Below are positions 1 to 64,000 of a DNA stretch of 64,000 nucleotides, piece by piece. How positions within the stretch are numbered: the stretch's first letter is position 1; every line of letters starts with the position of its first letter. Source of the DNA: Candidatus Aenigmatarchaeota archaeon (GTDB taxonomy: Archaea > Aenigmatarchaeota > Aenigmatarchaeia > GW2011-AR5); contig JACPDL010000003.1 of assembly GCA_016184005.1 (NCBI GenBank), forward strand, positions 380,974 to 444,973. The letters run 5' to 3'. The translations under genes and the position numbers were made by a program. The notes beneath the pieces are model-generated. The model saw only the letters and a list, made by a program, of their open reading frames with translations, made no database searches and was not told where the DNA came from.

Positions 1-1143
1 AACAGTTAAAACGTTACCGGGCTCTAGTGCACAGCCACCTCCGGTTTGAGATATAGTATATCCTGTTTTAATAATTCCAACAATTCTTTTAGCAAAAATG
101 TATCCATTTTCAACTGCACAATGTTGGGCTTGAGCTATACAGCAGGAAGAATTACATTTAACTGTACATTTTCCTGCAGGAATATAAGCGGTTTTAAAAT
201 TACATTGTTGACCAGTAATTTTTTCAAAATACATTAAATTGCTGTTGGCAACAGAAATGAAATCCATATCGTCTCCAGTATTATAATTCAACGGAACAAA
301 TACTATATCTGCAGAAGGTGTGTATTTGTTGATACATATCTTAGATTCTGTTTCGCAGAAATAGTCTTGCCCAAAAGTTTTTTTGCAATAATAATTTCCA
401 TAGAATATTGAATTTGGAAAACAATTGTATTTGCCTGTTTTTACATAAATATCGTTTCTACATTTATTGTTTTGGCATATCCATCCATATATATATTTAT
501 TTACACATTCGTCGTCTGAACTACAAAAAGATTTTTCATCAACACCAATAAAACTTTTACAGAAAGACTTTTGAGTGTCACATATACTATGTAAACCAAA
601 TTTTTCTCCACATTCTTTATTTGTGCATGATAGCTTTCTAAGAGTTTCACTTGTGGGAATATAGTCTGCTACAATCACTTGATTTTCTGTGGTCGTTTCA
701 CTCCCAGTTAGCGTTTGCCCAATTTGCTCTCCTTGAGAATAATCAAGTGGTGAAGTCCCATCGCTATAACACCTATTGCTCGCTAAATCACATTTCCAAC
801 CCTCGCCTTTCACATACTGGCAGTAATCATCATCGTAACAAACAGCTTCTGGTTCAGGATAATTTGCTTCGTATGGTTGCTGTGTTGGTTGTTGATTTGT
901 TTGCGTTTCACGGTACTCAGTGCAAATAGTTTCGCCCAAGTATCCATTATATTGCTCGTGAAGGCCCGAGCAGCATGTTTTGTCAGCAATTTCTCCTTCA
1001 TGGGCACAGTTGGGCCTGCCAAAGTCTGAGAAGAAATCATCGAATCTTTCTGATAGATCTTCAGCCCATTCGAACTGGGCATGTGTTATACTGACAAATA
1101 ATGATGCAATAATCAGTAAAGAATATAGAACTGACTTTGTCAT
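1..1143 (-). CDS. Partial gene for a Cys-rich secreted protein. The N-terminal signal peptide is MTKSVLYSLLIIASLFVSITHAQ. The C-terminus runs off the window start.
   Basis: An open minus-strand frame runs from the ATG (reverse complement of 1141-1143) to position 1 with no stops. It has a signal-peptide-like N-terminus and many Cys. It is absent from the ORF track only because it is truncated by the window edge. The region is AT-rich. Confidence 0.45.
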   Translation of the reverse strand, partial: MTKSVLYSLLIIASLFVSITHAQFEWAEDLSERFDDFFSDFGRPNCAHEGEIADKTCCSGLHEQYNGYLGETICTEYRETQTNQQPTQQPYEANYPEPEAVCYDDDYCQYVKGEGWKCDLASNRCYSDGTSPLDYSQGEQIGQTLTGSETTTENQVIVADYIPTSETLRKLSCTNKECGEKFGLHSICDTQKSFCKSFIGVDEKSFCSSDDECVNKYIYGWICQNNKCRNDIYVKTGKYNCFPNSIFYGNYYCKKTFGQDYFCETESKICINKYTPSADIVFVPLNYNTGDDMDFISVANSNLMYFEKITGQQCNFKTAYIPAGKCTVKCNSSCCIAQAQHCAVENGYIFAKRIVGIIKTGYTISQTGGGCALEPGNVLTV

Positions 1144-1175
1144 TTTATATATTTTCCCAGCGCTGTATAAATAAT

Positions 1176-3467
1176 TTATTCGATAAACGGATAATAAACT
1201 TGCTGTTCTACTGGCAACTTGATGCTTGCTATTTCTTTTAAACTGTCCAAGCTGTTCGCCTTTATCATTGCTTCGGAAACCGTGTAGAGAACATTGCCTA
1301 TATACAACGACCTTCTGACAGGAAATCTAGGATAAAAAGATTCAGGTTTCTCTGTATAGTTTTCTGGATCATGTGATATTCTCCCTTTCAATGTGAAGCC
1401 GTCTTGCAGTGTAAGATCAAAGACATAAGCGCCTTGCCATGTGTACTGGTAGTCTTTTTCTGCTAAGAGAACAGGCAGTACCAGCAAGTTCCTGTCTTTG
1501 CTGAAGAGGAATGCTTTATGGTCGTATAAAGCATCTGAGCTTGTGCCTCTGTCGCCGATCTCGTATTTTGCAAGCTCTCTGGGATTTGAGACGTCGCTAA
1601 CATCGAATAGTGATAACTTTAGTCCGCTGAAAGTTACCCTGCCGTATACTTCTTCCGTAGCCTGACCAACCCCTATGATATGGTTCTCGTCGTAAGGGTG
1701 CAGATAATCAGAGACGCCAGGTATCTTGAGCTCGCCAAGGACCTTCGGGTTTCTAGGATCGCTTAGGTCTACAACAAAGAGCGGGTCTATGCGCACGAAA
1801 GTGACAAGGTAAGCGCGGTCGCCGATAAACCGTGCCGAGAAAATCCTTTCCCCGGGAGCAAGATCTTCGACCTTACCGATGATGTTCATGTCGCTGTCAA
1901 GGACATAGAGATGGTTTGCCGACGAAACCCCTGACCTGACAGGAGGTGGAGGATCAATCGCTATCATTGTTTGCCTAGGCTTCTCTGGTTCTGGAGTCGC
2001 TATATTTGTTTGCTCAGGCTTATCTGGTTCCGTCTGTGGTTCTGGTTCTGATGGAGCGGCCTGTGAAACGGCTGCGCCTGCTTCGCTGACAGGGCTACTA
2101 CTACTTACAGCAACGCCAACTGTAACTCCAAAGCCCCCGGAACCGCCTGTCGTTGTCGCAATCCTGAAGTAACCGTTGTACTCGTCCATCGAGAACTGAT
2201 TAAGAGGCTGTCCCGGGACTTCGCCGCGCGTTTTGTATATTATCTCGCCGCTGCTGATGGATATCTTGTGTATAACGCTCTTGTCTGTTTCTTTGGCAAT
2301 TCCGGCGCGTATTTCTGAAGCTTTTTCTTCCCAAGCCTTGGCAACTTCTGCGGCTTTTTCAGGTCCCAGCGACTCGAACCAGCCCTGCACGGCTTCTGCA
2401 AGCTCGCTCTCTTTTTCGTAGTAAGGCCTGACAGACTGCATGATCTGCCTTATCTTGTCCGCCACATCTTCCGGCACTAACGGCAGGATTACTTCTTCAA
2501 TAATCCTGTCCTGAAGAATCGAAGGCTTGACTCTTTTCTGATATGTCAGGAATATGTTGTCCTTTGAGACAAACATGGCATTAGAATAGCCAAGCAGAAA
2601 CACTTTGCTTTGCGGTTCCTTGCTGTCGTCATTGACGTTTACAGAAATTATGGTTGTTAGCTGGTAAGAATAATCAGGAAAATCGAAATAGTAGACATCA
2701 GGCGAGCCTGAGAGCGGAACTACTATATCATCACCATAATACTGAATAGGTGCATTTACAACTGCGTAAACATAGTCGCCGACCATGCGAGAATTGTAGT
2801 AGCTGCCGTTCATTGAGAGTTCTCTTTTCAGGGCAGGACTGGATCTGTCTGAAATATCATAAACCTTTATCATGGTGTTTGGAAAAGAAGGCCTGATTAA
2901 CATCTTGGATTCAACAGGCATGTCTTCAGCAACCAGAGGCTGTATGTAATAGTTATTGTAGATGTTCGTGAAGACGACAAGCCTGTTGCCATTTACATAG
3001 AGTCCGTCTATGTTGCTTCCGCTTAGGTTGATTGTCGATATAATCGCTGCGTTTTCTGCAGGGTAAGCATCAGTTATTACAACGTTGCTTCCTGCAACCG
3101 TGTAAATGTACTTGCCGTCGTTCTTTACCGTATCAGCCTCATCAACTCCGGCAACTTGGATGTTTGTGGTTGAATAATCATCAGCTGCAGCTTTACTTTC
3201 TGCGCCCGCTTGCATCGGGGCTCCTGCGTCCATTGTTGCAAGAGCCCGGCCTGCATAGATGCCGCCTGCCTGCTGGTTGGACTTTATGAAATCCTTCAGC
3301 TCCGCGAGTGAAGAGAATTTCTTCAGCTCGTCCCCGGATGAAAGCGATGGCTGCTGATAATTGTTGAGAAAGAGGAACGCAAAGCCCGCAACTATGATAA
3401 CAAACAAAGCAGCGTATACTGCTGTCGGGGGTTGTTCAGAACTTCCCTTAGCGTTCTTCCTGGCCAT
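1176..3467 (-). CDS. Secreted or membrane-anchored beta-propeller domain protein (PF09826-like) with an N-terminal TM helix.
   Basis: 763 aa. The N-terminal hydrophobic segment is AVYAALFVIIVAGFAFLF. The C-terminal region has repeated motifs (YVLDSDMNIIGKV, RAYLVTFVRIDPLFVVDLSDPRNPKVLGELKIPGVSDYLHPYDENHIIGVG) typical of the archaeal/bacterial Beta_propel family. A Pro/Glu/Thr-rich linker is present. Confidence 0.55.
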   Translation of the reverse strand: MARKNAKGSSEQPPTAVYAALFVIIVAGFAFLFLNNYQQPSLSSGDELKKFSSLAELKDFIKSNQQAGGIYAGRALATMDAGAPMQAGAESKAAADDYSTTNIQVAGVDEADTVKNDGKYIYTVAGSNVVITDAYPAENAAIISTINLSGSNIDGLYVNGNRLVVFTNIYNNYYIQPLVAEDMPVESKMLIRPSFPNTMIKVYDISDRSSPALKRELSMNGSYYNSRMVGDYVYAVVNAPIQYYGDDIVVPLSGSPDVYYFDFPDYSYQLTTIISVNVNDDSKEPQSKVFLLGYSNAMFVSKDNIFLTYQKRVKPSILQDRIIEEVILPLVPEDVADKIRQIMQSVRPYYEKESELAEAVQGWFESLGPEKAAEVAKAWEEKASEIRAGIAKETDKSVIHKISISSGEIIYKTRGEVPGQPLNQFSMDEYNGYFRIATTTGGSGGFGVTVGVAVSSSSPVSEAGAAVSQAAPSEPEPQTEPDKPEQTNIATPEPEKPRQTMIAIDPPPPVRSGVSSANHLYVLDSDMNIIGKVEDLAPGERIFSARFIGDRAYLVTFVRIDPLFVVDLSDPRNPKVLGELKIPGVSDYLHPYDENHIIGVGQATEEVYGRVTFSGLKLSLFDVSDVSNPRELAKYEIGDRGTSSDALYDHKAFLFSKDRNLLVLPVLLAEKDYQYTWQGAYVFDLTLQDGFTLKGRISHDPENYTEKPESFYPRFPVRRSLYIGNVLYTVSEAMIKANSLDSLKEIASIKLPVEQQVYYPFIE

Positions 3468-3483
3468 GCAGCTAATATTGGCT

Positions 3484-4011
3484 TTATTCTATATATAAAC
3501 TTCTTTTTGTTAGGGTCCTCGCCCTAAGATATTTTATCGCGAAAAATGCAAAGCCAAGTAAGGCTATAATGATCAATGCAATACCAAAAATTAAATCAAT
3601 ACTCATGATATTTTCTGCAGCTGCAGTTATTGCAGGAGCATCAGCAGCTGTTGTAGTTTCTGCTATTTTCAATGACTGAGCTGCATATTGTGGTTGACTA
3701 ATTGTATACAGATAGCCTCCTGCAATCAAGCTTATGATTGATGAAAATAGTATTGACCAGGAGTATTGCGGCTTGCTAAGATCCTGGGCTTTAGGTGTAA
3801 GACTATAGTATATCCATTTGCTTCCTTCTTTTCTCTGAACAAGGCTGGATTTTTCTAAGACATTCAGGTGCTCTGAGACTGTTGTTACATGTTTTCCAAG
3901 CAATTTTGAAAGTTCTGAGGCAGTGTAAGGCCTATTTGAAAGGAGTTTGATTATTTCTTGACGTGTTTTGGTGTTCAAAGCTTTCAACGTAGGAGAATCA
4001 AGAACGTTCAT
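3484..4011 (-). CDS. ArsR-family winged-helix transcriptional regulator with a C-terminal membrane anchor.
   Basis: 175 aa. The N-terminal HTH (ELSKLLGKHVTTVSEHLNVLEKSSLVQRK) resembles ArsR/SmtB. The C-terminus contains two hydrophobic helices. Confidence 0.55.
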   Translation of the reverse strand: MNVLDSPTLKALNTKTRQEIIKLLSNRPYTASELSKLLGKHVTTVSEHLNVLEKSSLVQRKEGSKWIYYSLTPKAQDLSKPQYSWSILFSSIISLIAGGYLYTISQPQYAAQSLKIAETTTAADAPAITAAAENIMSIDLIFGIALIIIALLGFAFFAIKYLRARTLTKRSLYIE

Positions 4012-4110
4012 TAGAACATTTGAGGAAAAAAGACTTATTAAGGTTGCGGTTTGTTAGGGCGCCGCCGGGATTGTAAACTAACTAGATGCCAACTAGGCAA
4101 GGCGGCCCGT

Positions 4111-5043
4111 TTAATCTACGCACGCATTTATTTCTTCGTTTCTTATCATCTGGCCGTTCACGGCTTTTTCAAACTCTGCCAGGGATTTCGGGCCGATGAT
4201 TGTGGCGTTTCCTATGAAGAACGTCGGAGTGCCGTAAACGCCCGCGGCCTGTCCGTCCATGAAATCTTTCTTGACCTCTTCCAGATATTTCTGCGAATCA
4301 ATGCACTCGTCAAACCTTGCGGCATCAAGCCCTGCGGCCTTTGCCAGCGCCTTGAATGCATTGATGCTGTCAAGCTCCTTCTGCTTCTCAAACATCATGT
4401 CATGATACTTCCAGTAAAGCGCGTTCCCCTGTTCATGCGCGCATTCAGAAGCTTCTGCAGCCTCTGTGCTGAGCCTGTGCCTTTTGACAGGAAAGTTCCT
4501 GAAGACAAGCCTGATTTTGCCCTCATATTTTTTCAGCAGCTCTTTCATCACGGGCTCTGCCTTTTTCGTGTAAGGGCAGAGGTGGCAGCCGAATTCCACG
4601 ATTGTTATGTTGCCGCTTCCGGTGGACGGGTCGTCGTCTTCCGTGACAAGTTCCGGCCTCAGCGCTGCCGAGGACCCGACTATCGATGCGCCTTCCGGGT
4701 TTAAAATGCATATGTCTGTTGATTCGGGGCCGTTGCAGTTGCCGTAAACAGCGAGGTTATAGCCTCCCAGGCCGGCAAGGAAAAGGCTCGCAATCATTGA
4801 GGCAAGGAAAAGCCATGACAGCAGTTCAAATCTCCTGTATACAAGTCTTCCGAGTTTCTCCGATCTCTTCATCAGGCTTGCTGTTATCTTTGCCTTCATC
4901 TTCCGGTTGAATTCCGTGTCGCACGGCCTGAATGTCACCGTTCTGGAGACGCACCGGAACGCCTCCTTTGCATAAGCCCTGTACTTTGCCGAGAATATGC
5001 CAAGGATGCCGAATACAACAGCAGCTATTATGCAGAAAACCAT
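4111..5043 (-). CDS. Membrane-anchored DsbA-like thiol:disulfide oxidoreductase.
   Basis: 310 aa. It has N-terminal TM segments followed by a thioredoxin-fold domain. The CxxC active site is FGCHLCPYT. DsbA-family motifs include GTPTFFIGN. This fits the many Cys-rich exported proteins encoded nearby. Confidence 0.6.
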   Translation of the reverse strand: MVFCIIAAVVFGILGIFSAKYRAYAKEAFRCVSRTVTFRPCDTEFNRKMKAKITASLMKRSEKLGRLVYRRFELLSWLFLASMIASLFLAGLGGYNLAVYGNCNGPESTDICILNPEGASIVGSSAALRPELVTEDDDPSTGSGNITIVEFGCHLCPYTKKAEPVMKELLKKYEGKIRLVFRNFPVKRHRLSTEAAEASECAHEQGNALYWKYHDMMFEKQKELDSINAFKALAKAAGLDAARFDECIDSQKYLEEVKKDFMDGQAAGVYGTPTFFIGNATIIGPKSLAEFEKAVNGQMIRNEEINACVD

Positions 5044-5049
5044 GTTGCA

Positions 5050-6264
5050 TTACCCCAGTTTCATGATCTTTCTCAGTGCGCCCAGAAAAATTTCGCATTC
5101 TTCCTGCGTGTTGTAGAAATAGAGCGAAGCGCGCACAGACCCGCCGATCCCGTGCGCGTTGAACCAGGAATGGACGCAATGCATTCCGGAACGCACCTCT
5201 ATGTTTCCGAGCTCGTCAAGCATAAGGGCGATGTCATGGTGGTTCATCTTCTCCGAAAAAAATGATATTATGCCCCCCCGAAGCTCCGGGTTTTCCGGGC
5301 CTATCACGCTCAGCCCCGGCATTTCCTGCAGCCCTTCTGTGATTGCCTTGTTCAGGCTGGTTTCGTGCTTCTCCACGCTTTCAAGGGGGATTCCTTCCAG
5401 ATAATTTACAGCTGCGGCAAGGCCTATCGCGCCGGCATAGTTCTGCAGACCCGCCTCGAACATTTCTGGAGGAGCTTCAAGCTCATATGTTTCATAGGTC
5501 GAGTTCACCACGGTTTCGCCGCCTAGCATGAATGGCTGGAGTTTCTCCAGTGCGTCTTCCCTTGCATACAACACGCCGGTTCCGGTGGGGCCCAGCATCT
5601 TGTGTCCGCTGAATGAAATAAAGTCGGCTCCAAGATCCCTGACGCTGATCCTTCTATGCGGCGCCGACTGTGCGCAGTCAAGCATGACGGCAATTTCATG
5701 CTCATGGGCAATCTTTGCTATCTCCCTTGCAGGTATTGTATAGCCGTCAAGGTTTGATGTGTGTACCATTGAAACAAGCCTGATATTCCTGTTGGTTCCG
5801 ACAGTCTGCGAGAAAGCTTCCAGATCAAATGTATTGTCCTGACTGGAACGCAGTACAAGGTGCTTCAGCCCTTTCCTGTTTTTCAATAAAAGCCACGGCA
5901 AAAGATTGGAGTTGTGCTCTTTGTCTGTTGTAAGCACAGCGTCGTCCTTCCCGAACAGAAACGAGTTCGCAACAAGGTTTATTCCTTCCGTGGTGTTCTT
6001 TGTGAATATGACCTCTTCCGGCCTCGCCCCTATGAATTCCGCAACAGTTTCCCTTGATTTATGGTACTCTTCTGTTGCCTTTGCCCCAAGCCTGTGGCTG
6101 CTTCTGCCGGCGCACGCTGGATACTCATAATAATACTGGTCCATCGACTCGATCACCTGCTTCGGACGCAGGGTCATGCACGCATTGTCGAAGTACACTA
6201 TCGGCTTGCCATTTATTGTTTTTTGCAGTATCGGGAAGTCGTCTCTCAGTTTTTCCATGTTCAT
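5050..6264 (-). CDS. sufS: Cysteine desulfurase (class V aminotransferase, SufS/NifS-like).
   Basis: 404 aa. The PLP-lysine motif SFSGHKMLGPTGTGVLY is present, with class-V aminotransferase architecture and a C-terminal SufS-like region (RSGMHCVHSW). Confidence 0.8.
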   Translation of the reverse strand: MNMEKLRDDFPILQKTINGKPIVYFDNACMTLRPKQVIESMDQYYYEYPACAGRSSHRLGAKATEEYHKSRETVAEFIGARPEEVIFTKNTTEGINLVANSFLFGKDDAVLTTDKEHNSNLLPWLLLKNRKGLKHLVLRSSQDNTFDLEAFSQTVGTNRNIRLVSMVHTSNLDGYTIPAREIAKIAHEHEIAVMLDCAQSAPHRRISVRDLGADFISFSGHKMLGPTGTGVLYAREDALEKLQPFMLGGETVVNSTYETYELEAPPEMFEAGLQNYAGAIGLAAAVNYLEGIPLESVEKHETSLNKAITEGLQEMPGLSVIGPENPELRGGIISFFSEKMNHHDIALMLDELGNIEVRSGMHCVHSWFNAHGIGGSVRASLYFYNTQEECEIFLGALRKIMKLG

Positions 6265-6453
6265 TCTAATCAGCTTCGTGGTCTGACATTTAATACCACA
6301 TTCGGTACGGAACTGGCGGCATCTTTCTTTGTTTTACTGTTGCTTAAGACTCTTATTGCTTACGGTTGACGGTTCATTAATATGTCGTTGACATGGCATT
6401 TGTTGAGATTGATAGAAATGTTGGTATATAAAACTCTCTGAATAAAAATATTC

Positions 6454-6765
6454 ATGCATTTGTTCAAGGACAAATTTGGCAGGAATATGAGATTGACGGA
6501 AGAACGACTGCAGCATATTATTACAGACCATTCGGAACTGCTTAAGCCAATAGGTAAAATAGAAGAAACCTTGATGTTTCCATCTATTGTGATAAAGAGT
6601 GAGGACGACCCGTATGTTTGGCTTTACTACAGACCTTATAAAGTATTTACACGGCAGAAAAGCTTTTTATTGGTTATAGTCAAAATAAGCAACGGAGAGG
6701 GTTTTGCAATAACCGCGTTTTATGTTAAGAATCTCCAAAAAGGTGAAGTAGTATGGAAGGCATAA
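6454..6765 (+). CDS. Small DUF4258-like protein, the putative toxin partner of the downstream DUF2283 gene.
   Basis: 103 aa. It overlaps the next gene by 13 bp. It sits in an AT-rich segment. The family assignment is by resemblance only. Confidence 0.35.
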   Translation: MHLFKDKFGRNMRLTEERLQHIITDHSELLKPIGKIEETLMFPSIVIKSEDDPYVWLYYRPYKVFTRQKSFLLVIVKISNGEGFAITAFYVKNLQKGEVVWKA

Positions 6766-6968
6766 AAGTATGGTATGATGAAGATGGAGATTACTTGGAA
6801 TTCTCCATGACCAAGAAAAAAGGCATCTTTGAGGATGATGGCCGTGGAATATTCAGGCGTATCGACCCGAAAACAAAAGATGTTATCGGCTTTGGCGTGA
6901 TAAATTTCAAGAAAAAGCTCAGAAAAAACAAGCACATAGACCTGCCGATTAAGATAAAGGTTGTGTGA
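6753..6968 (+). CDS. DUF2283-family small protein (putative antitoxin-like partner).
   Basis: 71 aa. The sequence MEGIKVWYDEDGDYLEFS...GIFRRIDPKTKDVIGFGVINF matches the DUF2283 pattern (Y-D-x-E-x-D-x-L-Y-I ... G-I-E-I-L). Confidence 0.5.
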   Translation: MEGIKVWYDEDGDYLEFSMTKKKGIFEDDGRGIFRRIDPKTKDVIGFGVINFKKKLRKNKHIDLPIKIKVV

Positions 6969-7151
6969 TACAACGTTTATTATCACATCCTCTTTCTGGA
7001 AGGGTTAAGGAAGTCTAAAGTCCTTTTATCAATTTATCTATTTCTTCTTTGTAAACCTTAAGGTAAGAAACTATAAAATCGATATCCCTTTGCTGGGCTT
7101 TCTTGTCTGTTATTGTTTCCTAAAATGCCCTGCAAAACTGGTGAAATAAAC

Positions 7152-7544
7152 CTACTTTTGAGTAGGTTTCTCTTCCACTATGACTGCGTTAATAACACCA
7201 TCTTGACCCGGCCGCGACGTGACGCGTGCCTTGCCGAGTTCTGTCTGTATTATTGCCCCTTTTGTTATTATGTTTCTCCTAACGAACTGCGCGTCGGCCT
7301 TGTTTTCCACGACGCTGAGTATCTTTGCCTTCTGCGCCTTGCCGCCGGCAAGCACGTTTGCTATGTTTGAAGAAAGCAGCATGAATTTGCTGTTGCCCCC
7401 GCGCGATCTCAGGATCTTTACTTTTACTGTGCCTATGTGGGCTGGCAGGAAGTCTCTTCCGCGCTGATGCCTCTTTTTCTTGCTTGCACGCTTAAGCAGA
7501 CCGCCCGTTATCTTCCTCTTCGACCTTAGATGCCATTGGGCCAT
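7152..7544 (-). CDS. rps8e: 30S ribosomal protein S8e.
   Basis: 130 aa. It is basic, with an N-terminus (MAQWHLRSKRKITGG...KKKRHQRG) typical of S8e. It ends with a TAG stop. Confidence 0.85.
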   Translation of the reverse strand: MAQWHLRSKRKITGGLLKRASKKKRHQRGRDFLPAHIGTVKVKILRSRGGNSKFMLLSSNIANVLAGGKAQKAKILSVVENKADAQFVRRNIITKGAIIQTELGKARVTSRPGQDGVINAVIVEEKPTQK

Positions 7545-7546
7545 AG

Positions 7547-7843
7547 TTACATCTTCCCGTGTTGAGGGACAAATTCTACGCCTTTAGCTTGGGACATGGG
7601 TTTTGAAGTAAATGTATAGATACCACAATTCCTCTCCAGTCCCGTCATTTGCCAATAACTCTGTAAATCCATATCGCGGACAAATGCAAAGGCTACTCTT
7701 TGTTGGTCCAGAACCTGTCTGACATTGTCTTGCCCGCAAATATGTATAGGACTCTGTAGCCCAGTCTCTTCGAGATATGCCTTCGCAAGTTCGCCAATCG
7801 CTCTGTCCGCAGCATATACTAATACACAATTTCCATCTTTCAT
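7547..7843 (-). CDS. Hypothetical protein.
   Basis: 98-aa ORF tightly linked to rps8e (2-bp gap). No motif was recognised. Confidence 0.3.
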   Translation of the reverse strand: MKDGNCVLVYAADRAIGELAKAYLEETGLQSPIHICGQDNVRQVLDQQRVAFAFVRDMDLQSYWQMTGLERNCGIYTFTSKPMSQAKGVEFVPQHGKM

Positions 7844-7932
7844 GCTTCTCTGTTATCTCACAAAATTGAATCTATTTAAGTGTATGTATGCTATTCATAA
7901 TATTTTAACAAATTTGATAGGTAAGATTTTTT

Positions 7933-8157
7933 ATGGAAAGACCGATAGATGTATTGAACAATGCAAAAGGCAAGCGTGTTCTGATAAAGCTCAAGAAAGG
8001 CACTGAGATTTCAGGCATACTGCACGCGATGGACTTGCACCTCAACATGTGGCTGGAAGGCGCGGAGCAGATAACTGAAGAGAAAAAGATAAAACTTGGA
8101 ACAATACTCGTTAGAGGCGACAACATCCTCTACGTCTCGCCTGAAAAAAGCGAATAA
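7933..8157 (+). CDS. Sm-like (LSm) archaeal protein.
   Basis: 74 aa. It carries Sm1/Sm2 motifs (VLIKLKKGTEISGILHAMDLHLNMWL...ILVRGDNILYV). It is adjacent to L37e, the classic archaeal Sm-L37e pairing. Confidence 0.8.
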   Translation: MERPIDVLNNAKGKRVLIKLKKGTEISGILHAMDLHLNMWLEGAEQITEEKKIKLGTILVRGDNILYVSPEKSE

Positions 8158-8177
8158 AGCCTTTTCTTAAACGAAAT

Positions 8178-8195
8178 GACGCACTTTAGTGCGTC
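8178..8195 (+). terminator. Perfect 7-bp hairpin (GACGCAC-TTTA-GTGCGTC) downstream of the Sm gene.
   Basis: Inverted repeat seen directly, 20 nt after the Sm stop. A T-rich tract lies nearby. Confidence 0.3.
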
Positions 8196-8264
8196 TAGTC
8201 ACTTGAAGAAAACCCCCGGGAAAAGAAAACTAAAAAGCTAAGAGAAAGAATGTTGAGATGACTT

Positions 8265-8510
8265 ATGTCGAAGGGAACACCGTCATTCGGACGCCATCAG
8301 AGAATAACGCACATAAGATGCCGACGCTGTGGTAGGCATAGTTATCATATACAGAAGAAACAATGCAGTGCATGTGCTTATCCAAGGCCGAAGATGCGCA
8401 AGGAAAGCTGGAAATGGAAGCCTGTAAACCGCGCAAAGAGAAAGTATCTAAGGCCAAAACACCAGAAGGTCAAGACAGCACGACAGGGCAGATGGGTCAA
8501 GAATAAGTAG
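8265..8510 (+). CDS. rpl37e: 50S ribosomal protein L37e.
   Basis: 81 aa. A C4 zinc ribbon (CRRCGRHSYH...CSACAY) is present, with the characteristic MSKGTPSFG N-terminus. Confidence 0.85.
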   Translation: MSKGTPSFGRHQRITHIRCRRCGRHSYHIQKKQCSACAYPRPKMRKESWKWKPVNRAKRKYLRPKHQKVKTARQGRWVKNK

Positions 8511-8560
8511 AGAACCTAGGTTCTCTTCCTTATCAACCTTCTCTCCTAATTAAAAATATT

Positions 8561-8761
8561 ATGCCAAAGATCTCAAAGGTTGACAAGCTGATTCTCGGGG
8601 CTAAAGAAAAAGCCAGGAAGAAGAAATGGATCCGCTATTGCCCGCAATGCAGGAGCACTGATGTAATTTTATGGGGCCAGCTGGTTGAGAATGGGTACTG
8701 GTACAAATGCAGGAAATGTGACTATCATGCCCCTTCTTTCCCGGAAAAGGCGAAAAATTAA
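8561..8761 (+). CDS. Small zinc-ribbon protein.
   Basis: 66 aa. Two CxxC pairs are present (CPQCRS...CRKCDY). Confidence 0.4.
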   Translation: MPKISKVDKLILGAKEKARKKKWIRYCPQCRSTDVILWGQLVENGYWYKCRKCDYHAPSFPEKAKN

Positions 8762-8803
8762 GCTTCAAAAGCATTTTAAACCGGGGAACACAAGATAGAA
8801 TTA

Positions 8804-8995
8804 ATGGAACCCCAGAACATCGAAAGGATGACTGCCATTTCTTTGCTGCTTATTGGGCTGACGCTGCTCTTTTTCGGTTTGAGCCTTTCAGGTTTATTTC
8901 AATTCCCGTTCTTCGGCATTCTTGTTCTTGTTACAGGAATTGTATCGCTGATAACCGCAGTTCTTCTCTTCTCGGACAGCGGCAAGCAAATGTGA
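8804..8995 (+). CDS. Small membrane protein.
   Basis: 63 aa with two predicted TM helices. Confidence 0.3.
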   Translation: MEPQNIERMTAISLLLIGLTLLFFGLSLSGLFQFPFFGILVLVTGIVSLITAVLLFSDSGKQM

Positions 8996-9036
8996 TTGTT
9001 AAGCTTTTTATCTGATGTAGTTAGTTAAAATTAATT

Positions 9037-9250
9037 GGGCCTGTAGCTCAGAGCAAATCCCTTTTCTTGGAAGAAAATGTCTTTGCATGTCCCAAAAGAA
9101 CGTGCAGGGATATTACAAGAAGATTTGGGATTGCGAGCAACCTGGTAGTTGCTTTTGATGCAACAGCAAGCACTCGCCTCTATTTCTAGTTGAAAAAGAC
9201 TGGAAAGGGCAATAAGCGAGGAGTCGCGGGTTCGAATCCCGTCGGGCCCA
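9037..9250 (+). tRNA. tRNA, probably Lys (anticodon CUU), interrupted by three introns. Exons are about 9037-9051, 9141-9148, 9169-9181 and 9213-9250.
   Basis: The acceptor stem GGGCCTG/CGGGCCC and T arm GCGGG-TTCGAAT-CCCGT are seen directly. Joining the four exons gives a canonical 74-nt tRNA: GGGCCUG UA GCUC AGCCUGGUA GAGC A CUCGC CUCUUAA GCGAG GAGUC GCGGG UUCGAAU CCCGU CGGGCCC A. Intron 1 (9052-9140) has a perfect BHB central helix GCTC/GAGC. Intron 3 (9182-9212) has the central helix GCCT/GGGC plus a 9-bp distal helix, which places the 5' cut after 9181 and gives anticodon CUU. If the junction is shifted, CAU or CUA become possible. The intron 2 motif is weak. Confidence 0.7.
9054..9110 (+). 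repeat. 57-nt two-hairpin element (copy A), nested inside tRNA-Lys intron 1.
   Basis: The sequence is caaatccc-TTTTCTT-gg-AAGAAAA-...-stem-cccaaaagaac-stem'. It is about 85% identical to copies at 9685-9741 (+) and 43591-43651 (-). Stem positions differ in compensating ways, while the loop cccaaaagaac is conserved. Confidence 0.6.
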
Positions 9251-9255
9251 TACTT

Positions 9256-9687
9256 TCAATCTTCGCATATCCCGCACTTTGTCGGTGACTGTGAGCAGGA
9301 AGTCTTGTATTGCTCGCAGCACTGCTCGAGTGTCGTGCCGAGGTTTTCGTTGCCTGAGCAGAGTTCGCACAAGCCGTCGCATTTCACGTCCTCGGATGTT
9401 GCGCAGCACAGCTTGTAGAGGCATGTGAACTTGCCGATATCAGGATTATTGAGGTATTTGCATGCCGAGTAGAAATCATTGAAGTCTTTCTGGTACGTGA
9501 CCCTCCAGTCGCATTGCTGCTTCTTGTAAGCGTCGCATTTGCTGAAGAATATCTCGTTGGCTTTTGCTGCCGTCATGCTGCCGCTGGACTGCGAAAGAAA
9601 GAATGCTGAAAGAATAATGAGGACAAGTACAAGAACCACGACTAAAACTATCATGCGCATCGGCAGTTCAAGACCTTTCATAAACAA
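9256..9687 (-). CDS. Small Cys-rich membrane protein (P1), paralogous to the 31362..31712 gene.
   Basis: The likely start is the internal MKGLELP (about 9681). It has an N-terminal TM helix followed by an extracellular Cys-rich domain. The motif DFNDFYSACKYL matches NYQKFYSSCKYVL in its paralog, and the N-termini align (MKGLELP versus MKGIDLP). It ends with a TGA stop. Confidence 0.5.
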   Translation of the reverse strand: MFMKGLELPMRMIVLVVVLVLVLIILSAFFLSQSSGSMTAAKANEIFFSKCDAYKKQQCDWRVTYQKDFNDFYSACKYLNNPDIGKFTCLYKLCCATSEDVKCDGLCELCSGNENLGTTLEQCCEQYKTSCSQSPTKCGICED

Positions 9688-9741
9688 ATCCCTTTTCTTG
9701 TAAGAAAAGGTCTTTGTAAACCCTAAAAGAACTTACAAAGA
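9685..9741 (+). repeat. 57-nt two-hairpin element (copy B).
   Basis: Intergenic, abutting the start of the 9256..9687 gene. Same architecture as copy A in the tRNA intron. Confidence 0.55.
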
Positions 9742-9763
9742 CTTTTTATTTTATGATTCCTTA

Positions 9764-12700
9764 CTAAATACCTAATCGATCGAGTATAGCGTTTCTCTTG
9801 GCCCAGATGACTACGACGGCCGCGATGATTATTGCGATGACCAACGCAGCGAGTAGAGGGCTGTCACCTTCTGTTTTTCCCGGCGTGGTTAATACTGGTT
9901 CTTGGGCGTCTGCCAGCGATTTGCCCACTCTGAACAATCTTGCATCTGACGTGGCGCTGGCATCCCTGCTGTCTCTTGCAAATACAAAATATTCCTGCAG
10001 TCCGCTGCTGATAGTTGAGTATGTGCATGTAAACTCGCTGCCGCTGCCGAGCAGCCTGCACAATACGTTCCTGCATTCTATGTCGGGGCAAACGAATGCA
10101 TCGCTTATTGCATCACCGTTTGGATCTGTTAATTCTGTATAGAACCTAACGCTCTGACCTTCCTCCATTTCAGCAGGTTCATTTCTCACGCTTCGTATCT
10201 GGGGAGGGCGGTTGGCTATGTCGCTTATTATTGTCGTAAAGAGAGCGGATTTCTTTTGGCTCGTTTTCTGGCTTTCTATCGAAATGTTAAGCGTGTTCAC
10301 ATCTCCGGGCTTTCTTTCGATCGGCGTGACCTTGAGTATGATCCCTGCGCTTCCATTCGGCAGCAACTCTACGGTGTTTTTTGCAGCATTATCAATCATT
10401 ATTGCCGCGTTACCTGACTCAATGCGGAATGTGAACGTATCGGTTTCATCCCCGGTGTTGCGCAATATTCCTGAGTAATCAACTGCAGTGCCGGGGTTTG
10501 CTGTTCCGCTGGCGCGTATCGGGTCGAATTGCATAACTGTTTTGAATACACTCTCTCCTGTAAGAGGGTCCTTTATATATCCCGGAGCTGTGCATTCGCC
10601 CCATGTGCATGAAGAAGTGCAGCGCTGTATGCAGGTGACTACGCTGCCGTCTTTCTCTATTTCCTGTGTCTGTGTCTCGGCGTCACTGCATTGTGCTTCA
10701 CATTGGTCTTTCACACATGAAAATGTCATTTGCTGCTGCTGGCACGTGCATGATGCAGTGCATAAGCCGGTGCTGGGCCTTGAGCCGTATTTCTTGCCGC
10801 TGCACTCAAAGCCTGTCTGTGTGCATTGTTCGCCTCTGTACGCAGGATCGCATGTTTCTGTACGGTCAAGCATCCCGTCGCCGCAGCCCGGAACGCGCGC
10901 GGAAATATATTTGGCTTTCGGCTCAATAGCGATGCACGCCGGACTGTCAAAAACAAACCCTGTCACGTTATGCGCCCCGCCTTTCGTCGGGCACTTGAAT
11001 CCCGTCACGCCCTGCTGGCTTCCTATCTTTGTGCAGCTTTCTCCGTCTATGCTGCAGCCTATGCAATTAGCGTCCCTGCTGGCAGTGACGCTGCATATGA
11101 CGCTGTTGCTTATTATTTCTGCGCGCACGCTGGAAACATAAATGTCTTTTGAATAGACGTCAAAGAATCCCGGCTCTGTCTCGTCATGAACCTCTGAAGA
11201 GCAGTCGGATTGCAGCGAGCCGACTATCCTGCACTGGAACTGCCATCTTCCTTCCGCACTTGCATTGCTGCGCACTGCGAAGTTGCGCTGTTCTCCTGTT
11301 TTTATCGGAACGCACGCTCCCCTTGCTTTTGTGATCGCCTGCTCGGGGTTTGTGAAGTCGCATTCAGCATAACCATAGTAATCGATGTTGCCCGCGTTCT
11401 TTGTCTGCACAACTGCGTCTATGAAAGTTCCAAGCTCAACGCTTCGGGAAATTGTCACATTCTCTATCTGCAACGCACCGGAAAGGGATTTCCTGCAGTA
11501 ATTATTGAACATGCCGCTTGCAAGGTTCTTTGTTATCGTGAGCTGCCTTCTTGCTTCTGTCGTATTCTTTTTCCCTGGAAAATCTACGACAGCGTCAAGA
11601 TAATTCCCATACTTCGTGAGGTTCCTTATTATAGTTCCCAATGCGTCTGCGCAGGCGAGAAACTGCCCGCGTTCTTCAGCAGTCGAGGCAATTCTTATCC
11701 TTTCGTCAAGCACGTCCTTGCCTTTCTCGAAGTTTATCCTTGATTCAGTTATGTTCTCCCGCGTTTGTACAATGCCAGGCAGGTTTACAAACGGGCAGGA
11801 AAAGCTGTAGTTTGCAGATCTGATAAAGCCGGATGCCGTTTGCGCTGCAAGATAGTACACGCCTTTTGTGTCGACGCATCTTGTCTGGCAGGATGTTTGC
11901 CTGATATCACCGCATATGCAGGGTTTGTCGACGCCGCAGTCTCTTGTTTCAAAACCCTGGGTGCAGTCGCTTACTGTAGCGTTACGCGAGCAGACGTAGT
12001 AGCCTGTGAATGGCTGTGCGAGGGTTGCGTTGAAGTCCACGCCATAATCTATTTCTATTTCGCATCTTTTGTTGGGTCCTGTGCAGCGGAACGGAGACGA
12101 AGGGCAGTCGCTGCTGCACGCCGTTTCCTCGCCTATTTGGCAAACGTTGTCGCCGCACAGCGTTATTGTGTGCGTTATGAAAAATGGTATGTCGGCTGTC
12201 TGGGATCTCACCGACAAGACTACTGGGTTCGCGCCCTCGCTTGCAGTAAGGTTGGGCACTACCGTGAGCGTGACTGTTGACGTCTGGTCCGCATCAACAA
12301 CCACTGTCGGATCGCTTAATGACGCCTTCCAGCCGAACGGCGTCAACGCTGAAAGCACGAAAAGCGTCGGCGGGAAGCCGATAATATCCTTGTTCTTTAT
12401 GACTATCTCAAATATCTGCGTTCTTCCAGGAGGGCCTGTAGACATTAATGGCGTTACAGAAACATCAGGGAAGTTTCCGGGAAGTATCTCGTACTGGGCG
12501 CTTGCAATGCCGATTACCCTGAATCTCGGCTCGAACAAGCCTACGCTGATATTGAACAGCCCCGTTGTGTTCTGCACAAGGAATGTTGCCGTTGTGCCGT
12601 TGTTGAGCCTGATTGTTTGCGTGACAAAAGTCAGGTTAACATTCGGCGTCACGACCATGTTGAACTTTCTTGTTTCTCCTCCACGCAATGCTACCTGCGA

Positions 12701-13231
12701 AGGCACAACGATCCTCCAGCCCGGCGGCCCGATTACGCTTGTTGTGAAGGTGAGATCAAAGCTGTTTGGGTTCCTTGTAGTCACTTCGTATGTTTTTTCT
12801 TCCGGCGCAGGAACGCTGATCTTTGCCGGCGTAATGTTTATCTCGATGTTCCTTTTCAGGAATGTAGCAAAAAGAAGTATGACCGTTGGTTTTGTCTTCT
12901 GGTTTGTCTTGCAGTTCTGGTTGACATTGCACTGCTTTGTCATTGCTCCGCCTACGCCTTCCTCGCATGTGTTCTGGCAGCTCACCGGCGTGCCGTCAGG
13001 GCAGACCGCAGTCGTGAGCCCTGTAGGCTTACAGTTCAGGAAACTTGTTTCTGTCCTGCCGGAAGCGTCTATGCACGTTTGTGTGTCGCATATCTCGCTG
13101 GTGCCGCGGCATCCTGTGCCCGGGAAGCAGGCTCCCTGTGCAAATCCCAGGGCGGTGAAAACGCTGAGTGAAAGCGCAAGCATGATGAATGCTGCAAATA
13201 TAATATTTGTTTTGTTTTTTTCTTTATTCAT
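9764..13231 (-). CDS. Large Cys-rich surface protein (B1) with a signal peptide and a C-terminal TM anchor.
   Basis: 1155 aa. The N-terminus is MNKEKNKTNIIFAAFIMLALSLSVFTALGFAQG. The C-terminus (LLAALVIAIIIAAVVVIWAKRNA) is a TM anchor. Many Cys and N-x-S/T sequons are present. A ~230-aa domain (C-x-G-x-DKPC-x-CG...SC...C-x-D...YYL...F-x-CP) is shared with the 31709..36463 protein. It ends TAG followed by TAA. Confidence 0.6.
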   Translation of the reverse strand: MNKEKNKTNIIFAAFIMLALSLSVFTALGFAQGACFPGTGCRGTSEICDTQTCIDASGRTETSFLNCKPTGLTTAVCPDGTPVSCQNTCEEGVGGAMTKQCNVNQNCKTNQKTKPTVILLFATFLKRNIEINITPAKISVPAPEEKTYEVTTRNPNSFDLTFTTSVIGPPGWRIVVPSQVALRGGETRKFNMVVTPNVNLTFVTQTIRLNNGTTATFLVQNTTGLFNISVGLFEPRFRVIGIASAQYEILPGNFPDVSVTPLMSTGPPGRTQIFEIVIKNKDIIGFPPTLFVLSALTPFGWKASLSDPTVVVDADQTSTVTLTVVPNLTASEGANPVVLSVRSQTADIPFFITHTITLCGDNVCQIGEETACSSDCPSSPFRCTGPNKRCEIEIDYGVDFNATLAQPFTGYYVCSRNATVSDCTQGFETRDCGVDKPCICGDIRQTSCQTRCVDTKGVYYLAAQTASGFIRSANYSFSCPFVNLPGIVQTRENITESRINFEKGKDVLDERIRIASTAEERGQFLACADALGTIIRNLTKYGNYLDAVVDFPGKKNTTEARRQLTITKNLASGMFNNYCRKSLSGALQIENVTISRSVELGTFIDAVVQTKNAGNIDYYGYAECDFTNPEQAITKARGACVPIKTGEQRNFAVRSNASAEGRWQFQCRIVGSLQSDCSSEVHDETEPGFFDVYSKDIYVSSVRAEIISNSVICSVTASRDANCIGCSIDGESCTKIGSQQGVTGFKCPTKGGAHNVTGFVFDSPACIAIEPKAKYISARVPGCGDGMLDRTETCDPAYRGEQCTQTGFECSGKKYGSRPSTGLCTASCTCQQQQMTFSCVKDQCEAQCSDAETQTQEIEKDGSVVTCIQRCTSSCTWGECTAPGYIKDPLTGESVFKTVMQFDPIRASGTANPGTAVDYSGILRNTGDETDTFTFRIESGNAAIMIDNAAKNTVELLPNGSAGIILKVTPIERKPGDVNTLNISIESQKTSQKKSALFTTIISDIANRPPQIRSVRNEPAEMEEGQSVRFYTELTDPNGDAISDAFVCPDIECRNVLCRLLGSGSEFTCTYSTISSGLQEYFVFARDSRDASATSDARLFRVGKSLADAQEPVLTTPGKTEGDSPLLAALVIAIIIAAVVVIWAKRNAILDRLGI

Positions 13232-13235
13232 TTTA

Positions 13236-15812
13236 TCACGGTGTTCCTGCTGTTGTTGCCACTGTTGAAGCTGAACCTTCTGTTGTGACGACTGCTATGA
13301 ATACAGCTTCAGTGGAAGGCGCTGTGAACGTGTAGCTAAATGCGCCGTTCGCATCTGTGGTTACTGTCGCTACATTCAGCACGCGGCCTTCCTGCGTCTT
13401 TATCTGTATGCTGACATCTTTCCCCTCGAAGCCGCCGCATGACTGCTCGCCGCACCTGAACGTTTTTTCTACCGATGCCACAGGATATCCCGGGCACACA
13501 GGCGATGCAGCTACAGGCGTCCTGCCAATATTCTTTCCGCATATGCTGTAGCAGCCGCCCTGCGGCAGCGGCGTGCTCTGAGCGAACATAGCTGCCCCAA
13601 CTTGCGCGCCTATGAGGCCTGCTGTCTTAAGTGCTGATTCCGAAGTGATACCTGTTTTCGGGTTGCATGAAATAATCGGGCAGTTCTCGCCATTTATTTG
13701 TTTAATTGTTTGGCTAGGAACAGTGTTATCAGGGCACACTTGCTGGACAGGACAAGGTCCAGATTGTGTTTCTGGTATTTCTACTTCTGATCCTGTATAT
13801 GGTCCTGGTGTTTGTCCTGATTGCCTGTTTCTTGCTTCATCAGAAAGCTTAGACGGGTCTGTCACTTCTCCACTTGCTCCAGAGTCGGGTAAATCAGGAA
13901 AATCTTGTGCATAAGCAAGAGGGAAATATGCGCTGCCGAATGGCGATGCAGCAGCTGTGCCTGATTGTTGGAACGGTGAAGTGTCTACAGGCAGATAAGT
14001 TGCATCTCCTTGCTGTATAGCATATTCAACAAACGTATCATGGCGGGTAGGGAGAAGATAATCTTCTTCATCGCTTCCGACTAAATGCCAAAAGCTATCG
14101 TCTGCTCTTTCATAAGTTTTACCGAAAAGAACGATCCTGTCGCCAACATCAAAAGGTCTTGTTCGGGCACCTGCTGCCTGCCCGGTAGTTTCGCTAGATG
14201 CCATTGTTCGGGCACCTGCTACTTCTGCTATTGTTTCGCTAATTGCATTAGCAACAACTGTTTGGTCATTAATGTCTTTGCCTTCTAGTTTTGTTCTAAG
14301 AATTGTTTTTGCGCGCTGGCATTCTTGAGCTTGTACTTCTGGCGTCGTGATATCAAGAGCCAAAGCTGCGCACACACCTTCTTGCAGCTTTTCCAAACTT
14401 AATGTTTGAGTAGTTCCTCCACTGCCTTGATAATTAGTTCCTATAATGACAACTTCACCGGTTCCAGGATCACGATAAGATCTTACTTCTCCTGTGCCGG
14501 GATCACGCTGCACATCTAATGCGCTGCTTGTACTCTCCAGGAAAGGATATCTTGTTCCTTCAGTGCCTGCTGTGCCGCCGCCCGGTGTAGGAACATCCTT
14601 TGCAATAAGTCCACCAGCTGCAGTCGCTGTAGAAAGACCTGATAATGCTACAGCGCCTTGACTCACTGTACCAAAGGTTGCACTCAGTGCGGCTGCTATT
14701 GCAGCTGAGAAGACTATGGTCGCAACAGCGACAACCATGAGGGCAATGCCGATGATTCTCATCCAGTTCGTGGTGCAGATGGGGCCTTTCTTGCCGCCGG
14801 GGATTTGAACATCCGGGCTGCAGTCATTCGGGATAACGCAGGTTTTGAAAAAGCCCTGGTCAACATGGCAGCCGGCGTTGTATTGCATGCGGCATTCGTA
14901 CTGGGCGCCGTTGCATATATTGGAGAATTTAGTCACAGTGCCTGTGATTGTCAACTGGGTGCCTGTCGGAACAAGCTTGGGATTTATGTCGGCTTCCAAA
15001 GTCACTCTACTGACTTCCGAGCACACGACATCGTTTGCAGGCTTTTTGGATGCGGTATCTGTTACGTCAGCGGGATCCAGAAGAAAGCCGCGCGTGCCGG
15101 GAACCGAGGCTGTGTTAAATCCCTGAAGGCCTGTTGTGCCTTGCTGATTATTCTGCTGGTTGTTTACATTGAACGCAACCCCGAAGCGCTGGCAGGTGCA
15201 CCACTCGTTGACTTGGCAGCCGTACTGCAGGCCTTTGCCGAGGGTAAATGTCTGGCCTGCAACACCAACGCCGACATTGCTTCCTGCACCATACACGGCT
15301 GATGTAGCGAGGGCGAGTTCTTGCGTGGAGCAGATGCCTATCGGAACAGAGCCTCCAATGTTGCCGCCGGCTGTGCCGCTTACGCTGGTTCTTGCGAAGC
15401 ACTGGTCGTTGCATGTCTGAGCTGAAGTGCCAAGCGGCGACCTGCTTCTATCAACAGTAACGCTTGAACCGCCCGAACTTGTGAAAATATTTCTGCTCTG
15501 GATTTCTGTAAGGAAGGTTCTCAGCGCCGCCACGCATTGATCCCTGCTGTCGTATTGGCCTTGCAAAGGACTCGGTGGATTGCCGTTAAAATAAGTGTTA
15601 AGCTGGCCGGCAAATGTATCGTATGTTTGGATGCATGAAGATTCCAGGCATGAAACCGAAAGAATAGGCTCGCTCAGTGTTGCGCAGGCATATGCAGGCC
15701 TTTGCGTTTGTGCGCTTGCTGTTCCGATGCGCGCGAAAGGGTAAGGGAGAATTGAGATTACAAGAATAAAGGAAAGAAATACGGCTATGAATTTGAGTTC
15801 TTTGTGTTTCAT
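13236..15812 (-). CDS. Secreted, membrane-associated surface protein with an internal TM segment and a C-terminal beta-sandwich-like domain.
   Basis: 858 aa. A signal peptide is present. It is Cys-, Thr- and Gly-rich, with an internal hydrophobic helix (IIGIALMVVAVATIVFSAAIAAAL). It lies 4 bp upstream of B1, so co-transcription is likely. Confidence 0.5.
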   Translation of the reverse strand: MKHKELKFIAVFLSFILVISILPYPFARIGTASAQTQRPAYACATLSEPILSVSCLESSCIQTYDTFAGQLNTYFNGNPPSPLQGQYDSRDQCVAALRTFLTEIQSRNIFTSSGGSSVTVDRSRSPLGTSAQTCNDQCFARTSVSGTAGGNIGGSVPIGICSTQELALATSAVYGAGSNVGVGVAGQTFTLGKGLQYGCQVNEWCTCQRFGVAFNVNNQQNNQQGTTGLQGFNTASVPGTRGFLLDPADVTDTASKKPANDVVCSEVSRVTLEADINPKLVPTGTQLTITGTVTKFSNICNGAQYECRMQYNAGCHVDQGFFKTCVIPNDCSPDVQIPGGKKGPICTTNWMRIIGIALMVVAVATIVFSAAIAAALSATFGTVSQGAVALSGLSTATAAGGLIAKDVPTPGGGTAGTEGTRYPFLESTSSALDVQRDPGTGEVRSYRDPGTGEVVIIGTNYQGSGGTTQTLSLEKLQEGVCAALALDITTPEVQAQECQRAKTILRTKLEGKDINDQTVVANAISETIAEVAGARTMASSETTGQAAGARTRPFDVGDRIVLFGKTYERADDSFWHLVGSDEEDYLLPTRHDTFVEYAIQQGDATYLPVDTSPFQQSGTAAASPFGSAYFPLAYAQDFPDLPDSGASGEVTDPSKLSDEARNRQSGQTPGPYTGSEVEIPETQSGPCPVQQVCPDNTVPSQTIKQINGENCPIISCNPKTGITSESALKTAGLIGAQVGAAMFAQSTPLPQGGCYSICGKNIGRTPVAASPVCPGYPVASVEKTFRCGEQSCGGFEGKDVSIQIKTQEGRVLNVATVTTDANGAFSYTFTAPSTEAVFIAVVTTEGSASTVATTAGTP

Positions 15813-16086
15813 GGCTCTCTGATTTATTATGAAGTTTCCCGTATATTAAGATTAACCTGAAGAAGAAATATACAGATAATTGTAAAGAAAGACTATTGAC
15901 AAAAATATTTAATAGAAATCACTAGTCAAAGTCACTAAATTTTTCATGCTTATATGATTTTATGCCTTTGAGAACTCCAAAATAACTTTTCTTAAGCTTC
16001 CTTGCCCTGATAACTGCATTTATTTTCATTTATATCACCACTTATTATATTCGCTAGAATACATATTCAATTTGTGTGTAAAAACA

Positions 16087-16095
16087 TTTAAATAT
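16087..16095 (+). promoter_or_regulatory. Putative TATA box (TTTAAATAT), about 25 nt upstream of the vapB-like start.
   Basis: AT-rich box at the archaeal promoter distance from the ATG at 16116. Leaderless-type spacing. Confidence 0.3.
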
Positions 16096-16115
16096 GTGGT
16101 ATAACAAGTATAACC

Positions 16116-16364
16116 ATGTCTGCCGTAATAAAGAATGTTAACAAGGAAAGTTGGAAAATCCTGAGGGCAGAAGCAATAAAGCATGGCGTCACTACAGGGA
16201 AAATGCTTGAAGTACTTGTGAAAGAACATGTGGAAAAAGAAAAAAGTAAGAAACATGCATGGGATTTAATATTGACGAAAAGACCATTACTGACCAAAAA
16301 GGAAGCAGAAGCTATTAAGAAAAGAACCGAAGAATTTAGAAAAAGCTTCAAGATGAGAATATGA
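16116..16364 (+). CDS. Type II antitoxin (VapB-like) paired with the downstream PIN toxin.
   Basis: 82 aa. It overlaps the following PIN gene in an ATGA arrangement. It sits in an AT-rich segment. Confidence 0.5.
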   Translation: MSAVIKNVNKESWKILRAEAIKHGVTTGKMLEVLVKEHVEKEKSKKHAWDLILTKRPLLTKKEAEAIKKRTEEFRKSFKMRI

Positions 16365-16753
16365 ATCTTGCGCTTGACACCAATATCCTCATTGAAATCG
16401 ACCGCTTGAATAAGAAAATAATAGAAAAACTTGAATCTTTGAGAAAAGAAGAACAACTAGATCCTACACTTCCCGCATTAGTAGTTCTGGAATATTATTA
16501 TGGATTTTTAGACTCAAGAAAAAAAGAAAGTGCGTTAAAAAATATTAACAAATATACAATACTTAATACATCGAAAGGTTCTTCTTTACTGTCTGCTGAA
16601 ATTAAACATAAGCTTGAAAGAGCAGGCCAGATAATTCCTGACATTGATATCATTATTGCAGCTATTTGCATAGATAACAATGCCATATTAGTTACTTCAG
16701 ATAAGCAGTTTGAGAAAATAAAAGAATTAAACAAAATCATTCTTGATGTTTAA
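16361..16753 (+). CDS. vapC: PIN-domain ribonuclease toxin (VapC family).
   Basis: 130 aa. The N-terminus LALDTNILIE carries the PIN acidic residue, and a C-terminal D (LVTSDKQF) follows. Confidence 0.7.
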   Translation: MNLALDTNILIEIDRLNKKIIEKLESLRKEEQLDPTLPALVVLEYYYGFLDSRKKESALKNINKYTILNTSKGSSLLSAEIKHKLERAGQIIPDIDIIIAAICIDNNAILVTSDKQFEKIKELNKIILDV

Positions 16754-16756
16754 TTT

Positions 16757-18961
16757 TTATCTTATCTTCATGCCGTTTGGCAGCTTCTTTGCCGGCGATA
16801 TCAGGGTGCCGTCGTCTGCAGCAAGCAGCATGCCCTCGCTTTTCTGCCCGCGCAGCACAGCAGGCTCCAGATTGGCTATAATAACTGCCTGCCTGCCGAG
16901 GAGTTCTTCTTTCTTGTATATGCCTTTCAGCCCCGCGACAAGCTGCCGCTGCTCACCGCCGAGATCGATTTTCAGTAGAAATAGCTTGTCCGCATCAGGA
17001 TGATCCTTGACATCTACAATAGTAGCAATCCTGAGATCGAGTTTCTTGAAATCTTCAAGCTTCACATAAGCACCTTTATTGATGTTTTCATTTTCTTTTT
17101 TCTTTTCTCCTATAATATTTTTATTAGGAGAGGAGGTTGATAGGTTCAGAGGACCAGAGGTCTCTGACCTGCCAGAAACCAGCGGGTTTCTGAGCAAGGA
17201 TGAGAACCTAGGTTCTCGACTTATTTTTGAATACTTTGTGCGGTATTTTTTTGCAGCTTCCAGCTCCTTGTCTTCTATTTTCCTGAAAAGGATTAAAGCG
17301 CGAATCCTTGTGCCCGCCTTGACGGCGAATTTTGTGTTGTCTTTCCACGCTGTAGTCTTTGTTCCCAGGCATTCCAGCGCCTTTTTGCTTGATTCGGGAA
17401 TATAAGGCGAGAGCAGCAGCGAGATGGTTCTCAGCGCATTGATCGCTGTGTAGACTGTCGTGGCAGTGTCCAGTTTGTTTTTGAATGTCCAGGGCTCTTT
17501 TTCCTGGAAATATTTGTTGACGAATGCCGACAGGGCAAGTGTTTTTTTCAAAGCTTCTCTAAGTTTAACGTTATCTACATCTTTTTCGACGGCTTTTACA
17601 GTATTACCGATCTTCTTGATGACTTCTTTTTCTTTTTTCCCGGGCTTTCCGGGTTTCGGTAGTTTGCCATTATAGTTCTTTTCCACGAAATGGGTTGCGC
17701 GATGCAGAAGATTGCCGTAGTTGCCGATAAGCTCGCTGTTTATCCTGTCGCGAAAATCGTCCCAGTCAAAATTGCTGTCCTTGCTTTCGGGCAGGAGCAG
17801 CGACAGGTAGAACCTCCAGTAATCAACGGGGAACAAGTCTAGCGCCTCATCGCTGAAAAGCCCTATGCCCCTGCTTGTGGAGAACTTCTGGCCTTCCCAG
17901 TTGAGATACTCATAACCGGCGACGTAGTGAGGCAGTGTGAATTTCTTTGAGGCAAGTAATATAGCCGGCCAGAATACCGTGTGGAAGGGTATGTTGTCCT
18001 TGCCGATGAAATGATAGACCTTTGCGGGCCCAGACCACCATTGCTGCCATTTCTTTATTTGCCTGCGGCCCTGGCCTTCCTTGGTTATAGATACATAGCC
18101 GATGGGCGCATCAAACCATACATAGAAAACAAGATGTTCGTAGCCTTTCATAGGAACTGGTATTCCCCATTTCAAATTCCGTGTTATGCAGCGCGGCTTG
18201 AGGCCTTCTTTCAGCCATCCGAGCGCGAAGTTCCTTACATTATCGGGCCAGTGGTCGTTTGATAAAATCCATTTCTTCAGCTGCGGCTGGAGTTTTGACA
18301 GGTCGAGGAAAAGGTGCTTCTCCTCGCGGAACTCAATGTCTGTCTTGCCGCAGACGGTGCAGCGCGGCTTTATCAAGTCAGTCGGGTCAAGAAGCGTGCT
18401 GCATTTCTCGCACTGGTCGCCGCGCGCGGAATCATAGCTGCATTTTGGGCACACGCCTGTAATAAACCTGTCAGGAAGAAATCTTTCGTCGTTCCTGCAG
18501 AAAGGCAGTGTAAGCGCCTGCTCCTTTATGTAGCCGTTCTTCCTGATTGCGAGGAAAACATCTTTTGTGATGGCATGATGCACCTGTGACGAAGTGCGGC
18601 CAAAGAAGCTGAAATCAAAGTTCCATTTTTCATATATTGCTTTCTGCAGTTTGTAGTATTTGTCAGAGTATTGCTGCGGCGACAGGCCTTCCTCAAGCGC
18701 GGCCACTTCGGTCGGCGTGCCGTGCTCGTCGGTGCCGCATATGTATATATTCTCAATACCCCTCAAATCAAGAAACCTGTGAAATACGTCAGACGGAAGG
18801 AAAGATCCAATTAGATTTCCGAGGTGCTTGACGCCGTTGACATAAGGCAAAGCAGACGTGATAGTAACCTTGAAATCAATCACCTCAATGAATATCATAT
18901 CGTTCTTTTTATATAACACACAACTAAAGTTGTGGGTTGAACGATGTGATCCCAGAGACAT
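16757..18961 (-). CDS. metG: Methionyl-tRNA synthetase with a C-terminal EMAP-like tRNA-binding domain.
   Basis: The HxGH-type motif PYVNGVKHLGNLIGS is present. A zinc knuckle (CPKCSYDSARGDQCEKCS...CTVCGK) and a KMSKS variant (KFSTSRG) are present. The C-terminal OB-fold domain is LDLRIATIVDVKDHPDADKLFLLKIDLGGE. The true start is probably the internal Met at about 18898. Confidence 0.9.
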   Translation of the reverse strand: MSLGSHRSTHNFSCVLYKKNDMIFIEVIDFKVTITSALPYVNGVKHLGNLIGSFLPSDVFHRFLDLRGIENIYICGTDEHGTPTEVAALEEGLSPQQYSDKYYKLQKAIYEKWNFDFSFFGRTSSQVHHAITKDVFLAIRKNGYIKEQALTLPFCRNDERFLPDRFITGVCPKCSYDSARGDQCEKCSTLLDPTDLIKPRCTVCGKTDIEFREEKHLFLDLSKLQPQLKKWILSNDHWPDNVRNFALGWLKEGLKPRCITRNLKWGIPVPMKGYEHLVFYVWFDAPIGYVSITKEGQGRRQIKKWQQWWSGPAKVYHFIGKDNIPFHTVFWPAILLASKKFTLPHYVAGYEYLNWEGQKFSTSRGIGLFSDEALDLFPVDYWRFYLSLLLPESKDSNFDWDDFRDRINSELIGNYGNLLHRATHFVEKNYNGKLPKPGKPGKKEKEVIKKIGNTVKAVEKDVDNVKLREALKKTLALSAFVNKYFQEKEPWTFKNKLDTATTVYTAINALRTISLLLSPYIPESSKKALECLGTKTTAWKDNTKFAVKAGTRIRALILFRKIEDKELEAAKKYRTKYSKISREPRFSSLLRNPLVSGRSETSGPLNLSTSSPNKNIIGEKKKENENINKGAYVKLEDFKKLDLRIATIVDVKDHPDADKLFLLKIDLGGEQRQLVAGLKGIYKKEELLGRQAVIIANLEPAVLRGQKSEGMLLAADDGTLISPAKKLPNGMKIR

Positions 18962-19042
18962 TATATTTCATATTGCCAATGTCTCTGAGGATGATAGCTA
19001 AATGTTAAATTCTTTGTATTTGACAAATAAACCCTAGAAAGC

Positions 19043-20512
19043 TTATTTAGATTTAGACTTGAAAGAATATCCTTTGCCCTTCTTAATAACCATAAAGTAT
19101 ACTGCACCAGCAACAACTGCCAGCGCGACAATTATTATTACTGCAAGGGTTGCAACATCCATTCCTGCTGATGGCTGCTGTCCTGTCTGGTTCGTTTGTT
19201 GTTCCTGCTGTGACTGATTCTGTTGTTGCTGTTCTTGTTGCGCCTGCTCAGCCTGCCCTTCAGGTGTCTTCTCGCCGCCGATTGCAAAAAGGCTCAGGCC
19301 CGGCAGCGCTGCAGAATAATAAACATAAGTGTCGTCAGAACTCAATTTTGTTGTATCCATTTTCGCCCATGCATTAGTATACCTGTACAGCGAAACCTTG
19401 CTGTCATCTATCTTGTTGCCCGTGATCCATGATTTTTCCAGCCGGAATTCCAGCTTCCCGCTTGCTATATTTTCGTCAGAAACGTTGGTCTTGGTGATAC
19501 TGATATAATGTGAAATAGTCCCGGGCGCAACTGGTACGCCAAGAGGCAGCTTTGATCTTTCTATTATTACTGTAATGCTCCTTGCTATGCCCTTGACTGT
19601 TATTTCAATTTTTCTTACAGTTGTCTCGCCTGCATCGAGGTCCACTATTTCCGTGGCGCCGCCTTGTATGACAGGTATGCTTACCGTGGCCTTGCCTGTG
19701 CTGTAAGCCTTTGTTGTTTTGATCGCTGCTCCTCCGCCGCCTGAGCCACTACCGGAAGAGCTGCTGCTGGAGCTTGCGTTGGCGGTACTGCACGTTCCGC
19801 TTGCGTTGCCGGTGACAGAAACGGAAGCGACGCCGGTGCTGCCGCCCAGGTCGAACGTTATCAGCTTGATCCCCTCGAAGCATGTGCTGTGCTTTATGTT
19901 GAGTGAAAGCGTTTTTGTGCTCGATGCGCTGACTGTCGTGCCGGAAGAGCTTGTCGGGTCGCCGCTCTGCCTTGTAAGGCCAGAGGGAAGGTTCAGTGTG
20001 TAAGACGTTGTTACGTCGCTTGACTGCGCGTTCTGGATGCCTATGCTAAGGTCAAACGAATTGCCGTTTGTGACGCTTGCTGAAGAAGGCGAAGTGCTGA
20101 CAGTCATATCGGACGGCGACACGAAGTCCAGTACCGCTGCAGTTGACGACACAGAACCTGATGAAGTAGTTCCCTGGGCATAATAATTATAAGCGCCGGC
20201 AGTGCCGGCAGTGATGGTAAATGTTTTTGTCGTGCCTGCTGAAAAGCCGCTGTACTGCCCGGATGCAGGGTCGTTGACAGTCAGCGAAGGCGAGGAAACC
20301 ATCACGAGCGTGCTGACCGTGCAGGATGTTCCTGTTGTTGTGACGGTTACCGTCACGCTTGTCCCTGTCGTGGCACGCGAAGCGGAAGTTGATGTGTCAA
20401 CGGTTTGCAGGCATTGCGATTGCGCGAAAACCGGCGCCGCAAAAGCCATGACCATCAGCGCAAAGACGGCTGCAAAAACCATGTTTTTTCCATCGGTTCC
20501 TTTATCCATCAT
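19043..20512 (-). CDS. Surface glycoprotein with a PGF-pre-PGF-like domain, a Q-rich linker and a C-terminal TM anchor.
   Basis: 489 aa. It has a signal peptide and Thr/Ser-rich repeats. The motif YRYTNAWAKMD...YVYYSAALPGLSLFAIGGEK resembles PGF-pre-PGF. The C-terminus is QQEQQQQNQSQQEQQ followed by a TM helix. Confidence 0.55.
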   Translation of the reverse strand: MMDKGTDGKNMVFAAVFALMVMAFAAPVFAQSQCLQTVDTSTSASRATTGTSVTVTVTTTGTSCTVSTLVMVSSPSLTVNDPASGQYSGFSAGTTKTFTITAGTAGAYNYYAQGTTSSGSVSSTAAVLDFVSPSDMTVSTSPSSASVTNGNSFDLSIGIQNAQSSDVTTSYTLNLPSGLTRQSGDPTSSSGTTVSASSTKTLSLNIKHSTCFEGIKLITFDLGGSTGVASVSVTGNASGTCSTANASSSSSSSGSGSGGGGAAIKTTKAYSTGKATVSIPVIQGGATEIVDLDAGETTVRKIEITVKGIARSITVIIERSKLPLGVPVAPGTISHYISITKTNVSDENIASGKLEFRLEKSWITGNKIDDSKVSLYRYTNAWAKMDTTKLSSDDTYVYYSAALPGLSLFAIGGEKTPEGQAEQAQQEQQQQNQSQQEQQTNQTGQQPSAGMDVATLAVIIIVALAVVAGAVYFMVIKKGKGYSFKSKSK

Positions 20513-20543
20513 TTTTCACTTTCCATGATTTTTTCTTTCTAAT

Positions 20544-23500
20544 TCAGACGCAGCCTTGGCAGACGAAAACGCCCCCCAGGAAAGCCTGTTCTGTTGAGCT
20601 GCCGGATGTTATGACGCCTTTTATCTCGTTGGGCGCTCCTGCTCTCCATCCGCCTGACCGCGACACGTTGAATGCCGCGCAACCGCTCGGTCCTGTAAGC
20701 ACGCTGAGCGTTACATTATTTGTGAACGGGTCGTACATCGTGATGTTCTCCGTTGTTGGCGGGCCGCTGAAGCTGAAGCTTTGTGTGGTCACGTTCGTTA
20801 CGTTCGCGCCTATGAGCGGCGTTTCGGGCCTCGAGTATGTGAAGGCGCATGCCCTGATCGTAATATTCCTGTTCACTGTAGACGAACTGCTTGTTATCAT
20901 CGTTGTAGGAGAACCTTCGTTGCGCTTTCCTAAAAGGATTTTGATGACCGTACTGTTGACTGTCTGGTTGCCGTCTACCTTGTATGTGTCTGTAGGCGAG
21001 AAACTCAATTGCCCGGTCCAGTTGTTAAACGCGGGCGTTGTAGAGCCTGTGTCTTGGAGGGTGGTGTTTGTGTTAAGCACAGCGTCGTCGTCTATGACCA
21101 GCTCTGTGAAATGGCCGCCCAGTATGAATGTAAGAGGCCCCCCGAAAGCGAAAGACCCGCTCTGCGTTGCGTTTCTCAGCGCGAAATAGTAAAATTCGCT
21201 GCCGGAACTGCTGTTTATGATATCGCCTTGTGCTGATTCGTTCCATGTCCCAATGTAGAATTCCGCGCCGGTGATTGTCGCATTATAAGCTCCGTTATCT
21301 GTTGTTCTCGTAAGCGTGATTGCGCGCGGGCTGTAGCCGCTCGTTCCGCTGTCCAGATCCGTCCTGAACGATTTTATCCCTATGGGCACGCCTTCCGAAA
21401 AGTCTGCAATGTCGGAATCGCCGCTAATAGCGTCGGTGAAATTCCACATGATGCTGTACAGTCCGCTCTTTGATATGTTCAGCTGCAGGAATGCCACGCC
21501 GTTCGAGTCCGTTGTTGCAGGAGTTTTTGTGTAATTGCTGGAAGGCAGGAAATCCTTGAACCCGAAGCCGCCCCTTCCGCCCCCGAAGTCTTCCTGCTGT
21601 ATCATCTGGTAAACATCCAATATAACGCTTGCTTGCGCGGTTGTTCCTTTTTTCACTATAAACGGTATCGTTGCTATTGTATTCACGGCGTGCTGCCCGC
21701 CGAAGCCCGCGCCGCGGTCGCTCTCGGTTATCGTGCTGTTCAGAAGCTTGACATAGCCGCAGTCTTCCACTTTTACAAGATAAAGCCCGCCGAAGCCCGC
21801 TGACTGCAATGAGCGGCGTGCCGTTGCATTGCCTATTGTTCCACTGTTATTAATTACAAGCGTGTCGTACACGCCTGCTGTTGCATTGTCAAGAGCCACA
21901 AGCGTTACGTTCGCTTTATACGTGATGGGCTGGTCGCCTCCCATACCGAAGCGCGTCACGTTGAAATCTTTTATTATGCATACCATGTCGGAACGCGAAC
22001 TCACATTATGCGTGCTTCTTATAGCAGTAAGGTTGATGTTGAATCTCGCGATGGTGTCCGTTGAATTCGAAGCGTTCACGCCGAAGCTGTCGAACAGGAT
22101 GCCTTCCGTGTCCGGGACCGATATGGACAGTTTAGAAGCTGTCCCGAACATCATCACGTCCGTCGATTCGCCGAGGTAATTGTTCACCTTGATGACTATC
22201 ATGTTGCCTCCTTTCCTTATGCCAGCGGGAACGGTGAACGTCACGTTCCAGCGCTCGAAGTTGTCAAAGCCTGTTTGCGCGGAATTATTCCATCCATCAG
22301 CTTTCAGGCTGTAGTTAACCACGACCGCGTCAAGCACAGAGCCTTCCCATGGGAATCCGACCTGCACCGTGACGTTTGTCACGTTTGTCCGTGCCATGAT
22401 GTTGTACGTTATATTCTGCCCTGCCACCAGCGCCTGCGGCGGGCCGCCGAATGCGAAGTCAGGAAACGCGTCGAACGCCACGACCATGAAGCCGCCAAAG
22501 GATGTGTCGCACAAGTCGTCGGCGGCATTCGTGTTGTTGATGTTGTCGCACACGCGTATTACAAAATCATTGAAGCCGTTGAACCATTTGCCGCCCAGCC
22601 CGGAGAAGTTTCCGGGGACTAGTGTAATATTCGCAACGCCGTTTATTATAGGGAAGTTGTTTGTCAGGCCTGCGATGAATTTCGGCCCTTTCCCGGGGTC
22701 AAAGCTCTCGACCCTTAAGATGTTCACGGTCCCGTTGACGGTAGCGTTCCTCGTGTTGAGGTTCTTTATGCCTGTTATCAGCATGTTTATCCCGGATGTC
22801 GGCGCCACGAAAAAGCCGCCGCTTCCCGTCGAGCCTATCGCCTGTATCTGCGGGAAGAATGACAGCTGGCGGCACTCGAATCCGCCCGGCAGCGAATCAG
22901 ACTTGCCGTCTGCCGTGGTGATGTTTACCAGCATGAAATAGAATCCTGAGAACTGGCCTGAAAAGTTTATGGTAAGGTTGCCGAGGCCGTTGCTGTTTGT
23001 TGACGAAGAGGATGTTATTGACATGGAGCTCTTGACATTCCTGCCTGTAAGCTCCTCTCTGGCCTCTAATATGGAATTGAAGACAACGTTCTTTGCCGCC
23101 TGGCGCGTGCGGACATCGAACACCTTTGCGGAGAAGCTCTGCGCGCCGCTGCAGCGGAAGTCTCCGCCCTCGCCGAATTCGCCTTCGTCTTCTCCCCCGC
23201 CTGTCCCGAAGCCGCCGCCAAAGCTGCCGGGGAACGCGAAGCCTTCAACATAACGGGCAAAATAAAAGGCATTGCCACGGATAATGGAACCTGCAACAGT
23301 TGCCTGAAATTCAATCTGGAAAGGCCCTGTACTGTTCTCGGGTATTTTTATCACGGCCCTCGGATTTGATGATGCCGTTCCGGCAGTGAACGCGCCGGTC
23401 AGCCCGGTGAAACTGGTTATTTCCGACGTTGTTTCGCCTGTGAACGACATCGGCGTTATCTTGGTTACATTGAAACTTGTTATGTTTGCTCCGTCAACAG

Positions 23501-25088
23501 CTGTGCCGTTTGATGAAAGATTCCTTGCCGATATCTCGAACGTCGCGTTGTCGCCGGGCATCAGGAAGCTCAGGAACTCTTTCCCGCCTCCAAGCGATGA
23601 TACGGGGCTGACCTTCAGTATATAGCTCTGCACCGCAAAGTAGCCTGTTGCAAGCACGCTCACGTTGTTCGTCTGGTTTGAGCCCACAGTAGCGTTCACT
23701 GTAAGTGCGTAGACGCCGTCGGTATCAGGGGCTGTGAAGCGCAGCTTGCAGACTGTCTGGCCCGCGAAAAGATTTGTTGTCTTTGTCAGGGCAGGCAGCG
23801 AAAGCAGACTTCCATTCAACATGCTTTTCAGTTCTGTAGCCCGCGTTGCTGTGCAGTTGACATCTGCTCCTGAATTTGTTGTTGTGCTGCCGTTCAGCAG
23901 TATATCATTGCTCAGGTTGTACACAAGGACATTGAACTCGACATTGCCGCCTCGCTGGAAAGCCGAAGACGAGCCGAAGTCGAAGAAGAAATCCTTTACG
24001 ATATCAAGCTTTCCTTCAAGGGCCTGCACCGCTGCTGTTGTCGTTGCTTTTACAATCTTCCCCGAAACATTCGCAATCGCCTCTATGCTGTAGCTTCCGG
24101 CGGCACTCGTGTTTGTGAATGTGCCGCTGTATGTGCCGTTGGTTATCGAAGAATGTGTCAGCGTAACGGTGCTTGCAGCCCCGCCGGGCAGCGTAACGGC
24201 TGCAGTGACGGTTGCGGTGGTTATCGGGCCGTTGTCATCCCTCACCTTTGCCTCGATCTTTATGCTTTCTCCCTGCCCGAAGCTTGTTGTTGTCGAATTT
24301 GCGGAATCCTGCGTGTTGACAACAACCACGAGGCTTGTCTTTACGAGGAATATCGTGACGCCTGCGCCCTCGTCAAACACGATGACATACCTGCCGTCTG
24401 CGTTTGTCGGCACTGTTATGTTGTAAAGTATGCTGTTTGTGTTTGTCGTTCCTGAAACAGCGCTTATCACCCATCCGGAAGAGTTCATGCCGTTGGGGTT
24501 GAAAATTTCCAGTCTTGGCACCGCGCTTGATGTCCCGCTGAATGATACATTAAGTTCAAAATAAGACCCGTTGGCGAAGGGCGGCCTTCTGTTGGTGAAA
24601 TTGAACAGGACGCTGGAGAAATTGCCTACCCTTATTTCAATGTTCTCCCTTACCACGGTGCCGTTGGTCAGGGTGGCGTTCATGCTGACATTGAACCTTC
24701 CCGTTGAATTCGGCGCCGTCAGGTTGAGCTCGAAGTAGCCGTGCGTCCAGTTGAATGACGTGTTCGTGAAAATAGTGAAGTTTGAGTTCCCAAGAAAGCC
24801 CGTGATGTTTGTGTTGTTCACGCCGGAAGTGTTGTCCATGCGTATGTATCCTTTTATCGTCACGTTAGTGCTGTTCCGCACGTACAGGCTTGCATCGGCG
24901 TCAAAGTAATCGGCAAAAGAGATGGAGATGCTTAATGAAAGAACGAGGAGAAACGCCGAAAGTAATCCTTTGTTCATGATATTCTGATTAACCATGGTTG
25001 GTGGTAGTATATAAAATTTTTGAAAGCTTGGAAAGCATATTTTATAGTGAAGCAAATAAATAAACAGGATATAATTTATTTGCTTCAC
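20544..25088 (-). CDS. Giant secreted glycoprotein (1514 aa).
   Basis: A signal peptide is present. N-x-T/S sequons are dense throughout. Gly-rich segments occur, and no C-terminal TM helix is seen. It lies directly upstream of the PGF-pre-PGF protein gene. Confidence 0.55.
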   Translation of the reverse strand: MKQINYILFIYLLHYKICFPSFQKFYILPPTMVNQNIMNKGLLSAFLLVLSLSISISFADYFDADASLYVRNSTNVTIKGYIRMDNTSGVNNTNITGFLGNSNFTIFTNTSFNWTHGYFELNLTAPNSTGRFNVSMNATLTNGTVVRENIEIRVGNFSSVLFNFTNRRPPFANGSYFELNVSFSGTSSAVPRLEIFNPNGMNSSGWVISAVSGTTNTNSILYNITVPTNADGRYVIVFDEGAGVTIFLVKTSLVVVVNTQDSANSTTTSFGQGESIKIEAKVRDDNGPITTATVTAAVTLPGGAASTVTLTHSSITNGTYSGTFTNTSAAGSYSIEAIANVSGKIVKATTTAAVQALEGKLDIVKDFFFDFGSSSAFQRGGNVEFNVLVYNLSNDILLNGSTTTNSGADVNCTATRATELKSMLNGSLLSLPALTKTTNLFAGQTVCKLRFTAPDTDGVYALTVNATVGSNQTNNVSVLATGYFAVQSYILKVSPVSSLGGGKEFLSFLMPGDNATFEISARNLSSNGTAVDGANITSFNVTKITPMSFTGETTSEITSFTGLTGAFTAGTASSNPRAVIKIPENSTGPFQIEFQATVAGSIIRGNAFYFARYVEGFAFPGSFGGGFGTGGGEDEGEFGEGGDFRCSGAQSFSAKVFDVRTRQAAKNVVFNSILEAREELTGRNVKSSMSITSSSSTNSNGLGNLTINFSGQFSGFYFMLVNITTADGKSDSLPGGFECRQLSFFPQIQAIGSTGSGGFFVAPTSGINMLITGIKNLNTRNATVNGTVNILRVESFDPGKGPKFIAGLTNNFPIINGVANITLVPGNFSGLGGKWFNGFNDFVIRVCDNINNTNAADDLCDTSFGGFMVVAFDAFPDFAFGGPPQALVAGQNITYNIMARTNVTNVTVQVGFPWEGSVLDAVVVNYSLKADGWNNSAQTGFDNFERWNVTFTVPAGIRKGGNMIVIKVNNYLGESTDVMMFGTASKLSISVPDTEGILFDSFGVNASNSTDTIARFNINLTAIRSTHNVSSRSDMVCIIKDFNVTRFGMGGDQPITYKANVTLVALDNATAGVYDTLVINNSGTIGNATARRSLQSAGFGGLYLVKVEDCGYVKLLNSTITESDRGAGFGGQHAVNTIATIPFIVKKGTTAQASVILDVYQMIQQEDFGGGRGGFGFKDFLPSSNYTKTPATTDSNGVAFLQLNISKSGLYSIMWNFTDAISGDSDIADFSEGVPIGIKSFRTDLDSGTSGYSPRAITLTRTTDNGAYNATITGAEFYIGTWNESAQGDIINSSSGSEFYYFALRNATQSGSFAFGGPLTFILGGHFTELVIDDDAVLNTNTTLQDTGSTTPAFNNWTGQLSFSPTDTYKVDGNQTVNSTVIKILLGKRNEGSPTTMITSSSSTVNRNITIRACAFTYSRPETPLIGANVTNVTTQSFSFSGPPTTENITMYDPFTNNVTLSVLTGPSGCAAFNVSRSGGWRAGAPNEIKGVITSGSSTEQAFLGGVFVCQGCV

Positions 25089-25092
25089 ATAT

Positions 25093-25141
25093 AGTCAGCA
25101 AAGAAAGTATATATCGATTCTTTCTTTGCATGACTATAACA
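25093..25141. repeat. 17-bp near-perfect inverted repeat (TAGTCAGCAAAGAAAG...CTTTCTTTGCATGACTA) between the giant glycoprotein gene start and the trpS end.
   Basis: Seen directly. It may act as a trpS terminator or as an operator for the glycoprotein gene. Confidence 0.4.
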
Positions 25142-25181
25142 GGAGGAAGTGTAGTATGATTTATTGCGTAATTGATTTGCA

Positions 25182-26270
25182 TTACTTGAGCATAAAACTG
25201 GCGATGCGTTTTTTTGCCTTTTCGCGTTTCTTCTGGTGGTCCTTAAGGAATTTCTCGACAGTTTTCGCAAGGTAGCTCTTAACATCGCCGGAATGCAGCG
25301 ATCCAGAACGGTAGCCGGCGAATATTTCTTTGATCTTCCTGTCGCTTTCCTCGAACAGTGAAAACAGATACTGGCATGCAACGTCTATATCAGGATTGCC
25401 GCCGTGCTTCTTGTGATCTTCAAGCGTGGCGCCGCCTCCCGAGAAGGCGCGCATGATCTTTTTTCTCGCCTCTTCCGGCTTGTCTGTAAGGAATATGCAT
25501 GTCTCAGGCTTGCTGCCTGACATTTTCCCTCCCTGCAATCCCGGCAGGAATTTATGATAGGTTGACGAAGGCTTGAGCATGCCGATCTTTTCAGCAAGAT
25601 CACGGGAAAGGCGCATGTAAGGATCCTGATCGATGCCTATGGGCACCACCGTTGGCTTGGGCCCGCCGAAGTCCTCGAGCTGTGGCAACAGTATGTGCGC
25701 GCTCTGAACCATGCTGTAAAATATTGCGCCTGGATTCGTCTCGTTGCCGAAGCCGAATATAGCCTTTATCGTCGAGAATGTTGTCTTTGTCGACAGCTTT
25801 ACTGCAAGCTCGTAGATTCTTGGATCCTTGGTGGAAATGAAAATGTGCGTTTTGCTTTTCTTGAACCCTAGTGCGATGATGTCAGGCAGCACATGCTCGT
25901 ATGCGTTTTTTGTGGCTTTTTCCAGGCTCTCCGATTTGCGGAAGACGTATGTCTCGTCGTTGCTGATCGGGATGAAGACTTCTGCGCCGCATGACTGGAA
26001 AAAGAGAGCCTGCTTCAAAAAAAGCAGGTTGCCTAAATGAGGAGGCCCGGAAGGATTGAAGCCGGTAAGCACCGCAAAACGTTTTTTGTGCCTGATGGCA
26101 TTGAATATCTGCTGGAAATCACGATGGGCAAAAACAACATGCCTGCGATAAATAAGCGGGAGCTTATCCATGTTTTTCAGGTAACCGCTGATGTCTTCTA
26201 TGCCAAATTCCTTCATTGCCTCTTCGTAATTAACTTCTCCCTTCACTTCGCTTACGTTTATTTCAGCCAT
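25182..26270 (-). CDS. trpS: Tryptophanyl-tRNA synthetase (archaeal/eukaryotic type).
   Basis: 362 aa. The HLGN motif is present, with IPISNDETYVF (compare human IQMTDDEKYLW), IDQDPY and KMSGS. The AFSGG...EEH...GGNPDIDV block is conserved in archaeal/eukaryotic TrpRS. Confidence 0.85.
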   Translation of the reverse strand: MAEINVSEVKGEVNYEEAMKEFGIEDISGYLKNMDKLPLIYRRHVVFAHRDFQQIFNAIRHKKRFAVLTGFNPSGPPHLGNLLFLKQALFFQSCGAEVFIPISNDETYVFRKSESLEKATKNAYEHVLPDIIALGFKKSKTHIFISTKDPRIYELAVKLSTKTTFSTIKAIFGFGNETNPGAIFYSMVQSAHILLPQLEDFGGPKPTVVPIGIDQDPYMRLSRDLAEKIGMLKPSSTYHKFLPGLQGGKMSGSKPETCIFLTDKPEEARKKIMRAFSGGGATLEDHKKHGGNPDIDVACQYLFSLFEESDRKIKEIFAGYRSGSLHSGDVKSYLAKTVEKFLKDHQKKREKAKKRIASFMLK

Positions 26271-26300
26271 ACATCATCACATTGCTTCACTTCATTATTT

Positions 26301-28973
26301 CTACTCAGCCCATTTAAGATTATTATCTGTTTCTATTTTTCTTGTGAGTATGATTTTCCTTGCTTCAAGGGCTGCGAAAACCAGCAAAGAAACGGCAAGT
26401 ATGCCCGCCCACTCTTCCACTGTGATTGGCACTGTGTCGAATATCGGGTTCAGGAAAGGCACGTAAAGAACAGCAAGCTGCAGTGCAAAAGATACAAGAA
26501 CTGCAACAAGCAGCTTCTTGTTCGAGAATATTCCGATCTTGTGCAGCGGCATGTGGCTTCTGACGCTCAGCGCTATGAATAATTCTGTCAGTACAATTGT
26601 CGTGAATGCAACCGCGCGGGCTTTTTCAAGGCCTTCGGTAGAGAATTCTATGTAAAACTGCAGAAGGGTTGCAGCGGCCATGAGCAGGCTTGCGAAGATG
26701 ATGAGATTCATGGATTCCCTGTTCATGACTTTTTCCTTCGGGTTCCTTGGCTTTCTTTTCATCACGTCTCTTTCTATTGGTTCCACGCCCAAAGCCAGTG
26801 CCGGGAGCGTGTCTGTGACAAGATTCACCCATAATAATTGCAGCGGCAGCAGCGGCAGGACAAAAAGCCCTGCAGAATCCTTGAACAGGAGAATAGCCAG
26901 GAGCATTATCAAGACTTCCCCGATGTTTGCGGCGAGCAGATAATTTATGAACTTCTTTATGTTGTCAAATATGCCCCGCCCTTCTTCCACGGCAGCAACA
27001 ATGCTGGCAAAATTATCGTCTGTCAGAACCATGGAGCTTGCTTCCTTTGTAACGTCCGTGCCGGTTATGCCCATGGCTATCCCGATGTCTGCTTTCTTCA
27101 AGGCTGGGGCATCGTTAACCCCGTCGCCCGTCATTGCGACTATATGCCCTTTCTTCTTGAGTGCTTCTGTTATGCGCACCTTGTGTTCCGGCGAAACGCG
27201 CGCGTAAACAGCTATATCATTAACAATCTTGAGATACTCTGCATCGCTGAGCTTGTCAAGTTCGGAGCCTGTAAGAACTTTCCTGTCCTTCAGCATGTCA
27301 AGCTCGTTGGCAACTGCTATTGCTGTTTCTTTGTGGTCGCCTGTGATCATCAAGACCTTGATACCGGCCTGATCGCATTTTTCCAGCGCATCCTTGACCT
27401 CAGACCGTGGCGGATCTATCATTGCCTGCATCCCTGCGAAAATGAGGCCTTCCTCAACAACCTTCGTCCCTTCGCTGACTATTTTTGTGGCGAATCCAAG
27501 CACGCGGAGCGCCTGTTTTGCAAACTGCTCGTTGATACTTAATATGCGCTTCTTGTCTTCCTCGGTCAGCCTTTCAACCTTTCCACGATGGTAGAAACCA
27601 CTGCACCTCTTCAGAACTTCCTCAACGGCCCCTTTCGTGTACATGACCCTGCCACTGTCTGTGCTGCACACAACAGACATCATCTTCCTTTGGGAATCAA
27701 AAGGCGCTTCGGCAATCCGTTTGTTGGTCTCGCGCAAATCAGGAATCTTCGCTTTCCTGGCAGAAACGACAAGCGCAGCTTCTGTAGGATCGCCAATGAC
27801 TTCTTTCTCGATTTTTGCGTCATTGCATAATAAACCTATAGAAAGCAAGCGTTTCATGTCTTCATTGGCGCTTATTTCTTTTCCTGATTCAATGAATTTT
27901 CCTGATGGGTCATAACCCTGGCCAGTGACATCGAAAATCTCGTCATTTGCATATAGTTTTCTCACAGTCATCTGGTTCATTGTCAGTGTCCCTGTCTTGT
28001 CGCTTGCGATGACTGTTGTAGAGCCCAATGTCTCGACAGATGCCAGCTTGCGGACAATGACGTTCCGCTTTGCCATCCGCAAAAGTCCTATTGCCAGTGT
28101 TATTGTCACTACGGCCGGCAGGCCTTCGGGTATTGCTGCAACGGCAAGGGATACAGCAGTAAGAAACATGTCGACAATATCCTTTCCCTGCCAGATGCCG
28201 AGGGCAAAGATTATTACGCATATCCCGAGTATGATTAAACTCAGCTGCTTCCCAAAAACTTCAAGCTTCTGCTTCAGAGGCGTTTTTGCCTGGTCTTCCT
28301 GCTGGAGGATGCTCGCAATCTTCCCGAATTCCGTGAGCATCCCGGTTTCAACCGCAACGGCTATGCAGCGGCCATACACGATTGCCGTCCCGGAAAAAAG
28401 CATGTTACGCCTTTCAGCAACGGGTGCGTCAGTCTTAATAGTATCGATATTCTTCGATACAGGAACGCTTTCGCCTGTAAGAACAGATTCATCAACCTTC
28501 AAATTGAATTCTTCAATTACACGGCAGTCAGCAGGAACCTTGTCGCCAACATTCAGAATTATGATGTCTCCGGGCACAAGTTCTTTCGAATCGATAATTT
28601 CTGTCTTGCCGTCGCGGAAAACCTGGGCTTTCTGTGAAGAAAGTTTCTTCAAAGCTTCCAGGGCATTCTCGGCGCGGCGCTCCTGAACGAAGCCGAATAT
28701 TGCATTGAGGACGATGACGATGAGTATAACGAAAGCATCGAGAAATTCACGAAGCACTGCTGAAATAATTGCAGCTGCTATAAGGATTATGACTAGAATG
28801 TCCCTGAACTGATTGAGAAAAAGCACCCATGAAGGCGTCTTTTTTGCTTCCTGCAGCTCATTCAACCCGTATTTCTGCAGCCTTGATGCGGCTTCGGTTG
28901 CCCTTAATCCTTTTGCATTCGTTTCAAGGGCCTTCAAAGCATCTGCTGCGCTCATCTTATACCATTCGCGCAT
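26301..28973 (-). CDS. Cation-transporting P-type ATPase (type II, Ca2+/Mg2+-ATPase-like).
   Basis: 890 aa. The phosphorylation motif DKTGTLT is present, as are TGES and the hinge MTGDGVNDAPALKKADIGIAMG. About 10 TM helices are predicted. It ends TAG. Confidence 0.85.
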   Translation of the reverse strand: MREWYKMSAADALKALETNAKGLRATEAASRLQKYGLNELQEAKKTPSWVLFLNQFRDILVIILIAAAIISAVLREFLDAFVILIVIVLNAIFGFVQERRAENALEALKKLSSQKAQVFRDGKTEIIDSKELVPGDIIILNVGDKVPADCRVIEEFNLKVDESVLTGESVPVSKNIDTIKTDAPVAERRNMLFSGTAIVYGRCIAVAVETGMLTEFGKIASILQQEDQAKTPLKQKLEVFGKQLSLIILGICVIIFALGIWQGKDIVDMFLTAVSLAVAAIPEGLPAVVTITLAIGLLRMAKRNVIVRKLASVETLGSTTVIASDKTGTLTMNQMTVRKLYANDEIFDVTGQGYDPSGKFIESGKEISANEDMKRLLSIGLLCNDAKIEKEVIGDPTEAALVVSARKAKIPDLRETNKRIAEAPFDSQRKMMSVVCSTDSGRVMYTKGAVEEVLKRCSGFYHRGKVERLTEEDKKRILSINEQFAKQALRVLGFATKIVSEGTKVVEEGLIFAGMQAMIDPPRSEVKDALEKCDQAGIKVLMITGDHKETAIAVANELDMLKDRKVLTGSELDKLSDAEYLKIVNDIAVYARVSPEHKVRITEALKKKGHIVAMTGDGVNDAPALKKADIGIAMGITGTDVTKEASSMVLTDDNFASIVAAVEEGRGIFDNIKKFINYLLAANIGEVLIMLLAILLFKDSAGLFVLPLLPLQLLWVNLVTDTLPALALGVEPIERDVMKRKPRNPKEKVMNRESMNLIIFASLLMAAATLLQFYIEFSTEGLEKARAVAFTTIVLTELFIALSVRSHMPLHKIGIFSNKKLLVAVLVSFALQLAVLYVPFLNPIFDTVPITVEEWAGILAVSLLVFAALEARKIILTRKIETDNNLKWAE

Positions 28974-29120
28974 TTTTGCACCTAGGCTAAACTATGGGGA
29001 GGGAAAGGATAAAAACAGGGATAAGTGTCAAGAAGAAGCTAATCGGTTATAGTTATTGTATTATCAGTTTCATTTGATTCACTTCATTTCTTCAACTCAA
29101 TTAGCCCATTAATACACAAT

Positions 29121-29585
29121 CTAATAACCTACTAATCCTTTTGTATCGTCCGATATCTTTACTTTGTCGATATACCATTTTTTACTCAAAGTTTCAATAA
29201 CATATTCTGTTAAGTTGCCCAGTTGGTCACTTGAAAGTCTACTATCGTACAGTAACATAATAATCGCATAATTTGTTGCATGTACCCAATAAGTAGCTCT
29301 AACTTCATAAAGTCCCTTTTCCTTGTCAACAAGTCTGTTAAGATCTTCGTAGAAATACTTCTGAAACTCAGAATTCTCAATAAAATTTGTATCGGGTGAT
29401 CTGTTAAGTACAGTGACAGCTATTACATTACCATATTGTTTACCATTAAATGATATTAATAATTCTCGAGATTCTGATAATGTAATGTTTTCTGATTGTG
29501 ACGAAACTTGATAATTAATTCCAAGAATTACGGGTATTAACATAATTACTCCTATAACATAAACCCAATATTTCTTAATTTTCAT
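29121..29585 (-). CDS. Small N-terminally anchored membrane protein, paralogous to the 29851..30255 gene.
   Basis: 154 aa. The N-terminal TM segment is MKIKKYWVYVIGVIMLIPVILG, which matches MKLKKGYWVYVGVLFVLLLSFIG in the paralog. AT-rich. Confidence 0.4.
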   Translation of the reverse strand: MKIKKYWVYVIGVIMLIPVILGINYQVSSQSENITLSESRELLISFNGKQYGNVIAVTVLNRSPDTNFIENSEFQKYFYEDLNRLVDKEKGLYEVRATYWVHATNYAIIMLLYDSRLSSDQLGNLTEYVIETLSKKWYIDKVKISDDTKGLVGY

Positions 29586-29854
29586 TCTATCACCTTTTGT
29601 ACAGCTTCGAACTCGTTGTTCGGTATTGTTAATAAGAAGTCCGAAAGTTGCTTTGTTCCTGCCGTCACTCTATATTTCAAATAATTATCAGAGTAATTAT
29701 TTGCAAATGTATGTTTAAGCACTATCGTTACATATACTTCCGAATTATTGTTAAGTTTTTCTAATATCTTGGAATCAATCTCAGGAATAGCAGTTACAAT
29801 ATTGGAGAGCATTGATATACAAATTAAACTAAGTAGTATAGATATACTTCTCAT
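29582..29854 (-). CDS. Small secreted or membrane protein, the middle gene of a three-gene operon.
   Basis: 90 aa with an N-terminal hydrophobic segment. Its stop and start overlap the neighbouring genes (ATGA). Confidence 0.35.
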   Translation of the reverse strand: MRSISILLSLICISMLSNIVTAIPEIDSKILEKLNNNSEVYVTIVLKHTFANNYSDNYLKYRVTAGTKQLSDFLLTIPNNEFEAVQKVIE

Positions 29855-30255
29855 AACAACACACCTTTACCAGGTATGTGAGCACCAAGCGTGTACCATC
29901 TTGATTTCAAGATTTCAATCAGTTCTTTTATTAGTTGGTCACTGGAACCAGAATATTCTACATCCAATACAACCCATCCATTACTTAATGTTCCCCACTG
30001 AAAAATCCCAATTTCTTTCAACATTGAGTGCTTGATTGATTTTATGTCCCGAGAAAAGTACTCTTGAAATTTTAGATTAGTTGCGGACGCCACCATATCA
30101 TCCTGAGTCATTCCATTGAAAGTAACTGTAATTCTTTGGACTTGTGTGATACTTTGAAACTTATTACTAGAAGGGGTCAAATAAAATCCTATAAAACTCA
30201 ACAACAAAACAAATAATACTCCAACATAAACCCAGTATCCTTTCTTCAGTTTCAT
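29851..30255 (-). CDS. Small N-terminally anchored membrane protein, paralogous to the 29121..29585 gene.
   Basis: 134 aa. It shares the N-terminal pattern and a W-Y motif with the 29121 gene. Confidence 0.4.
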   Translation of the reverse strand: MKLKKGYWVYVGVLFVLLLSFIGFYLTPSSNKFQSITQVQRITVTFNGMTQDDMVASATNLKFQEYFSRDIKSIKHSMLKEIGIFQWGTLSNGWVVLDVEYSGSSDQLIKELIEILKSRWYTLGAHIPGKGVLL

Positions 30256-30336
30256 CTTCTCACCTTAATAATCAGTCATGACGCTTCTGTAAGCATCTAT
30301 GCGCGGAAAGGTAAGCTTGGTCGTACTTAAGGTATC

Positions 30337-31257
30337 TTACAGAACGACTTTCATGAAGTCCTTCGCAATTCTTACGTTCTTTCTGTCCGCTATCTTTTCC
30401 TTCAGCTCGCTCGTGTCCTGATAGCGCCTGCTTATGTGCGTAAGAATAACTTCCTTGACATTCGCTTCTTCAGCAATCTTCAGGACATCCGCAAAATTGG
30501 CGTGTTTGTAGCCTTCATCTTCGCTGAAGTCCTCGCTGAAGAACGTCGAGTCGTGTATGAGCAGATCGGCGCCTTCCGCAAGCTTTATCATATTCTTTGT
30601 CGGGAGCGTGTCGCCGGAGTACACGACTTTTTTTCCTTTCTCAACAGCTGATATCTCTTCAAGCAGTATTTTTCTGCCGCGAAAAGTAAGATGGCCTTTT
30701 TCCTTTGCATCCTTGTAGATCTTTCCGCGCGGGGGCAATCCAAGATTGGTAATTTTGTCTTTGTCTATCTTTACACGGTCTTTTTCGACAAAGGCAAAAG
30801 CAGCGGCTGGTATCGAGTGCTTTGCAGGAATAGATTGCACAATGAATTCATTTTCCTCGAGCAACGTGGAGATTTCCTTGGATTCGAAATCCACATCATG
30901 CGTGTGCACATGATAGTTAAGCCTGGAGTATCCGAGGCTTCGCAGGATGTTGACGAATTTCGTGGCTTCCGGGCCAAAAATGTTTAATGGTTTTTCACGA
31001 TGCTCAAGATTCATCGTCTGCATGAGCCCGAGCAATCCCGCAAAATGATCTGCATGCCAATGAGATATGAATATGTCGCTTATGCGCATGAAGTTCAGGC
31101 CTGCGCTGAATATCTGCCGCTGCGTTCCTTCACCGCAGTCGAACAAATAGAAGAATTCGTTCTCGCTCTGGTAGCGCAGGTAAACAGACGCATGATTCCT
31201 GTATTTCGTGGGCACGCCTGCCGTTGTGCCAAGAAACGTGATCTCTATTTGTGTCAT
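30337..31257 (-). CDS. rnz: Ribonuclease Z (tRNA 3'-processing endonuclease, metallo-beta-lactamase fold).
   Basis: 306 aa. The HxHxDH motif is ISHWHADH. The length and layout are typical of short-form tRNase Z. Confidence 0.8.
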   Translation of the reverse strand: MTQIEITFLGTTAGVPTKYRNHASVYLRYQSENEFFYLFDCGEGTQRQIFSAGLNFMRISDIFISHWHADHFAGLLGLMQTMNLEHREKPLNIFGPEATKFVNILRSLGYSRLNYHVHTHDVDFESKEISTLLEENEFIVQSIPAKHSIPAAAFAFVEKDRVKIDKDKITNLGLPPRGKIYKDAKEKGHLTFRGRKILLEEISAVEKGKKVVYSGDTLPTKNMIKLAEGADLLIHDSTFFSEDFSEDEGYKHANFADVLKIAEEANVKEVILTHISRRYQDTSELKEKIADRKNVRIAKDFMKVVL

Positions 31258-31361
31258 GAGAAATACATCCTTGATTATGTTTTAATAACTTCAAAGAATC
31301 TGAAAGCATGAAAAATACGTTTGTGTAAATCTTGGGAGAAGCTGCGCTTTTTGGGAATATT

Positions 31362-31712
31362 TTATTTTTTCAAGAGCTCAACAAAGTCTCTGATGTTCTG
31401 CTGAACCTCTTCCTCTGTGACTTCAGCTGAGCAGCCGCATTGCTCTAAACACTGATAGGGCTTTTCTTCTACCTGGTCGCCAAGAACATACTTGCAGGAA
31501 CTATAAAATTTCTGGTAATTGTCTTTCAGCTCAGCGCTTGTATCATAGCCGCATCTGAGAAGCCTGCATGTGGATGCAAAGTATGTCTGGGCTTCAGCGT
31601 CAGAGCCGAATTGGGTTACTGACGACGAGAAAAAGAAAGAAACAGAAACAAGCAGCATAACGCCTACTAAAGCTACAACAATGAAATTAAACGGCAGGTC
31701 TATGCCTTTCAT
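31362..31712 (-). CDS. Small Cys-rich membrane protein (P2), paralogous to the 9256..9687 gene.
   Basis: 116 aa. N-terminal TM helix. The motif NYQKFYSSCKYVLGD matches its paralog. Its start ATG overlaps the stop of the upstream giant gene (ATGA). Confidence 0.5.
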   Translation of the reverse strand: MKGIDLPFNFIVVALVGVMLLVSVSFFFSSSVTQFGSDAEAQTYFASTCRLLRCGYDTSAELKDNYQKFYSSCKYVLGDQVEEKPYQCLEQCGCSAEVTEEEVQQNIRDFVELLKK

Positions 31713-34700
31713 GATTCAACCCTCACGCGTGCGCGGAAATATATGTACAAACCGGCAGGCACTCCAACAAGTACGGCAAGAAAGAGTATTACATTAAGCG
31801 GTAAAGGTATTGGATTCAGGGACGGCGGAGGGTTCGGGACCGGTTCAAGCCCGACTGATGACGCCACGCATTTATTTTCATCCGAGCATACCTGCCCGGA
31901 AGCGCACTGTACGTCGATGGTGCATTCTATTGCCGCACACTGATAATTTATGCACTTCGTGCCGAGCGAGCATGCCTGGCAGGAACTGCCGCCGCAGAAG
32001 CACCTGATATCTGTTCCAGGACAGTTTGTACTAACAGAACATTCAGGAACAGGCGCTTCAGAGACTACGAATGCTTCATTTACAACCCTGCTCGATTCGA
32101 TAAATGGGACATCAGCTGCGTTATAAACACTGCAGGATCTTACAGTCCATGTACCGGCTGTTCTTGTTTCAACAGTAGCGAAGAATGTCCTGGTTTCCTG
32201 AGCCAGCAGGCTTTGCGGCTCGGATGCCCCGTAGAACATATCGCCGCGCGGATTAGAGAATGTGCAATTGATATAGGCGCTTTGATCCTTTGTGTCCGTG
32301 TTCCTCACGTCGGCCTGGAGTATTGCTTCCTCGCCCGCAACTATGTCAGCAGGCTTGTTTATCGAGACGAACGAAAGAACAGGGCCGCGTATCTGCAAGA
32401 TTCCCAATGAAAGAAGATCAGACAGAACAGGCGAAGAGCACTGGTTGTTTGTTGATGAGAGCACGGAGCAGGTAACATTAGCTGATCTTGGTGTTTGCGT
32501 GTCTATAGGAACGGAAAATCCTTTTGTCCTGTTCGCTGATATGAACTGGCAGGAAGATGCTCGCACCGTCGTAGTTGAATTTCCTCTGAACTCGCACTCT
32601 ACACGTGCATATATATCCCTGCCCCTGTTGTTGACATTAACGACGAAAGAAGAATTGCTGCCCACTATTATGTCTACTGGCATCTGCGTGCTGTTTATCG
32701 AGACAGCCGAGACAACTGGCGTGAAAATAAGCTCAAGCACGCGTCCCTTGATTTCCCTGCCCCTTGTAATTATTTCATTCGCCTTGCTGACAGACAGCGA
32801 TCGCATGCTGTCATTTACATAATTCAGATAGTCCCTGATCACTGAAAGGCCTATCACCACCCTCTGGCGCAGGTTATCATATTCCAGTTTCTTTTCCCCC
32901 TCGCTGCGCTCGATAAGGTATATCAGCTGCTGCCTGATTACTTCGCCCTTTATTGCAAGCTCCCTGAATTCCGCAGTGAGGTTATCGATCTCGCCGAGGC
33001 GGAAGCTTGGGCATGCGAAATCCCTGCCGTTGCTTACTATCACCTTCTCTTCGAAGGCCGAGAAGCCTTTGACAACGAGATAGAACGTGCTGTTCAAATC
33101 ATTGCATTTCAGGTCGCATGAAAGTGACGACAGCGAGCCGCACAGGCAAGGCTTGTCAAGCCCGCAATTCTGGCTGCCTACGCTGTAAGAATCCTTGCAA
33201 TCGGCAATCCTTGTGTTGCCGTTGCATGCTATGAAAGTAGGGAATGTTATGGCTGACAACATGCTTCCGGAGAAGTTCACTCCCGTATCTGTCTGGTCGT
33301 ATCTCACTGTGCCGAAGCTTGTGAAGTCATACCTGTTTCCCGAAAGGTCTATGCTGAACGATCTCTCAGCTGTGCCAATTGGTCCTGTAGAACCAACTGC
33401 GCGCGCTTCTATTTTGCACGTGTTCGCACCCTCAGTCCTGCAGTCCATTGACGGTCCTACGCTGATTGTTACTGCGCCGTTGCACGATCTGTTTTTGAGC
33501 ATTACAGTCTCCGTTACGCCGCTGATGATGCGATAGTCGCACCTGTCTATGCCGTATTTGAATGAATCGCCTATCGTGACGGTGAAGTTGCTTACCTGCC
33601 AGATGCCTGGCTGCGGAGACAAGATTGAAACTGCGGGCTGCGCCATGTCTATTACATATTCACCTCTTGCCGGAGCGCCGTCTCTTGAGAGCACATCTAT
33701 GGCGCGCGCTTCTACGACACATGATCCTGTGTTGCAGACACTTGGCACAGGAATGATGACTTCCATATTGCAGTCGCGGAATGACCAGTTTCTTTTTACC
33801 TCGCCGTTGCTAATGACGCGGTAATCGCATGTAAGCAGATTTCCTGTATCGTTTATACTGACTGAAAAGTTCGCCCCTCTCAGGCTGCCGTTAGCAGGCG
33901 AGATTATCTGTGTAGATGGCAGATTGATGCCTGCGACATTGAATTCAACCGGCTCTGAAAATCCTTCGTTGTTTGCCAAATCTTTCGCGACTGCACAAAC
34001 AAAAGCGCGGCGTGTTACATTTCTTGGAGCTCCTGTGTCATACAGCGAGTAGTTTTGCGGGCAATCAGCGGTCTCTGAGAGCACGACTCTTATTGATTCG
34101 TTTCTGCATCCTACATTGTCTGTACACAAAACAGTTGCAATCGCACTTTCCTGCGGTTGTGCCGGAGCGCCTTCTACTATAACGGTTGGTACAGTGTTGT
34201 CGCTGGTTACTGTTAATGGGAAGACGCCGATTGTGCTGTTAACTGGTACATCTTCTCTTAGGGTGCACGAGATTGATTTTGCTCCGTTGTCTGTCCATGT
34301 GCTGTTGAAAGAGCATGAAGGATTGCTTCTCCTGAAGCCGCTGTTGCAAAGCACAGAACTTTCTGATGTACATTCAAGTGAAATGTTTTTCTGCGCAATT
34401 GCTGTGCTGCTGAATAATATTTCTGTTCCTGTTTTTACAACGTTTGGTGAAACACGCACTGAGGCTGTGCCATTGCATGGTCCGCTAACTGAAACATTCT
34501 CGGTTCTTCTGTCCCTGACAACAAACTGGCAGGCAGCGCTGCTGCATCCATAATCCCTTTGCTCCTGCTCGATACGAACTGACAATTCATTGCTGTCGCA
34601 TGTAACAACTGTTGTTGTCGTGTTGTACCAGCCGTCTTTCGAATTGCAGCTCTCGCAGGTTCTGGTGCCGCAGCTTGTGTCTGTGTTGGAGCAGAAACTG

Positions 34701-36463
34701 AAGACGCTTCCTGCAACGCAGTACTGCGTTTCTGCATTGATCTTCCTGTTGCGCAGCTCAAATATTGCTGAAACCCCTCTGCTGTAGTCTCCATGATCTC
34801 TGGCAATGAGATTTATGAAATTGCTGTCGTTGTGAACTATAAAGCCTGTGATGTCGCTGTTTAGGGTTTGTGATGTCCTGCAGCTGGCGGTTTTTCCGGG
34901 GTTGCTGTAATCCGTGCAGACATGCGGGCAGCTGCTTGCGTCTTCTGCAATTGTTTCTGTCTGAAGGGTATTGCGCAGGATTACGCCGCCGGTATCATCT
35001 GTTGCAAATTCCTTTAGTGCAGCCTGATATGTGCACTGGCTGACAGGCAGCGTGTCCATGGCGCTGCATGCGGTGCCGTTGTCGACGCAGTTCTTTGCGC
35101 CAAAGGGCCCGCCTTCAGCAATCACAACATCCCCGCCGCAGCCGCTGCAGGCATCAGACCTGACACAGTTTGCTTTCCAGATCTTGTACGTGTATTTGTC
35201 GGTGGTCGGCAAGCTGAAGGTTTCGGACGCCGGACCGCTGAAACATACGTTTGGTGGGTAATCAAGTCTTGTACCGGCGGAATCGTAGACCTTGACATGG
35301 TTCACAGATCCTCCGCCGCCTGTTGCTGTCCACTTTATGGTCGCCTTAAGTGTGGGGCCGTCAGTGTATTCGACGCATACCTCCGAATCTCCGGTGCCTT
35401 TTTTGCACCCTACCTCCACGCCCGGGATCGGATACGAGTCGCACGCGGTCATGTTCACGGTAAGGATGACGTCAGTCGCAGTCTCGTTTGTCGTTACGGT
35501 TTTCTTCACCGTCTCGTTGACAGCGTCGCTTCCGGGGGGATTTTTTATGCAGGCAGCCAGCTCCTCTGTCTGCGTCCATCCGCATTGTCCGCTTGCCTGC
35601 CTTTCACACATGCCAAACTCCTTGTAGCATGCGTATTCAGGTTTGGATTCGCATGTCGTGGCTATACTGTCTATGAAAGAAGCCTCCCCGCACAGCTCGC
35701 CTGAGCATCCGCCGATCTTGCAGCCTGAAGGGGTGCTTACCGACCAGTAAACGATCACGCGGCCGGCTGCGCCGAAGCCGCCATGATATCCGGTGTCGCC
35801 GCCGCCACCGCCTCCGGGTGTCCCGCCTGCTCTGCCTGCAAAGCCGCCGAAGCCGCCGTTCGGGGAGGAGCCGCCTTGTCCGCCAACATCCCGTCCGTTC
35901 TGCCCGGCTCCGCCGGTGATGCTTAGCGTCCCGTTGCTTGTGCCGCCGGCTCCGCCTATGCTGCCGCCTCCGCCAACAGCAGCACTTGTTGGCAAGCCTC
36001 CCATCCTGCCGCCTGAAGCGTAGATGAGACCTCCGAAGCTGCTGTTGTAACCATGATAATAACCGTCATAAGTCCCGTTCTTGCCTACTATAACCGTGTA
36101 AGCGGTGCCCGGCCTGACAGTGTATATGCCTTTTCCATAGCCTCCTCCTCCGCCTCCGCCGCCTGCACACGGAACATACGTGTATGTACCCGGAGAAAAT
36201 TCGGTTGGAGCAATAATTTCTACATTTCCGCAAAGCGTCCCTACTGCTCCGGGCCCTCCCATTCCGCCCGCGCCCCAGATTTCGATCATGACGCTTGTTA
36301 CATTCGGCGGGGCAGTCCATGAAAAGGTGCCCGGGGTGTCGAAGACCTTCATGTTTGTGTATCCGCCCCCGGCCTGCGCAAAGCTTATGCTGGATGCCGT
36401 AAGAAACAATCCGGAAATGGCAAGAATCGTGAAAAACAGGGCTGTGCGGAATGCTTTGCGCAT
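31709..36463 (-). CDS. Giant Cys-rich surface protein (B2) with a Gly-rich N-terminal region and a C-terminal TM anchor.
   Basis: 1584 aa. It has a signal peptide and poly-Gly stretches. The shared domain ADCKDSYSVGSQNCGLDKPCLCGSLSSLSCDLKCNDLNSTFYLV...FACPSF aligns with B1. The C-terminus is PLPLNVILFLAVLVGVPAGLYIYFRAR. Confidence 0.6.
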   Translation of the reverse strand: MRKAFRTALFFTILAISGLFLTASSISFAQAGGGYTNMKVFDTPGTFSWTAPPNVTSVMIEIWGAGGMGGPGAVGTLCGNVEIIAPTEFSPGTYTYVPCAGGGGGGGGYGKGIYTVRPGTAYTVIVGKNGTYDGYYHGYNSSFGGLIYASGGRMGGLPTSAAVGGGGSIGGAGGTSNGTLSITGGAGQNGRDVGGQGGSSPNGGFGGFAGRAGGTPGGGGGGDTGYHGGFGAAGRVIVYWSVSTPSGCKIGGCSGELCGEASFIDSIATTCESKPEYACYKEFGMCERQASGQCGWTQTEELAACIKNPPGSDAVNETVKKTVTTNETATDVILTVNMTACDSYPIPGVEVGCKKGTGDSEVCVEYTDGPTLKATIKWTATGGGGSVNHVKVYDSAGTRLDYPPNVCFSGPASETFSLPTTDKYTYKIWKANCVRSDACSGCGGDVVIAEGGPFGAKNCVDNGTACSAMDTLPVSQCTYQAALKEFATDDTGGVILRNTLQTETIAEDASSCPHVCTDYSNPGKTASCRTSQTLNSDITGFIVHNDSNFINLIARDHGDYSRGVSAIFELRNRKINAETQYCVAGSVFSFCSNTDTSCGTRTCESCNSKDGWYNTTTTVVTCDSNELSVRIEQEQRDYGCSSAACQFVVRDRRTENVSVSGPCNGTASVRVSPNVVKTGTEILFSSTAIAQKNISLECTSESSVLCNSGFRRSNPSCSFNSTWTDNGAKSISCTLREDVPVNSTIGVFPLTVTSDNTVPTVIVEGAPAQPQESAIATVLCTDNVGCRNESIRVVLSETADCPQNYSLYDTGAPRNVTRRAFVCAVAKDLANNEGFSEPVEFNVAGINLPSTQIISPANGSLRGANFSVSINDTGNLLTCDYRVISNGEVKRNWSFRDCNMEVIIPVPSVCNTGSCVVEARAIDVLSRDGAPARGEYVIDMAQPAVSILSPQPGIWQVSNFTVTIGDSFKYGIDRCDYRIISGVTETVMLKNRSCNGAVTISVGPSMDCRTEGANTCKIEARAVGSTGPIGTAERSFSIDLSGNRYDFTSFGTVRYDQTDTGVNFSGSMLSAITFPTFIACNGNTRIADCKDSYSVGSQNCGLDKPCLCGSLSSLSCDLKCNDLNSTFYLVVKGFSAFEEKVIVSNGRDFACPSFRLGEIDNLTAEFRELAIKGEVIRQQLIYLIERSEGEKKLEYDNLRQRVVIGLSVIRDYLNYVNDSMRSLSVSKANEIITRGREIKGRVLELIFTPVVSAVSINSTQMPVDIIVGSNSSFVVNVNNRGRDIYARVECEFRGNSTTTVRASSCQFISANRTKGFSVPIDTQTPRSANVTCSVLSSTNNQCSSPVLSDLLSLGILQIRGPVLSFVSINKPADIVAGEEAILQADVRNTDTKDQSAYINCTFSNPRGDMFYGASEPQSLLAQETRTFFATVETRTAGTWTVRSCSVYNAADVPFIESSRVVNEAFVVSEAPVPECSVSTNCPGTDIRCFCGGSSCQACSLGTKCINYQCAAIECTIDVQCASGQVCSDENKCVASSVGLEPVPNPPPSLNPIPLPLNVILFLAVLVGVPAGLYIYFRARVRVES

Positions 36464-36494
36464 TTTATTAATTTGTCAAAGGCGGTATATATAA

Positions 36495-36722
36495 TTATTT
36501 TTGTTGCCGCGCCTCGATGAATGCCAGAACCAGGCCAATGATTATCAATGTCAACCCTGTGAATACCGTTTCGCCCTGCATAAGATACGTCGAAACGCCA
36601 ACGCCGAAAACAATTCCTGCCGTGAAGAGAAGAACCTTTTCCTCATCATGGGTGTTGAGATAAAGATCTCTGGTTATCAAACCTTTGTTGTTTTTCCTCG
36701 TTGCTTTTCTTCTTGCAGCCAT
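36495..36722 (-). CDS. Small membrane protein.
   Basis: 75 aa, two TM helices, basic N-terminus. Confidence 0.3.
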   Translation of the reverse strand: MAARRKATRKNNKGLITRDLYLNTHDEEKVLLFTAGIVFGVGVSTYLMQGETVFTGLTLIIIGLVLAFIEARQQK

Positions 36723-36769
36723 CTAACTCACCGTAATTATTTTGTAATGCGTGGTATATAAAGATTAAG

Positions 36770-37112
36770 AAGGAGAAAACCTAGGTTTCCTGCAGAGAAC
36801 CTAAGTTCTCTGAGGTCTCAACTCGAGGAAAGCAAAGCTTTCCTGAGTCTTCAGAAACCTTTGGTTTCTGCAAGAAGAGCGAAGCTCTTTGCAGATCTCC
36901 TTTCTAATCCTCATTCCTAATCAAGAATATTATTTTTCTCGCTCAGAAAACAAAGTTTTCTGGCGTCTCAAAGAGCATGGCTCTTTGCAGATTTCCCAAG
37001 GATTTTCTTTTCTCTAAAGGAAGAGGGGTTATCTGCAGAAAGCAAAGCTTTCTGAGATGTCAGAATTGCTTTGCAATTCTGCACATAGGGGAGAAAACGC
37101 AGTTTCTCCCTA
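36770..37112. repeat. Tandem array of about ten different perfect hairpins (6-9-bp AG-rich stems, 3-6-nt loops) filling the aspS-downstream spacer.
   Basis: The hairpins read directly are AAACCTAGGTTT, CAGAGAAC-CTAA-GTTCTCTG, AGGAAAGC-AAA-GCTTTCCT, CAGAAACC-TTT-GGTTTCTG, AAGAGC-GAA-GCTCTT, CAGAAAAC-AAA-GTTTTCTG, CAAAGAGC-ATG-GCTCTTTG, CAGAAAGC-AAA-GCTTTCTG, CAGAATTGC-TTT-GCAATTCTG and GGGAGAAA-ACGCAG-TTTCTCCC. Confidence 0.7.
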
Positions 37113-38420
37113 TTATGGGGTTAGTCTGTCGACGTCCCGAGGGAAGAGGACAGCCTCCCTGACATTAGGCAGGTTGAGTATTTGCATCGTAAGCCTCTCG
37201 ATGCCTATAGAAAATCCGCCATGCGGCGGCACGCCGAACTTGAAGAAATCTGTGAACCATCTTATTGAATCCATGGACATCTTCTTCTCGCGAAGCTGCT
37301 GGACCAGCTTGTCATGCCTGTGCTCGCGCTGGCCGCCGGAGCTCATCTCCATGCCTTTGTAAATGAGGTCTATGCTGCGCGCCCATGTGGGATCTTTGTC
37401 CACGCGCATGACATAAAACGGCTTCTCTGCAAAAGGAAACCGGTTCACGAAAAAGAAATCAGAGCCGAACTCGTTCTTCACATACTCTCCGAGCTTCTTT
37501 TCTCCGTCTGAGCCGTAAGAAGCCTTCCCGTATTCAACTTTTTCGCCTAGTGTCTTCAGTACATCGTAAAGATCAGGAAATTCCAGCACGGGGAATTTCT
37601 TTTTCGGCACATCCAGTTTTATGCCAAGAATATCCAGCTCGTCCCTGCAGTCTTTCACAAGCCTCTCGATTGCAAATCTTATCATTTCTTCCTCGAGGCT
37701 GATGACGTCGTATTCGTCTGTTATGAAAGCCATCTCGGCAGCAATAGTCCTGTGCTCTGATAAATGCCTTGTGGTATGCGACAATTCTGCGCGCCAGCTC
37801 GGGCCAACGTCGTAAACACGCTCCAGGCCTGCAGCAACAGAGAGTTGCCTGTGAAGCTGGGGGTCCTGGCGCAAGAAAGCTTCCTTGTCGTAATAGACTA
37901 CGGAAAAAAGTTCGGCGCCGCTTTCTGATGCAGAGCCCATCAGCGACGGCGTAAATACCTGGACAAAGCCCTCTTTCTTCAGGAAAAGCTGCATTTCCTG
38001 GACGAGCGTTGACTGCACACGAAAGACGGCGTTGTGCTCAGGTTTCCTGAGGTCTATGCTTCTCCAGTCCAGCCTTTTGTCAAGCGTAGTCTTTATGCCG
38101 GGAGAGATATCAATAGGCAGGTTTTCAGCAAGTGAGATGACGTTGATATTTTTCGGCAGTATTTCGAGCTTGTTTGGCGCCTGCTTGTTGTCTACAACAT
38201 CGCCTGTAACAGAAATCACGGATTCCCTTTTCAGGTCCTTCAGCAATTCCATTATACTGTCGTCTGTTACGCCTTTCTTTGCTGTTATCTGCACGAGTCC
38301 GGTAAAATCGCGAACAACAGCAAACACAATGGAGCCGAGGACCCTTTTCTCGTGCAGCCATCCGGCTACAGTGATGTTCTTGCACGCTTTCAGTTCTTTT
38401 GCATAATGCGTTCGGAGCAT
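37113..38420 (-). CDS. aspS: Aspartyl-tRNA synthetase (archaeal class IIb).
   Basis: 435 aa. It has an N-terminal OB anticodon-binding domain, class II motif 2 (FFFVNRFPFAEKPFYVMR) and motif 3 (GGFSIGIERLTMQILNLPNVREAVLFPRD). Confidence 0.9.
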   Translation of the reverse strand: MLRTHYAKELKACKNITVAGWLHEKRVLGSIVFAVVRDFTGLVQITAKKGVTDDSIMELLKDLKRESVISVTGDVVDNKQAPNKLEILPKNINVISLAENLPIDISPGIKTTLDKRLDWRSIDLRKPEHNAVFRVQSTLVQEMQLFLKKEGFVQVFTPSLMGSASESGAELFSVVYYDKEAFLRQDPQLHRQLSVAAGLERVYDVGPSWRAELSHTTRHLSEHRTIAAEMAFITDEYDVISLEEEMIRFAIERLVKDCRDELDILGIKLDVPKKKFPVLEFPDLYDVLKTLGEKVEYGKASYGSDGEKKLGEYVKNEFGSDFFFVNRFPFAEKPFYVMRVDKDPTWARSIDLIYKGMEMSSGGQREHRHDKLVQQLREKKMSMDSIRWFTDFFKFGVPPHGGFSIGIERLTMQILNLPNVREAVLFPRDVDRLTP

Positions 38421-38461
38421 ACGGTATCAATTTTTATTTTATATCGTTCGGTTTCTCCTCA

Positions 38462-38722
38462 TCACATGTTATAAAAAAGAGTCCAGGAGACTATCCAAGC
38501 AAGGAAGAACGTGGTTACCGGGCTCAGCCACCACTTCTTTTCCTTTTTCACGCTGAAAGCCTTTTTTGCAAGTAATGAAAGGCAAATGAATGCCACGACT
38601 GCGACCGCCAGACTTACAAGCGGCCGGTTCAGCAGAAAGGACACATAACCGGTGACGATACCTGCGAGAACATTCGCAATAGTTACCTTGATTTCTTCGT
38701 CAAAATATTTCATATTCTTCAC
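38462..38722 (-). CDS. Small membrane protein.
   Basis: 86 aa with two or three TM helices. Its start overlaps the rnhB stop (ATGA). Confidence 0.3.
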   Translation of the reverse strand: MKNMKYFDEEIKVTIANVLAGIVTGYVSFLLNRPLVSLAVAVVAFICLSLLAKKAFSVKKEKKWWLSPVTTFFLAWIVSWTLFYNM

Positions 38723-39418
38723 TCAGTCCTGCTTATGAAGCTCATTACATTGCTTTGCTCTTTTTCTTTTTTCATCAATGTGGCCGTTATCCAGGACTTC
38801 CTTACAATGTCCGGGAAGTCTTTGTTATCTTGTAGCCAATTCTTTAAAAACGCTATAGTGCGTTCGTCGGAAGTGTAACCGGAGCCGAAGAAGCCGTATT
38901 TATGATGAAGCTTGCTTATTTCCGCGTCGCGATGAACCTTGGCAATTATCGAGGCTGCGCCGACCTCGGGGTATTTCTTGTCGGCAAAATTCTCCGCTAC
39001 CAGTTCAAACCGGGTGTGCTTGAGCCTGCAAAGGACCTTTTCCCTGAACCTTTTTGTATTTGCTTCTGGCGCATCGATCACCGCTTTTCCGGGGCAAAGC
39101 AGGTCTATCATCTGCTGCATGCGCTCTATCTCAATCCTGTTAAGATTGGTTTCCGTTCTTAATTTGTCTATTTCCTGCGGCGATATGGACAGCACAACAA
39201 GATCTTCAGCCATCTTCTTCAGCCTGGGCACGAGGCTTTCCCTTTTCTCAGGCGTAAGTTGCTTTGAGTCTTTGACGCCCAGTTCCCTTAGCTCTCCAAT
39301 CTTGCCTTCCTTCACAAGATAGCCGCACATCACAAGCGGGCCGATGACAGGTCCTAACGGCAAGTGAAACTAAATTTCACTTTCTACCGGCTTCATCGAT
39401 ACCCAAAACATTTCTCAA
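38719..39418 (-). CDS. rnhB: Ribonuclease HII interrupted by a 28-nt BHB intron. Exon 1 runs from about 39384 to a TTG start (39404-39406 or 39416-39418). The intron is 39356..39383. Exon 2 is 38719..39355.
   Basis: The ORF-track ORF starts with TTG at LPLGPVIGPLV and lacks the catalytic DEAGRG motif. Immediately upstream, in another frame, lies GGT ATC GAT GAA GCC GGT AGA (GIDEAGR). Removing 28 nt (A-AAGTGAAA-TTTAG-TTTCACTT-GCCG-TT) joins the two pieces as GIDEAGR-GPVIGPLV, the canonical RNase HII N-terminus. The downstream motifs IDAPE, ADKKYPEVGAASIIAK and GSGYTSD are intact. Confidence 0.7.
39356..39383 (-). ncRNA. 28-nt bulge-helix-bulge intron inside the rnhB coding region.
   Basis: The central 4-bp helix is CGGT (exon 1 end) paired with GCCG (intron). 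Each side has a 3-nt bulge (AG|A and TT|A), with cuts after the second bulge nucleotide. The distal helix is 8 bp, AAGTGAAA/TTTCACTT, with loop TTTAG. The architecture matches the tRNA-Lys intron 1 and tRNA-iMet T-loop intron in this window. Confidence 0.65.
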
Positions 39419-40431
39419 ATCACTATCACCTCTTTATCTATAGGTAACTTGTTCCATAAGTATTGTTTTTGTTGTATTAATTTCAATCTCTGCATTTCGT
39501 CGAGTCTCTTTTTTGCAGCTTTCCAGTTTACATCTAATAGTTTAGCAATTTCGCTTGTTTTACATGGGATTTCAAGAAGTTGTAGTATTTCTGACTTTCT
39601 TTGGGAAATAATAATCATATTCAAGTCTGATCTAATCCAGTAATCTCTACTAAGACATCTATAATTTGTAATTTTACCTTCTCTTTTTAATGCTGTTAAG
39701 TGATCTTGCAGAGTAGCTTGTTTTCGATTAAAAATTATAGAAAGTTCTTTGCTAGTTACAGGCTTTGAAAGGTATTGTAAAATATTATTTCTGATATAAT
39801 TTGACGGATAGTGAATTTCTTTGAAAGATTTCCAAGTAGCTAAGAACTTAGCTCTTTTATCTGGATGCAAAACAAATAAATTATATTTATAAAATTTTTC
39901 CCAATTACTCCAACCAGTAATTACATAGGCACGTTCACGTGTGGAAAAGGTGGATTTTATATCAAGATATTTTAGTATTTTATCTATCAACTCTATCTTT
40001 TCTTTTTGAGCAATTCTTATTGTTCTGTTAGAATGAACTCCTGATTTTATATTGCCTTCTCCTGCAAAAAATCCTTTCAGTACGGGAACAAAATATTTTT
40101 CCTGTGATGTAATTTTAGATACTATTTTTCTCCATTTTATTACATCTTTAGTATTCGCATAACGCAAAATGTGATATGGTTTTCTAGCTCTAATATCTTT
40201 ATAGAGTTGGGCTCTGCAATTTCTTAACTTCAATGATTGACCACCATTAGGTGAATAAGTATAAAGTCTGAATTTATTTTTAGGAAATATTTTTGAAAGT
40301 GTTTGATAGAATAGCTTGACAAGTAATTCACAATTATTTGTAAAAGTTATTTCTCTAATTGTTTTATCATCTCCTTCAGCAATCCAAAGTCCGACACATT
40401 CTGCTAATCTATTGGACCAATTATCTGTCAT
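39415..40431 (-). CDS. Free-standing double-motif LAGLIDADG homing endonuclease with a C-terminal winged-helix domain.
   Basis: 338 aa. The two LAGLIDADG-like motifs are ECVGLWIAEGD and LKGFFAGEGNI. A C-terminal HTH (SEIAKLLDVNWKAAKKRLDEM) follows. The gene is AT-rich (about 30% GC), unlike its neighbours. Confidence 0.6.
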   Translation of the reverse strand: MTDNWSNRLAECVGLWIAEGDDKTIREITFTNNCELLVKLFYQTLSKIFPKNKFRLYTYSPNGGQSLKLRNCRAQLYKDIRARKPYHILRYANTKDVIKWRKIVSKITSQEKYFVPVLKGFFAGEGNIKSGVHSNRTIRIAQKEKIELIDKILKYLDIKSTFSTRERAYVITGWSNWEKFYKYNLFVLHPDKRAKFLATWKSFKEIHYPSNYIRNNILQYLSKPVTSKELSIIFNRKQATLQDHLTALKREGKITNYRCLSRDYWIRSDLNMIIISQRKSEILQLLEIPCKTSEIAKLLDVNWKAAKKRLDEMQRLKLIQQKQYLWNKLPIDKEVIVI

Positions 40432-40540
40432 CAGTCTATAATTCTATATTTAGAGCTATAAAATTATCTGTAGTAAAGAAACTAGAACTTTACTGAAGTA
40501 ACTCATCAATTAGAATAAATACAGCGTTTTAAAAGAAGAG

Positions 40541-40798
40541 CTATCTTCCGTCGCGTGTAATGATTCGTCCCCTATAGGAATTGTTTACTGGAACAGGAAC
40601 CGGTACGGGCGAGAGTGCATATCCCATGCGTTCCAATATTGAACCAAGATATCCGCCTTTCTTGAAGGCGTGATGCAGTTGTAATGCAAGTCTTGGATCA
40701 GAAGTAAGTTCCTGCAAGCTATGTGGCTGTGGATAATGCCTCATTACTATTCTATTAATGAAATAACTATTTATTTCTACGATTAAAATTCCTGCCAT
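40541..40798 (-). CDS. Hypothetical protein.
   Basis: 85-aa ORF between the LAGLIDADG genes. It has a Pro-Val repeat (PVPVPVPV). Low confidence that it is real. Confidence 0.25.
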   Translation of the reverse strand: MAGILIVEINSYFINRIVMRHYPQPHSLQELTSDPRLALQLHHAFKKGGYLGSILERMGYALSPVPVPVPVNNSYRGRIITRDGR

Positions 40799-40831
40799 TT
40801 ATAAACATTTGCTCCCATTTGTTATTGCTAT

Positions 40832-40968
40832 AGCGGAGTGGAGCATTGATTTTAGAAATTTCTATAATCACTCGAAGCCTGGAGTGCTCGTCGGGCCCAT
40901 AACCCGAAGGCCAGAGGTTCAAAAACAAGTCACAAAAATGGGACTTGTGGAATTTCCTCTCTCCGCTA
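40832..40968 (+). tRNA. Initiator tRNA-Met (anticodon CAU) with two non-canonical introns, one in the D arm (about 31-34 nt) and one in the T loop (40924-40954).
   Basis: It has an A1:U72 acceptor pair (AGCGGAG/CTCCGCT, discriminator A). The anticodon stem TCGGG/CCCGA has three consecutive G:C pairs. The anticodon loop is CCCATAA (CAU). The T stem AGAGG/CCTCT is split by a 31-nt insert with the BHB layout A-ACAAGTC-loop-GACTTGT-GGAA-TT (central helix TTCA/GGAA, 3 of 4 pairs). The D stem GAGC/GCTC is separated by about 41 nt that includes the hairpin GATT-T-TAGAAATTTCTA-TA-ATC. The exact D-arm junction is ambiguous. Confidence 0.7.
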
Positions 40969-41733
40969 TTTACTATTTAATTCTTGTAAAGCAGAAAATG
41001 CTCTTTTATTATTCTTATTCCTTTCCTTCCAAAGTTGGAATTTTTTAAGATGTTTTGGATGACGAAAACCTATAAGCTGCATCCATTTCACAAGTTGTAA
41101 ATGGCCATAAATAGCGATTTCGTACTTGAGTATTTTCTTTTTTACTCTTGGATCATAATAATTATGTGTAAATCTACTTACACTAAAACCTTCTGATTCC
41201 AAGAAGTCAGCTATTTCATCTCTTAATATTCTTGACTTTGATACTCCATTTATTACAGGATAATATTGATAATTCTTGTATCTTCTTTTTAACGAGATGC
41301 ATAAATCTGTATCTGCAAATCCTTGTATAAAAGATTTCATCATTTCTTTACTATCTAAGAAAATTGTTGGTATTTTAATATTGTCTTTTCGCCCACTTGG
41401 AAGACCTATAATTTTCGTTAAAAATAAAACCAACGATTTAGATCGTAGTGTAAATCCATAAGTATTATCCCTTTCATGTAGTTTATTCTTAATCTTGGAG
41501 TTAAATAATTTGTAGAACAAATCTAACAAAACTTTATCATAAAATTCTCTTTCATCAAGCTGATTGCCGAGACACGTTACAGAATATTCATGTTTATCAA
41601 ATCTCGTATGTATATTTCCATCTCCTGCTAGAACACCACAAACATAGGCAAGATCTTTTGTAGATTCAATTGGAAGAAAGAAATCTTTTGATTTTTCCTG
41701 TCTAGTCAATTCTATAGTAGAAATATCTAACAT
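40966..41733 (-). CDS. Free-standing double-motif LAGLIDADG homing endonuclease.
   Basis: 255 aa. The motifs are LAYVCGVLAGDGNI and FIQGFADTDLCI. AT-rich. Its TAG stop overlaps the 3' end of tRNA-iMet by 3 nt. Confidence 0.65.
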   Translation of the reverse strand: MLDISTIELTRQEKSKDFFLPIESTKDLAYVCGVLAGDGNIHTRFDKHEYSVTCLGNQLDEREFYDKVLLDLFYKLFNSKIKNKLHERDNTYGFTLRSKSLVLFLTKIIGLPSGRKDNIKIPTIFLDSKEMMKSFIQGFADTDLCISLKRRYKNYQYYPVINGVSKSRILRDEIADFLESEGFSVSRFTHNYYDPRVKKKILKYEIAIYGHLQLVKWMQLIGFRHPKHLKKFQLWKERNKNNKRAFSALQELNSK

Positions 41734-41834
41734 AACACCAAAATATTTTATAGGAGTTATCCTCTATATACTTTTTGCTTTTGCAAAACAGCTTTTTCGA
41801 AAGTTTGAGAATATCCAACCTCCTATTCTCTTTG

Positions 41835-41840
41835 CTTTAA
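41835..41840 (+). promoter_or_regulatory. Putative TATA box (TTTAAA), about 26-31 nt upstream of the Pus10 ATG.
   Basis: AT-rich hexamer at the archaeal promoter distance for a leaderless transcript. Confidence 0.3.
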
Positions 41841-41865
41841 AGGTTATTTCTGGAATGATATATCC

Positions 41866-43083
41866 ATGAACCTCCTCGAAAAAACGTTGCGGATTCTTGA
41901 GCAGCCGGCATGCGATAACTGCCTTGGTCGGCAATTTGGGCAGCTGCTTTCAGGTTTTACAAATAATGAAAGAGGGAAGCTGCTAAGAACAATTGCTGCA
42001 ATGTCCATAGACAACGAAGACTACAAAGGGGCTGCAGACATGTCGAATTTTCATGACTACGCCTTCCATAATCTCGAGATCAAAGCCAAAACAGCAGGAA
42101 AGCAGTGCTCTGTTTGCGGCGATATTTTCGCCCGCCTGGAAAAATACGCCGAGAAGATTGCAAAAAACAGGCAATATGGGTACAAAACATTTCTCATAGG
42201 CACGAGGCTTTCTTCCGGCCTCATTGAAAAGGAAGAAGCGCTATGGGAACGCGTTGGAATAGACTATTGCGAGCCGTTAAAGGCCGAGATAAACCGCGAA
42301 ATTGGAAAACTTGCAGAAGCAGCAACAAAGGCGCGGTTCAGCAGGAAGAACCCTGATGTGAACATGATTGTCAACTTTGGAAGCGGAAGGATAGAAATCA
42401 CTCCAAATCCTATTTTCATTTATGGCGAGTACCAGAAACTCAAGCGCGGCATACCCCAGACAAGATGGCCATCAAAGAAATACAGGACCAGCGTAGAGGA
42501 GATAATTGCAAAGCCGTTCATGCTGGCTACTCGCGGAAGAGGGCACAAACTTCATGGAATGGGCCGCGAAGATATAGATGCAAGATGCCTCGCATGGCGG
42601 CCGTTTGTTCTTGAAATTATAGGTCCGAAAAAGCGTGAAACTGCAATGAAAAAACTTGCCGGAAAAATAGGAAAAGAAGTCAAGGTCAGGAATTTGCGGC
42701 CGTCAAACATTGAAGAAGTCAGGCGAATAAAAGAAGCGCGCACCGACAAGACATACAGGGCTGTTGTGAAATGCAATAAACCAGCCAGCAAAGAGGATCT
42801 TGAGAAAATAAAGAGTATTGTGGGGGAAATAAGCCAAAGAACGCCCAAGCGGGTTTTGCACCGGCGCGCTGATCTGCGCCGCAAAAGGCACGTAAAACAA
42901 ATAAAATACAAGTACATGGACAAAAAGACATTCCTGCTTGAAATTCGTGGTGAAGCAGGCCTCTATATTAAAGAGCTCATAAGCGGCGACGGGGGAAGGA
43001 CACGGCCAAGCATATCCGAGCTGCTGAAGAATGAATGCACGTGCAAGGAACTGGACGTGATGAAAATACATGTCAAAGGCTGA
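41866..43083 (+). CDS. pus10: tRNA pseudouridine(54/55) synthase Pus10.
   Basis: 405 aa. An N-terminal Zn-ribbon (CDNC...CSVCGD) is present. The C-terminal catalytic region carries GREDIDARCLAWRPFVLEI and RTPKRVLHRRADLRRKRHV, blocks typical of archaeal Pus10. Confidence 0.65.
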   Translation: MNLLEKTLRILEQPACDNCLGRQFGQLLSGFTNNERGKLLRTIAAMSIDNEDYKGAADMSNFHDYAFHNLEIKAKTAGKQCSVCGDIFARLEKYAEKIAKNRQYGYKTFLIGTRLSSGLIEKEEALWERVGIDYCEPLKAEINREIGKLAEAATKARFSRKNPDVNMIVNFGSGRIEITPNPIFIYGEYQKLKRGIPQTRWPSKKYRTSVEEIIAKPFMLATRGRGHKLHGMGREDIDARCLAWRPFVLEIIGPKKRETAMKKLAGKIGKEVKVRNLRPSNIEEVRRIKEARTDKTYRAVVKCNKPASKEDLEKIKSIVGEISQRTPKRVLHRRADLRRKRHVKQIKYKYMDKKTFLLEIRGEAGLYIKELISGDGGRTRPSISELLKNECTCKELDVMKIHVKG

Positions 43084-43276
43084 AGCTGCAGACGTTCCTT
43101 ATTTTATTCAGGTTCGTGGCTGCATAAACTGCAGTGCGTCGAAAGAACATAAGAAGAGATTTGGGGAATTTTATCAGGAAATAGGCGTGCCTGTTGACAG
43201 CTTTATAGGTCAGATGGCAGCCGGAAAGTAGACTTTTAAACTTTTGTTTGAATGATGGTAAAGGCTTGTTGATAAT

Positions 43277-43561
43277 ATGGTGCGAAAATCTTACGGAAAG
43301 ATGAGAAAATCAAGGAACAGGCTGTCAGGCAAGAAAGCAAGCGGCATAGGGTCTTACATAAGAAAGTTCTCTCCTGGCGATGCAGTACATGTGGATTTCC
43401 TGCCAAGCTCAAAGCTCCCGCACACGCGTTTCCAGGGAGCAACAGGAAAGATAATCGAGAAAAGAGGCAGGAGCTACATGGTTCAGATCACAGACCATGA
43501 TGCGACGAAGACTCTTTTCCTGAGGCCAGAGCATCTCAAGCCGCAAAAAAATAAAAACTGA
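43277..43561 (+). CDS. rpl21e: 50S ribosomal protein L21e.
   Basis: 94 aa. The sequence MVRKSYGKMRKSRNRLS...FSPGDAVHVDFLPS...RFQGATGKIIEKRGRSYMVQI is typical L21e. Confidence 0.85.
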   Translation: MVRKSYGKMRKSRNRLSGKKASGIGSYIRKFSPGDAVHVDFLPSSKLPHTRFQGATGKIIEKRGRSYMVQITDHDATKTLFLRPEHLKPQKNKN

Positions 43562-43590
43562 GAGAGGATTATAATGATAAATAAAGAGAA

Positions 43591-43651
43591 GAGGTCTTTG
43601 TTTTCTTTGGGACATACAAAGACCTTTCTTTTCTGAAAAGAAAGGGATTTG
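43591..43651 (-). repeat. 57-nt two-hairpin element (copy C), between rpl21e and rpoF.
   Basis: The reverse complement reads caaatccc-TTTCTTTT-cag-AAAAGAAA-gGTCTTTGT-atgtcccaaagaaa-ACAAAGACc. It has the same architecture as copies A and B, with compensating stem changes. Confidence 0.55.
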
Positions 43652-43984
43652 TTTATGGAACTGATCGAAGAAGAGGACATAACTGTGCCGGAAGCGAAAA
43701 GGATACTTGAGGAAAGGAAGGGAGAAAGGGATCTTGTTTACGAGCAGAAGATATGCCTGGAATACCTGGAAAAGGTGCCAAAGCTCACACAGGCTCAGCT
43801 GAAAAACATAATTGAAGATCTGGGCAAAATAGCAATCCTGAAGCCGCGATACATAGCCCTGATAATCAACATACTTCCTGACACAGATGAGGAAGTCGAG
43901 ATGCTTTTTTCCAAGGAAAGAACAAACCTGAAGAAAGAGGAAATCAAGCAGATTGTAGAGATCGTCAAGAAATACAAGAAATAA
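43649..43984 (+). CDS. rpoF: DNA-directed RNA polymerase subunit F (Rpo4).
   Basis: 111 aa with a TTG start. The pattern V-x-EA...YEQ...L-x-YL-x-K...ILP...IV-x-KY matches archaeal RpoF. The rpl21e-rpoF-DUF655 order is conserved in archaea. Confidence 0.7.
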   Translation: MFMELIEEEDITVPEAKRILEERKGERDLVYEQKICLEYLEKVPKLTQAQLKNIIEDLGKIAILKPRYIALIINILPDTDEEVEMLFSKERTNLKKEEIKQIVEIVKKYKK

Positions 43985-44330
43985 ATCAGTTTACCTTCTT
44001 TTTCTGATCGAATTCCAGTTCAACGCCGCCCACGCGTTTTGCCATAACGTTGTACAGGAATGCAGAAACTGCACCCATAATGAACATTGCGTGCTCTAAT
44101 CAAATTTCATATCCCGGTTCTTAAATAGCTATTAACAATCTGATTTTTTACTAAGGGAAAAGAGGTTACATGGTGAAGCAAAGCTCCACCTGTACAGGTG
44201 GAATCAAAGATTCCACCATGTAGAAGGAGAAAAACCGTAGGTTTGTTCTCCTCTTTTAAAGTTGATTATCCATATTCAAGAAAAGCAGGAAAACATCTAT
44301 GAGTGATAAGAGTGTTTGAGGTAATGACAA

Positions 44331-44882
44331 ATGAAAGAAGAGACATGCATAATCCTAGATTTTTTGCCAACAGGATATCCGGACAGAAGACACGCGGAAC
44401 CAGTAGCCCAAGCCATAGGCAGCTCCTTCTTCTCGCTGCTTGAGCTTGTACCGCGGGAAGACGTTACATTGCGCCCCGAGGAAGAAGTCTACATAGGCGA
44501 AGGCAAGCGCGACAAGATAAGGTTCATAAAAGGCCAGATTGAGTACAGAAACCTTACAAACCATTCACAAAGAACGCTGGAAGAAATAATAGAAAAGCTG
44601 GTAAAGAAGAACGAAGCGCGTTTTGTGGATTTCTTCAACAAGGGCTACTCTATCACGCCCAGAATGCACCAGTTCCAGTTGCTGCCAGGCGTCGGCAAGA
44701 AGCACCTGATAGACATACTTGACGAGAAGAGAAAGAAACCGTTTGAAAGTTTCAAGGACATCAGCGAAAGGGTAAAACTTTTCCCTGATCCTGCGAAAAT
44801 CATAGTGAGACGCATAATCGAAGAGCTCACCGGGGATGAAAAATACTATCTTTTTGTGGCACAGCCCAGAAAAAGGATGTGA
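44331..44882 (+). CDS. DUF655-family RNA-binding protein (conserved partner of archaeal rpoF).
   Basis: 183 aa. A helix-hairpin-helix-like C-terminal part is present (LLPGVGKKHLIDILDEKRKK). The gene position is conserved. Confidence 0.65.
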   Translation: MKEETCIILDFLPTGYPDRRHAEPVAQAIGSSFFSLLELVPREDVTLRPEEEVYIGEGKRDKIRFIKGQIEYRNLTNHSQRTLEEIIEKLVKKNEARFVDFFNKGYSITPRMHQFQLLPGVGKKHLIDILDEKRKKPFESFKDISERVKLFPDPAKIIVRRIIEELTGDEKYYLFVAQPRKRM

Positions 44883-44891
44883 TTGTTTCCT

Positions 44892-46127
44892 TCATAATAA
44901 AATCGGGCCGAGTATGCTGAAAGCAATAAGCAAGAACATCAACAGGCTCATGCCCGTGACTATTGGCTTGTGGTGCCTCGTGAATTTTTTCACTATTTCT
45001 TCGAAGAGGAAGCCGCCGTCCAGGGGCTTCAACGGCAGTATATTCACCAGCCCTACAAAAAAGCTGATTGCAAACAGCCAGAAAAGCAGCGTATAAAATA
45101 CAAGCATCCCAGAACCGAGCAGGAAAATATAGGAAGTGCCAATAACTGCGATACCCAGAACAGGCCTGCTGTCACCAGTGCCCTGCAAAACAAGCGTATG
45201 GGATTCTACGTTTTTGTCGTTTATCACAAGCCCCGAGCTAGGCAGGGGTGAAAAGATAGGCGCACCCGAATCAAGTTCTGCCGTTTTGACTTCAATAGCA
45301 TCTCCAGGTTCATGCTTTGCCAGCTCATTGCGCAGCTGATCTATGCTGTTTATGCGCTGCCCGCTGATCTCAGTTATCGAGGCTGTGACGTTTTTTCCGA
45401 AAGAAGAGTTGTCAGGCGCATAAAAAGCGACGCCGGAAGGGACGAAAAACGCACTTGAAATCAGGACCAGCAGCAATAAAATAATTCCAGCGAGGAAAAT
45501 ATTTATGAAAGACCCGGCTGCATAAACGCGCATCTTGGTCTTGCGGCTCTGCTTTTCCAGCTGCTTTTCATCGGGTTCCACAAAGGCTCCGGGCAGAACC
45601 AGCAGCAATATCCAGCCGACTGATTTTATCCTCACCTTGTCAATCCTGCACATGATGCCGTGCATGGTTTCGTGCGGTACTATCACAAATGCGACGGCGA
45701 TGATCCATATCCACCAAGGCACGAACAGCACGCCGGGCACATCCAGCGACGCTGCAGGGCCCGGAAGTATGAGCCTGGCTCCGTCCTTTAACACGCCGGT
45801 TGCTATCTTGATTGACTGGTCTATAAGCAGAAAGGAGCCAAGAAGCATCACAATAATGGCAACAGCAACACCAATCATGCCGAAAGCGCTCCAGAATGTT
45901 TTGTGCCTTTGCGCTATGCTGTCTATGGTGTCGCGGAAGCGCTTGGTGCGGCGCATCAGCAGGATGCCTGCGGTAAATTTGATGTTCTTCCTGTCCTTGA
46001 AGATTATTGACGCTACTATGGAAATGAAAGCCGAAAACGAAAAAACGTTAAGATCGATGAAGCCGGCAGTGAACAGCAAAAAGAGGCTGAATAGTATGAA
46101 ACCTAGTATGAAGTAAACTATGCGCAT
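44892..46127 (-). CDS. Site-2 protease (M50 family membrane metalloprotease) with a PDZ domain.
   Basis: 411 aa. The HExxH motif is HETMHGIMC. Multiple TM helices are predicted. A PDZ-like segment (GDAIEVKTAELDSG) is present. Confidence 0.75.
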   Translation of the reverse strand: MRIVYFILGFILFSLFLLFTAGFIDLNVFSFSAFISIVASIIFKDRKNIKFTAGILLMRRTKRFRDTIDSIAQRHKTFWSAFGMIGVAVAIIVMLLGSFLLIDQSIKIATGVLKDGARLILPGPAASLDVPGVLFVPWWIWIIAVAFVIVPHETMHGIMCRIDKVRIKSVGWILLLVLPGAFVEPDEKQLEKQSRKTKMRVYAAGSFINIFLAGIILLLLVLISSAFFVPSGVAFYAPDNSSFGKNVTASITEISGQRINSIDQLRNELAKHEPGDAIEVKTAELDSGAPIFSPLPSSGLVINDKNVESHTLVLQGTGDSRPVLGIAVIGTSYIFLLGSGMLVFYTLLFWLFAISFFVGLVNILPLKPLDGGFLFEEIVKKFTRHHKPIVTGMSLLMFLLIAFSILGPILL

Positions 46128-46170
46128 CCTAACTTTATGACCAGCGAATATTAATAAAAGTTCCGCTGCG

Positions 46171-46327
46171 TGTCAAGGACCACCGTCTGAAGACGGTGGC
46201 TTGCTGAAATTTCTGAATCCTTGAGCACATGGTAAACCAAAGGTTTACCTGTGTCGCAAAGCCCAAAGCTTTGCAACAATTCGCATTCCCTGAACCACTG
46301 CTTAAAAACAATGGAATGCGAAGTATA
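46171..46327 (+). repeat. About 105-bp two-hairpin repeat element (copy 1) with a nested 51-bp two-hairpin insertion at 46228-46278, immediately upstream of the lysK start.
   Basis: The sequence TGTCAAGGACCACCGTCTGAAGACGGTGGC...CGCATTCCCTGAACCACTG-CTTAAAAACA-ATGGAATGCGAAGT matches copies at 53432-53539 and 55118-55225. The insert CATGGTAAACC-AAA-GGTTTACC...GCAAAGC-CCAA-AGCTTTGC is flanked by a CA duplication. Confidence 0.65.
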
Positions 46328-46331
46328 AATC

Positions 46332-47948
46332 ATGATGGACGCGCAGATAGAGTTCTACACATGGGCTGACAGGATAGCCGGGGAGATGCAAAAAAGAAAA
46401 GTCAAGAAGCAGGTAGTTCACGGGATGTGGACGCCTTCCGGTTATTTCCATATCGGAAATGCAAGAACTGAACTGCTCATACCGGGGCTTGTTTTCCAGG
46501 CACTGGAAGACGCCGGAACACACGCTAAATTCAATTTTTTCGTGGACGATGCAGACGATCTGGATGCAGTGCCCGCCGGACTGAATCTTAATGCTGAAGA
46601 TTTCAAGGAGCATCTTGGCAAGCCCATATACGAAGCGCCTTCTCCTGATTATAGCCATGAAACGTGGGCGGACTATTTCACCGCTGAAATAAAAGACGTG
46701 ATGCACGAATACGGATTGAAGCCAAAATGGCACTCTTCTTATGAAAATTACCACAAAGGGCTTTATGATGATTCAATAACAACCGCCCTGAACAGCGCAA
46801 GGAAGATAAGGGATATCTGGGTAAAGATAACAAGGTCTGACAAGCCTGAAAACTGGCTGCCCGTCATTGTGAAATGCGAAAACTGCGGCAGGTCAGGCAC
46901 AACAAATGCAACCGGCTGGGACGGCAAGCACCTGTCTTATTCGTGCACGCAAGACCGCGAATATGCCAAAGGCTGCAGGCATGAAGGGCAGGTTATGCCA
47001 AAGAAGGGCAATGTAAAACTGCCATGGAGGCTGCACTGGCCGGCGACATGGAACATATTCAAAACGACATTTGAATCGGCCGGCAAAGATCATTTTGCCG
47101 CCAGCGGATCGGTAGACACAGGAAAGGTTTTTTCGGAAGAGATCTTCAAGTATGCCCCGCCTCTTCTCGTAGGCGGGGAATTCGTACAGATAAAAGGGAA
47201 AAAAATATCCGGATCAAAAGGAAATGCAATATCGCTGAAGCAGTGGCTGGAATTTGCAGAGCCTGAACTGCTGCGGTTCATGATGATTTCCTACCAGCCG
47301 CAGACAGTCATTGAATTTGACCTGGAATCAAACAAGCTTTTCCTGCTTGCCGACCGCTATGACGAGGCAGAAAGCGTTTATTTCCGTGAAAAGTCTCTAA
47401 ATGAAAAGAGGGACAACCAGCTGAAAAGGGAATACACACTTTCTCAGACAGGGAAGCCCGCCAAGATGCCGCAAATCAGCTATTCAATCGCTTCCATGAT
47501 TTCCCAGGTATACGCAGGAAGAAGCACGGAAGAGATAATAAATCTACTGGAGTCAATGGGTGCCATAAAGAACCCTGGCAAAAAAGACGCTGAAAAAATA
47601 ATTCACAGGCTGAAACTGGCAAAAACATGGGTTGAAAAATACGCTCCTGAGGAAATGAGAATCAATGTCAGGGAAACAGCAAGCAAGGAATTTGTTTCCT
47701 CTTTGAATGAAAACGAAAAGAAAGCGCTGGATCAGCTGGCAGGCGAACTTGACGCATACAAGAAAGAAGGGGAACTGCAGTCGCGCATATATGAAATTGC
47801 CAGGGAAAACAACGTCGAGCCCAAGAGGCTCTTTACCATCTGCTACCAGCTTCTCATCGGCCGTGACTCGGGCCCGCGTCTCGGGCCTTTTATCATGACA
47901 ATAGGAAAAGAAAAAGTTAAAGGGCTTTTTGGCCGGGCAATAGATTAA
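46332..47948 (+). CDS. lysK: Class I lysyl-tRNA synthetase.
   Basis: 538 aa. The HIGN motif is PSGYFHIGNARTELLIPG. The KMSKS variant is KISGSKGN. A zinc-binding Cys cluster is present (CENCGRSG...CTQD...C). The architecture is archaeal LysRS-I. Confidence 0.85.
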   Translation: MMDAQIEFYTWADRIAGEMQKRKVKKQVVHGMWTPSGYFHIGNARTELLIPGLVFQALEDAGTHAKFNFFVDDADDLDAVPAGLNLNAEDFKEHLGKPIYEAPSPDYSHETWADYFTAEIKDVMHEYGLKPKWHSSYENYHKGLYDDSITTALNSARKIRDIWVKITRSDKPENWLPVIVKCENCGRSGTTNATGWDGKHLSYSCTQDREYAKGCRHEGQVMPKKGNVKLPWRLHWPATWNIFKTTFESAGKDHFAASGSVDTGKVFSEEIFKYAPPLLVGGEFVQIKGKKISGSKGNAISLKQWLEFAEPELLRFMMISYQPQTVIEFDLESNKLFLLADRYDEAESVYFREKSLNEKRDNQLKREYTLSQTGKPAKMPQISYSIASMISQVYAGRSTEEIINLLESMGAIKNPGKKDAEKIIHRLKLAKTWVEKYAPEEMRINVRETASKEFVSSLNENEKKALDQLAGELDAYKKEGELQSRIYEIARENNVEPKRLFTICYQLLIGRDSGPRLGPFIMTIGKEKVKGLFGRAID

Positions 47949-49303
47949 GCGCCTTCTTCGTAAGCAACATCGTCGCGGTAATATTTGTTAGGATATCTTA
48001 CCTTCTCAGCGTTTGCAAGAACTTTTGCCTTGGCTTTCTTTGGATTTTTATCAGAAGCAACCAGCATCATGACCCTTCCACCGCTTGTAATGCGCGTTTT
48101 TCCGCCGTCAGGGGACATTACTCCGCCTAAAAGAACGTCCACGTCGTCGTCAATCTCATCCAAGCCTTCAACCGGATAGCCCTTTTTGTAATTGGGGTCA
48201 GGATAACCCGGACGGCCATCAATGGGGCCTGAAGCAAGAACAATGCCAACAGTAAACTTTTTAACAAGGCCTGCGTCTTCCGGTCCGGTTTTTCCGTCAA
48301 TAACGCCGTTCATGACCTCATAAACATCCTTTCCGTCATCCGAGACTTCTGATTCAGGGCTGCCTGGCCTGACATTTATCTCTACGACCCGCGGATTGCC
48401 CCTGTTATCTATCATCAGCGCTGTATACATGACACCGCAGTATTCTATGCCCCTGTCCATCAAGCCGCTGAATATCGGCAATAGAATCCTGTCATGAACG
48501 TTCCGGGAAACTTCTTCCGTGCAGAAAGAAGGCACAGAATATGCAGCCATCCCGCCTGTCTGGTCGCCGACGTCACCCTTAGCTACCATGCCGCCTGCAG
48601 CATCTTTCCTGTATATCTCGCCAATACGCTTGTAGTCTTTTGCAGGCTTCTGCCGCAGAAGAACCGGGTTTCTTCCTTCAGGCGGGCGCGTGTTCATAAA
48701 AACATGATCGCTGGCTTCTGTCCCATGCATAGTATCTTCTATGACAAGAAGCTTTGCAGAATTCATGAATTCGCTTTTTGCCCTGTAAATCGCTCTAAAT
48801 GCAGACGCACGATCCTTTCCATGCAGCGCACCTTTGCCCAACGCCGGACCGGAAACCTTTACATATTTATCAGGAGGCTCGGAAAAAACATGGGTGCGCG
48901 CTTTCTCTGCACTTGCAAAAATCCCGAAATCTGCCGTGGGCACTCCCCATTCAGTCAAGTAACATTTTGCGATTGCTTTCTGGCGCTCCAATTCAGCGCC
49001 AATGATGCCGGGCCCGAAGAATCTTATTCCGTTGTCGCGAAACGTATCCGCCATGCCCTGAAACAGATACTGCTCCATGCCCGTAGTTGCAAACTGAACG
49101 CCGGTTTCTTTTGCAAGTGCCAGATAATCTCCTGGGTTTTTAAGCTGGTTGTAGTCCAGGCCTTTCACGACCTTATCAAGCGAATAAGCGCCTGCATTGC
49201 CGGGAGCCCAGACAATTTTTCCAACATGAGATGAGGCATCAAGTGCCTTAGCCATCTTGTGTTCCCTTGTGCCAGAACCAATAAGCATGACTGTGTCAGA
49301 CAT
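47945..49303 (-). CDS. purD: Phosphoribosylamine--glycine ligase (GAR synthetase).
   Basis: 452 aa. Motifs present are LIGSGTREH, APGNAG, the ATP-grasp region GDQTGGMAAYS, and LMIDNRGNPRVVEINVRPGSPE. Confidence 0.75.
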   Translation of the reverse strand: MSDTVMLIGSGTREHKMAKALDASSHVGKIVWAPGNAGAYSLDKVVKGLDYNQLKNPGDYLALAKETGVQFATTGMEQYLFQGMADTFRDNGIRFFGPGIIGAELERQKAIAKCYLTEWGVPTADFGIFASAEKARTHVFSEPPDKYVKVSGPALGKGALHGKDRASAFRAIYRAKSEFMNSAKLLVIEDTMHGTEASDHVFMNTRPPEGRNPVLLRQKPAKDYKRIGEIYRKDAAGGMVAKGDVGDQTGGMAAYSVPSFCTEEVSRNVHDRILLPIFSGLMDRGIEYCGVMYTALMIDNRGNPRVVEINVRPGSPESEVSDDGKDVYEVMNGVIDGKTGPEDAGLVKKFTVGIVLASGPIDGRPGYPDPNYKKGYPVEGLDEIDDDVDVLLGGVMSPDGGKTRITSGGRVMMLVASDKNPKKAKAKVLANAEKVRYPNKYYRDDVAYEEGA

Positions 49304-49426
49304 TGGACTTTTCTATAACACTAAAACATTTAAGCGCAAAACTGGTTCAATCTTCTCAACGCGTTCAGCTTGTCGCTGTCGCCTGTTTTTGCTTCACTAA
49401 TCACAGAACGAAGTTCAAATCTGCTA

Positions 49427-49637
49427 TGCGAGGGGTCGGATTTGAACCGACGAACGGACTAACCGACAAGGTTTCTTACAAAGCGTATGACACACTTTGT
49501 GTGTCTGTCGGCTTCTCTGAGCTACGCCTTAGTCCTAAGCTTCGCCTTAGTTAATCTTGCGCCTTTTTCTGTAATCCTTTCCGTTAACGCTTTTCGCGTG
49601 AGCCGGAAAGGGTTAGACCATGCTTGGCTACCCTCGC
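49427..49637 (-). tRNA. tRNA with a long variable arm, probably Leu (anticodon UAG). It carries a 61-nt canonical anticodon intron (about 49473-49533) and at least one further intron in the D-arm region.
   Basis: The acceptor stem is GCGAGGG/CCCTCGC with discriminator A. The T arm is GTCGG-TTCAAAT-CCGAC. The D loop AAGCATGGTCTAA is Leu/Ser-like. The anticodon loop is CTTAGGA. The canonical 37/38 intron has a perfect central helix CTTA/TAAG. A Leu-type variable arm TCGGTTAGTCCGTTC is present. How the D arm joins the anticodon stem could not be resolved; the intervening 'CTAAGGCG' is tandemly duplicated. Confidence 0.6.
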
Positions 49638-49684
49638 TTTACCATTAATCTGCGCCATAAATGACTTAAATAGATTATACTCTT

Positions 49685-50011
49685 ATGAAAATTATGGGTA
49701 GAAATTTCGACAGAGAAGTTGAAAGAGGTCTGAAAGTATTTAAGAGAAGAAAGATTCATGTCAATGGTAAACACAGATCGGCTTTTGCAGTGTCAAAAGC
49801 TGCACAATATGTTGTTGATAATTACAGATTAAAAGATTATTTGGAAATGTTAGAACTAGGTGTTCAAAGAGGTTTGATTAAAGAGAGCGATGTAATTTAT
49901 GAAGACCTTGGTGTCTATACACTAGTTACTAGAGCTATTGAGGAAAGACTAAAGGAAAATCCATTTATTGAGAAAGAAGAAAAAGCTCGTATTGCGAAAT
50001 ATGGATTGTGA
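49685..50011 (+). CDS. Hypothetical protein.
   Basis: 108-aa AT-rich ORF. No motif recognised. Confidence 0.3.
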   Translation: MKIMGRNFDREVERGLKVFKRRKIHVNGKHRSAFAVSKAAQYVVDNYRLKDYLEMLELGVQRGLIKESDVIYEDLGVYTLVTRAIEERLKENPFIEKEEKARIAKYGL

Positions 50012-50015
50012 AAAA

Positions 50016-50651
50016 TTATTTTTTCCGTACAAGAGCAATGATATTCTTGGAGAACAGGTTGAAAGCCTTGGCTTCGCTTCCGTGGAGTTCCATGATTTCG
50101 AAGCCTGCGGACTCAAGCAGTTTCTGCAGTTCTTTCTGGCCAAAGAGGTAGTAATAACGCATCAGCTTCTTGCCTTCGACGCTCCACGGAATAGAATCTT
50201 CCCTCTTGCCGCGGAACCTCGGCTGATCGCGATTCCAGCATGTAAGCAATAATTCACTGTTCTTTCTCAGCACCCTGTGCAGTTCTTTCAGCGCTTTCTT
50301 TCTGTTTTGCTTTCCTTCGATGCACTGCAATGTAGAAATGTATATAGCTGCATCAAACGTTTCATCTTCAAAAGGCAGGCTTGTTAAATTACCGCATACA
50401 AGTCCTGCATCAATGTTTCTTTCCTTCTTACATTGCTTTGCGAATTTCAACATATTCTCGGAAAAATCCAGGCCTACTATTTTCCCGTTAACACGCTCGA
50501 AATTCCTGCCGCTGCCGCAGCCAAGGTCAAGGATTAACCCGGAACGCGATCCTAGAAATTGTTTTGTTTCCGGCCACACGCGCCTGCGATACGCTTTCCA
50601 GGGCGATGCAAGAACATTCCATACATGCCGCTGGTTCATGGATAAGTTCAT
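50016..50651 (-). CDS. Class I SAM-dependent methyltransferase.
   Basis: 211 aa. The motif I LDLGCGSGRN and the Methyltransf_11-like fold point to a small-molecule methyltransferase. Confidence 0.6.
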   Translation of the reverse strand: MNLSMNQRHVWNVLASPWKAYRRRVWPETKQFLGSRSGLILDLGCGSGRNFERVNGKIVGLDFSENMLKFAKQCKKERNIDAGLVCGNLTSLPFEDETFDAAIYISTLQCIEGKQNRKKALKELHRVLRKNSELLLTCWNRDQPRFRGKREDSIPWSVEGKKLMRYYYLFGQKELQKLLESAGFEIMELHGSEAKAFNLFSKNIIALVRKK

Positions 50652-50661
50652 TCAATTATCT

Positions 50662-52515
50662 TTAAGATGCTTTCCCAGATAATTTTATTTCTTCGATATT
50701 GTTCTGCCTGCAGTAATCGGCTATCTTCTCCAGGAATTCATGGCCGTATCTCTCAAGTTTTATATTCCCCACGCCCTTTATTTTCGACAGGCTTTGTGCG
50801 CTGCGCGGGAAGAATGTAGCCATTTCCCTGAGCGTGAAGTCGGGGAATATCATATAGGGGGGCACATTTTCTGCATCGGCCAGGGTTTTTCTCAGTACTC
50901 TCAGGATTTCAAACAGCCTGTCGTCTGCCGCTGCGCTCACTTGTTTGCCGTCCTGAAGATTCATCTGGACTTCTTTTGTTTTTTCTCTGGGCTTCGTGAG
51001 GTTCACGCTTCCGCTGCCGGCCAGAACACCAGAACATTTCTGATTCAGCCTTAAAACAGGGTACTTGTCGCCCGCTACGCCAATGAAGCCGAGCTGGACA
51101 AGCTCTCTTATGAAAACCTGCAGCTGCTTGGGGCTGTATTCACTTCCTGCCCCGTGAGAACCGAGTTTGTCATGGCCATAAATGCGCATCCTGTCCCCCT
51201 TTCCTTTGCCCACCAATACCGATATTATGTAATTCATGCCGAACCGCTGGTTTGTATCCCTGATGCACGCAAAAATCTTTTTTGCAATTTCTGTTCCGTC
51301 GAAGGTTTCTCTTGGCGCAAGGCATGCATCGCACTTTTCACACCGGTCAGCGTGCATTTCCCCGAAATACCCAAGAAGGAATTTTCTTCTGCACTGCATA
51401 CTCTCGCAAAATCTTGTCATTTCGCCAAGCTTTTTGTAGGCTATTGCTTTCTTCTGCCGGTTCTTTGATTTTTCTATAAGCGCTTCAATCTTTTTCCTGT
51501 CGCCGTAACTGAAGAAAAGAATACAGTCGCTGTCCAGCCTGTCCCTTCCGGCCCTTCCTGTTTCCTGGTAATAGCTTTCGATGTTTTTTGGCAGGTCATA
51601 ATGTATTACATAGCGCACATTCGGCTTGTTTATGCCCATGCCAAACGCTATTGTCGCCACTATTATTTCTGCATCGTCTTTTATGAACATCTCCTGGTTT
51701 TTAGATCTTGTTTCTTTTGGCAGCCCGGCATGGTAGGGGAGCGCACGAAAACCCTCTTCCTGCAGTTTCCTGGCAACGTTTTCCGCGGAGTTGCGGCTTT
51801 GGCAGTATATTATACCAGAGTCTTTCCGGTGCTTGCTTAGATAAGACAATGTCTGGCCGTATGCGTCTTCTTTCGGCCGCACATAATAAAAAAGATTCGG
51901 CCTGTTGAAGCTGGCTTTGTATATCCTTGGCGCAGAAAGTTTCAGCGCCTGTATTATGTCGTTCTGAACGTCCGGCACGGCTGTCGCAGTAAGGGCGACT
52001 ATAGGCACGTGCGGGAGCGTTTCCCTGAGTATTCTGAGTTTTCTGTATTCCGGCCTGAAGTCATGGCCCCATTCTGATATGCAATGCGCCTCGTCAACAG
52101 CAAACAAGACTATCTTCAGCGTTTTTAGAAAACCGAGAAAATCAGGCGATGTGAGCCTTTCCGGGGCAATGTACAGCATTTTATCCCTGTTTTCAAGGAG
52201 CCTGGTTTTTATGTGCTCTATCTCCTTCATGCCCAGGGAGCTGTTTATGCAGGACGCCCCAATGCCGTTGACCCTCAGGCTGTCGACCTGGTCTTTCATC
52301 AATGCAATAAGCGGCGATATGACAACAGTTATCCCGTCTTTCATGACAGCAGGAAGCTGGTAGCACAGGGATTTTCCGCTTCCTGTGGGCATGAGGACAA
52401 AAACGTCTCTCCCGGCAAGAACGTCATTCACTATGCTCTCCTGCATGGGCTGAAAGTCAGAATAGCCAAAATGTTTCTTCAGGGCTTCCGTTGAATTCTG
52501 CATAAGTAAATTCAA
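50662..52515 (-). CDS. recQ: ATP-dependent DNA helicase RecQ.
   Basis: 617 aa. Walker A is LMPTGSGKSLCYQLPA. The DEAH box is FAVDEAHCISEWGHDFRPEY. The RecQ zinc-binding motif (CRRKFLLGYFGE...CEKCDAC) is present, with winged-helix and HRDC-like C-terminal domains. Confidence 0.85.
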   Translation of the reverse strand: MNLLMQNSTEALKKHFGYSDFQPMQESIVNDVLAGRDVFVLMPTGSGKSLCYQLPAVMKDGITVVISPLIALMKDQVDSLRVNGIGASCINSSLGMKEIEHIKTRLLENRDKMLYIAPERLTSPDFLGFLKTLKIVLFAVDEAHCISEWGHDFRPEYRKLRILRETLPHVPIVALTATAVPDVQNDIIQALKLSAPRIYKASFNRPNLFYYVRPKEDAYGQTLSYLSKHRKDSGIIYCQSRNSAENVARKLQEEGFRALPYHAGLPKETRSKNQEMFIKDDAEIIVATIAFGMGINKPNVRYVIHYDLPKNIESYYQETGRAGRDRLDSDCILFFSYGDRKKIEALIEKSKNRQKKAIAYKKLGEMTRFCESMQCRRKFLLGYFGEMHADRCEKCDACLAPRETFDGTEIAKKIFACIRDTNQRFGMNYIISVLVGKGKGDRMRIYGHDKLGSHGAGSEYSPKQLQVFIRELVQLGFIGVAGDKYPVLRLNQKCSGVLAGSGSVNLTKPREKTKEVQMNLQDGKQVSAAADDRLFEILRVLRKTLADAENVPPYMIFPDFTLREMATFFPRSAQSLSKIKGVGNIKLERYGHEFLEKIADYCRQNNIEEIKLSGKAS

Positions 52516-52639
52516 ATCATGAAATATTTATACAAGACATATATCCAGATACAGAGTATATAATTTGGAAGGACATAACTTTTATCATCACCGATACCTA
52601 TTTAAGTAAGAAAGTAAAATAATCTTATTAGGTGATGTT

Positions 52640-52888
52640 ATGACTGAGAAAGAAGTGCAATTGACAACGGCATCTGCAAGGGGTCAGGTTGTTATACCCC
52701 AAGAGATCAGAGAAGAACTAGGCATAGGATCAGGTACGAAATTCGCTGTCTATGGTAAGGGCGATACAATTATTTTCAAGCGCGTGGAAGTGCCGACAGC
52801 AAAGGATTTTGAGAAACTTGCTTCATTTGGACGCAAATTCGCAAAAAAGAAAGGCATAAGGGAAAAAGACGTGCTCGAAGATGACTAG
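52640..52888 (+). CDS. AbrB/SpoVT-family antitoxin (VapB/MazE-like).
   Basis: 82 aa. The swapped-hairpin motif is QVVIPQEIREELGIGSGTKFAVYGKGDTIIFKRVE. It overlaps the downstream PIN gene by 8 bp. Confidence 0.6.
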   Translation: MTEKEVQLTTASARGQVVIPQEIREELGIGSGTKFAVYGKGDTIIFKRVEVPTAKDFEKLASFGRKFAKKKGIREKDVLEDD

Positions 52889-53285
52889 AGTAGTAGCCGA
52901 TACCAATATCATTATTTCTGCAATTTTCTGGAATGGCAAGCCCTACAGGGTTATATCCAAGGGCATGCAAGGAGAATATCAGCTCGTGACGTCTCCGGAA
53001 ATCATAGATGAAGTCCTGACCAAATTACGCAATAAATTCCAGTTTCCGGAAGACAAAATTGAGGAGCAGGCAAACATATTGATGTCTTTGTTCCACATGA
53101 TTATACCAACCACGAAAATAGACGTAGTGCGTGACAAAAGCGATAACAAGATAATCGAATGCGCCATTGATGGCAAAGCTGATTTCATAGTTACAGGAGA
53201 TCCGGACCTTCTGAACCTGAAAGAGTACAATGGAATAAGAATTGTTACAGCTAATGAGCTCTTGCACGACTATAAAGTTCGTTAG
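52881..53285 (+). CDS. vapC: PIN-domain toxin (VapC family).
   Basis: 134 aa. It has the VVADTNIIISA N-terminus and later acidic residues (TGDPDL). Confidence 0.7.
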   Translation: MTRVVADTNIIISAIFWNGKPYRVISKGMQGEYQLVTSPEIIDEVLTKLRNKFQFPEDKIEEQANILMSLFHMIIPTTKIDVVRDKSDNKIIECAIDGKADFIVTGDPDLLNLKEYNGIRIVTANELLHDYKVR

Positions 53286-53431
53286 CCATCTCAAACTATA
53301 ATACTATGGTTTTGAATCATAATGGATCGTCTTTAGCAGTTTATCTTTTGCATCATTTGGCAAAGTAGCTATTTCGCCGCTACTCTTATTTTCTCTTCTA
53401 TGAAATGTTACTTGGAAGTTTTTCAAGAATA

Positions 53432-53539
53432 TGTCAAGGACCACCGTCTAAAGACGGTGGCATGCTGAAATTTATGAATCCTTGAGCAATTCGCATTCCC
53501 TGAACCACTGTTTAAAAACAGTGGAATGCGAAGTTTCAA
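53432..53539 (+). repeat. About 105-bp two-hairpin repeat element (copy 2), intergenic.
   Basis: Identical to copy 3 over about 100 nt. Hairpins are CCACCGTCT-AA-AGACGGTGG and CGCATTCC[ctgaa]CCACTG-tttaaaaa-CAGTGGAATGCG. Flanked by TCAA on both sides. Confidence 0.65.
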
Positions 53540-53543
53540 TCAA

Positions 53544-53861
53544 TTAATATCTCCCCATACTCCCGTCAATTTTCAGTGCCCAGTCTTCTACGCCGCCTTT
53601 CATGGACACGGCATTGAAACCCATTTGCTTCAAGAAATTTGCCGCCTTCAGGCTTCTGTTTCCTGTGTGGCAGTAAACGATGATTTTCTTTTTCTTCGGC
53701 AATTCATCCAGGCGCGATTGTATTTCTCTCATTGGTATATGCACGTCGTTTTTGATAGCGCATATATCCCGTTCCCAGCCCTCGCGAACATCGAGTAAGA
53801 CAACACTATCTCTGGAAATCATCTCTGAAGTTTCTTCTACAGTTACTTCCATATCGTTCAT
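53544..53861 (-). CDS. Rhodanese-domain sulfurtransferase.
   Basis: 105 aa. The active-site loop is IVYCHTGNRS. Single rhodanese domain. Confidence 0.75.
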   Translation of the reverse strand: MNDMEVTVEETSEMISRDSVVLLDVREGWERDICAIKNDVHIPMREIQSRLDELPKKKKIIVYCHTGNRSLKAANFLKQMGFNAVSMKGGVEDWALKIDGSMGRY

Positions 53862-53873
53862 ATAGTCACCAAA

Positions 53874-54113
53874 TGCTCTCGGCGGGATTGCTGCAAAGAG
53901 CGAAGCTGTTTGAGCCCTCGATGAGCTACGCTCAACTCGAAGAAGCCCAAAGGCCTTCTTGAGTTTACAGAAAGTTTCACTTTCTGATAAATCGAAGGTG
54001 AACCCAGGGGTTCAAATCTTATGCTCTCGGCGGGATTGCTTCAGAAACCAAAGGTTTCTGAGCTCTCGGCGAGCTGCGCTCAGCCGCAGATGAACCCAGG
54101 GGTTCAAATCTTA
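53874..54113 (-). repeat. Tandem partial duplications of the tRNA-Glu 3' end, interspersed with mini-hairpins.
   Basis: The 17-nt tRNA 3' terminus (reverse complement AATCCCGCCGAGAGCAT) recurs at 53874-53890 and 54022-54038, in addition to the real tRNA at 54113-54129. A 40-nt unit (tgaacccaggggttcaaatcttatgctctcggcgggatt) occurs twice. Between the copies lie diverged 45-nt repeats and the hairpins AGAAACC-AAA-GGTTTCT, CAGAAAG-TTTCA-CTTTCTG and GAAGCCC-AAA-GGCCTTC. Confidence 0.6.
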
Positions 54114-54237
54114 TGCTCTCGGCGGGATTTGAACCCGCGTCCGCGGCGATCTCCAGTTTTTCCCCGAGGGCTTTTGCGCCTCAGCGGAAAAGGGCTCTGA
54201 GAGGCCACTATCCTTGACCGGGCTAGACTACGAGAGC
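54114..54237 (-). tRNA. tRNA-Glu (anticodon CUC) with a 49-nt canonical 37/38 intron (54149-54197).
   Basis: The acceptor stem is GCTCTCG/CGAGAGC with discriminator A. The D arm is GTCT-AGCCCGGTCAA-GGAT. The anticodon stem is GTGGC/GCCGC and the loop is CUCUCA|C. The T arm is GCGGG-TTCAAAT-CCCGC. The intron's BHB central helix is CTCT/GGAG with bulges CA|G and AT|C. Confidence 0.75.
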
Positions 54238-54283
54238 TGCTGAAGCATATACAGCTTTTTAGCACATTTAAATGCTACCTTAA

Positions 54284-54907
54284 ATGTTATTTTTATTAAT
54301 GAATAAACAATCGAAAGTTGTTCAAGAAGGTTATAACAAATTAGCAAAAAAATACAACAAGGAAAGGCATCGTTATGTTAATGATGCTCTCTTGAAACGA
54401 TTTGCAAAGCACCTAAAGAAAGGCTCAAAAGTTCTTGATTTAGGCTGTGGCGCTGGTATACCTATTGACAGGTTTCTAGTAAAGAATGGTTACAAAGTAA
54501 CTGGCATAGATTTCGCAAGAAATATGCTAAAAGCCGCGAAGAAAAATGTCCCCCGAGCCAAATACATTCAGATGGACATGACAAAGATGAAGTTTAAGCC
54601 TGACTCATTTGATGCTGCAGTCTCTTTCTATGCCATCATTCATGTTCCGAAAGAAAAGCATACAAAGTTATACAAAGATCTGCACAAAATCTTAAAGTCC
54701 GATGGAATTATTTTCGTGAACGCAAGCGGCCATAAAAAATGGGAAGGCTATGGAAATTTCATGGGCACTAGAATGTTCTGGAGCCATTATGCTCCTGCCA
54801 AGACATTAGGAATAATAAGAAAGTCTGGTTTCAAGATTCTATGGCGTAAAGTTCTGAAACTTGGTGGAGAAAAGCAGTTCTGGGTACTTGCTAGGAATAT
54901 GAAATAA
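54284..54907 (+). CDS. Class I SAM-dependent methyltransferase.
   Basis: 207 aa. The motif I is VLDLGCGAGIP. Methyltransf_11/25-like. Confidence 0.6.
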   Translation: MLFLLMNKQSKVVQEGYNKLAKKYNKERHRYVNDALLKRFAKHLKKGSKVLDLGCGAGIPIDRFLVKNGYKVTGIDFARNMLKAAKKNVPRAKYIQMDMTKMKFKPDSFDAAVSFYAIIHVPKEKHTKLYKDLHKILKSDGIIFVNASGHKKWEGYGNFMGTRMFWSHYAPAKTLGIIRKSGFKILWRKVLKLGGEKQFWVLARNMK

Positions 54908-55058
54908 GATGAGCTTTTCTCTAATTAACTTTAAATAGAAATTAAGACAAAGGGTTGAATGGCAATAATCACATAAAGTCATGTTCTAAACGGTTATCGT
55001 ATCGCTTGCTTTGATGAAGGAATATGATGGTAAAGTTCTAAGATTGGAGCGATACGAA

Positions 55059-55484
55059 ATGTATAAAATTTACCATTCCCAGAAGTTTGATAAAGAATTA
55101 GATAAATTTGGCAAAGATGTCAAGGACCACCGTCTAAAGACGGTGGCATGCTGAAATTTATGAATCCTTGAGCAATTCGCATTCCCTGAACCACTGTTTA
55201 AAAACAGTGGAATGCGAAGTTTCAAAGAGCGAGTCAATAAAATTGAAGATCAGCTAGTAAAGAATCCTAATGTTGGATCTCCTTTAGGAATTTCATGGTT
55301 AAGAGAAAAGAGATATGGTAAATATAGAATTTATTACATTATTTATGAAGACTTGAAATCTGTTTTTATGGTAGCTATTAGTGAGAAAAAAGATCAGCAG
55401 AAAGTTATCAATACAGTTAAAATTCTTTTAGAATACTTCAAAGAAGAAATAAAAGAATTAGTGGATAAGAATAAAATTACTTAA
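55059..55484 (+). pseudogene. RelE/ParE-family toxin gene split in frame by a 102-bp insertion of the 105-bp repeat element (55122-55223).
   Basis: The N-terminal piece MYKIYHSQKFDKELDKFGKDV (55059-55121) and the ORF 55212-55484 (..KERVNKIEDQLVKNPNVGSPLGISWLREKRYGKYRIYYIIYEDLKSVFMVAISEKKD) share one frame and together form a canonical RelE/ParE sequence. The insert carries an in-frame TGA. The flanks are TCAA/TCAA. No BHB fit is found at this junction. Confidence 0.55.
55118..55225 (+). repeat. About 105-bp two-hairpin repeat element (copy 3), inserted into the relE-like gene.
   Basis: Same sequence as copy 2. Confidence 0.65.
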
Positions 55485-55611
55485 CTCGTCTAATTCTTCC
55501 AGCCCTTATATCTTTGAAACTTTCCATAAATTGCTTCAATAGTTCAACGTCTATATTTGCTTGCGTTTTCAGCTTTTCATATTCTTTTTTTGGAATTGTT
55601 ATCATTTCCAT
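55481..55611 (-). CDS. Small antitoxin-like ORF (43 aa), convergent with and overlapping the relE stop.
   Basis: It encodes MEMITIPKKEYEKLKTQANIDVELLKQFMESFKDIRAGRIRRV. It is not in the ORF track (shorter than 60 aa). Weak. Confidence 0.2.
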
Positions 55612-55651
55612 AATAATACTGCCTTGCTAGAGTTTATATTTATTACTTTAT

Positions 55652-55939
55652 TCAAAATCTGCCGCCGAAGCGCTCGAGGAAGGCATCGTGCCACTGCGGA
55701 TACTCGCCTGCTATGTAAACCATCAGCACCCTGTGTTCTGAGGGTTCGCGAAGTATGAAAGCCGTGTCCGTGATTATCCATTGCAGTAATTCCCTGAACC
55801 GTCCTTCTGGAATGCGCATTATCTCGTTCTTGCCCATGTTCTTCAGGGCTTCGCGGAAGATCTGCTTTTCCTTCGTATCCGAGGCCAGGTCAATGACAGG
55901 CCCTTCTGATTCTACAGGCATTTCATTGTTTTCAGGCAT
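55652..55939 (-). CDS. Hypothetical protein.
   Basis: 95-aa ORF with no recognised motif. Confidence 0.3.
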   Translation of the reverse strand: MPENNEMPVESEGPVIDLASDTKEKQIFREALKNMGKNEIMRIPEGRFRELLQWIITDTAFILREPSEHRVLMVYIAGEYPQWHDAFLERFGGRF

Positions 55940-55985
55940 AGCTATTACTATTACCGGAAGATTTTAAAACGGATTCAGGAAAGCG

Positions 55986-56804
55986 CTATACTATTTTGTG
56001 TTTGCTTCTTCGCCTGCTGTACATGCGCCATCCAACAAAACCGACGCCAAGAATTGCCACAATAATTGCTCCTGCGGCTGTCGGGTTGGCTGTAACAAAA
56101 GCCGTCAGGAAATTCGGCTGCGTCTGCTGCGCAGGCGCCCCTGATTCCTGCCCCTGCGACTGGGATGTTCCGGCAGCAGAACAGGGCCGGGATTCAAAAG
56201 GCTTGCTGCTTTCCGTGCCGCACTTGTTCACGTCCTCACATGTCCTTCTCTCAAAACCATCCTGGCATTCAGACCAGTCCGTACAGAGCCATCTCTCCGT
56301 GCAAGGCCCTGTTGATTGCGAGGTTGGCGTCTGGGTTGTTGTGCCTGCTTTCGGCGCTGCTACGCCTCCGCTGCCTCCGCCGCCCGAAGAGCTGCTACCT
56401 GAACCGCCCCCTCCACCGCCACCAGGGCTTGGAGGAGCCGCGATAGTTACTGATAAATCAACTTCGTCCGAATCTCCGTTAGCAAATATCGCAGTTGCTC
56501 CTGAATCAACGCCGTTCACAAAGAATCTTACAATCCGGCCGGAAAAGCTGCCGTCGTCGCTCCGGACCCTGAACTCTGGTGCAGGAGGTTTTCCATAGAC
56601 ACCGCCCACTGTTGCCGTGCTTAAAACTTCAGTGCCGTCCACTCTTGCGGAAACAATTGTGCCGTCCGTTGCAGGCGCGCCGTTTACAAGAACATCGCCA
56701 AAAAATGTGTGCGGCGGGAAAGCCGGCTGCGATTGCGCAAAAACAAGCATACTAAAAGTAAGAACGATCAAGATAGGAGCGAATATTTTCAGATCCATTT
56801 TCAC
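55986..56804 (-). CDS. Secreted Cys-containing protein with a Gly/Ser-rich linker and a C-terminal TM anchor.
   Basis: 272 aa. Signal peptide. Poly-Gly/Ser stretch. A Cys cluster follows (CTERWLCTDWSECQDGFERRTCEDVNKC). The C-terminal TM helix is followed by RRRSKHK. Confidence 0.5.
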   Translation of the reverse strand: MKMDLKIFAPILIVLTFSMLVFAQSQPAFPPHTFFGDVLVNGAPATDGTIVSARVDGTEVLSTATVGGVYGKPPAPEFRVRSDDGSFSGRIVRFFVNGVDSGATAIFANGDSDEVDLSVTIAAPPSPGGGGGGGSGSSSSGGGGSGGVAAPKAGTTTQTPTSQSTGPCTERWLCTDWSECQDGFERRTCEDVNKCGTESSKPFESRPCSAAGTSQSQGQESGAPAQQTQPNFLTAFVTANPTAAGAIIVAILGVGFVGWRMYSRRRSKHKIV

Positions 56805-57031
56805 ACCAAAAAATTTCTAAGACGGACTCAAACTTTCTTTCCGCTTTAGTTCTTTCATCATTTGTGAATAGCTATCCCAGGAAAGATTATAAGCCTATTC
56901 CTTATGTTAGCCCTTTTACAGAAGTAATGGGCGCGTGGTTGGGAAAGCATGCAATTCTTCTGCATCCACTTCAATCCACTAGTGTAAGCAGGCGAAATTT
57001 TAGTTGGACTTGAGGAAAAAAGAAAAAATAA

Positions 57032-60000
57032 TTAGTCTCCGAAGATTATCGGGCATGTTGTCGAATAGCTGTACAGCTCGTCCTCGTCTATATCAAGCCA
57101 GTATCCTGCTCCAGGATCCATGTGGGACGTGAAGTTTAATTCCGGCCACTTCTTATCAGCAGGGTTGAAAAGCTCCCAGTACGTGAGCAGAGAATCCCAC
57201 TTAGGATGGCCCAATGCCGTGTTCACCAATGTGCCTAAAGCGCATGTGGACTTCCTTCCGTCTCCGTCAGGGCCGTCGTACACAGGCGGCTCTATAGGCT
57301 CTTTGTCCTCATTGGCGTTTAATCCGTAGTAGCCTATTAGGTTCCATCCTTCTTTCAGCGCCTTGCTCGGCGGCGTCACTACAGGGCTGAACAGGCTGCC
57401 GCCTATCAGGAGCGTGTTATCATCATTCATCAATACCCAGTAGCCCCAGCCAGGCACCATGGTATGCAGCGTGTCCGTTGCATCGTCAGGCGTCCATACA
57501 AGCCACTGGCCTGCTACAGGATCATATGTGGATACGGATGTGACGTTCTCTTCTATGTCCTCAAACACCCTGTCCATCGAATCGTTCAACAATACCAACG
57601 GCGTGGATATCAGGTTCCATTTCTTGTTCAGCTGTATCTCGAACCCTCTTCCCTCAACCTTGAACTTCTCCTCGTCCACAGGTCCCTTGTTGCCCAATGC
57701 GTCCTGGCAGTAGAACTTCAGATTATGTTCAGATTCTTCTGTGAAGTGGAACTGGACAGGCGCCCTGTCTTCAATCACGCAGCAGAACCCGTCTTCCTTG
57801 TTGAATTCGCCGTATGCCCTGCTGCAATAGCCTTCTGTCGCGTCGTCGCCGTCCAGATCAACCTTGAAGCATGCGTTTGAATTGTCTACCGGATGCGGCT
57901 CGGGGTCGCTGCAGTCAAGCGTTATCGGCGTCATTGTCGTGACTTTCCAGCAGTCCAAGCTGTCCGGATCGGTTTCGTTGAAACATAGTCCGTTCACTTC
58001 CGGATAAAATATAAACTTGTAATCATTTGTTGTATTTGTATGATTTATAACGGACTTAGGCTTTTCAACCGTCTTGATAGGAACAGGCGGCGTGTCGTCG
58101 ACGAATGCGCACTGTCTCCGAGGCGTTTCGTTCTTCTCCACATTGTCAATGCTGTAGAACTCTATCAGGTGGCATGACTCTTCATTGATTGTGAACGGGT
58201 TTGTGTAGGTGTTCCACGCTGTCGTGCCGTTTGGCGCGTCCTCGCAGCCCAACAGGTCGTCGTTGGTCTCGTCATCGTCGTCTATGAAATTTTCGCCGTT
58301 GCAGTATGTGTCATCCACAGGCGTGCTCCTCCAGAACGTTGCATCCACGCCGGAATCATGAGGCCCGTAATCGTCGGTTGCGCTCAATGTAACGTCTGTT
58401 TTGATTGTTATCCATTCAATTCCGTCATCCGAGAAGAATGGCTTGCCGTATGTCTTCTCCGTCACTGGCGGCGTCTTGTCAACTAAAAATGTTTCAACAT
58501 CAGTCACTTCATTGCCCAAGGCATCGTGGCATGTTATTGTTAATTCGTGCTCCGATTCCTCAGGGAAGTTTATATCGAACGTTGGCGTCACGTCATTTTC
58601 TCCGCCCCTAGCACCATCATCATCCACAACCTCATAAGACCAGTCGCATGTCACATGATTGGAAGGATGCGGCTGTGGATCTTCCGCCTCGACATGTATC
58701 TTCGTCACGCCATCAATTATGCACTCGTCGCCTTCTTCTTCAGGCGGACATGTTCCTACCTGCGGGCCTACCACAGTCTTTGTTATCACAGGCGGCTGGG
58801 TATCTACTGCAAAGAACTCCAGGTCAGGCTTGTTTACATTGCCAAGCGCGTCCTCGCAGTAGTATTCAAGGTCGTGCATCGTATCTTCCTGGAAGTTGAA
58901 TTGTAGCCTTGGCCTGTCAACGCAGCAGTAGCCGTTATCCTGAATTTCTCCTTCAACATCTTCACAATACTCTTCTGTCAGGAACGGTTGTTGTGGGTCG
59001 TCAAACGAAACAAGGAAGCACACACTTTCGTGGTCGACAGGGTGAGGATCTTGGTCTTCACAGCTTAGGGTTATAGGTGTTTCCTGACTCACAAGCCAGT
59101 CGCATTGAGGCGCAAGCTGGCAGTTTGCAGGGCAACTGTCGCCGTCTTCAGTATTTCCGTCGTCACAGTCTTCGCCCACTTCAAGTTCTCCGTTTCCGCA
59201 AATATAAGCTGACTGTCCGCCAGTACCGCATGTTCCGGGCTCAATCTCGAAAGCAGTAATCAAATCCTTTTCAGCAAAACTCTGAGGCGTAGTTCTTACC
59301 CACATTACTTCCTTGAATCCGTCCGCTTCATTATTGAAAGTTACAGGGTCGCATTCCATATCCTCTTGTCTGTCGTCTTCACTAACAAACTGGTCTACAA
59401 GATCAAGGGTATCTTTATCAGCCCTGAATACCTTGCCTCCGCCATCGTTGCCCATGTATAGGTTTGCGCCGCCTATCGCCAGTCCGCTTAATGATGAAAG
59501 GTCTTCGTCCGTGTCTGTAGCATCGTATCCTGTAACAAGCGTGCCGTCAGGCCTGAAAACACCCAGATTCTTGTTTACATCGTCGCTGAACCACAGCTCG
59601 TCGTCTGCATCACTCTCTGGGTCATTCTCGTTGTAAGCCAGACCGTCTAGGAAACAATAACCAAGGAATGATCCTCCTGTAGCCGGGTTGATCAATGAGC
59701 TTGGAACGGTGAACACCAAAGCTACTGAATCGTCACCAAAGTCCCAGAAGTATATCGGCATTCCTTCTCCGCAATCGCCTGGGGCAGAACCACCAAATCC
59801 TCTCTGCGTACCAAACCAGATTCCATTTCTTTTGGCATCAAACGCCATTGCGTTCGGGTATGACGATACTCCAGTATCAAATGTATCCTGAAGGGCTCCT
59901 GTTACAGGATGAACCTTGTATATGTTCTTGTCGACGCACCTGTTGTAGTAAAGCGATGCGCCATCGAACGCCAAGCCTATGCTGCAGAAGTTCGTGTAGC

Positions 60001-63000
60001 CGGGATTGTCAAATTCACTCGCATCAAGCTGATGAACGACGTCACCGACAGATGCAGGCCCGAATCCTTCAGGTCCGAATCCTTCAGGTTCGAGATTGTC
60101 TTCACAAGCCAGTTTCGGCTCGCCAACTTCCTTGGTGCCATCAGGCGGCGTGTTCTCAACAAAGACGCACTGGCGCTTTGGCTCTTCGGTATTGCCTAGT
60201 TTGTCAGAGCTGTAGTATTCTATCACGTGGCAGGATTCCTCGTCCTTGGTGAAAGGTCCTGTATAAACATTCCATCCCACAACGACTTTCTGCGTCCACT
60301 CGCCCAGCACTTCATCGGTAGCTGTGTTGACAAGCTGCCTCTTTACTGTATACTTTCCTGCGGGCGCGCCGCTTGCAAACATGACCCTGTCAACGTTGTT
60401 GAAATCTTCTCCAGATGCGACGCTCCAGCCTGAGCCGCCGGAAGCAGCCAGTCCGCCGCTTCCATCAGACGCGAAAACGTATGTCTCGCTTCCAAGATTA
60501 GGGCATCCGCCGGGCGGGCTTATTATTGAGCACTCGAACGGGTCGTACCAGCCGACTTCCTCAAGCTGAACGTCTCCGGGAGCCAGGCTTCCGCCGTCAG
60601 ACGTAACAGTTATTTCCCAGTGAACATCGGCGGCAACAGCATCCGATTCTGCATGAACGCCGTAATAATAATCAGTATCAAAATCAGCAGGACCTGTCAA
60701 TGCAGGCGAGAACGCATACACGGAACCGCCGCCGTTCTTTTCAAGGATTTCCGGAGCGGCACTTCCCACGTCAACGTCGTCATTCGTTCCTGAAGCAGAA
60801 TAATAATCGAAGAATTCAGGGTTGCAGTACCCGGACTGCTGGCAGGGCTGGTCGTTTCCAGCCAGAAAGTTCCTCCAGTACGTCTTGTCAACGCCGACCT
60901 TGTTGTCCCCCGCTTCCAGAGTCACAGGCGTGCTTGAGTTTATCCATACAGGCATCCAATGACCCGCAGGGTCCTGACCGCCTCCATAATCCAAACACTC
61001 ATACACATATTCATCAAGGCAGTTTTCGTAGTCGCCGTTTTCCCACTCATACTCATCACAATAATCTTCGGCTTCTGCCACGCACCAGTCTTCATACGTG
61101 AACAGAGGCTTGCCGTATGTCTTTGTCGTCACAGGCGGCGTTGAGTCTACGAGGAACGTTTCCGTGTCGTAGAATGTGTTTCCAAGCATGTCCTGGCAGA
61201 ATATTTCAAGATCATGCGTCGAATCCTTGACAAACACTATGTCGACAGGCTCGCTGAATCCTCCGGAGCCTACAAGATCGGGCAATCTGCATCTTCCGCC
61301 ATCGTAATAACCATTATTCAATTCTTTACAGGTATATTCATCAGTGTGCCACCATACTTCGTATTGACAAGATACGCTGTTCTTGTGCAGCCCGGCATCA
61401 ACCGGGGTGACAGTCACTCCGCTATGCCCGTTGTCCGCGACGTAGCAGTCGCCGTGTTCAATGTCGCTTCCTGAAGGGCAGTCGCCGAGCCACGAGCCGA
61501 ACATGTCCTTCTCTATCGTTGGCGGCGTGTCGTCGACCTTGTACCACTGCAGGAATGTCTCTGATTTCTTTTCTACGGCGTCCTTGCAGTAATATTCCAG
61601 ATCATGCAGGGAATCTTCTCCGGGGTTGAAATTGAATATAAATTGATTGTATTTATCAACAGGGACTTTATCAACAGGGACGCAGGCAAAACCGTCTTGT
61701 CCTATTGTTGTTTCGTATTTAGCAGCATAAAGGCTTGTCAGGTCGAAAGGCGACTGGTCGAAAGAAACCTTGAAGCATAGCTGCTCGTCGCCTGAAGGAT
61801 GAGGCTGCGGATCTGTACATGTGAATGTTATTGGCGTGGCAGGGGTTACCCATGTAAACCTGTCTTGTGTTATGTCGTCCAGAATAACACCGCCGTTAAG
61901 GCTCAGTTCATCAACAAGCGCCGTCTCGTCGTTCCAGCTTCCAGAGCCGCCTATTTGCAATTTTATTAGCTTAACATGGTCTGTCGGATCTAGGTCAGCT
62001 GGTTTATCTACACAACCAAGAGAGAAAATATTTGGCAAAGTTTCATAACAATCTGAGCTTAGCCCATCTTTATCTTCATTGGGTGACCACCATTGCGGCG
62101 TATTGTACGCATCTGTCTGTGACCATACGTCAGTTACTGGATTTGCTGAGGGTCCGTCCATCTCTATGAATGTATCATCACCGAGAGCGGCTGGATTATG
62201 CTGCAAGCCGCCTATGTGCCATGCATCCAGGTCTGATTCGAAAACGCCGTCGCCGTCTGCATCAACACCCAGAACTACATTAACATCATAACCGTTTGGA
62301 TTATACGACTCTATAAGTTGCCAGAATGACAATGAAGTAATGTCCTGAAGCGCTATATCCACAGGCACGTCAACGCCTGCCCAGTCCTGCGTGCCGTCAA
62401 GAACATATAATTTGGCTGCCGAAGTTCCGCTGTGCTTGTCTGAAGTTGACCACATTACCCAGCCGTTGTTGACTTCTTCCTCGTTGGTTTTGTCAACGCT
62501 TGGCTCGCCGACTTCTTTCTCGACAACAGGCGGCGTCTTGTCGACGAAGAAGCAGTTCGTGTTTACGCCCCTTTGCTCGCTTTCATTGTTTCCTACATTG
62601 TCGACGCTGTAGAATTCAAGCAGGTGGCAGGATTCTTCGGTTTTGTAGAAGGGGCCTGTATAAAGATTAAAGTTTCCGGGATGAAAGTCTCCGGCGTCAT
62701 TGGCTAGTTCGCATATCGCTGTATTCCTGCAGTATTCATCATCAACAAGCGTGTTTCTCCAGTATGTCCTGTTCACGCCCGAGTTATGCTCGGCGTCGTC
62801 GGCAGCGCTTAGATTTACCTGTGTTACGCCGTCGATCCATTCATTACGACAGCCCACAGGAGGAACAACGGGAGGACTGGCAGTTGAGTAACATGCACCT
62901 TCAACGAAAGGGCCGATGAATGTTTTGTTCGTCACGGGCGCTGTGCAGTCGACTGTTATGCTGAGGTTGATCGGCTGCCACGTTTCGCCGTTGTTGTAGA

Positions 63001-63457
63001 CTTCAACGCTCCAGGCATAGTTGCTTTGTGTTGTTGTGTTGGCAATGAACGTGAAGTTCAGCGAACCTCCGGGCTGTATCATCGACTCTGGGTGGCCTAC
63101 ATTAACTATATACTGGCAGAAAGGATTGCCTCCTGGATGGTCAATAAGTGTCCAGTTTTCCGGAGCTCCACCGCAGTCAAATCTGTTGTGAGGCGTTATA
63201 TTTAGGTAACGTCCGGGAAGATAAGTGCCGTTGAAAAGCCATACGCTTCTGATCGGCGCAGAATCAGACAATGTCCTCACTTCTACCGTGTAATTATTTG
63301 TTGCGCCGCAGAATGTTAAGTCAGGAGACAATTTTAATTCAGCAACAATTCCCTGCACAGGAATCTGCGCGCTTGCTGGAAGAACATAAGCGGCGGCGAA
63401 AACTGCGACGAGCAGCAGGGCGAATATTGCAGAAACAACGGTAAGTCCTTTTATCAT
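57032..63457 (-). CDS. Giant acidic secreted protein (2141 aa) with at least eight repeated Ig-like modules and a Myxococcus-type Cys-rich repeat.
   Basis: Signal peptide. The recurring module boundary is C/H-x-L/I-E-Y/F-Y-C/S-x-D-x-x-G-N...F-x-VD-x-TPP, for example CHLLEFYSVDNVGNNES..FFVDKTPPV and MHDLEYYCEDALGNVNKPDLEFFAVDTQPPV. The segment CGNGELEVGEDCDDGNTEDGDSCPANC fits the Myxococcus cysteine-rich repeat consensus. The protein is very D/E-rich. Confidence 0.6.
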   Translation of the reverse strand: MIKGLTVVSAIFALLLVAVFAAAYVLPASAQIPVQGIVAELKLSPDLTFCGATNNYTVEVRTLSDSAPIRSVWLFNGTYLPGRYLNITPHNRFDCGGAPENWTLIDHPGGNPFCQYIVNVGHPESMIQPGGSLNFTFIANTTTQSNYAWSVEVYNNGETWQPINLSITVDCTAPVTNKTFIGPFVEGACYSTASPPVVPPVGCRNEWIDGVTQVNLSAADDAEHNSGVNRTYWRNTLVDDEYCRNTAICELANDAGDFHPGNFNLYTGPFYKTEESCHLLEFYSVDNVGNNESEQRGVNTNCFFVDKTPPVVEKEVGEPSVDKTNEEEVNNGWVMWSTSDKHSGTSAAKLYVLDGTQDWAGVDVPVDIALQDITSLSFWQLIESYNPNGYDVNVVLGVDADGDGVFESDLDAWHIGGLQHNPAALGDDTFIEMDGPSANPVTDVWSQTDAYNTPQWWSPNEDKDGLSSDCYETLPNIFSLGCVDKPADLDPTDHVKLIKLQIGGSGSWNDETALVDELSLNGGVILDDITQDRFTWVTPATPITFTCTDPQPHPSGDEQLCFKVSFDQSPFDLTSLYAAKYETTIGQDGFACVPVDKVPVDKYNQFIFNFNPGEDSLHDLEYYCKDAVEKKSETFLQWYKVDDTPPTIEKDMFGSWLGDCPSGSDIEHGDCYVADNGHSGVTVTPVDAGLHKNSVSCQYEVWWHTDEYTCKELNNGYYDGGRCRLPDLVGSGGFSEPVDIVFVKDSTHDLEIFCQDMLGNTFYDTETFLVDSTPPVTTKTYGKPLFTYEDWCVAEAEDYCDEYEWENGDYENCLDEYVYECLDYGGGQDPAGHWMPVWINSSTPVTLEAGDNKVGVDKTYWRNFLAGNDQPCQQSGYCNPEFFDYYSASGTNDDVDVGSAAPEILEKNGGGSVYAFSPALTGPADFDTDYYYGVHAESDAVAADVHWEITVTSDGGSLAPGDVQLEEVGWYDPFECSIISPPGGCPNLGSETYVFASDGSGGLAASGGSGWSVASGEDFNNVDRVMFASGAPAGKYTVKRQLVNTATDEVLGEWTQKVVVGWNVYTGPFTKDEESCHVIEYYSSDKLGNTEEPKRQCVFVENTPPDGTKEVGEPKLACEDNLEPEGFGPEGFGPASVGDVVHQLDASEFDNPGYTNFCSIGLAFDGASLYYNRCVDKNIYKVHPVTGALQDTFDTGVSSYPNAMAFDAKRNGIWFGTQRGFGGSAPGDCGEGMPIYFWDFGDDSVALVFTVPSSLINPATGGSFLGYCFLDGLAYNENDPESDADDELWFSDDVNKNLGVFRPDGTLVTGYDATDTDEDLSSLSGLAIGGANLYMGNDGGGKVFRADKDTLDLVDQFVSEDDRQEDMECDPVTFNNEADGFKEVMWVRTTPQSFAEKDLITAFEIEPGTCGTGGQSAYICGNGELEVGEDCDDGNTEDGDSCPANCQLAPQCDWLVSQETPITLSCEDQDPHPVDHESVCFLVSFDDPQQPFLTEEYCEDVEGEIQDNGYCCVDRPRLQFNFQEDTMHDLEYYCEDALGNVNKPDLEFFAVDTQPPVITKTVVGPQVGTCPPEEEGDECIIDGVTKIHVEAEDPQPHPSNHVTCDWSYEVVDDDGARGGENDVTPTFDINFPEESEHELTITCHDALGNEVTDVETFLVDKTPPVTEKTYGKPFFSDDGIEWITIKTDVTLSATDDYGPHDSGVDATFWRSTPVDDTYCNGENFIDDDDETNDDLLGCEDAPNGTTAWNTYTNPFTINEESCHLIEFYSIDNVEKNETPRRQCAFVDDTPPVPIKTVEKPKSVINHTNTTNDYKFIFYPEVNGLCFNETDPDSLDCWKVTTMTPITLDCSDPEPHPVDNSNACFKVDLDGDDATEGYCSRAYGEFNKEDGFCCVIEDRAPVQFHFTEESEHNLKFYCQDALGNKGPVDEEKFKVEGRGFEIQLNKKWNLISTPLVLLNDSMDRVFEDIEENVTSVSTYDPVAGQWLVWTPDDATDTLHTMVPGWGYWVLMNDDNTLLIGGSLFSPVVTPPSKALKEGWNLIGYYGLNANEDKEPIEPPVYDGPDGDGRKSTCALGTLVNTALGHPKWDSLLTYWELFNPADKKWPELNFTSHMDPGAGYWLDIDEDELYSYSTTCPIIFGD

Positions 63458-63599
63458 GCCTTTGCTAAATTTTTTAGCTTCAGAAATAAACTAACACCCC
63501 GAATTTATTTTCATACAACTCTAATGTATTTAAAAGGTACCTACATTTCCTGTGGAATGTAATGTATATGTAATGTATAAGCATCCCTGTAGTAGGATA

Positions 63600-63680
63600 A
63601 TTGCTTTACAACTGAGGTGTAGTGACAATTTCAGAATTAATGCAACTGGAATATAGTGACAGTTTCAGAACTGGCGTTCC
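63600..63680. promoter_or_regulatory. Direct repeats (AGTGACA-A/G-TTTCAGAA-T/C-T, two copies) plus the inverted repeat GTTCCTG...CAGGAAC, upstream of the giant gene's start.
   Basis: Seen directly in the 270-bp spacer between the ZIP-like gene end and the giant-gene ATG (63457). Candidate transcription-factor binding sites. Confidence 0.3.
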
Positions 63681-63731
63681 TGCAGCGGATTCAGGAACAG
63701 GAACCCCCGGTGCGCCGGGTACTGCATGCTG

Positions 63732-64000
63732 TCACCCAAGAAGCAGGAGGCCGTACATCACAGCAATGCCCAGAACGATTGCTGTCATCTGCAGCACAGA
63801 GCCCTTCGCGGTGAATCTCTTGTGCAGCTCCGGTATCAGGTCGGAGCCTGCAATGTATATGAAACTCCCGGCTGCAAAAGATACGAGGAACGGCATTGAA
63901 TTTTCCACGTAAGAGCTGATTACAATCGCAGAAAGGGCGCCGAGAACTGCGATAATGGCGGAAAGAAAGTTAAGCGTCAATGCCCTCCTTTTTGTAAACC
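63732..64000 (-). CDS. C-terminal part of a ZIP-family metal transporter. The N-terminus lies beyond the window end.
   Basis: Hydrophobic helices end in the ZIP-like segment AGSFIYIAGSDLIPELH and a terminal GLLLLG. The open frame continues to the window edge. Confidence 0.4.
   Translation of the reverse strand, partial: FTKRRALTLNFLSAIIAVLGALSAIVISSYVENSMPFLVSFAAGSFIYIAGSDLIPELHKRFTAKGSVLQMTAIVLGIAVMYGLLLLG

What the first reader, a model, noticed from the sequence alone, without database searches (positions are those of the whole stretch)
9037..9250. tRNA-Lys (CUU) assembled from four exons, with a mobile two-hairpin element nested inside its first intron
Both ends of a canonical tRNA are 214 nt apart. 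Joining 9037-9051, 9141-9148, 9169-9181 and 9213-9250 gives a perfect 74-nt cloverleaf. Intron 1 (89 nt, D loop 15/16) and intron 3 (31 nt, anticodon loop 35/36) both show the 4-bp central helix and 3-nt bulge geometry (GCTC/GAGC and GCCT/GGGC). Intron 2 (20 nt, 22/23) is weaker. Three-intron tRNAs are known only in a few archaeal lineages. Intron 1 additionally hosts a 57-nt element that has free-standing copies at 9685-9741 and 43591-43651, suggesting that intronic space is colonised by a mobile RNA-structure element.
Basis: partly seen in the sequence, partly recalled or inferred. Interest (0 to 1): 0.65.

Follow-up and report, generated by a model that had tools for sequence, protein, structure and literature searches.

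The report
Three-intron tRNA-Lys; intron family with mRNA-leader copies
A lysine tRNA gene of a tiny DPANN archaeon really is split into four pieces, and its first intron belongs to a widespread conserved RNA element that fills many tRNA introns and also sits, upside-down, directly in front of ribosomal-protein genes.

Summary
Joining 9037-9051, 9141-9148, 9169-9181 and 9213-9250 gives a 74-nt tRNA-Lys(CUU). The window comes from a Candidatus Aenigmatarchaeota (DPANN) genome. All three junctions are confirmed by relatives with identical exons. A strain-level relative (L124) lacks exactly the 31-nt intron 3, and L089 lacks introns 2 and 3. Introns 1 and 3 have clean bulge-helix-bulge geometry. 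Intron 2 has only a degenerate one.

The "nested mobile element" reading needs revision. The repeat starts 2 nt after the 5' splice site and supplies one strand of the splice-site helix, so it is the core of the intron. An exact-pattern scan found 111 copies in public metagenomes. About 60 are tRNA introns in D loops, anticodon loops and T loops of many tRNAs. About 25-30 are inverted copies that end 1-3 nt before the start codon of mostly translation-related genes (eight ribosomal proteins, RpoF, an S1-domain protein). Both free copies in the window are of this kind.

The element shows a three-strand covariation (85 of 100 copies) that would fit an RNA triple helix.

Verdict: a new three-intron tRNA in a new lineage, belonging to a transposed-intron family. 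The link to mRNA leaders was not found in the searched literature. The function of the core is unknown.

The parts
9005..9011 (+). Candidate TATA box (TTTTTAT) about 29 nt upstream of tRNA position 1
   Evidence: Read from the sequence. Inference only, not tested. The block is identical in strain-level relative L124.
9037..9051 (+). Exon 1, tRNA positions 1-15 (acceptor 5' strand, U8 A9, D-stem 5' strand GCTC, A14 G15)
   Evidence: Identical in L005, L007, L008, L009, L089 and L124.
9052..9140 (+). Intron 1, 89 nt, between positions 15 and 16. Central helix 9046-9049 (GCTC) with 9135-9138 (GAGC). 3-nt bulges AG|A and AA|C. Adjoining helix 9053-9061 (GCAAATCCC) with 9127-9134 (GGGATTGC).
   Evidence: Geometry and shuffle test (P=0.0004). 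The precursor fold shows the same helices. Introns at the same position occur in L005, L009, L089 and L124. 84 of 89 nt identical to L124, against 74 of 74 for the exons.
9054..9106 (+). Conserved core of the intron family: CAAATCCC, hairpin TTTTCTT/AAGAAAA, GTCTTTG, CCCAAAAGAAC
   Evidence: 111 copies matching the pattern exactly in public metagenomes.
9141..9148 (+). Exon 2, CCTGGTAG, positions 16-22 (rest of the D loop plus G22)
   Evidence: Contiguous with exon 3 sequence in L005, L008, L009 and L089 (CCTGGTAGAG...).
9149..9168 (+). Intron 2, 20 nt, between positions 22 and 23 (inside the D-stem 3' strand). Degenerate bulge-helix-bulge: TGGT/ACAG 3 of 4, inner helix TGC/GCA.
   Evidence: P=0.02. 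Identical in L124, absent from L089 which has identical exons. Another intron at 22/23, with a 4-bp central helix by hand inspection, is in tRNA-Asn of L144 (sequence).
9169..9181 (+). Exon 3, positions 23-35 (D-stem 3' strand, A26, anticodon-stem 5' strand, C32 U33 C34 U35)
9182..9212 (+). Intron 3, 31 nt, between anticodon positions 35 and 36. Central helix GCCT/GGGC, bulges CT|A and AA|T, inner helix TTTCTAGT/ACTGGAAA.
   Evidence: 4 of 4, 9-bp helix, P<5e-5. It is a clean and unambiguous 31-nt presence/absence difference against L124, whose flanks are 95% identical. No relative of this intron was found in any fetched locus.
9213..9250 (+). Exon 4, positions 36-73 (U36, A37 A38, anticodon-stem 3' strand, variable loop, T arm, acceptor 3' strand, discriminator A)
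9682..9742 (-). Leader copy of the element. Read on the minus strand it ends ...AAAAGGGATTTG-TTT-ATG, with the ATG at 9681-9679 starting a 141-aa pilin-like ORF (9681..9256). It lies 22 nt after the stop of the upstream 1155-aa gene.
43591..43654 (+). Leader copy of the element between L21e (stop at 43561) and RpoF. It ends GGGATTTG (43644-43651), then TTT, then ATG at 43655.
   Evidence: The downstream protein matches Pfam RNA_pol_Rpb4. An RpoF that is 75% identical in L175 carries the same leader.

Best explanation
This is a functional tRNA-Lys(CUU) gene of a Candidatus Aenigmatarchaeota (DPANN) archaeon, interrupted by three protein-spliced introns at positions 15/16, 22/23 and 35/36.

Mechanism. 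The precursor is transcribed as one RNA. At each intron, four exon bases that lie 2 nt upstream of the 5' cut pair with four intron bases that lie 2 nt upstream of the 3' cut. This forms a bulge-helix-bulge or relaxed helix-bulge-helix motif. The archaeal splicing endonuclease (EndA) cuts it and an RtcB-type ligase joins the exons. The anatomy is shown here; the enzymes and the splicing itself are inferred.

Intron 1 is not an intron with a passenger. It is one member of a large family of homologous introns. Their conserved core of about 50 nt begins 1-2 nt after the 5' splice site, and its first 8 nt make the helix next to the splice sites. In this clade the family occupies D loops (15/16, 16/17), the canonical anticodon-loop site (37/38) and T loops (59/60) of many different tRNAs. 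It is gained or lost between close relatives. This is the 'intron transposition' pattern known from Thermoproteales.

The same core also exists as its reverse complement at the end of a cassette of about 85 nt. In the mRNA this cassette folds into a hairpin of about 15 bp containing a tandem G-A, and the foot of the hairpin is 0-2 nt from the AUG. It precedes mostly translation-related genes. Both free copies in the window are of this type.

My working view, which is inferred, is that the mRNA-strand hairpin is the selected RNA structure. It may be stabilised by a U.A-U triple helix and may act in processing, stability or translation control of the mRNA. On this view the intron copies are inverted derivatives that persist because splicing removes them. 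The function of the core remains unproven.
For: tRNA:
- ARAGORN cloverleaf on the spliced sequence.
- Rfam tRNA model, 33 bits.
- Syntenic interrupted tRNA-Lys genes next to the same S8e/LSm/L37e cluster in four Aenigmatarchaeota genomes, with different intron sets.

Junctions:
- L124 has 74 of 74 exon identity, the same introns 1 and 2, and a clean absence of 9182-9212.
- L089 has identical exons, lacks introns 2 and 3, and has extra anticodon-loop and T-loop introns.
- Exons are invariant while intron 1 differs at 5 of 89 positions and flanks at 5%, which indicates selection on the exons.
- Bulge-helix-bulge statistics.

Family:
- 104 metagenome stretches and 111 copies.
- Context counts: 27 T-loop, 24 D-loop, 8 anticodon-loop, 24 leader.
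- 22 copies pass a strict bulge-helix-bulge test, and their joined exons recreate normal loops such as TTCAAAT.
- In-silico splicing gives tRNAs of several isotypes, though the automated calls are noisy.
- Rfam confirms two anticodon-loop cases.

Leaders:
- ORFs start at the abutting ATG.
- Pfam identifies RpoF, L21e, S3, S3Ae, S17, S2, L18 and an S1 domain.
- RNAalifold predicts a hairpin whose closing pair covaries: AU 12, GC 3, UA 2.
- The mRNA strand folds about 5 kcal/mol better in 23 of 24 leaders.

Three-strand covariation: 85 of 100 copies, against a permutation mean of 36.5 and maximum of 51, with at least 10 sequence states, in all contexts.
Against: - No RNA data exist: neither splicing nor the mature tRNA has been observed.
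- Intron 2 has only a degenerate motif (central helix 3 of 4, inner helix 3 bp, P=0.02), and it sits next to an 8-nt exon. How it is recognised is unclear.
- The endonuclease of this lineage was not examined.
- Only 64 kb of the genome is available, so a second, contiguous tRNA-Lys(CUU) cannot be excluded.
- Mobility is inferred from distribution only. No mechanism, donor site or target duplication was found.
- The collection scan required exact matches to most of the core, so conservation of those bases is partly imposed by the search.
- The three-strand covariation could partly reflect subfamilies spread by copying or gene conversion rather than a structural constraint.
Confidence: 0.8

Rival explanations
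1. An ordinary D-loop intron was secondarily colonised by an independent 57-nt mobile element (a miniature transposon or similar), and this element also has neutral free-standing copies in intergenic DNA.
For: Three copies in 64 kb with 83% identity and compensatory changes in the second hairpin. Intron copies have terminal inverted repeats, CAAATCCC...GGGATT(T)G. Some copies carry extra hairpins inserted inside the element, so nesting does occur within the family (L104, L105, L123, L143, L177).
Against: The shared segment starts 2 nt after the 5' splice site and provides the 5' strand of the splice-site helix, in the window and in the other tRNA-intron copies examined. No target-site duplication and no transposase were seen. 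The free copies are not randomly placed or oriented: 24 or more abut a start codon at 1-3 nt, always in the same inverted orientation. The homologous 15/16 intron of the more distant L009 looks, by eye, like a diverged member of the same family (AAGCTCC...GGAGTTT-GAGCAA), so the core may be old at this site.
Confidence: 0.1
2. The locus is a decaying pseudogene. The insertions, especially the 20-nt one inside the D stem, have inactivated the tRNA.
For: ARAGORN does not find the gene. Intron 2 lacks a strict bulge-helix-bulge motif.
Against: All 74 exon positions are identical in the window, L124 and L089, while the introns and flanks differ and the intron sets differ. The spliced product has no mismatch in any stem. 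Intron 2 is kept identical in L124. An intron at 22/23 with a good central helix by hand inspection exists in tRNA-Asn of L144 (sequence). Multi-intron tRNAs are common in the fetched relatives.
Confidence: 0.05
3. Antisense regulation. Excised tRNA introns carrying the core (possibly circular and stable, as archaeal tRNA introns can be) pair with the complementary leaders right up to the AUG. This would couple tRNA production to translation or stability of ribosomal-protein, RpoF and initiation-factor mRNAs.
For: Intron and leader copies are exact reverse complements over about 50 nt ending 1-3 nt from the AUG. The predicted duplexes of window intron 1 with the two window leaders are -58 and -70 kcal/mol, against -23 to -25 for shuffled leaders. 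The genes behind the leaders are mostly translation-related. The core, including the three-strand relation, is kept in introns as well as in leaders, which is unexpected for junk. Precedent: free tRNA introns of yeast lower the levels of mRNAs with long complementary stretches (abstract of bioRxiv 10.1101/2025.11.19.689297).
Against: Complementarity follows automatically from an inverted copy. No expression data exist. Similarity among intron copies can equally be explained by recent copying. Leaders within one genome differ in sequence state from each other.
Confidence: 0.15
4. The element acts at the DNA level, for example as a palindromic binding site for a regulator shared by tRNA and ribosomal-protein genes, or as a triplex-forming (H-DNA) mirror repeat.
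For: It has an inverted repeat plus a purine mirror repeat. It is associated with two classes of translation-apparatus genes.
Against: The hairpin loop varies from about 2 to 10 nt while the stems are kept, which a dimeric DNA-binding site would not tolerate. The closing pair of the leader hairpin covaries. The strand asymmetry of folding energy follows the transcribed strand. The position inside tRNAs is fixed relative to the RNA splice sites.
Confidence: 0.05

Closest known systems
Multiple-intron tRNA genes of Thermoproteales (Sugahara et al. 2008), and disrupted tRNA genes reported for several DPANN lineages (Kaneta et al. 2018, PMC5829648)
   Same: [quoted passage not shown] The reviews give three as the maximum known (PMC4033280).
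   Different: The lineage is Aenigmatarchaeota, for which I found no report of tRNA introns. One intron lies inside the anticodon (35/36) and one inside the D stem (22/23), leaving an 8-nt exon. One intron is polymorphic between strains whose flanks are 95% identical.
[quoted passage not shown] 2010, as summarised in PMC4090602 and PMC4033280)
   Same: Near-identical intron sequences at different positions in tRNAs of different identity, implying intron gain by copying. The mechanism is unknown in both cases.
   Different: Here the family has a much more strongly conserved, structured core of about 50 nt that is found across many metagenomes. The core also occurs outside tRNA genes: inverted and fused to the start codons of protein genes, and in spacers directly after tRNA 3' ends. 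The summaries I read do not mention such extragenic copies for Thermoproteales. The primary paper was not available to me.
Triple-helix RNA stability elements (ENE of PAN RNA; the 3' end of MALAT1). This comparison rests on my own knowledge.
   Same: In the mRNA orientation the order is U-rich strand, linker, U-rich strand, loop, A-rich strand. The first U-rich strand is the parallel complement of the A-rich strand, allowing U.A-U triples with one C+.G-C. All three strands covary.
   Different: This is an archaeal element of about 60 nt located just 5' of a start codon, not a 3'-end element of a nuclear RNA. The triplex is inferred from covariation only. In the intron orientation the third strand is purine-rich.
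Free tRNA introns as regulators of complementary mRNAs in yeast (fitRNAs)
   Same: tRNA introns with long complementarity to mRNAs.
   Different: In yeast the effect is demonstrated. Here there is only the complementarity. In this case dozens of introns share one core, and the complementary sites form a conserved leader cassette.
Repetitive extragenic palindromes (REP/BIME) and archaeal miniature inverted-repeat elements. This comparison rests on my own knowledge.
   Same: Short, structured, multi-copy elements located in transcribed spacers.
   Different: Strict position and orientation relative to start codons and splice sites. No target duplications. No associated transposase was seen.

Membership tests
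Archaeal protein-spliced (bulge-helix-bulge) tRNA introns | Removing the intron restores a canonical cloverleaf with conserved tRNA bases | tested here: met
   (ARAGORN Lys-ctt; all stems perfect or G-U; G18 G19 and T54 T55 C56 present). (Rfam tRNA 33 bits).
Archaeal protein-spliced (bulge-helix-bulge) tRNA introns | A 4-bp central helix flanked by two 3-nt bulges that carry the cut sites, or the relaxed helix-bulge-helix form | tested here: met
   Introns 1 and 3: 4 of 4 central pairs, correct 3-nt bulges, inner helices of 4 (+4) and 9 bp. The outer exon-exon helix is absent, so this is the relaxed form.
Archaeal protein-spliced (bulge-helix-bulge) tRNA introns | The same motif for intron 2 (22/23) | tested here: inconclusive
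   Central helix 3 of 4 with an internal G-A, inner helix 3 bp, shuffle P=0.02. The junction itself is proven by L089.
Archaeal protein-spliced (bulge-helix-bulge) tRNA introns | The genome encodes a splicing endonuclease with broad substrate range, and an RtcB ligase | not tested
   Not searched for in the window. The literature reports endonucleases carrying a DPANN-type extra loop in lineages with many disrupted tRNAs (PMC5829648).
Archaeal protein-spliced (bulge-helix-bulge) tRNA introns | Splicing observed in RNA | not testable with these tools
   No transcriptome data are available.
Transposed tRNA intron family (Thermoproteales type) | Highly similar intron sequences at different positions in tRNAs of different identity | tested here: met
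   the same core in D loops, anticodon loops and T loops of tRNAs called by automated, noisy in-silico splicing as Lys, Asp, Thr, Ala, Cys, Leu, Trp and others.
Transposed tRNA intron family (Thermoproteales type) | Presence/absence differences between close relatives | tested here: met
   The T-loop intron carrying the core is present in tRNA-Lys of L089 and absent from the window and L124, although the exons are identical. Intron 3 is present in the window and absent from L124.
Miniature inverted-repeat transposable element | Terminal inverted repeats plus target-site duplication, with a related autonomous element | tested here: not met
   Intron copies have CAAATCCC/GGGATTTG ends, but no direct target duplication was seen by reading the flanks. 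Leader copies lack the second end. No transposase was seen.
Intron-encoded C/D box small RNA (as in archaeal tRNA-Trp) | C box RUGAUGA and D box CUGA with a guide sequence | tested here: not met
   No such boxes in intron 1 (sequence). No Rfam match at E<=1 or E<=10 locally.
Group I or group II self-splicing intron | Catalytic core recognisable by Rfam; length of hundreds of nt | tested here: not met
   The introns are 89, 20 and 31 nt. No Rfam match.
Triple-helix RNA element (ENE/MALAT1-like) | Two U-rich strands and one A-rich strand in the right order and polarity, covarying | tested here: met
   The third strand is the parallel complement over the whole stem in 85 of 100 copies, with at least 10 sequence states; permutation maximum 51.
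Triple-helix RNA element (ENE/MALAT1-like) | Triple helix demonstrated physically, and an effect on RNA stability | not testable with these tools
   Needs structure probing, melting experiments or crystallography.

The most novel reading that the evidence does not exclude
The conserved core is a functional RNA module that exists in two complementary forms. The first form is a triple-helix-stabilised hairpin placed at the very foot of the start codon of ribosomal-protein, RpoF and initiation-factor mRNAs. The second is its antisense, carried by dozens of tRNA introns. Spliced-out tRNA introns would then act as a pool of antisense RNAs that tunes expression of the translation apparatus. The same family would also show how archaeal tRNA introns are gained, because intron and non-intron copies of one element coexist and one gain or loss is caught between strains.
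Probability: 0.15. Interest if true: 0.9.

Novelty: new variant of a known kind. Interest (0 to 1): 0.72.

Why it matters
- Three-intron tRNAs mark the known upper limit of tRNA gene disruption and were described mainly in Thermoproteales. This case extends them to Aenigmatarchaeota. It also helps explain why standard tools under-count tRNAs in DPANN genomes: ARAGORN found no tRNA at all in this window.
- The mechanism of archaeal tRNA intron gain is an open question. This family offers unusually good material. The core is sharply defined, it occupies many tRNA positions, close relatives with identical exons differ in intron content, and there are copies outside tRNA genes.
- A conserved hairpin with apparent three-strand covariation, fused to the start codons of translation genes, would be a new archaeal cis-regulatory or RNA-stability element if confirmed.
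- Its exact antisense relationship to tRNA introns makes a regulatory link between tRNA processing and ribosome synthesis directly testable.

Tried and rejected
- ARAGORN on the raw window found no tRNA. Rfam at gathering threshold found only tRNA-Glu at 54114-54237.
- A loose scan of the 234-nt precursor for bulge-helix-bulge motifs gave 71 hits against 42 expected by chance, so it is not informative by itself. Only the strict filter and the tests at fixed junctions were used.
- I tried alternative junctions for intron 2 by hand. None gives a better D arm or a strict motif (and the sequence).
- Shifting intron 3 by one base would give anticodon CAT. The L124 sequence excludes this.
- An nhmmer profile of the element found no further copies in the window. 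It found none in the 80 loci fetched via the S8e protein, which include other Aenigmatarchaeota genera. The exact core is therefore restricted to a sub-clade.
- The scan of viral contigs gave 0 hits.
- Rfam on 20 related loci recovered only the anticodon-loop cases, because its filters fail on D-loop and T-loop insertions.
- Automated 'splice then ARAGORN' was noisy. For example, it miscalled the window gene as Ser when allowed long introns. I used it only to show the range of isotypes.
- BLAST of introns 2 and 3 against all fetched loci found no relatives except intron 2 in L124.
- Six literature searches found no description of this family.
- I considered and rejected C/D box RNA, group I or II intron, a DNA operator, and a classical miniature transposon (see the membership tests).
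Full report
**1. What is at 9037-9250**

Joining 9037-9051, 9141-9148, 9169-9181 and 9213-9250 gives 74 nt. ARAGORN calls this tRNA-Lys(ctt). It has a 7-bp acceptor stem, the D arm GCTC/GAGC with loop AGCCTGGTA, the anticodon stem CTCGC/GCGAG, the loop CTCTTAA and the T arm GCGGG-TTCGAAT-CCCGT. The unconstrained minimum-free-energy fold is the cloverleaf.

ARAGORN finds no tRNA at all in the unspliced 64-kb window. The Rfam tRNA model misses the locus in a whole-window scan. In a local search it aligns 9037-9250 end to end at 33 bits (gathering score 29), with insertions of 116 and 35 nt.

**2. Organism and homologous loci**

The neighbouring genes are S8e (7152-7544, minus strand), an LSm protein, L37e and two small ORFs. 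The S8e protein is 75%, 72% and 66% identical to those of Candidatus Aenigmatarchaeota genomes assembled from metagenomes (L005, L007, L008). Two further close loci, L006 (74%) and L009 (65%), are labelled only "uncultured archaeon". Its exact sequence occurs in short Logan contigs from SRR12113425 and three sister runs.

In L005, L007, L008 and L009 an interrupted tRNA-Lys lies in the same neighbourhood:
- L008 has a contiguous 5' half and one long anticodon-loop intron.
- L007 has a D-loop intron after G19 and an anticodon-loop intron.
- L005 and L009 have a 15/16 intron and an anticodon-loop intron, and read CCTGGTAGAG without interruption.
- L009 is the UUU isoacceptor.

**3. The three junctions are proven by relatives with identical exons**

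L124 (Ga0209542_10048164) is a strain-level relative:
- 381 of 400 upstream bases are identical.
- All 74 exon bases are identical.
- Intron 1 is identical at 84 of 89 positions.
- Intron 2 is identical at 20 of 20 positions.
- Positions 9182-9212 are absent as one clean 31-nt gap, leaving ...GCACTCGCCTCTTAAGCGAGG... The gap cannot be shifted by even one base without changing the L124 sequence.

L089 (Ga0213870_1022927) has the same exons and a 15/16 intron. It reads CCTGGTAGAGCACTCGCCTCTTAAG without interruption, so introns 2 and 3 are absent. It then has a long intron after ...CTTAAG and a further intron in the T loop.

The contrast between invariant exons and variable introns and flanks argues for a functional gene.

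**4. Splice motifs**

In the archaeal motif, four exon bases that lie 2 nt upstream of the 5' cut pair with four intron bases that lie 2 nt upstream of the 3' cut. Each cut lies in a 3-nt bulge. Results at the fixed junctions:
- Intron 1: GCTC/GAGC, bulges AG|A and AA|C, inner helix GCAA(A)TCCC/GGGATTGC. A shuffled intron does as well in 0.04% of trials.
- Intron 3: GCCT/GGGC, bulges CT|A and AA|T, inner helix of 9 bp. No shuffled intron did as well in 20,000 trials.
- Both lack the outer exon-exon helix, so they are the relaxed form. According to the literature this form needs an endonuclease with broad specificity, and such enzymes are reported in DPANN lineages rich in disrupted tRNAs (PMC5829648). 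I did not test this here.
- Intron 2: only TGGT/ACAG (U-G, G-A, G-C, U-A) plus a 3-bp inner helix, P=0.02.

Intron 2 is real as an insertion, because it is absent from L089. How it is recognised is open. By hand inspection, tRNA-Asn(GTT) of L144 has a 28-nt intron at the same 22/23 position with a 4-bp central helix (sequence). A loose motif scan of the whole precursor is dominated by chance hits and was not used.

**5. The "nested element" is the core of an intron family**

The window holds three copies: 9054-9106, 9685-9737 and 43591-43651, the last in reverse orientation.

An exact-pattern scan of public metagenome contigs (CAAATCCCTTT, 3-10 nt, AAGAAA, 1-2 nt, GTCTTTG) returned 104 stretches and 111 copies. 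The viral collection returned none.

Most copies lie inside tRNA genes, always in the tRNA sense and starting 1-2 nt after a 5' splice site:
- after ...GTAGCTCAG(T)(A) in D loops;
- after ...CTGCAG, ...CTTAAG or ...CTCAAG in anticodon loops, which appears to be the canonical 37/38 site;
- after ...GGTTC(A/G)AA in T loops (59/60).

CAAATCCC pairs with GGGATT(T)G near the 3' end of the intron. The next four bases are complementary to the exon, for example TGAA for the T-loop TTCA and GAGC for the D-stem GCTC. Two bases later comes the 3' cut.

Twenty-two copies pass a strict test, and their joined exons restore normal loops such as GGTTCAAATCC. By left-flank motif I counted 27 T-loop, 24 D-loop, 8 anticodon-loop, 24 leader and 19 other copies. 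Rfam confirms two anticodon-loop cases. In-silico splicing followed by ARAGORN gave tRNAs of several isotypes, but that procedure is noisy.

Some tRNAs carry two copies. tRNA-Lys of L089 and tRNA-Asn of L144 each have one in the D loop and one in the T loop, and three introns in total.

In the window, the shared segment begins 2 nt after the splice site and forms the splice-site helix. Intron 1 is therefore a family member, not a host with a passenger. The 15/16 intron of the more distant L009 looks, by eye, like a diverged member: AAGCTCC...GGAGTTT-GAGCAA.

**6. The free copies are inverted leaders fused to start codons**

In 24 or more copies the bases just before CAAATCCC are CAT plus 1-3 nt. 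On the other strand this reads ...AAGAAAGGGATTTG, 1-3 nt, ATG, and an ORF starts there.
- Confirmed by Pfam: RpoF/Rpb4 (the window gene at 43655), L21e, S3, S3Ae, S17, S2, L18 and an S1-domain protein that looks like aIF2-alpha.
- Judged by eye: L39e, S6e, EF-1beta, SufB, a beta-CASP nuclease and pilin-like proteins.

The window copies lie between L21e and RpoF, and between a 1155-aa gene and a pilin-like gene. They begin 30 and 22 nt after the upstream stop codon and end 3 nt before the downstream ATG. An RpoF that is 75% identical in L175 has the same leader.

Aligned in gene orientation, the leaders share a TAATA box about 85 nt upstream of the ATG, then ...AAGGTCTT...GTTCTTTGGGGTTCACAAAGACCTTTCTT-loop-AAGAAAGGGATTTG.

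RNAalifold on 17 leaders predicts one hairpin: N-CAAA-GA-CCUUUCUU ... AAGAAAGG-GA-UUUG-N'. The closing pair N:N' covaries (AU 12, GC 3, UA 2). The internal loop is a tandem G-A on the mRNA strand. The foot of the hairpin is 0-2 nt from the AUG.

Leader copies fold about 5 kcal/mol better on the mRNA strand (23 of 24), whereas D-loop and T-loop intron copies show no strand bias. The hairpin loop varies from about 2 to 10 nt, which argues for an RNA structure rather than a DNA-binding site.

Further contexts seen:
- copies directly after tRNA 3' ends or between tRNAs (L146, L171, L091, L168);
- copies upstream of a tRNA gene (L134, L156);
- a fragment of the tRNA 5' end, then the element, then the complete tRNA (L094, L142, L151).

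**7. Covariation inside the core**

A diverged subfamily has CCAATCCC together with GGTCTTGG. One copy has TCCA with TGGA. In a T-loop intron of that subfamily the 3' partner is GATTGG. The first four bases therefore appear to covary with two alternative partners.

A more unusual relation involves the purine tract that follows CCC downstream (for example CCCAAAGAA). This tract is the parallel complement of the 5' strand of the first hairpin (CCCTTTCTT). Equivalently, it is the mirror image of the hairpin's 3' strand.
- The run lengths agree in 87 of 89 copies.
- The relation holds over the whole stem in 85 of 100 copies, against a permutation mean of 36.5 and a maximum of 51.
- It holds through at least ten sequence states: TTTCTT, TTTTCTT, TTTCTTT, TTTCTTTT, TTTTCTTT, TTTTCTTTT, TTCTTT, TTCTTTT, TTTCTTTC and TTTCTTC.
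- It holds in every context: leaders 26 of 30, D loop 19 of 21, T loop 19 of 26, anticodon loop 7 of 7.

Watson-Crick pairing cannot produce a mirror relation. A triple helix can. On the mRNA strand, 5'-UUCUUU-3' runs parallel to 5'-AAGAAA-3', which is already paired with UUUCUU. That gives U.A-U triples and one C+.G-C triple, in the strand order known from the MALAT1 and ENE elements (my own knowledge). This is an inference. Subfamilies spread by copying or gene conversion could contribute to the pattern.

**8. How it most likely works**

Shown:
- the gene anatomy and the junctions;
- the motifs of introns 1 and 3;
- the intron family, its contexts, and the presence/absence differences between relatives;
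- the leader hairpin and the three-strand relation.

Inferred:
- cutting by the splicing endonuclease and joining by an RtcB-type ligase;
- gain of introns by copying of the element. The introns survive because the element's own ends, plus four bases matching the target, create a splice motif;
- a role for the leader form in mRNA processing, stability or translation.

The intron RNA is an exact antisense of the leaders up to the AUG. The predicted duplexes for the window are -58 and -70 kcal/mol, against about -24 for shuffled controls. An antisense link between tRNA splicing and expression of translation genes is therefore possible. It has a precedent in yeast free tRNA introns (bioRxiv 10.1101/2025.11.19.689297). 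Nothing here demonstrates it.

**9. Comparison with what is known, and novelty**

[quoted passage not shown] Increased tRNA disruption is reported for some DPANN lineages, with a remark that undetected disrupted tRNAs remain (PMC5829648).

I found no report on Aenigmatarchaeota tRNA introns, on this conserved core, or on intron-related copies at mRNA start codons. My searches cover open-access literature only.

The tRNA itself is a new member of a known kind. The family, with its leader copies and three-strand covariation, is a new variant of a known kind.

**10. Limits**
- There are no RNA data.
- Only 64 kb of the genome is available.
- The collection scan fixed most core bases, so their conservation is partly imposed by the search.
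- Classification of contexts by flank motif is approximate.
- The endonuclease was not examined.

Noticed in passing
window 54114-54237 (-) and 53873-54130: The second tRNA of the window is tRNA-Glu(CTC) with a 49-nt anticodon-loop intron that lacks the conserved core. Its last 16 nt (AATCCCGCCGAGAGCA) recur twice more downstream, at about 54021 and 53873. Each copy is preceded by related 45-62-nt blocks. These could be leftovers of repeated integration or recombination at the tRNA 3' end.
   Followed up: partly
window 53428-53539, 55114-55225, 46171-46332: A repeat of about 112 nt (99% identical pair, plus a 93-95% third copy split into two blocks) contains the hairpin GGACCACCGTCT.AAGACGGTGGC. 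The pair brackets the tRNA-Glu and a methyltransferase-like gene (54284-54907). This is a different repeat family from the one studied.
   Followed up: no
L124 against window 9251-9300: Immediately 3' of the tRNA, the strain-level relative L124 has about 130 nt more than the window. There is therefore a second insertion or deletion difference next to the gene, in addition to intron 3.
   Followed up: no
L089 (reverse strand 448-824): This tRNA-Lys(CTT) has exons identical to the window gene but a different set of three introns: 15/16 with the core, a long anticodon-loop intron, and 59/60 with a second copy of the core that carries an extra insertion of about 50 nt.
   Followed up: partly
L144 (reverse strand, about 580-900): tRNA-Asn(GTT) has three introns: D loop with the core, a 28-nt intron at 22/23 whose central helix AGGT/GCTT pairs at all four positions by hand inspection, and T loop with the core. 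A second tRNA follows directly.
   Followed up: partly
L094, L142, L151: A duplicated fragment of a tRNA 5' end (leader bases plus positions 1 to about 17) is followed by the element and then by the complete tRNA gene. This may be an intermediate of intron gain or loss, or of recombination. In L151 the complete tRNA (apparently Met, CAT) carries a diverged variant of the core in its anticodon loop (CAAGCCC...GGGCTTCG, a fully paired hairpin).
   Followed up: partly
L146, L171, L091, L168, L177: Copies of the element start 1-4 nt after the discriminator base of a tRNA, in 3' trailers or spacers between tRNAs, in the tRNA sense.
   Followed up: no
L081 (-), L165 (+), L134/L156: In the tRNA-sense orientation the conserved ATATTA at the far end of the element lies about 20-45 nt upstream of a downstream gene or tRNA. 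In L081 the sequence reads ATATTATACACAAGGAAAAGGAGGTGAGAGAATG. The box may act as a TATA box there.
   Followed up: no
L104, L105, L110, L122, L123, L143, L177; L143 and L174: Some copies carry an extra hairpin of 40-60 nt inserted between GTCTTTG and CCCAAAGAA, and both motifs are kept. L143 and L174 have a tandem partial duplication of the first 20 nt of the element.
   Followed up: no
window 58059-62668: Three diverged repeats (67-77% identity) spaced about 2.0-2.7 kb apart. They look like paralogous coding sequence in a tandem gene family.
   Followed up: no
window 9764-13231 (-): A 1155-aa cysteine-rich ORF with an N-terminal hydrophobic segment and a C-terminal membrane anchor lies directly upstream of the leader copy at 9685. 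It is probably a surface protein.
   Followed up: no
window 36851-36963 (+): A weak Rfam match to a microRNA family (mir-2009, 26 bits against a gathering score of 90, E=0.17). This is almost certainly a chance hairpin.
   Followed up: no

Follow-up and report, generated by a model that had tools for sequence, protein, structure and literature searches.

Why should a short structured repeat inside a tRNA intron also stand, on the opposite strand, directly before the start codons of two protein genes? The question is raised by a stretch of 64,000 nucleotides (the window) from a Candidatus Aenigmatarchaeota archaeon, for which an earlier note had described an element with two hairpins in three copies, at 9054, 9685 and 43591-43651.

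Copies of the element in the window and their genes

A covariance model trained on 67 relatives and run with filters off found exactly three copies within the 64-kb window (copy 3 at 68.2, copy 2 at 67.7 and copy 1 at 60.6 bits), and the next-best match, at 19 bits, was the reverse strand of copies 2 and 3 (17-19 bits). The 5' box was present in exact or near-exact form at 9054, 9685 and, on the reverse strand, 43637-43651. When up to three mismatches were allowed it had 12 matches compared with 3.9 expected, a number reached in 0 of 100 shuffles, and the second box had four compared with 0.74 expected. A generic scan of the window for a hairpin followed by a mirror run recovered all three copies, each with a spacing of 16 nt, along with two unrelated matches, while shuffled sequence gave 0.4 matches. 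The three places are thus borne out by box counts, covariance model and structural scan alike. Coordinates are given in Table 1.

Copy 1 had been placed inside a tRNA intron, which is confirmed by an Rfam tRNA match at 9037-9250 with insertions of 116 nt (D-loop) and 35 nt. ARAGORN reported no tRNA on the raw window, the unspliced tRNA-Met gene included; once the three predicted introns were removed by hand, it accepted the resulting 74-nt product as tRNA-Met(CAT). In the MFE fold GCUC pairs with GAGC and AGA is bulged. Cleavage of intron 1 would fall after G9051, a junction needed for a canonical D-loop, and after A9140, with both predicted cuts 2 nt 3' of their helix strand. The intron has the 4-bp helix and two 3-nt bulges by which a BHB is defined, in this case as a relaxed motif in which the MFE fold weakly pairs two bases of the 3' bulge and the outer helix is weak. 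The canonical form, TTCA/TGAA with bulges AAG and AAT, was read by eye in T-loop members of the family such as L037. The proposed link to BHB processing therefore holds for copy 1 (central helix GCUC/GAGC, canonical tRNA-Met after splicing) and for that copy only, as copies 2 and 3 lie outside tRNA genes. The hairpin of copy 1 reads G-CAAA-[TC]-CC-TTTTCTT / loop / AAGAAAA-TG-[TC]-TTTG-C, with a single C.U mismatch (9061/9078).

Copy 2 had been assigned to the start of a surface-protein gene, which is the wrong gene. That gene has its stop about 20 nt upstream of the copy, and the ATG next to the copy belongs to a 141-aa Cys-rich membrane protein, which had no Pfam match. Copy 3 does lie between rpl21e and rpoF, on the opposite strand, as had been described. 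What had been missed is that each of these two copies lies on the other strand from its own gene and ends 3 nt from the ATG. In the mRNA sense both end in GGGAUUUG-UUU-AUG, and the leaders fold at -22.3 kcal/mol (z -3.45) for copy 2 and -27.3 kcal/mol (z -2.6) for copy 3. Both arrangements have orthologous counterparts, the Cys-rich gene with its element at L089 and the element-rpoF junction at L050.

Table 1. Positions of the element copies, their parts and the adjoining genes in the window
Feature	Position	Strand	Basis or remark
tRNA-Met(CAT) gene with three introns	9037-9250	+	Rfam tRNA, 33 bits; ARAGORN on spliced form
tRNA-Met exons	9037-9051, 9141-9148, 9169-9180, 9212-9250	+	
BHB 5' half of intron 1: GCTC and 3-nt bulge AGA	9046-9049 and 9050-9052	+	sequence, MFE fold
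Intron 1, 89 nt, D-loop, contains copy 1	9052-9140	+	predicted
Copy 1 extended hairpin	9053-9086	+	covariance model 60.6 bits; family-wide pair counts
Copy 1 linker ATGT, CCC, mirror run AAAAGAA (9094-9100), C	9087-9101	+	rule T4CT2 <-> A4GA2
Copy 1 P3 3' strand CGTGCAGGGAT	9101-9111	+	partner GTCTTTGCATG at 9079-9089
Conserved D-loop-intron linker ATTACAAGAAGA	9112-9123	+	alignment of 14 D-loop introns
GGGATTGC, inner BHB helix with 5' box	9127-9134	+	intron alignment, MFE fold
GAGC, central-helix strand	9135-9138	+	MFE fold
3' bulge AAC	9139-9141	+	inferred from splice junction
Intron 2, 20 nt	9149-9168	+	predicted
Intron 3, 31 nt, anticodon loop	9181-9211	+	predicted
141-aa Cys-rich membrane protein gene, at copy 2	9256-9681	-	ORF list; ATG 9681-9679
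Copy 2, whole element	9684-9742	+	covariance model 67.7 bits; opposite strand to own gene
Copy 2 hairpin	9684-9717		followed by linker AAAC and CCT
Copy 2 mirror run AAAAGAA	9725-9731		
Copy 2 P3 3' strand TTACAAAGAC	9733-9742		
1155-aa surface-protein gene	9764-13231	-	ends upstream of copy 2
rpl21e	43277-43561		Pfam PF01157; upstream of rpoF, 93 nt before rpoF ATG
Copy 3, whole element	43593-43652	-	covariance model 68.2 bits; opposite rpoF
Copy 3 P3 3' strand ACAAAGACC	43601-43593	-	
Copy 3 mirror run AAAGAAAA	43608-43601		
Copy 3 hairpin	43652-43616		followed by linker ATGT and CCC
rpoF (Rpb4-type RNA polymerase subunit), at copy 3	43655-43984	+	Pfam PF03874

Spread, structure and covariation of the family

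The repeats of the window are members of a phylum-wide family of structured elements of about 55-60 nt. The element was present in at least 33 species-level archaeal MAGs, mostly of Ca. Aenigmatarchaeota, and metagenomes held it on at least 120 contigs. GTDB genomes held at least 75 well-formed copies (at least 84 covariance-model matches), and an independent metagenome scan returned at least 95 well-formed copies. This is an RNA element that has so far been undescribed. No Rfam family was found for it among 4227 models at gathering and permissive thresholds, where only tRNA matches reached threshold and the best non-tRNA match over the element was far below it (for example PyrR, 20.8 vs 54), and the literature on Aenigmatarchaeota introns, DPANN tRNA introns and archaeal triple helices held no description of it. 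Viral contigs gave five pattern matches, none of them with the rest of the motif.

The two-hairpin drawing stands only in part. The core is one extended hairpin followed by a mirror strand, and the second hairpin (P3) exists as an optional peripheral helix that many copies lack. Its stems are longer than had been claimed, pairing GTCTTTGCATG with CGTGCAGGGAT in copy 1 (11 pairs), GTCTTTGTAA with TTACAAAGAC in copy 2 and GGTCTTTGT with ACAAAGACC in copy 3; four of the pairs in copy 1 are G.U wobbles, so that this helix forms only in the tRNA sense. The best-supported helix had not been drawn at all; it encloses hairpin 1 and is formed by the 5' box and GGTCTTTG. Across the family the hairpin reads N-CAAA-[UC]-CC-Y(n)...R(n)-GG-[UC]-UUUG-N'. 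Its lower stem has 5 bp (N-CAAA/UUUG-N'), its 2x2 internal loop is invariant, and in its upper stem one strand is all pyrimidine and the other all purine (CC-U(n)CU(m)/A(m)GA(n)-GG). A 4-nt linker and CCC follow. The next part, at the 16-nt spacing, is the mirror run A(n)GA(m), in which the purine strand of the upper stem recurs in reverse order (T(n)CT(m) / AAGA / A(n)GA(m)). In copy 3, for example, the rule takes the form T3CT4 <-> A3GA4. Hairpin length varies from 13 to 18 levels and the mirror run from 6 to 9 nt.

Compensatory change in three copies had been taken as a sign of selection on RNA structure, and about 180 further copies support this far more strongly. Among the GTDB copies listed, 98.9% of hairpin cells were paired compared with at most 63% when partners were slid, and the closing pair occurred as all four Watson-Crick types (AU 38, GC 23, UA 7, CG 5). 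The closing pair was likewise Watson-Crick in 95 of the 95 metagenome copies listed, and the lower stem of metagenome copies covaried as CAAA/TTTG, CCAA/TTGG, TCAA/TTGA, AAAA/TTTT, ACAA/TTGT, CTAA/TTAG, GAAA/TTTC and TAAA/TTTA. The mirror rule was kept in 68/75 copies among the GTDB matches listed and in 84/95 of the metagenome matches listed, including 19/19 at start codons. It was exact in 22 of 28 distinct types, where shuffles had a mean of 6.5 and a maximum of 15 in 10,000, and more than 15 stem types obey it. Large insertions between the strands, as in L013, L039, L085 and L089, did not abolish it.

Searching related genomes with a covariance model had been put forward as a check, and the outcome was a family with structural covariation, clearly not low-complexity likeness that lacks it. 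The stems are homopurine/homopyrimidine and the genome is AT-rich, which is what chance likeness of AT-rich sequence would draw on; the probability of this explanation is negligible, as it is refuted by the shuffles, by scores of 60-68 bits compared with a background of at most 19, by covariation of several types in hundreds of copies and by fold z-scores of -2.6 to -4.9. Other readings of the distal box were also rejected. As a direct repeat it fits only 8 of 28 types, the symmetric ones. Neither GTCTTTG nor hairpin 1 will serve as a Watson-Crick partner of the box, since GTCTTTG is constant and the box changes along with the hairpin. Mimicry of an RNase Z or RNase P minihelix and a K-turn were discarded on the grounds of variable helix length, a CCA at the wrong distance and the lack of a 3-nt bulge.

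The three-strand covariation fits an intramolecular major-groove triple helix, as the third strand tracks the purine strand in the right register and polarity (0/10,000 shuffles). Judged from sequence, the tRNA-sense strand would form an antiparallel purine-type triplex with A.A-U and G.G-C triples, and the complementary strand would form a canonical parallel triplex with U.A-U and C+.G-C triples. We know of no natural precedent for a purine-type triplex as long as the tRNA-sense copies would need. The fold energies given here are from nearest-neighbour folding, which takes no account of base triples. Both geometries are recognised classes of RNA triplex (PMC13541005).

Position and orientation at tRNA genes and start codons

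Whether the element was an ncRNA, a processing signal or a mobile element had been left open, and its orientation, which is tied to context, had gone unseen. About two thirds of the copies belong to tRNA genes, as BHB introns or as 3' trailers, and all of these are in tRNA sense. In about a quarter the element is on the opposite strand, and its hairpin base comes within 0-2 nt of an ATG. Among the matches listed, the split was about 62 tRNA-sense to 25 antisense-at-ATG in GTDB genomes and 55 to 19 in metagenomes. Introns are found in D-loop, T-loop and anticodon-loop positions, where the 5' splice bulge directly adjoins the base of the hairpin; trailer copies begin 2-4 nt past the tRNA 3' end. 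In every context the hairpin base lies 0-3 nt from the boundary of its cargo, whether exon, tRNA 3' end or ORF start. The two classes are exactly complementary at every invariant position, unpaired ones included.

All 44 of the start-class copies listed have the same side, the same strand and a distance of 0-2 nt from the ATG, mostly 2 nt, which leaves one paired and one free nucleotide before the AUG. They lie mostly between cistrons in r-protein operons. Their genes include those for L14, S17, L19e, S3Ae, Spt5, EF-1beta, RpoF and the exosome, and orthologous genes carry the element across MAGs in the case of rpoF, L19e, S3Ae, ScpA, an MBL-fold gene and the Cys-rich protein. The start codons are ATG, save one ATC. 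Other genes of the window have a Shine-Dalgarno sequence (GGTGAT) or a -27 TATA box; start-class genes have neither. The candidate GGGAU was rejected as a Shine-Dalgarno sequence, being a poor match to GGUGAU, too far from the AUG and buried in the hairpin.

A function in DNA was considered in three forms, as a binding site for a dimeric protein on CAAA-NN-CC...GG-NN-TTTG, as an H-DNA mirror repeat or as a leaderless promoter. Strand symmetry by definition would explain why hairpin, mirror rule and invariant bases recur in both orientations, and start-class copies cover -2 to -60, where the leaderless promoters of the genome lie. However, their -27 region reads CCTTT(T)C, unlike the TA-rich TATA boxes of the genome, and a promoter so oriented in tRNA genes would fire antisense into the tRNA; promoters were rejected as the main explanation of the start-class copies on these two counts. 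Mirror tracts of 6-9 bp are also short for H-DNA, the many G.U wobbles in P3 of D-loop introns pair only in tRNA-sense RNA, and the fixed relation to splice bulges and AUG points to function at the RNA level. Asymmetry of fold energy and G.U content between strands was weak (not significant in the tRNA class, p=0.07 in the start class), as a DNA element would predict, a result partly contradicted by the P3 wobble counts. On balance we consider a DNA-level element improbable.

Possible roles of the element and comparison with known systems

The reading that we tentatively prefer, and hold to be possible rather than probable, is that tRNA processing releases small RNAs which pair with complementary mRNA leaders. 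The splicing endonuclease (introns) and RNase Z (trailers) would free the tRNA-sense copies as discrete, compact small RNAs, and the opposite-strand copies would be docking sites in mRNA leaders. Pairing would start where unpaired tails or loops of the two RNAs are complementary (CCCAAAGAAC against GUUCUUUGGG) and run on to the AUG. Ribosomal proteins, RNA polymerase subunit F, Spt5, EF-1beta and the exosome are among the products whose mRNAs may thus be altered in stability or translation, so that their expression could follow the output of tRNA genes. The address would be the stem type (n,m), and the triplex fold would stabilise and present each RNA.

Computed cofolding is consistent with such an address within the window. 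Intron 1 gained -14.2 kcal/mol with the same-type leader c2, where shuffled sequences had a mean of -3.5 and a best of -8.4, and -0.1 kcal/mol with the other-type leader c3. Extended complementarity between intron and mRNA is evident from the scores of 60-68 bits on one strand and 17-19 on the other. Variable linker positions were more alike between classes within genomes than between genomes (0.65 vs 0.58), a marginal difference (p=0.06) that gene conversion could also give, and stem types matched between classes within genomes in 8/16 cases, not significantly above the 6.7 expected (p=0.28, among the matches listed). Several observations count against the pairing model. Both partner RNAs are strongly self-folded, and the mirror covariation, unneeded for antisense pairing, is kept in both orientations, so that each copy appears to be selected in cis, which a purely trans model leaves unexplained. 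In addition, near-identical introns in four tRNAs of one genome (CAZROS, JACQIB) are proliferation typical of selfish or concerted evolution. The mixed outcome of the strand-asymmetry tests at start codons counts here as well.

An AUG-only start without a Shine-Dalgarno sequence beside a hairpin fits processing to leaderless mRNAs equally well, and this leads to a second reading, in which the element is a cis module for punctuation and end protection, involves no pairing in trans, and is cut by a nuclease at the hairpin base next to its cargo. Processing of transcripts by tRNA punctuation is known from mitochondria. At protein genes internal cistrons that have no Shine-Dalgarno sequence would become leaderless mRNAs and the upstream mRNA would receive a triplex-capped 3' end; in tRNA genes the hairpin would be the intron-side helix adjoining the 5' splice bulge. 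The hairpin duplex is nearly alike in both orientations, because both stems, lower and upper, are palindromes when read as duplexes, and the element always lies against its cargo with the tail pointing away. The prevailing 2-nt spacing, the ATG starts in an organism otherwise leaderless or GGTGAT-led, and the position between r-protein cistrons all agree with this, and RNA-end protection by triple helices is established (PMC13541005). On the other side, the two orientations are complementary RNAs and not identical ones (loop UC/UC vs GA/GA, third strand purine vs pyrimidine), which makes a single protein or nuclease reading both unlikely, and independent functions should have let the two classes diverge. 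A ruler enzyme such as RNase Z is hard to reconcile with a hairpin that varies between 13 and 18 levels, copies spaced at 0-1 nt would lose part of the AUG, and to our knowledge there is no candidate nuclease. We regard the cis module as rather unlikely.

Proliferation, raised above against the pairing model, is central to a third reading, a selfish BHB-intron family of the Thermoproteales kind, for which there is precedent (PMC4090602), with a core conserved as a requirement of a putative spreading mechanism and with start-codon copies as insertions of long ago, since tolerated or co-opted. CAZROS has near-identical T-loop introns in four tRNAs (L019, L025, L067, L102), as does JACQIB (L011, L037, L057, L098), D-loop introns are alike across different tRNAs, and similarity within genomes exceeds that between genomes in both classes (0.77 vs 0.67; 0.62 vs 0.52). 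The trailer copy L049 is flanked by a 16-nt direct repeat, and the 5' box equals the 3' half of the T-arm (TTCAAATCCC). This reading is nevertheless unlikely. The core is conserved in at least 33 species-level genomes from many habitats, and random or tolerated insertion cannot give start-class copies at orthologous genes of different MAGs with side, strand and the 0-2 nt distance alike in 44/44. Consistent target-site duplications, an associated transposase, copies on viral contigs and terminal inverted repeats in start-class copies were all absent. The P1 helix is kept in either orientation, so that splicing viability alone leaves the 62/62 tRNA-sense copies unexplained.

If the pairing model is extended to a regulatory circuit, each genome's introns and trailers, dozens in number, would together form a gene family for triplex-folded small RNAs that dock on reverse-complement triplex leaders at AUGs and tie the translation and transcription machinery to tRNA output. 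We consider this circuit, which would be new to Archaea, doubtful. If true, it would bring two structural firsts, a long natural RNA triplex of the purine type (A.A-U/G.G-C) in the tRNA-sense fold and an archaeal U.A-U/C+.G-C triplex in the complement of that fold. Whatever the mechanism, the family gives a reason for multi-intron tRNAs persisting in tiny genomes, and it runs against the common views that archaeal tRNA introns are featureless spacers defined by BHB junctions and that DPANN genomes are too reduced for elaborate RNA regulation. It offers a directly testable case of archaeal tRNA-intron function and a natural system for comparing both triplex chemistries on complementary strands. 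The element is also a practical marker for the heavily split tRNA genes of such genomes, which escape standard tRNA finders.

Copy 1 and most family members are archaeal BHB introns of the kind known at non-canonical positions and in multi-intron tRNAs (Marck & Grosjean 2003; Sugahara 2007/2008; as reviewed in PMC4090602). They share the 4-bp central helix, the flanking bulges and a canonical tRNA on splicing. Known BHB introns need only the junction motif, are otherwise unconserved and have a median length of 12-25 nt (PMC4090602), whereas this family has a core of about 55 nt that is conserved phylum-wide and occurs outside tRNA genes too. Very similar introns in different isoacceptor tRNAs of a genome, whether at canonical or non-canonical sites, have been described as transposing in Thermoproteales (Fujishima et al. 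2010, as related in PMC4090602), and the near-identical introns in different tRNAs of CAZROS and of JACQIB are of this kind. The element differs in occurring in DPANN with a core conserved between distant species and, compared with the Thermoproteales introns as reported there, in its three-strand covariation and reverse-complement copies at start codons. Its similarity is also neither confined to tRNA introns nor devoid of a structured core, as at least 44 copies stand at start codons.

In yeast, free tRNA introns (fitRNAs) regulate complementary mRNAs (Nostramo et al. 2025, as cited in 10.1101/2025.11.19.689297). Like them, the element gives a tRNA intron long complementarity to specific mRNAs, and pairing of the cognate pair in the window was computed as favourable. 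Among fitRNAs each intron has a complementarity of its own, to sequence within ORFs. Here the introns and trailers, dozens of them, all carry one conserved module, the complement of which is found in leaders right up against the AUG, and regulation would be a predicted consequence. Functional RNAs also arise from tRNA processing in the tRNA-linked small RNAs of Nanoarchaeum and in mascRNA/MALAT1. The element is similar in being a structured RNA on a tRNA transcript with predicted excision by tRNA-processing enzymes. A box C/D RNA is nested in an archaeal tRNA-Trp intron (PMC4090602); it is present in one copy, unlike the many copies per genome of the element, in whose sequences no C (RUGAUGA) or D (CUGA) boxes were seen by eye and for which Rfam scans placed no snoRNA near threshold. 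Like MITE/REP repeats the element is short, hairpin-forming, multicopy and often between cistrons, but it has strict position and orientation, and its sites are conserved at orthologous positions between species. Start-class copies have no second terminal repeat, and no consistent duplications were seen by eye, the 16-nt repeat of L049 excepted.

With triplex RNAs such as the MALAT1/PAN ENE, telomerase RNA, SAM-II and preQ1-II (PMC13541005), the mRNA-sense strand shares the order of U-rich Hoogsteen, U-rich Watson-Crick and A-rich strands, the predicted U.A-U triples with one C+.G-C, and a run length (6-9) within the known range. As in riboswitch triplexes that sequester the Shine-Dalgarno sequence, the A-rich strand adjoins the translation start. 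The element differs in having neither the U-rich internal loop with which ENE and MALAT1 clamp poly(A) or a 3' tail nor an H-type pseudoknot. Its third strand folds back along the hairpin past the 2x2 UC/UC (GA/GA) loop.

Three local copies of a widespread archaeal element

The element, a repeat of roughly 55-60 nt composed of an extended hairpin, a linker, CCC and a purine run, is an archaeal RNA module, undescribed and widely conserved. It bears the signature of a triple helix, has two kinds of genomic setting distinguished by orientation, and reaches well beyond the three local repeats that the earlier note had described. Those three copies were present where they had been placed (Table). 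The 5' box (CAAATCCCTTTTCTT) is exact in copies 1 and 2 and has two mismatches in copy 3. With up to three mismatches it matched 12 times in the window versus 3.9 expected, and the second conserved box four times versus 0.74. A covariance model built from 67 relatives, run on the window with filters off, scored the three copies at 68.2, 67.7 and 60.6 bits; no further match exceeded 19.4 bits, and the weak ones were copies 2 and 3 on their reverse strand. A motif-free window scan for a pyrimidine hairpin plus mirror purine run recovered all three copies, each with 16-nt spacing, and two unrelated matches (shuffled sequence, 0.4). The latter have spacings of 54 and 40 nt, lack any conserved box and are probably chance. 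Chance similarity as the origin of the element was excluded.

Features in the window and in two loci from relatives
Feature	Positions	Strand	Remarks
LSm protein, ribosomal protein L37e, Zn-ribbon protein, small membrane protein	7933-8995	+	directly upstream of split tRNA-Met
tRNA-Met(CAT)	9037-9250	+	three introns
Intron 1 BHB helix strands	9046-9049; 9135-9138		GCUC; GAGC
Introns 1, 2, 3	9052-9140; 9149-9168; 9181-9211		89, 20, 31 nt
Copy 1	9054-9110		inside intron 1
D-loop intron linker	9112-9123		ATATTACAAGAAGA
Surface protein, then small Cys-rich membrane protein	9256-13231	-	surface protein with only marginal Ig-like Pfam matches
ATG, Cys-rich membrane protein	9681-9679	-	141 aa
Copy 2	9685-9741
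Generic hairpin and mirror run	~28643	-	no conserved box
Generic hairpin and mirror run	~41362	-	no conserved box
Pus10	41866-43083		upstream of rpl21e and copy 3
Copy 3	43591-43651		5' box at 43637-43651 (-)
rpoF ATG	43655
Second tRNA	54114-54237	-	Rfam 47 bits
L049 trailer copy	4575-4700 of locus		MAG JACPJX
L050 element-rpoF junction	844-906 of locus		MAG CAYJVV

Scanning one genome per GTDB species with a sequence pattern gave at least 109 stretches. About 30 of those listed were bacterial chance matches without the rest of the motif, and the remainder came from at least 33 archaeal MAGs, most labelled Ca. Aenigmatarchaeota, with a few among the matches listed labelled Woese-, Nano-, Alti- or Hydrothermarchaeota. 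The covariance model found at least 84 copies in the GTDB loci, some of which break the seed pattern. A second scan of metagenome contigs with a differently anchored pattern gave at least 120 stretches and at least 95 well-formed copies. No copies were found in the viral contigs scanned, no Rfam family matched the element, and literature searches found no description of it.

Extended hairpin and mirror-image purine run

Two hairpins had been proposed for the element. The second (P3), in which GTCTTTG-N'-xxx pairs with xxx-N''-CAAAGAC, is real, but the drawing was incomplete: RNAalifold on 14 full D-loop introns identified a further helix in which the 5' box pairs with GGTCTTTG after hairpin 1, and the flanking nucleotides, one preceding the box and one following GTCTTTG, pair with each other. 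Among the matches listed, this extended hairpin is 98.9% paired in the 84-copy alignment, versus 38-63% with partners slid, and its closing pair is AU in 38 copies, GC in 23, UA in 7, CG in 5, GU/UG in 4 and other in 4. In an independent set, the 95 metagenome copies listed, the closing pair is always Watson-Crick and the lower stem covaries as CAAA/TTTG (45), CCAA/TTGG (27), TCAA/TTGA (5) and AAAA/TTTT (3), along with ACAA/TTGT, CTAA/TTAG, GAAA/TTTC and TAAA/TTTA. The suggestion that stem changes reflect selection on RNA structure was thus correct in spirit. Between the lower and upper stems is an invariant 2x2 internal loop, which is UC/UC when read in tRNA sense and tandem GA/GA when read on the complementary strand.

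In D-loop introns P3 is strong, with 9-11 pairs of which many are U.G wobbles workable in tRNA sense only; it is present in most start-codon copies and absent from many T-loop introns. P3 and the lower stem compete for the GGTCTTTG strand, and in long introns the 5' box can pair instead with a 3'-terminal GGGATT(T)G, forming the inner BHB helix; therefore the element has alternative conformations. The conserved linker ATATTACAAGAAGA is found in D-loop introns only (the window, L029, L034, L072, L082, L093, L101 and L026, the L-numbers being loci from relatives), and its CAAGAAG is the Watson-Crick complement of the hairpin 1 5' strand, giving a rod-like alternative minimum-energy fold.

The purine run lies 16 nt downstream of the upper-stem purine strand, with GG-TCTTTG-N'-4 nt-CCC between, and is the mirror image of the stem, neither its copy nor its complement: T(n)CT(m)/A(m)GA(n) is followed by A(n)GA(m). 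Stem types include T3CT2, T4CT2, T3CT3, T3CT4 (copy 3), T4CT3, T4CT4, T2CT3, T2CT4, T3CT2CT2 and T4 to T7. Among the matches listed, 68 of 75 copies kept this rule. The mirror is exact in 22 of 28 distinct combinations, a value reached by none of 10,000 shuffles (mean 6.5, maximum 15). Two other sources of the pattern were rejected, a direct repeat, which fits only 8 of the 28, and Watson-Crick pairing, which is unable to produce it. Of the metagenome copies listed, 84 of 95 followed the rule, with misses mostly off by one, as did all 19 at start codons. It is kept despite large hairpin-run insertions (L013, L039, L085 and L089). Other introns of the same tRNAs carry stripped-down versions that also keep hairpin and mirror run, and the triplex-type unit may predate the full element or be more widespread than it. 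Second introns at L101, L034 and L093 have no conserved boxes, for example ACTTTTCTTGAAAGAAAAGT...AAAAGAAC and ACTTTTTGGAAAAAAGT...AAAAAGA.

A major-groove triple helix requires exactly such tracking, which would account for the mirror pattern. As predicted from sequence, the triplex in tRNA-sense RNA would have an antiparallel purine third strand (A.A-U, G.G-C) and that of the complementary strand a parallel pyrimidine third strand (U.A-U with one C+.G-C). Each belongs to a known class of RNA triplex (PMC13541005). The linker and CCC (7-8 nt) approximate the length of the lower stem, internal loop and CC/GG pairs (9 levels), so the tail could run back along the groove, and the internal loop may be its entry point.

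Copies in tRNA genes and at start codons

ARAGORN found no tRNA in the raw window. Rfam detected one at 33 bits with insertions of 116 and 35 nt, and excision of three introns left 74 nt that ARAGORN called tRNA-Met(CAT) with a normal cloverleaf, confirming that copy 1 is inside a tRNA intron, in this case in the D-loop. This tRNA was invisible to ARAGORN until hand-spliced; standard finders will miss some of the tRNAs in these genomes. Intron 1 has BHB junctions, with bulges AGA after the first helix strand and AAC after the second, and we infer that both cuts fall 2 nt 3' of their helix strand. Its minimum-energy fold (-40.9 kcal/mol, z -3.9) contains the central helix and the 5' bulge. The second tRNA in the window has no element in it and is about 124 nt long, and is therefore intron-containing too.

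Copies 2 and 3 are on the opposite strand to their neighbouring genes and end 3 nt from ATG, the order in mRNA sense being mirror strand, hairpin, GGGAUUUG-UUU-AUG. Copy 2 had been assigned to the start of the surface-protein gene, which was the wrong gene; it follows the stop of that 1155-aa giant Cys-rich protein and precedes the Cys-rich membrane protein gene. This pair with the element between recurs in another MAG (L089). Copy 3 does lie between rpl21e and rpoF. At L050 the element-rpoF junction is as in copy 3, and the codon aligned to the window ATG is ATC, which is a non-canonical start unless it arose in sequencing or assembly.

The same split was evident among the GTDB matches listed, where context was assigned for 87 copies. 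Sixteen were in D-loops and about 22 in T-loops or at the 3' ends of tRNAs. About 22 more were in anticodon loops, elsewhere in tRNAs or 2-4 nt downstream of the discriminator. Every one of these tRNA copies was in tRNA sense. Another 25 were on the opposite strand beside CAT, with 1-3 nt between (mostly 2) and ORFs of 82-435 codons; none of these start-class copies had a GTG or TTG start, and the only ATC was that of the rpoF ortholog. Metagenome matches listed comprised 55 tRNA copies, 19 start copies (spacing 0-2) and 20 outside the regular-expression classes, most of which were, by eye, T-loop variants or start sites near contig ends. An element acting at the DNA level would fit the strand symmetry but is very unlikely, being at odds with the -27 sequence, with how tRNA-gene copies are oriented and with the P3 wobble pairs.

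Start-class genes mostly encode core machinery, including by Pfam L14, S17, L19e (twice), S3Ae (twice), aEF-1beta, Spt5, an RNase PH exosome subunit, ScpA (twice) and RpoF, and by eye S6e, RFC and AspRS. A same-strand gene ends 49-194 nt upstream of most of them, and at several sites the element recurs beside orthologous genes of different MAGs. The 34 long window ORFs showed two start modes, leaderless with a TATA-like box about 25-30 nt before ATG, or with a GGTGA(T) Shine-Dalgarno 3-5 nt before ATG. Neither signal was found upstream of start-class genes, which represent a third mode. Cis-acting punctuation or end protection, with a cut at the hairpin base yielding leaderless mRNAs, fits these AUG-only, SD-less starts, but is unlikely, leaving unexplained two complementary RNAs that serve one machinery.

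Antisense partnership and relation to known systems

What the analysis establishes is the family, the hairpin, the mirror covariation, the BHB setting and the orientation rule. As a mechanism we tentatively propose an antisense partnership, in which tRNA processing would release tRNA-sense copies as small RNAs and the reverse-complement copies at start codons would be their targets. Antisense pairing requires that orientation be strictly split and that every invariant position, paired or not, be exactly complementary, and this is the only reading under which these features are necessary and not accidental. The window intron gained -14.2 kcal/mol with the same-type leader carrying copy 2, versus -3.5 when shuffled, and nothing with the other-type leader carrying copy 3, hinting that stem type may serve as an address. 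Against the partnership, stem-type matching between classes within genomes was not significant among the matches listed, and the mirror rule in both orientations needs a cis explanation.

Near-identical T-loop introns occur in four different tRNAs of one MAG (CAZROS), and likewise in JACQIB. Variable linker similarity was 0.77 within genomes versus 0.67 between for the tRNA class, 0.62 versus 0.52 for the start class, and 0.65 versus 0.58 across the two classes (p=0.06). A selfish intron family fits such proliferation but is improbable, given the orthologous, position-exact start-codon copies. Gene conversion, or co-evolution with a partner specific to the genome, could explain the within-genome likeness equally well. 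L049 has four copies in one 8-kb locus. On both sides of its trailer copy lies the 16-nt direct repeat GGCAGGCGCATTACAA, of which the tRNA 3' end is part; an apparent deleted element (CAAGGTCTTG) follows, and the arrangement resembles an att site or target duplication.

There is a substantial, though minority, chance that the element represents a categorically new regulatory system. It is akin to BHB tRNA introns and proliferating intron families: the intron 1 junction agrees with the published motif definition (PMC4090602), with a weak outer helix, and the within-genome likeness resembles the intron proliferation inferred for Thermoproteales (same paper). For the antisense partnership, yeast fitRNAs are a precedent for intron RNAs that regulate complementary mRNAs (described in 10.1101/2025.11.19.689297).

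Follow-up and report, generated by a model that had tools for sequence, protein, structure and literature searches.

DPANN archaea are believed to rely on direct host-cell contact, and their surface machinery is almost entirely unannotated. In the S-layer pair of Sulfolobales, the large subunit SlaA has no membrane anchor and is held by SlaB, a small subunit with a C-terminal anchor and a long coiled coil. A different group, the archaeal class III signal-peptide proteins, combines a basic leader ending in K/R-G, a conserved hydrophobic helix, a small, variable, disulfide-containing C-terminal domain and frequent tandem paralogs, all of which are shared by the small proteins described below. 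Within DPANN, NEQ255 has been described as a DPANN-restricted small secreted or membrane protein beside Ig-domain S-layer-like proteins and as a priority unknown, in an account that gives no structure, motif or partner module (2019, PMC6393860).

We analysed a window of 64,000 nucleotides from a Candidatus Aenigmatarchaeota archaeon, in which two gene pairs are found on the (-) strand. Large A (9764..13231) is accompanied by small A' (9256..9681), and large B (31709..36463) by small B' (31362..31712). As in SlaA/SlaB, a gene for a very large protein of the outer surface lies next to one for a far smaller, helical partner inserted in the membrane, but no sequence or fold similarity to that pair was seen. 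NEQ255, likewise a small DPANN protein near Ig-domain surface genes, is a possible member of the small-protein family. The ORFs reported in the initial annotation are all present as described; orthologs at 31-97% identity in many samples rule out chance or non-coding ORFs. A viral origin was also rejected, as no relatives were found in viral contigs.

Large A is a type I membrane surface protein of 1155 aa with 54 Cys, and its orthologs were recovered (P0014-P0018). Its order is Sec-type signal peptide, NEW3/CARDB-like Ig domains, the module shared with large B, a Cys-rich region, Ig-like domains and a C-terminal transmembrane (TM) segment. Residues 268-342 match NEW3 (PF10633) in Pfam with an E-value of 9.2e-6 and 26.2 bits against a gathering cut-off of 24.4, a match that is limited to one N-terminal domain of large A and does not cover the shared module. 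From a hydropathy scan, the TM anchor is placed at 9803..9859 (-) (aa ~1125-1143), followed by a basic tail, and this layout is common to all long homologs. Large B (1584 aa, 74 Cys) starts with a signal peptide and a Gly-rich N-terminal domain. It also contains many Ig-like or Cys-rich domains as well as the shared module, and its C-terminal TM segment lies at nt 31736-31795 (-) (aa ~1557-1576). Orthologs of large B with the same neighbours, RNase Z and a P-type ATPase, occur in two other loci (L002 and L083). The N-terminal hydrophobic signal and C-terminal TM segment proposed earlier are thus seen in both large proteins. For PGF-CTERM/archaeosortase sorting, there was no NCBIfam sorting-signal match and no PGF motif in the C-termini; large B reached only 26.8 bits against the NCBIfam CGP-CTERM Cys-rich protein model, below its cut-off of 200.

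A third large ORF, Large3 (13236..15812, (-), 858 aa), is the first gene of an A-type three-gene cluster, with its 3' end 4 nt before large A; the initial annotation had also placed it ahead of this module. The protein carries a signal peptide and Cys-rich regions, has a hydrophobic segment in its interior (aa ~345-384) and ends in an Ig-like domain; its domain matches are weak and MG2/SdrD_B-like only. What had not been anticipated is that Large3 is itself a conserved partner: jackhmmer found homologs 5' of the large gene at every A-type locus whose upstream region was fetched (L001, L006, L008, L009, L013, L014 and L015). Large surface proteins other than A and B (1483, 2141, 858 and 489 aa) are also encoded in the window; they lack the module, and none of their genes is directly followed by a small-family gene of its own. 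Some 4 kb from the A gene pair lies a gene for a membrane-bound DsbA-like thiol-disulfide oxidoreductase (4111..5043, (-); Pfam DSBA E 5.4e-21, Thioredoxin_4 E 1.7e-24). This protein is a plausible source of disulfides in these ectodomains.

The shared module is seen where large A residues 393-681 align with large B residues 1057-1346 (BLASTP, 24% identity, E 8e-19). The Cys motif (C-G-x-DKPC-x-CG, C-x3-C-x-D, Y-Y/F-L, F/Y-x-CP) is present in this alignment, and most motif Cys are invariant across six homologs. The similarity proposed by the initial annotation therefore holds under alignment statistics, although the domain spans about 300 aa and not about 230. In large A the module has three parts, all on the (-) strand. 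Part 1 (11783..12079, aa 385-483) appears as a small beta-rich Cys-knot with 8 invariant Cys in the alignment, in a region of the AlphaFold2 model with low to moderate confidence. Part 2 (11492..11782, aa 484-580) is predicted by AlphaFold2 to be a three-helix bundle, with three long helices at model residues 100-130, 134-165 and 173-196. Part 3 (11153..11473, aa 587-693) is an Ig-like beta-sandwich, which like the NEW3 match relates large A to CARDB/NEW3-type Ig-like domains. In large B the module is located at 32414..33355 (-) (aa 1037-1350) by the jackhmmer domain table, and an extra Ig-like repeat follows at nt 32114-32383 (-) (aa 1361-1450). Sequence searches of Pfam, NCBIfam and PDB with the module returned no significant family. 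Module-bearing genes turned up only in MAGs of Aenigmatarchaeota and in a small number of unclassified contigs from metagenomes, in a genome scan with A-type-specific peptide patterns, which biases the loci found.

Small A' has 141 aa and 14 Cys when read from the ATG at 9681 (MKGLELP...), which is almost certainly the true start rather than the TTG at 9687, because its homologs begin with MKG. After the MKG leader and LELP come a TM helix (aa 8-32) and a predicted disulfide-rich all-alpha ectodomain. Small B' (116 aa) has the same kind of N-terminus and 6 conserved Cys, without the C-terminal Cys-rich extension of A'; in A'-type proteins this extension carries C-x3-C-x2-C and CC motifs. Each protein has one N-terminal TM segment. 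They are paralogs, as had been proposed, with 31% identity and E 1e-8 over an alignment that includes F-Y-S-[AS]-C-K-Y. The structural model is confident (pLDDT 87.8) and shows a bundle made only of alpha-helices, with a break behind the TM helix. No significant family was found for the small proteins in Pfam, NCBIfam or PDB sequence searches, and no fold match in the PDB.

The pairing is not peculiar to this genome. A small-family gene lies downstream, on the same strand, in 17 of 17 distinct module-bearing large genes with a sequenced 3' end, which come from Aenigmatarchaeota MAGs and other metagenomic archaeal contigs. The co-occurrence outside this genome, by which the initial annotation proposed to check its claim, is therefore complete in this set. 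Sixteen of the small genes are within 481 nt of the large gene or overlap it by up to 50 nt, and the remaining one is about 1.8 kb away, with NTase/HEPN genes inserted in between. Adjacency is kept across three or more paralog types, with module identity down to about 12%. The ATGA stop/start overlap described for B and B' was confirmed, and further ATGA overlaps occur in both pairs of L009 and in L002, with a single-base overlap in L083. These overlaps suggest translational coupling of the large and small genes.

The two partners have also diverged together. Identity matrices for the Cys-knot plus helix part and for the small ectodomain correlate with a Mantel r of 0.87 (permutation p about 5e-4), a value inflated by shared phylogeny, and the A and B paralogs of one genome have identities of 0.24 (module) and 0.23 (small ectodomain). 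This correlation indicates that the pairs duplicated and diverged as units, in line with the earlier proposal that the pairing was preserved after duplication. Two short variants, L081 and L082, are independent cases in which exactly the module and the small gene are kept. Their large proteins stop directly behind the helical bundle and lack both the Ig domain and a TM segment; the distance to the small gene downstream is 5 and 79 nt. Since these variants stop at that point, the conserved association is placed at the Cys-knot plus helix part.

The pairing found in every related genome examined points to what is probably a new cell-surface complex. Our preferred reading, to which we give a probability of roughly 0.45, is that each gene pair encodes two subunits of one DPANN cell-surface complex, with the small subunit docking on the Cys-knot/helix module. 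Paralogy, strict gene adjacency, co-divergence and the predicted folds and topology form its computed basis; physical binding, the docking site, disulfide formation and a role in adhesion or envelope structure are what we infer from these. The large protein would be exported by its Sec-type signal peptide and would display a long chain of Ig-like and Cys-rich domains, with A and B each held by a TM helix at its own C-terminus. Insertion of the small protein would be N-in/C-out, through its highly conserved pilin-like N-terminal helix, exposing a disulfide-stabilised helical bundle of 80-110 aa. This bundle may dock on the never-changing part of the large proteins, the Cys-knot and three-helix bundle, and so hold the large protein at the membrane or set its orientation there. 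There is a problem of reach. In large A about 450 aa, or four or five domains, separate the module from the TM anchor, and a tethered partner of ~100 aa would meet the module only in a large protein that folds back or runs along the membrane surface.

The anchor role that the initial annotation had suggested needs narrowing. A and B carry their own TM anchors, so the small protein is not needed to anchor them, and the idea fits only L081 and L082, where the small protein is a plausible anchor and would be the sole tether. These short variants most closely resemble the logic of SlaA/SlaB. The large subunit is anchored in A, B and all long homologs, with only L081 and L082 anchorless, and the small partner has an N-terminal anchor with an ectodomain of only about 100 aa, in contrast to the C-terminal anchor of SlaB.

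Other explanations have to be weighed against this complex, and the first arises from the small family at large. It has at least 575 representative clusters, is unannotated, and has a near-invariant N-terminus, MKG-[LIM]-[ES]-LP-IN plus a hydrophobic helix, resembling a class III (pilin-type) signal. A short basic leader ending in [K/R]-G, followed by [LIM][ES]LP[IV]N and about 22 hydrophobic residues, is present in 136 of 161 members, all of which thus have the positive leader and hydrophobic helix of at least about 20 aa typical of class III signal peptides. The leader has 3 residues in 85 members and 4-6 in 33, with K at -1 relative to G in 118 of the 136; in the window it is MKG, followed by LELP in A' and IDLP in B'. 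It is conceivable, but in our view unlikely, that the small proteins are type IV-filament subunits: a class III signal peptidase would cut the MKG leader and the helix would drive assembly of a pseudopilus or short pilus, with the large proteins as adhesins that this filament presents or that associate with it. The conserved N-terminus with a variable C-terminal domain and tandem arrays of up to 9 copies are pilin-like traits. The same N-terminal motif heads larger proteins, such as a 479-aa ORF in L053, and all products of a conserved neighbouring gene cluster start with [KR]G and a hydrophobic stretch; these DPANN neighbours have no significant Pfam, NCBIfam or PDB family. FlaI/FlaJ homologs are reported for most Aenigmarchaeota MAGs (PMC8407114). 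Against a filament, Pilin_N (PF07790), Class_IIIsignal (PF04021), N_methyl and the NCBIfam archaellin/pilin N-terminal models gave no match to the window proteins at E up to 1, and pilin N-terminal models were absent among the 25 most-matched Pfam families of 35 diverse small-family members. The predicted all-alpha bundle with its break after the TM helix is not the pilin fold, a long N-terminal helix on a beta-sheet (alpha/beta) domain, although all-alpha pilins, ComGC among them, are said to exist. A sizeable subgroup of 25 of the 161 members, including many A'-type partners, is leaderless and starts with M-[EQ]-L-P, a start confirmed in L006, where an in-frame stop codon lies two codons further upstream. 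A and B, with Sec signals and their own TM anchors, are unlike pilus-tip adhesins. Unlike type IV pilin systems, the small family has no linkage to an ATPase, platform protein or peptidase: regex searches of all ORFs found no secretion-ATPase Walker or A24 prepilin peptidase motif in the 64-kb window or around family genes at about 80 loci (flanks of up to 8 kb each, extended to 10 kb at a few). As pilin genes are often unlinked to machinery genes and the tests were regex-based, this missing linkage is weak evidence.

The small protein is not exclusive to the module-bearing large genes. Small-family arrays often have no such large gene nearby: among about 15 loci whose upstream sequence was long enough, only 2 had one, in a search with KGLELPIN patterns that biases the loci found. 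The basic function of the family therefore cannot depend on the large partner. This favours a reading with no binding at all, in which the small protein would act on its own as a Cys-rich factor that is secreted or stays in the membrane, such as a signalling peptide or one active on host membranes, and would simply share an operon with surface proteins needed at the same time. The 76-nt A-A' spacer contains two hairpins with 15-bp and 8-bp stems (9691..9742, (-)), seen in the sequence and in a terminator-like scan, and spacers at other A-type loci measure 50-481 nt, which would allow separate expression of the two genes. Weak, non-significant likeness to thionin-like, bacteriocin-like and viral envelope TM proteins is in the same direction. 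We still find mere co-regulation unlikely, given the adjacency kept over such divergent paralogs, the nearly equal rates at which module and small protein diverge, the stop/start overlaps, and the short variants. More doubtful again is the idea that the small protein is dedicated to maturing the large protein's Cys-knot, as a disulfide chaperone tethered to the membrane or as an escort. Both partners are very Cys-rich, the Cys motifs of the A'-type extension would suit it, and the partner is translated right after its client, a gene order fitting an assembly factor. However, the six Cys common to the whole family look structural and sit in a compact bundle without a thioredoxin fold, and the CxxC-type extension is missing from B'. 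A gene for a generic DsbA-like enzyme lies nearby, and family arrays occur with no client.

The analysis of the surface complex defines a small-protein family that has no Pfam or NCBIfam model, a Cys-knot/three-helix/Ig module, and a strict, co-diverging pairing of the two. The signature MKG-LELPIN can be used to annotate many hypothetical proteins, and the pairs are targets for complex structure prediction, envelope proteomics and cryo-ET of cultivated DPANN-host systems. In a bolder and rather improbable version, MKG-LELPIN proteins would be new DPANN-specific filament or membrane-platform subunits, with a pilin-type helix and a novel disulfide-locked all-alpha head that captures the Cys-knot/three-helix "plug" of giant adhesins. 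If true, interchangeable host-binding proteins would be shown on one conserved scaffold, as a modular attachment apparatus for the episymbiotic lifestyle.

The open reading frames named in the initial annotation are all present on the minus strand. Both Cys-rich giant surface proteins, large A (9764-13231, minus, 1155 aa) and large B (31709-36463, minus, 1584 aa), have the hydrophobic N-terminal signal sequence and C-terminal transmembrane segment attributed to them, the latter followed by a basic tail, with a Cys content of approximately 4.7% in each. The proposed common domain is found at residues 393-681 of A and 1057-1346 of B (24% identity, E 8e-19), and in a profile from six homologs the module measures about 315 aa and has invariant Cys. 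AlphaFold2, run on this shallow six-sequence alignment (mean pLDDT 74.5, pTM 0.40), divides it into three predicted parts: a small Cys-knot rich in beta structure (low confidence), three helices, each some 24-32 residues long, and an Ig-like sandwich (high confidence). Large B also contains a glycine-rich N-terminal domain at residues ~30-240 (GGGYTNMKVFDTPGTFSWTAPPNVTSV...IWGAGGMGG...), which matches no family in Pfam or NCBIfam, followed at residues 245-308 by a weak, sub-threshold match to a CGP-CTERM-anchored Cys-rich protein model.

The gene of a third surface protein, large3 (13236-15812), ends 4 nt before large A. Besides a signal peptide, this protein has a single strong hydrophobic segment in its interior (residues ~345-384), flanked on either side by conserved Cys-rich and Ig-like parts. 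In the window protein a second transmembrane segment is only weakly apparent, and the L006 homolog lacks it; other homologs occur in L008, L009 and L013-L015. Two more giant surface-type proteins, of 1483 and 2141 aa, are encoded at 20544-24995 and 57032-63457 (both minus), with no Pfam matches. With 77 N-x-S/T sequons but only 12 Cys, the former is a candidate S-layer glycoprotein; the latter contains 68 Cys and internal repeats. The module common to A and B is absent from the window's other large surface proteins, and none of these is directly followed by a small-family gene of its own.

The small membrane proteins downstream of A and B, termed A' (141 aa, MKGLELP...) and B' (31362-31712, 116 aa), are paralogous, as had been suggested (31% identity, E 1e-8). 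Translation of A' most likely begins with the ATG at 9681 rather than the TTG at 9687, because its homologs begin with MKG. The start codon of B' lies within the stop codon of B (ATGA), whereas A and A' are separated by a 76-nt spacer holding two hairpins with 15-bp and 8-bp stems (9691-9742). Other A-type loci have spacers of 50-481 nt and B-type pairs overlap, so the two types may differ in partner stoichiometry or regulation. A further tandem of paralogous small proteins (29121-29585 and 29851-30255, minus; 154 and 134 aa; 28% identity, E 2e-10) has an N-terminal hydrophobic segment and no Pfam match, and is unrelated to this family.

An exhaustive profile search places A' and B' in a family of 575 representative clusters at E ≤ 1e-3, or 116 at E ≤ 1e-10, with sizes of 63-193 aa among the best 150 of the 575 matches. 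Members that were looked up are named only “hypothetical protein”, and none of 35 scanned against Pfam matched a family. The N-terminus is the most conserved stretch. In 136 of 161 sequences it opens with a short basic leader that ends in [K/R]-G and measures 3 residues in 85 and 4-6 residues in 33; [LIM]-[ES]-L-P-[IV]-N comes next, and then a hydrophobic helix. The remaining 25 start leaderless at M-[EQ]-L-P; in L006 this start is genuine, with an in-frame stop two codons upstream.

Module-bearing large genes were sought with local HMMs in all fetched loci and counted if their 3' end was sequenced, which gave 17 distinct genes (window A and B, L001, L002, L006, L008, two in L009, L012-L015, L025, L052, L081, L082 and L083), covering at least four paralog types: A-like, B-like, the 1755-aa type of L009 and a short type. 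Co-occurrence, whose absence outside this genome would have refuted the initial annotation, holds throughout: in 17/17 a gene of the small family lies downstream in the same orientation. In sixteen pairs the gap is at most 481 nt or the genes overlap, by no more than 50 nt. The sole split pair is that of L008, where the small gene is displaced by ~1.8 kb by inserted genes (9957-11619). Of these, three encode NTP_transf_2 (minimal nucleotidyltransferase) proteins and one a HEPN protein, and they look like toxin-antitoxin modules.

Identities of the Cys-knot and helix region correlate with those of the small ectodomain (Mantel r 0.87, permutation p about 5e-4; r is inflated by shared phylogeny and is not proof of binding), and the two sets of values are nearly equal, also between the A and B pairs of this genome (0.24 and 0.23, respectively). 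This indicates that pairs were duplicated and inherited as units, with no partner swapping. In L081 (GCA_053529875.1) and L082 the large protein stops directly after the three-helix bundle, with neither Ig domain nor transmembrane segment, and the small gene begins 5 nt and 79 nt further on, respectively. Such a layout suggests that the small protein partners the Cys-knot and helix part, and it makes an anchoring role plausible in these short variants.

The best-supported model, to which we give a probability of about 0.45, is a two-subunit surface complex. The large subunit would be Sec-exported and adhesin-like or S-layer-like, and the small subunit, presumably helical and anchored by its N-terminus, would dock on the Cys-knot/three-helix module. 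A DsbA-like membrane protein encoded 4 kb away fits with oxidised, extracytoplasmic Cys-rich domains. Co-regulation of the two genes with no binding between their products is an unlikely explanation, and a dedicated maturation factor as the role of the small protein is more improbable still.

That the small protein is a true type IV filament subunit is likewise doubtful. Its N-terminus resembles a class III (pilin-type) signal, and the array organisation of the family is pilin-like: among metagenome loci fetched by the KGLELPIN signature, tandem arrays are frequent, with up to 9 copies (L038). However, the family failed the tests of model match, fold and linkage, and some of its members have no leader. 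It also extends beyond the pairing, since of about 15 such loci that reach 6 kb or more upstream, only 2 (L025, L052) contain a module-bearing gene. No secretion-ATPase or A24-peptidase motifs were found near small-family members, and no relatives in viral contigs. FlaI/FlaJ homologs are reported in most Aenigmarchaeota MAGs (PMC8407114). Archaeal type IV filament systems are the subject of a 2026 preprint, which does not mention Aenigmarchaeota and, in the passages checked, describes no such family.

Small-family genes are also frequent within a conserved, wholly unannotated cluster (L020 392-8357; also L017, L022, L024, L036, L048, L051, L056 and L005), on archaeal, probably DPANN, contigs. 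Its six or seven proteins, of about 300, 600, 130, 320, 290 and 460-670 aa, all start with [KR]G and a hydrophobic stretch. Next in order are two small proteins, “MKGVSLAIETII” and “MKGLELPINMIVV”, with an Alba-like gene between them, and then, on the other strand, FEN-1; the Alba-like and FEN-1-like genes were identified by eye. One member in L005 carries an SLT lytic transglycosylase domain. The set looks like a pilin- or pseudopilin-like one, with no ATPase nearby.

The pairs of the window are surrounded by housekeeping genes (MetRS, AspRS, ribosomal proteins L37e and S8e, RNase Z and a P-type ATPase), and the closest named relatives of the locus, Candidatus Aenigmatarchaeota MAGs, have identical gene order. 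Rfam reports a tRNA at 54114-54237 (minus, 47 bits), whose 124-nt span presumably includes an intron; by ARAGORN the whole window has none. LAGLIDADG-like motifs were recognised by eye in two ORFs (39415-40431 and 40966-41733, minus), which sit in the lowest-GC stretch of the window (0.33 at 40-42 kb) and may be free-standing homing endonuclease genes.

What the initial annotation observed is thus borne out and widened. Its reading of the pair as a functional unit, possibly of surface protein and anchor or chaperone, gains partial support: the functional unit is supported, an anchor would fit the short variants only, and the chaperone is hypothetical. A small protein in Makarova et al. may belong to the same family. 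On the theme of a “large surface protein plus small membrane subunit”, the pair represents an uncharacterised variant with new predicted folds and an N-terminal module resembling that of pilins, moderately interesting for the biology of the DPANN cell surface.
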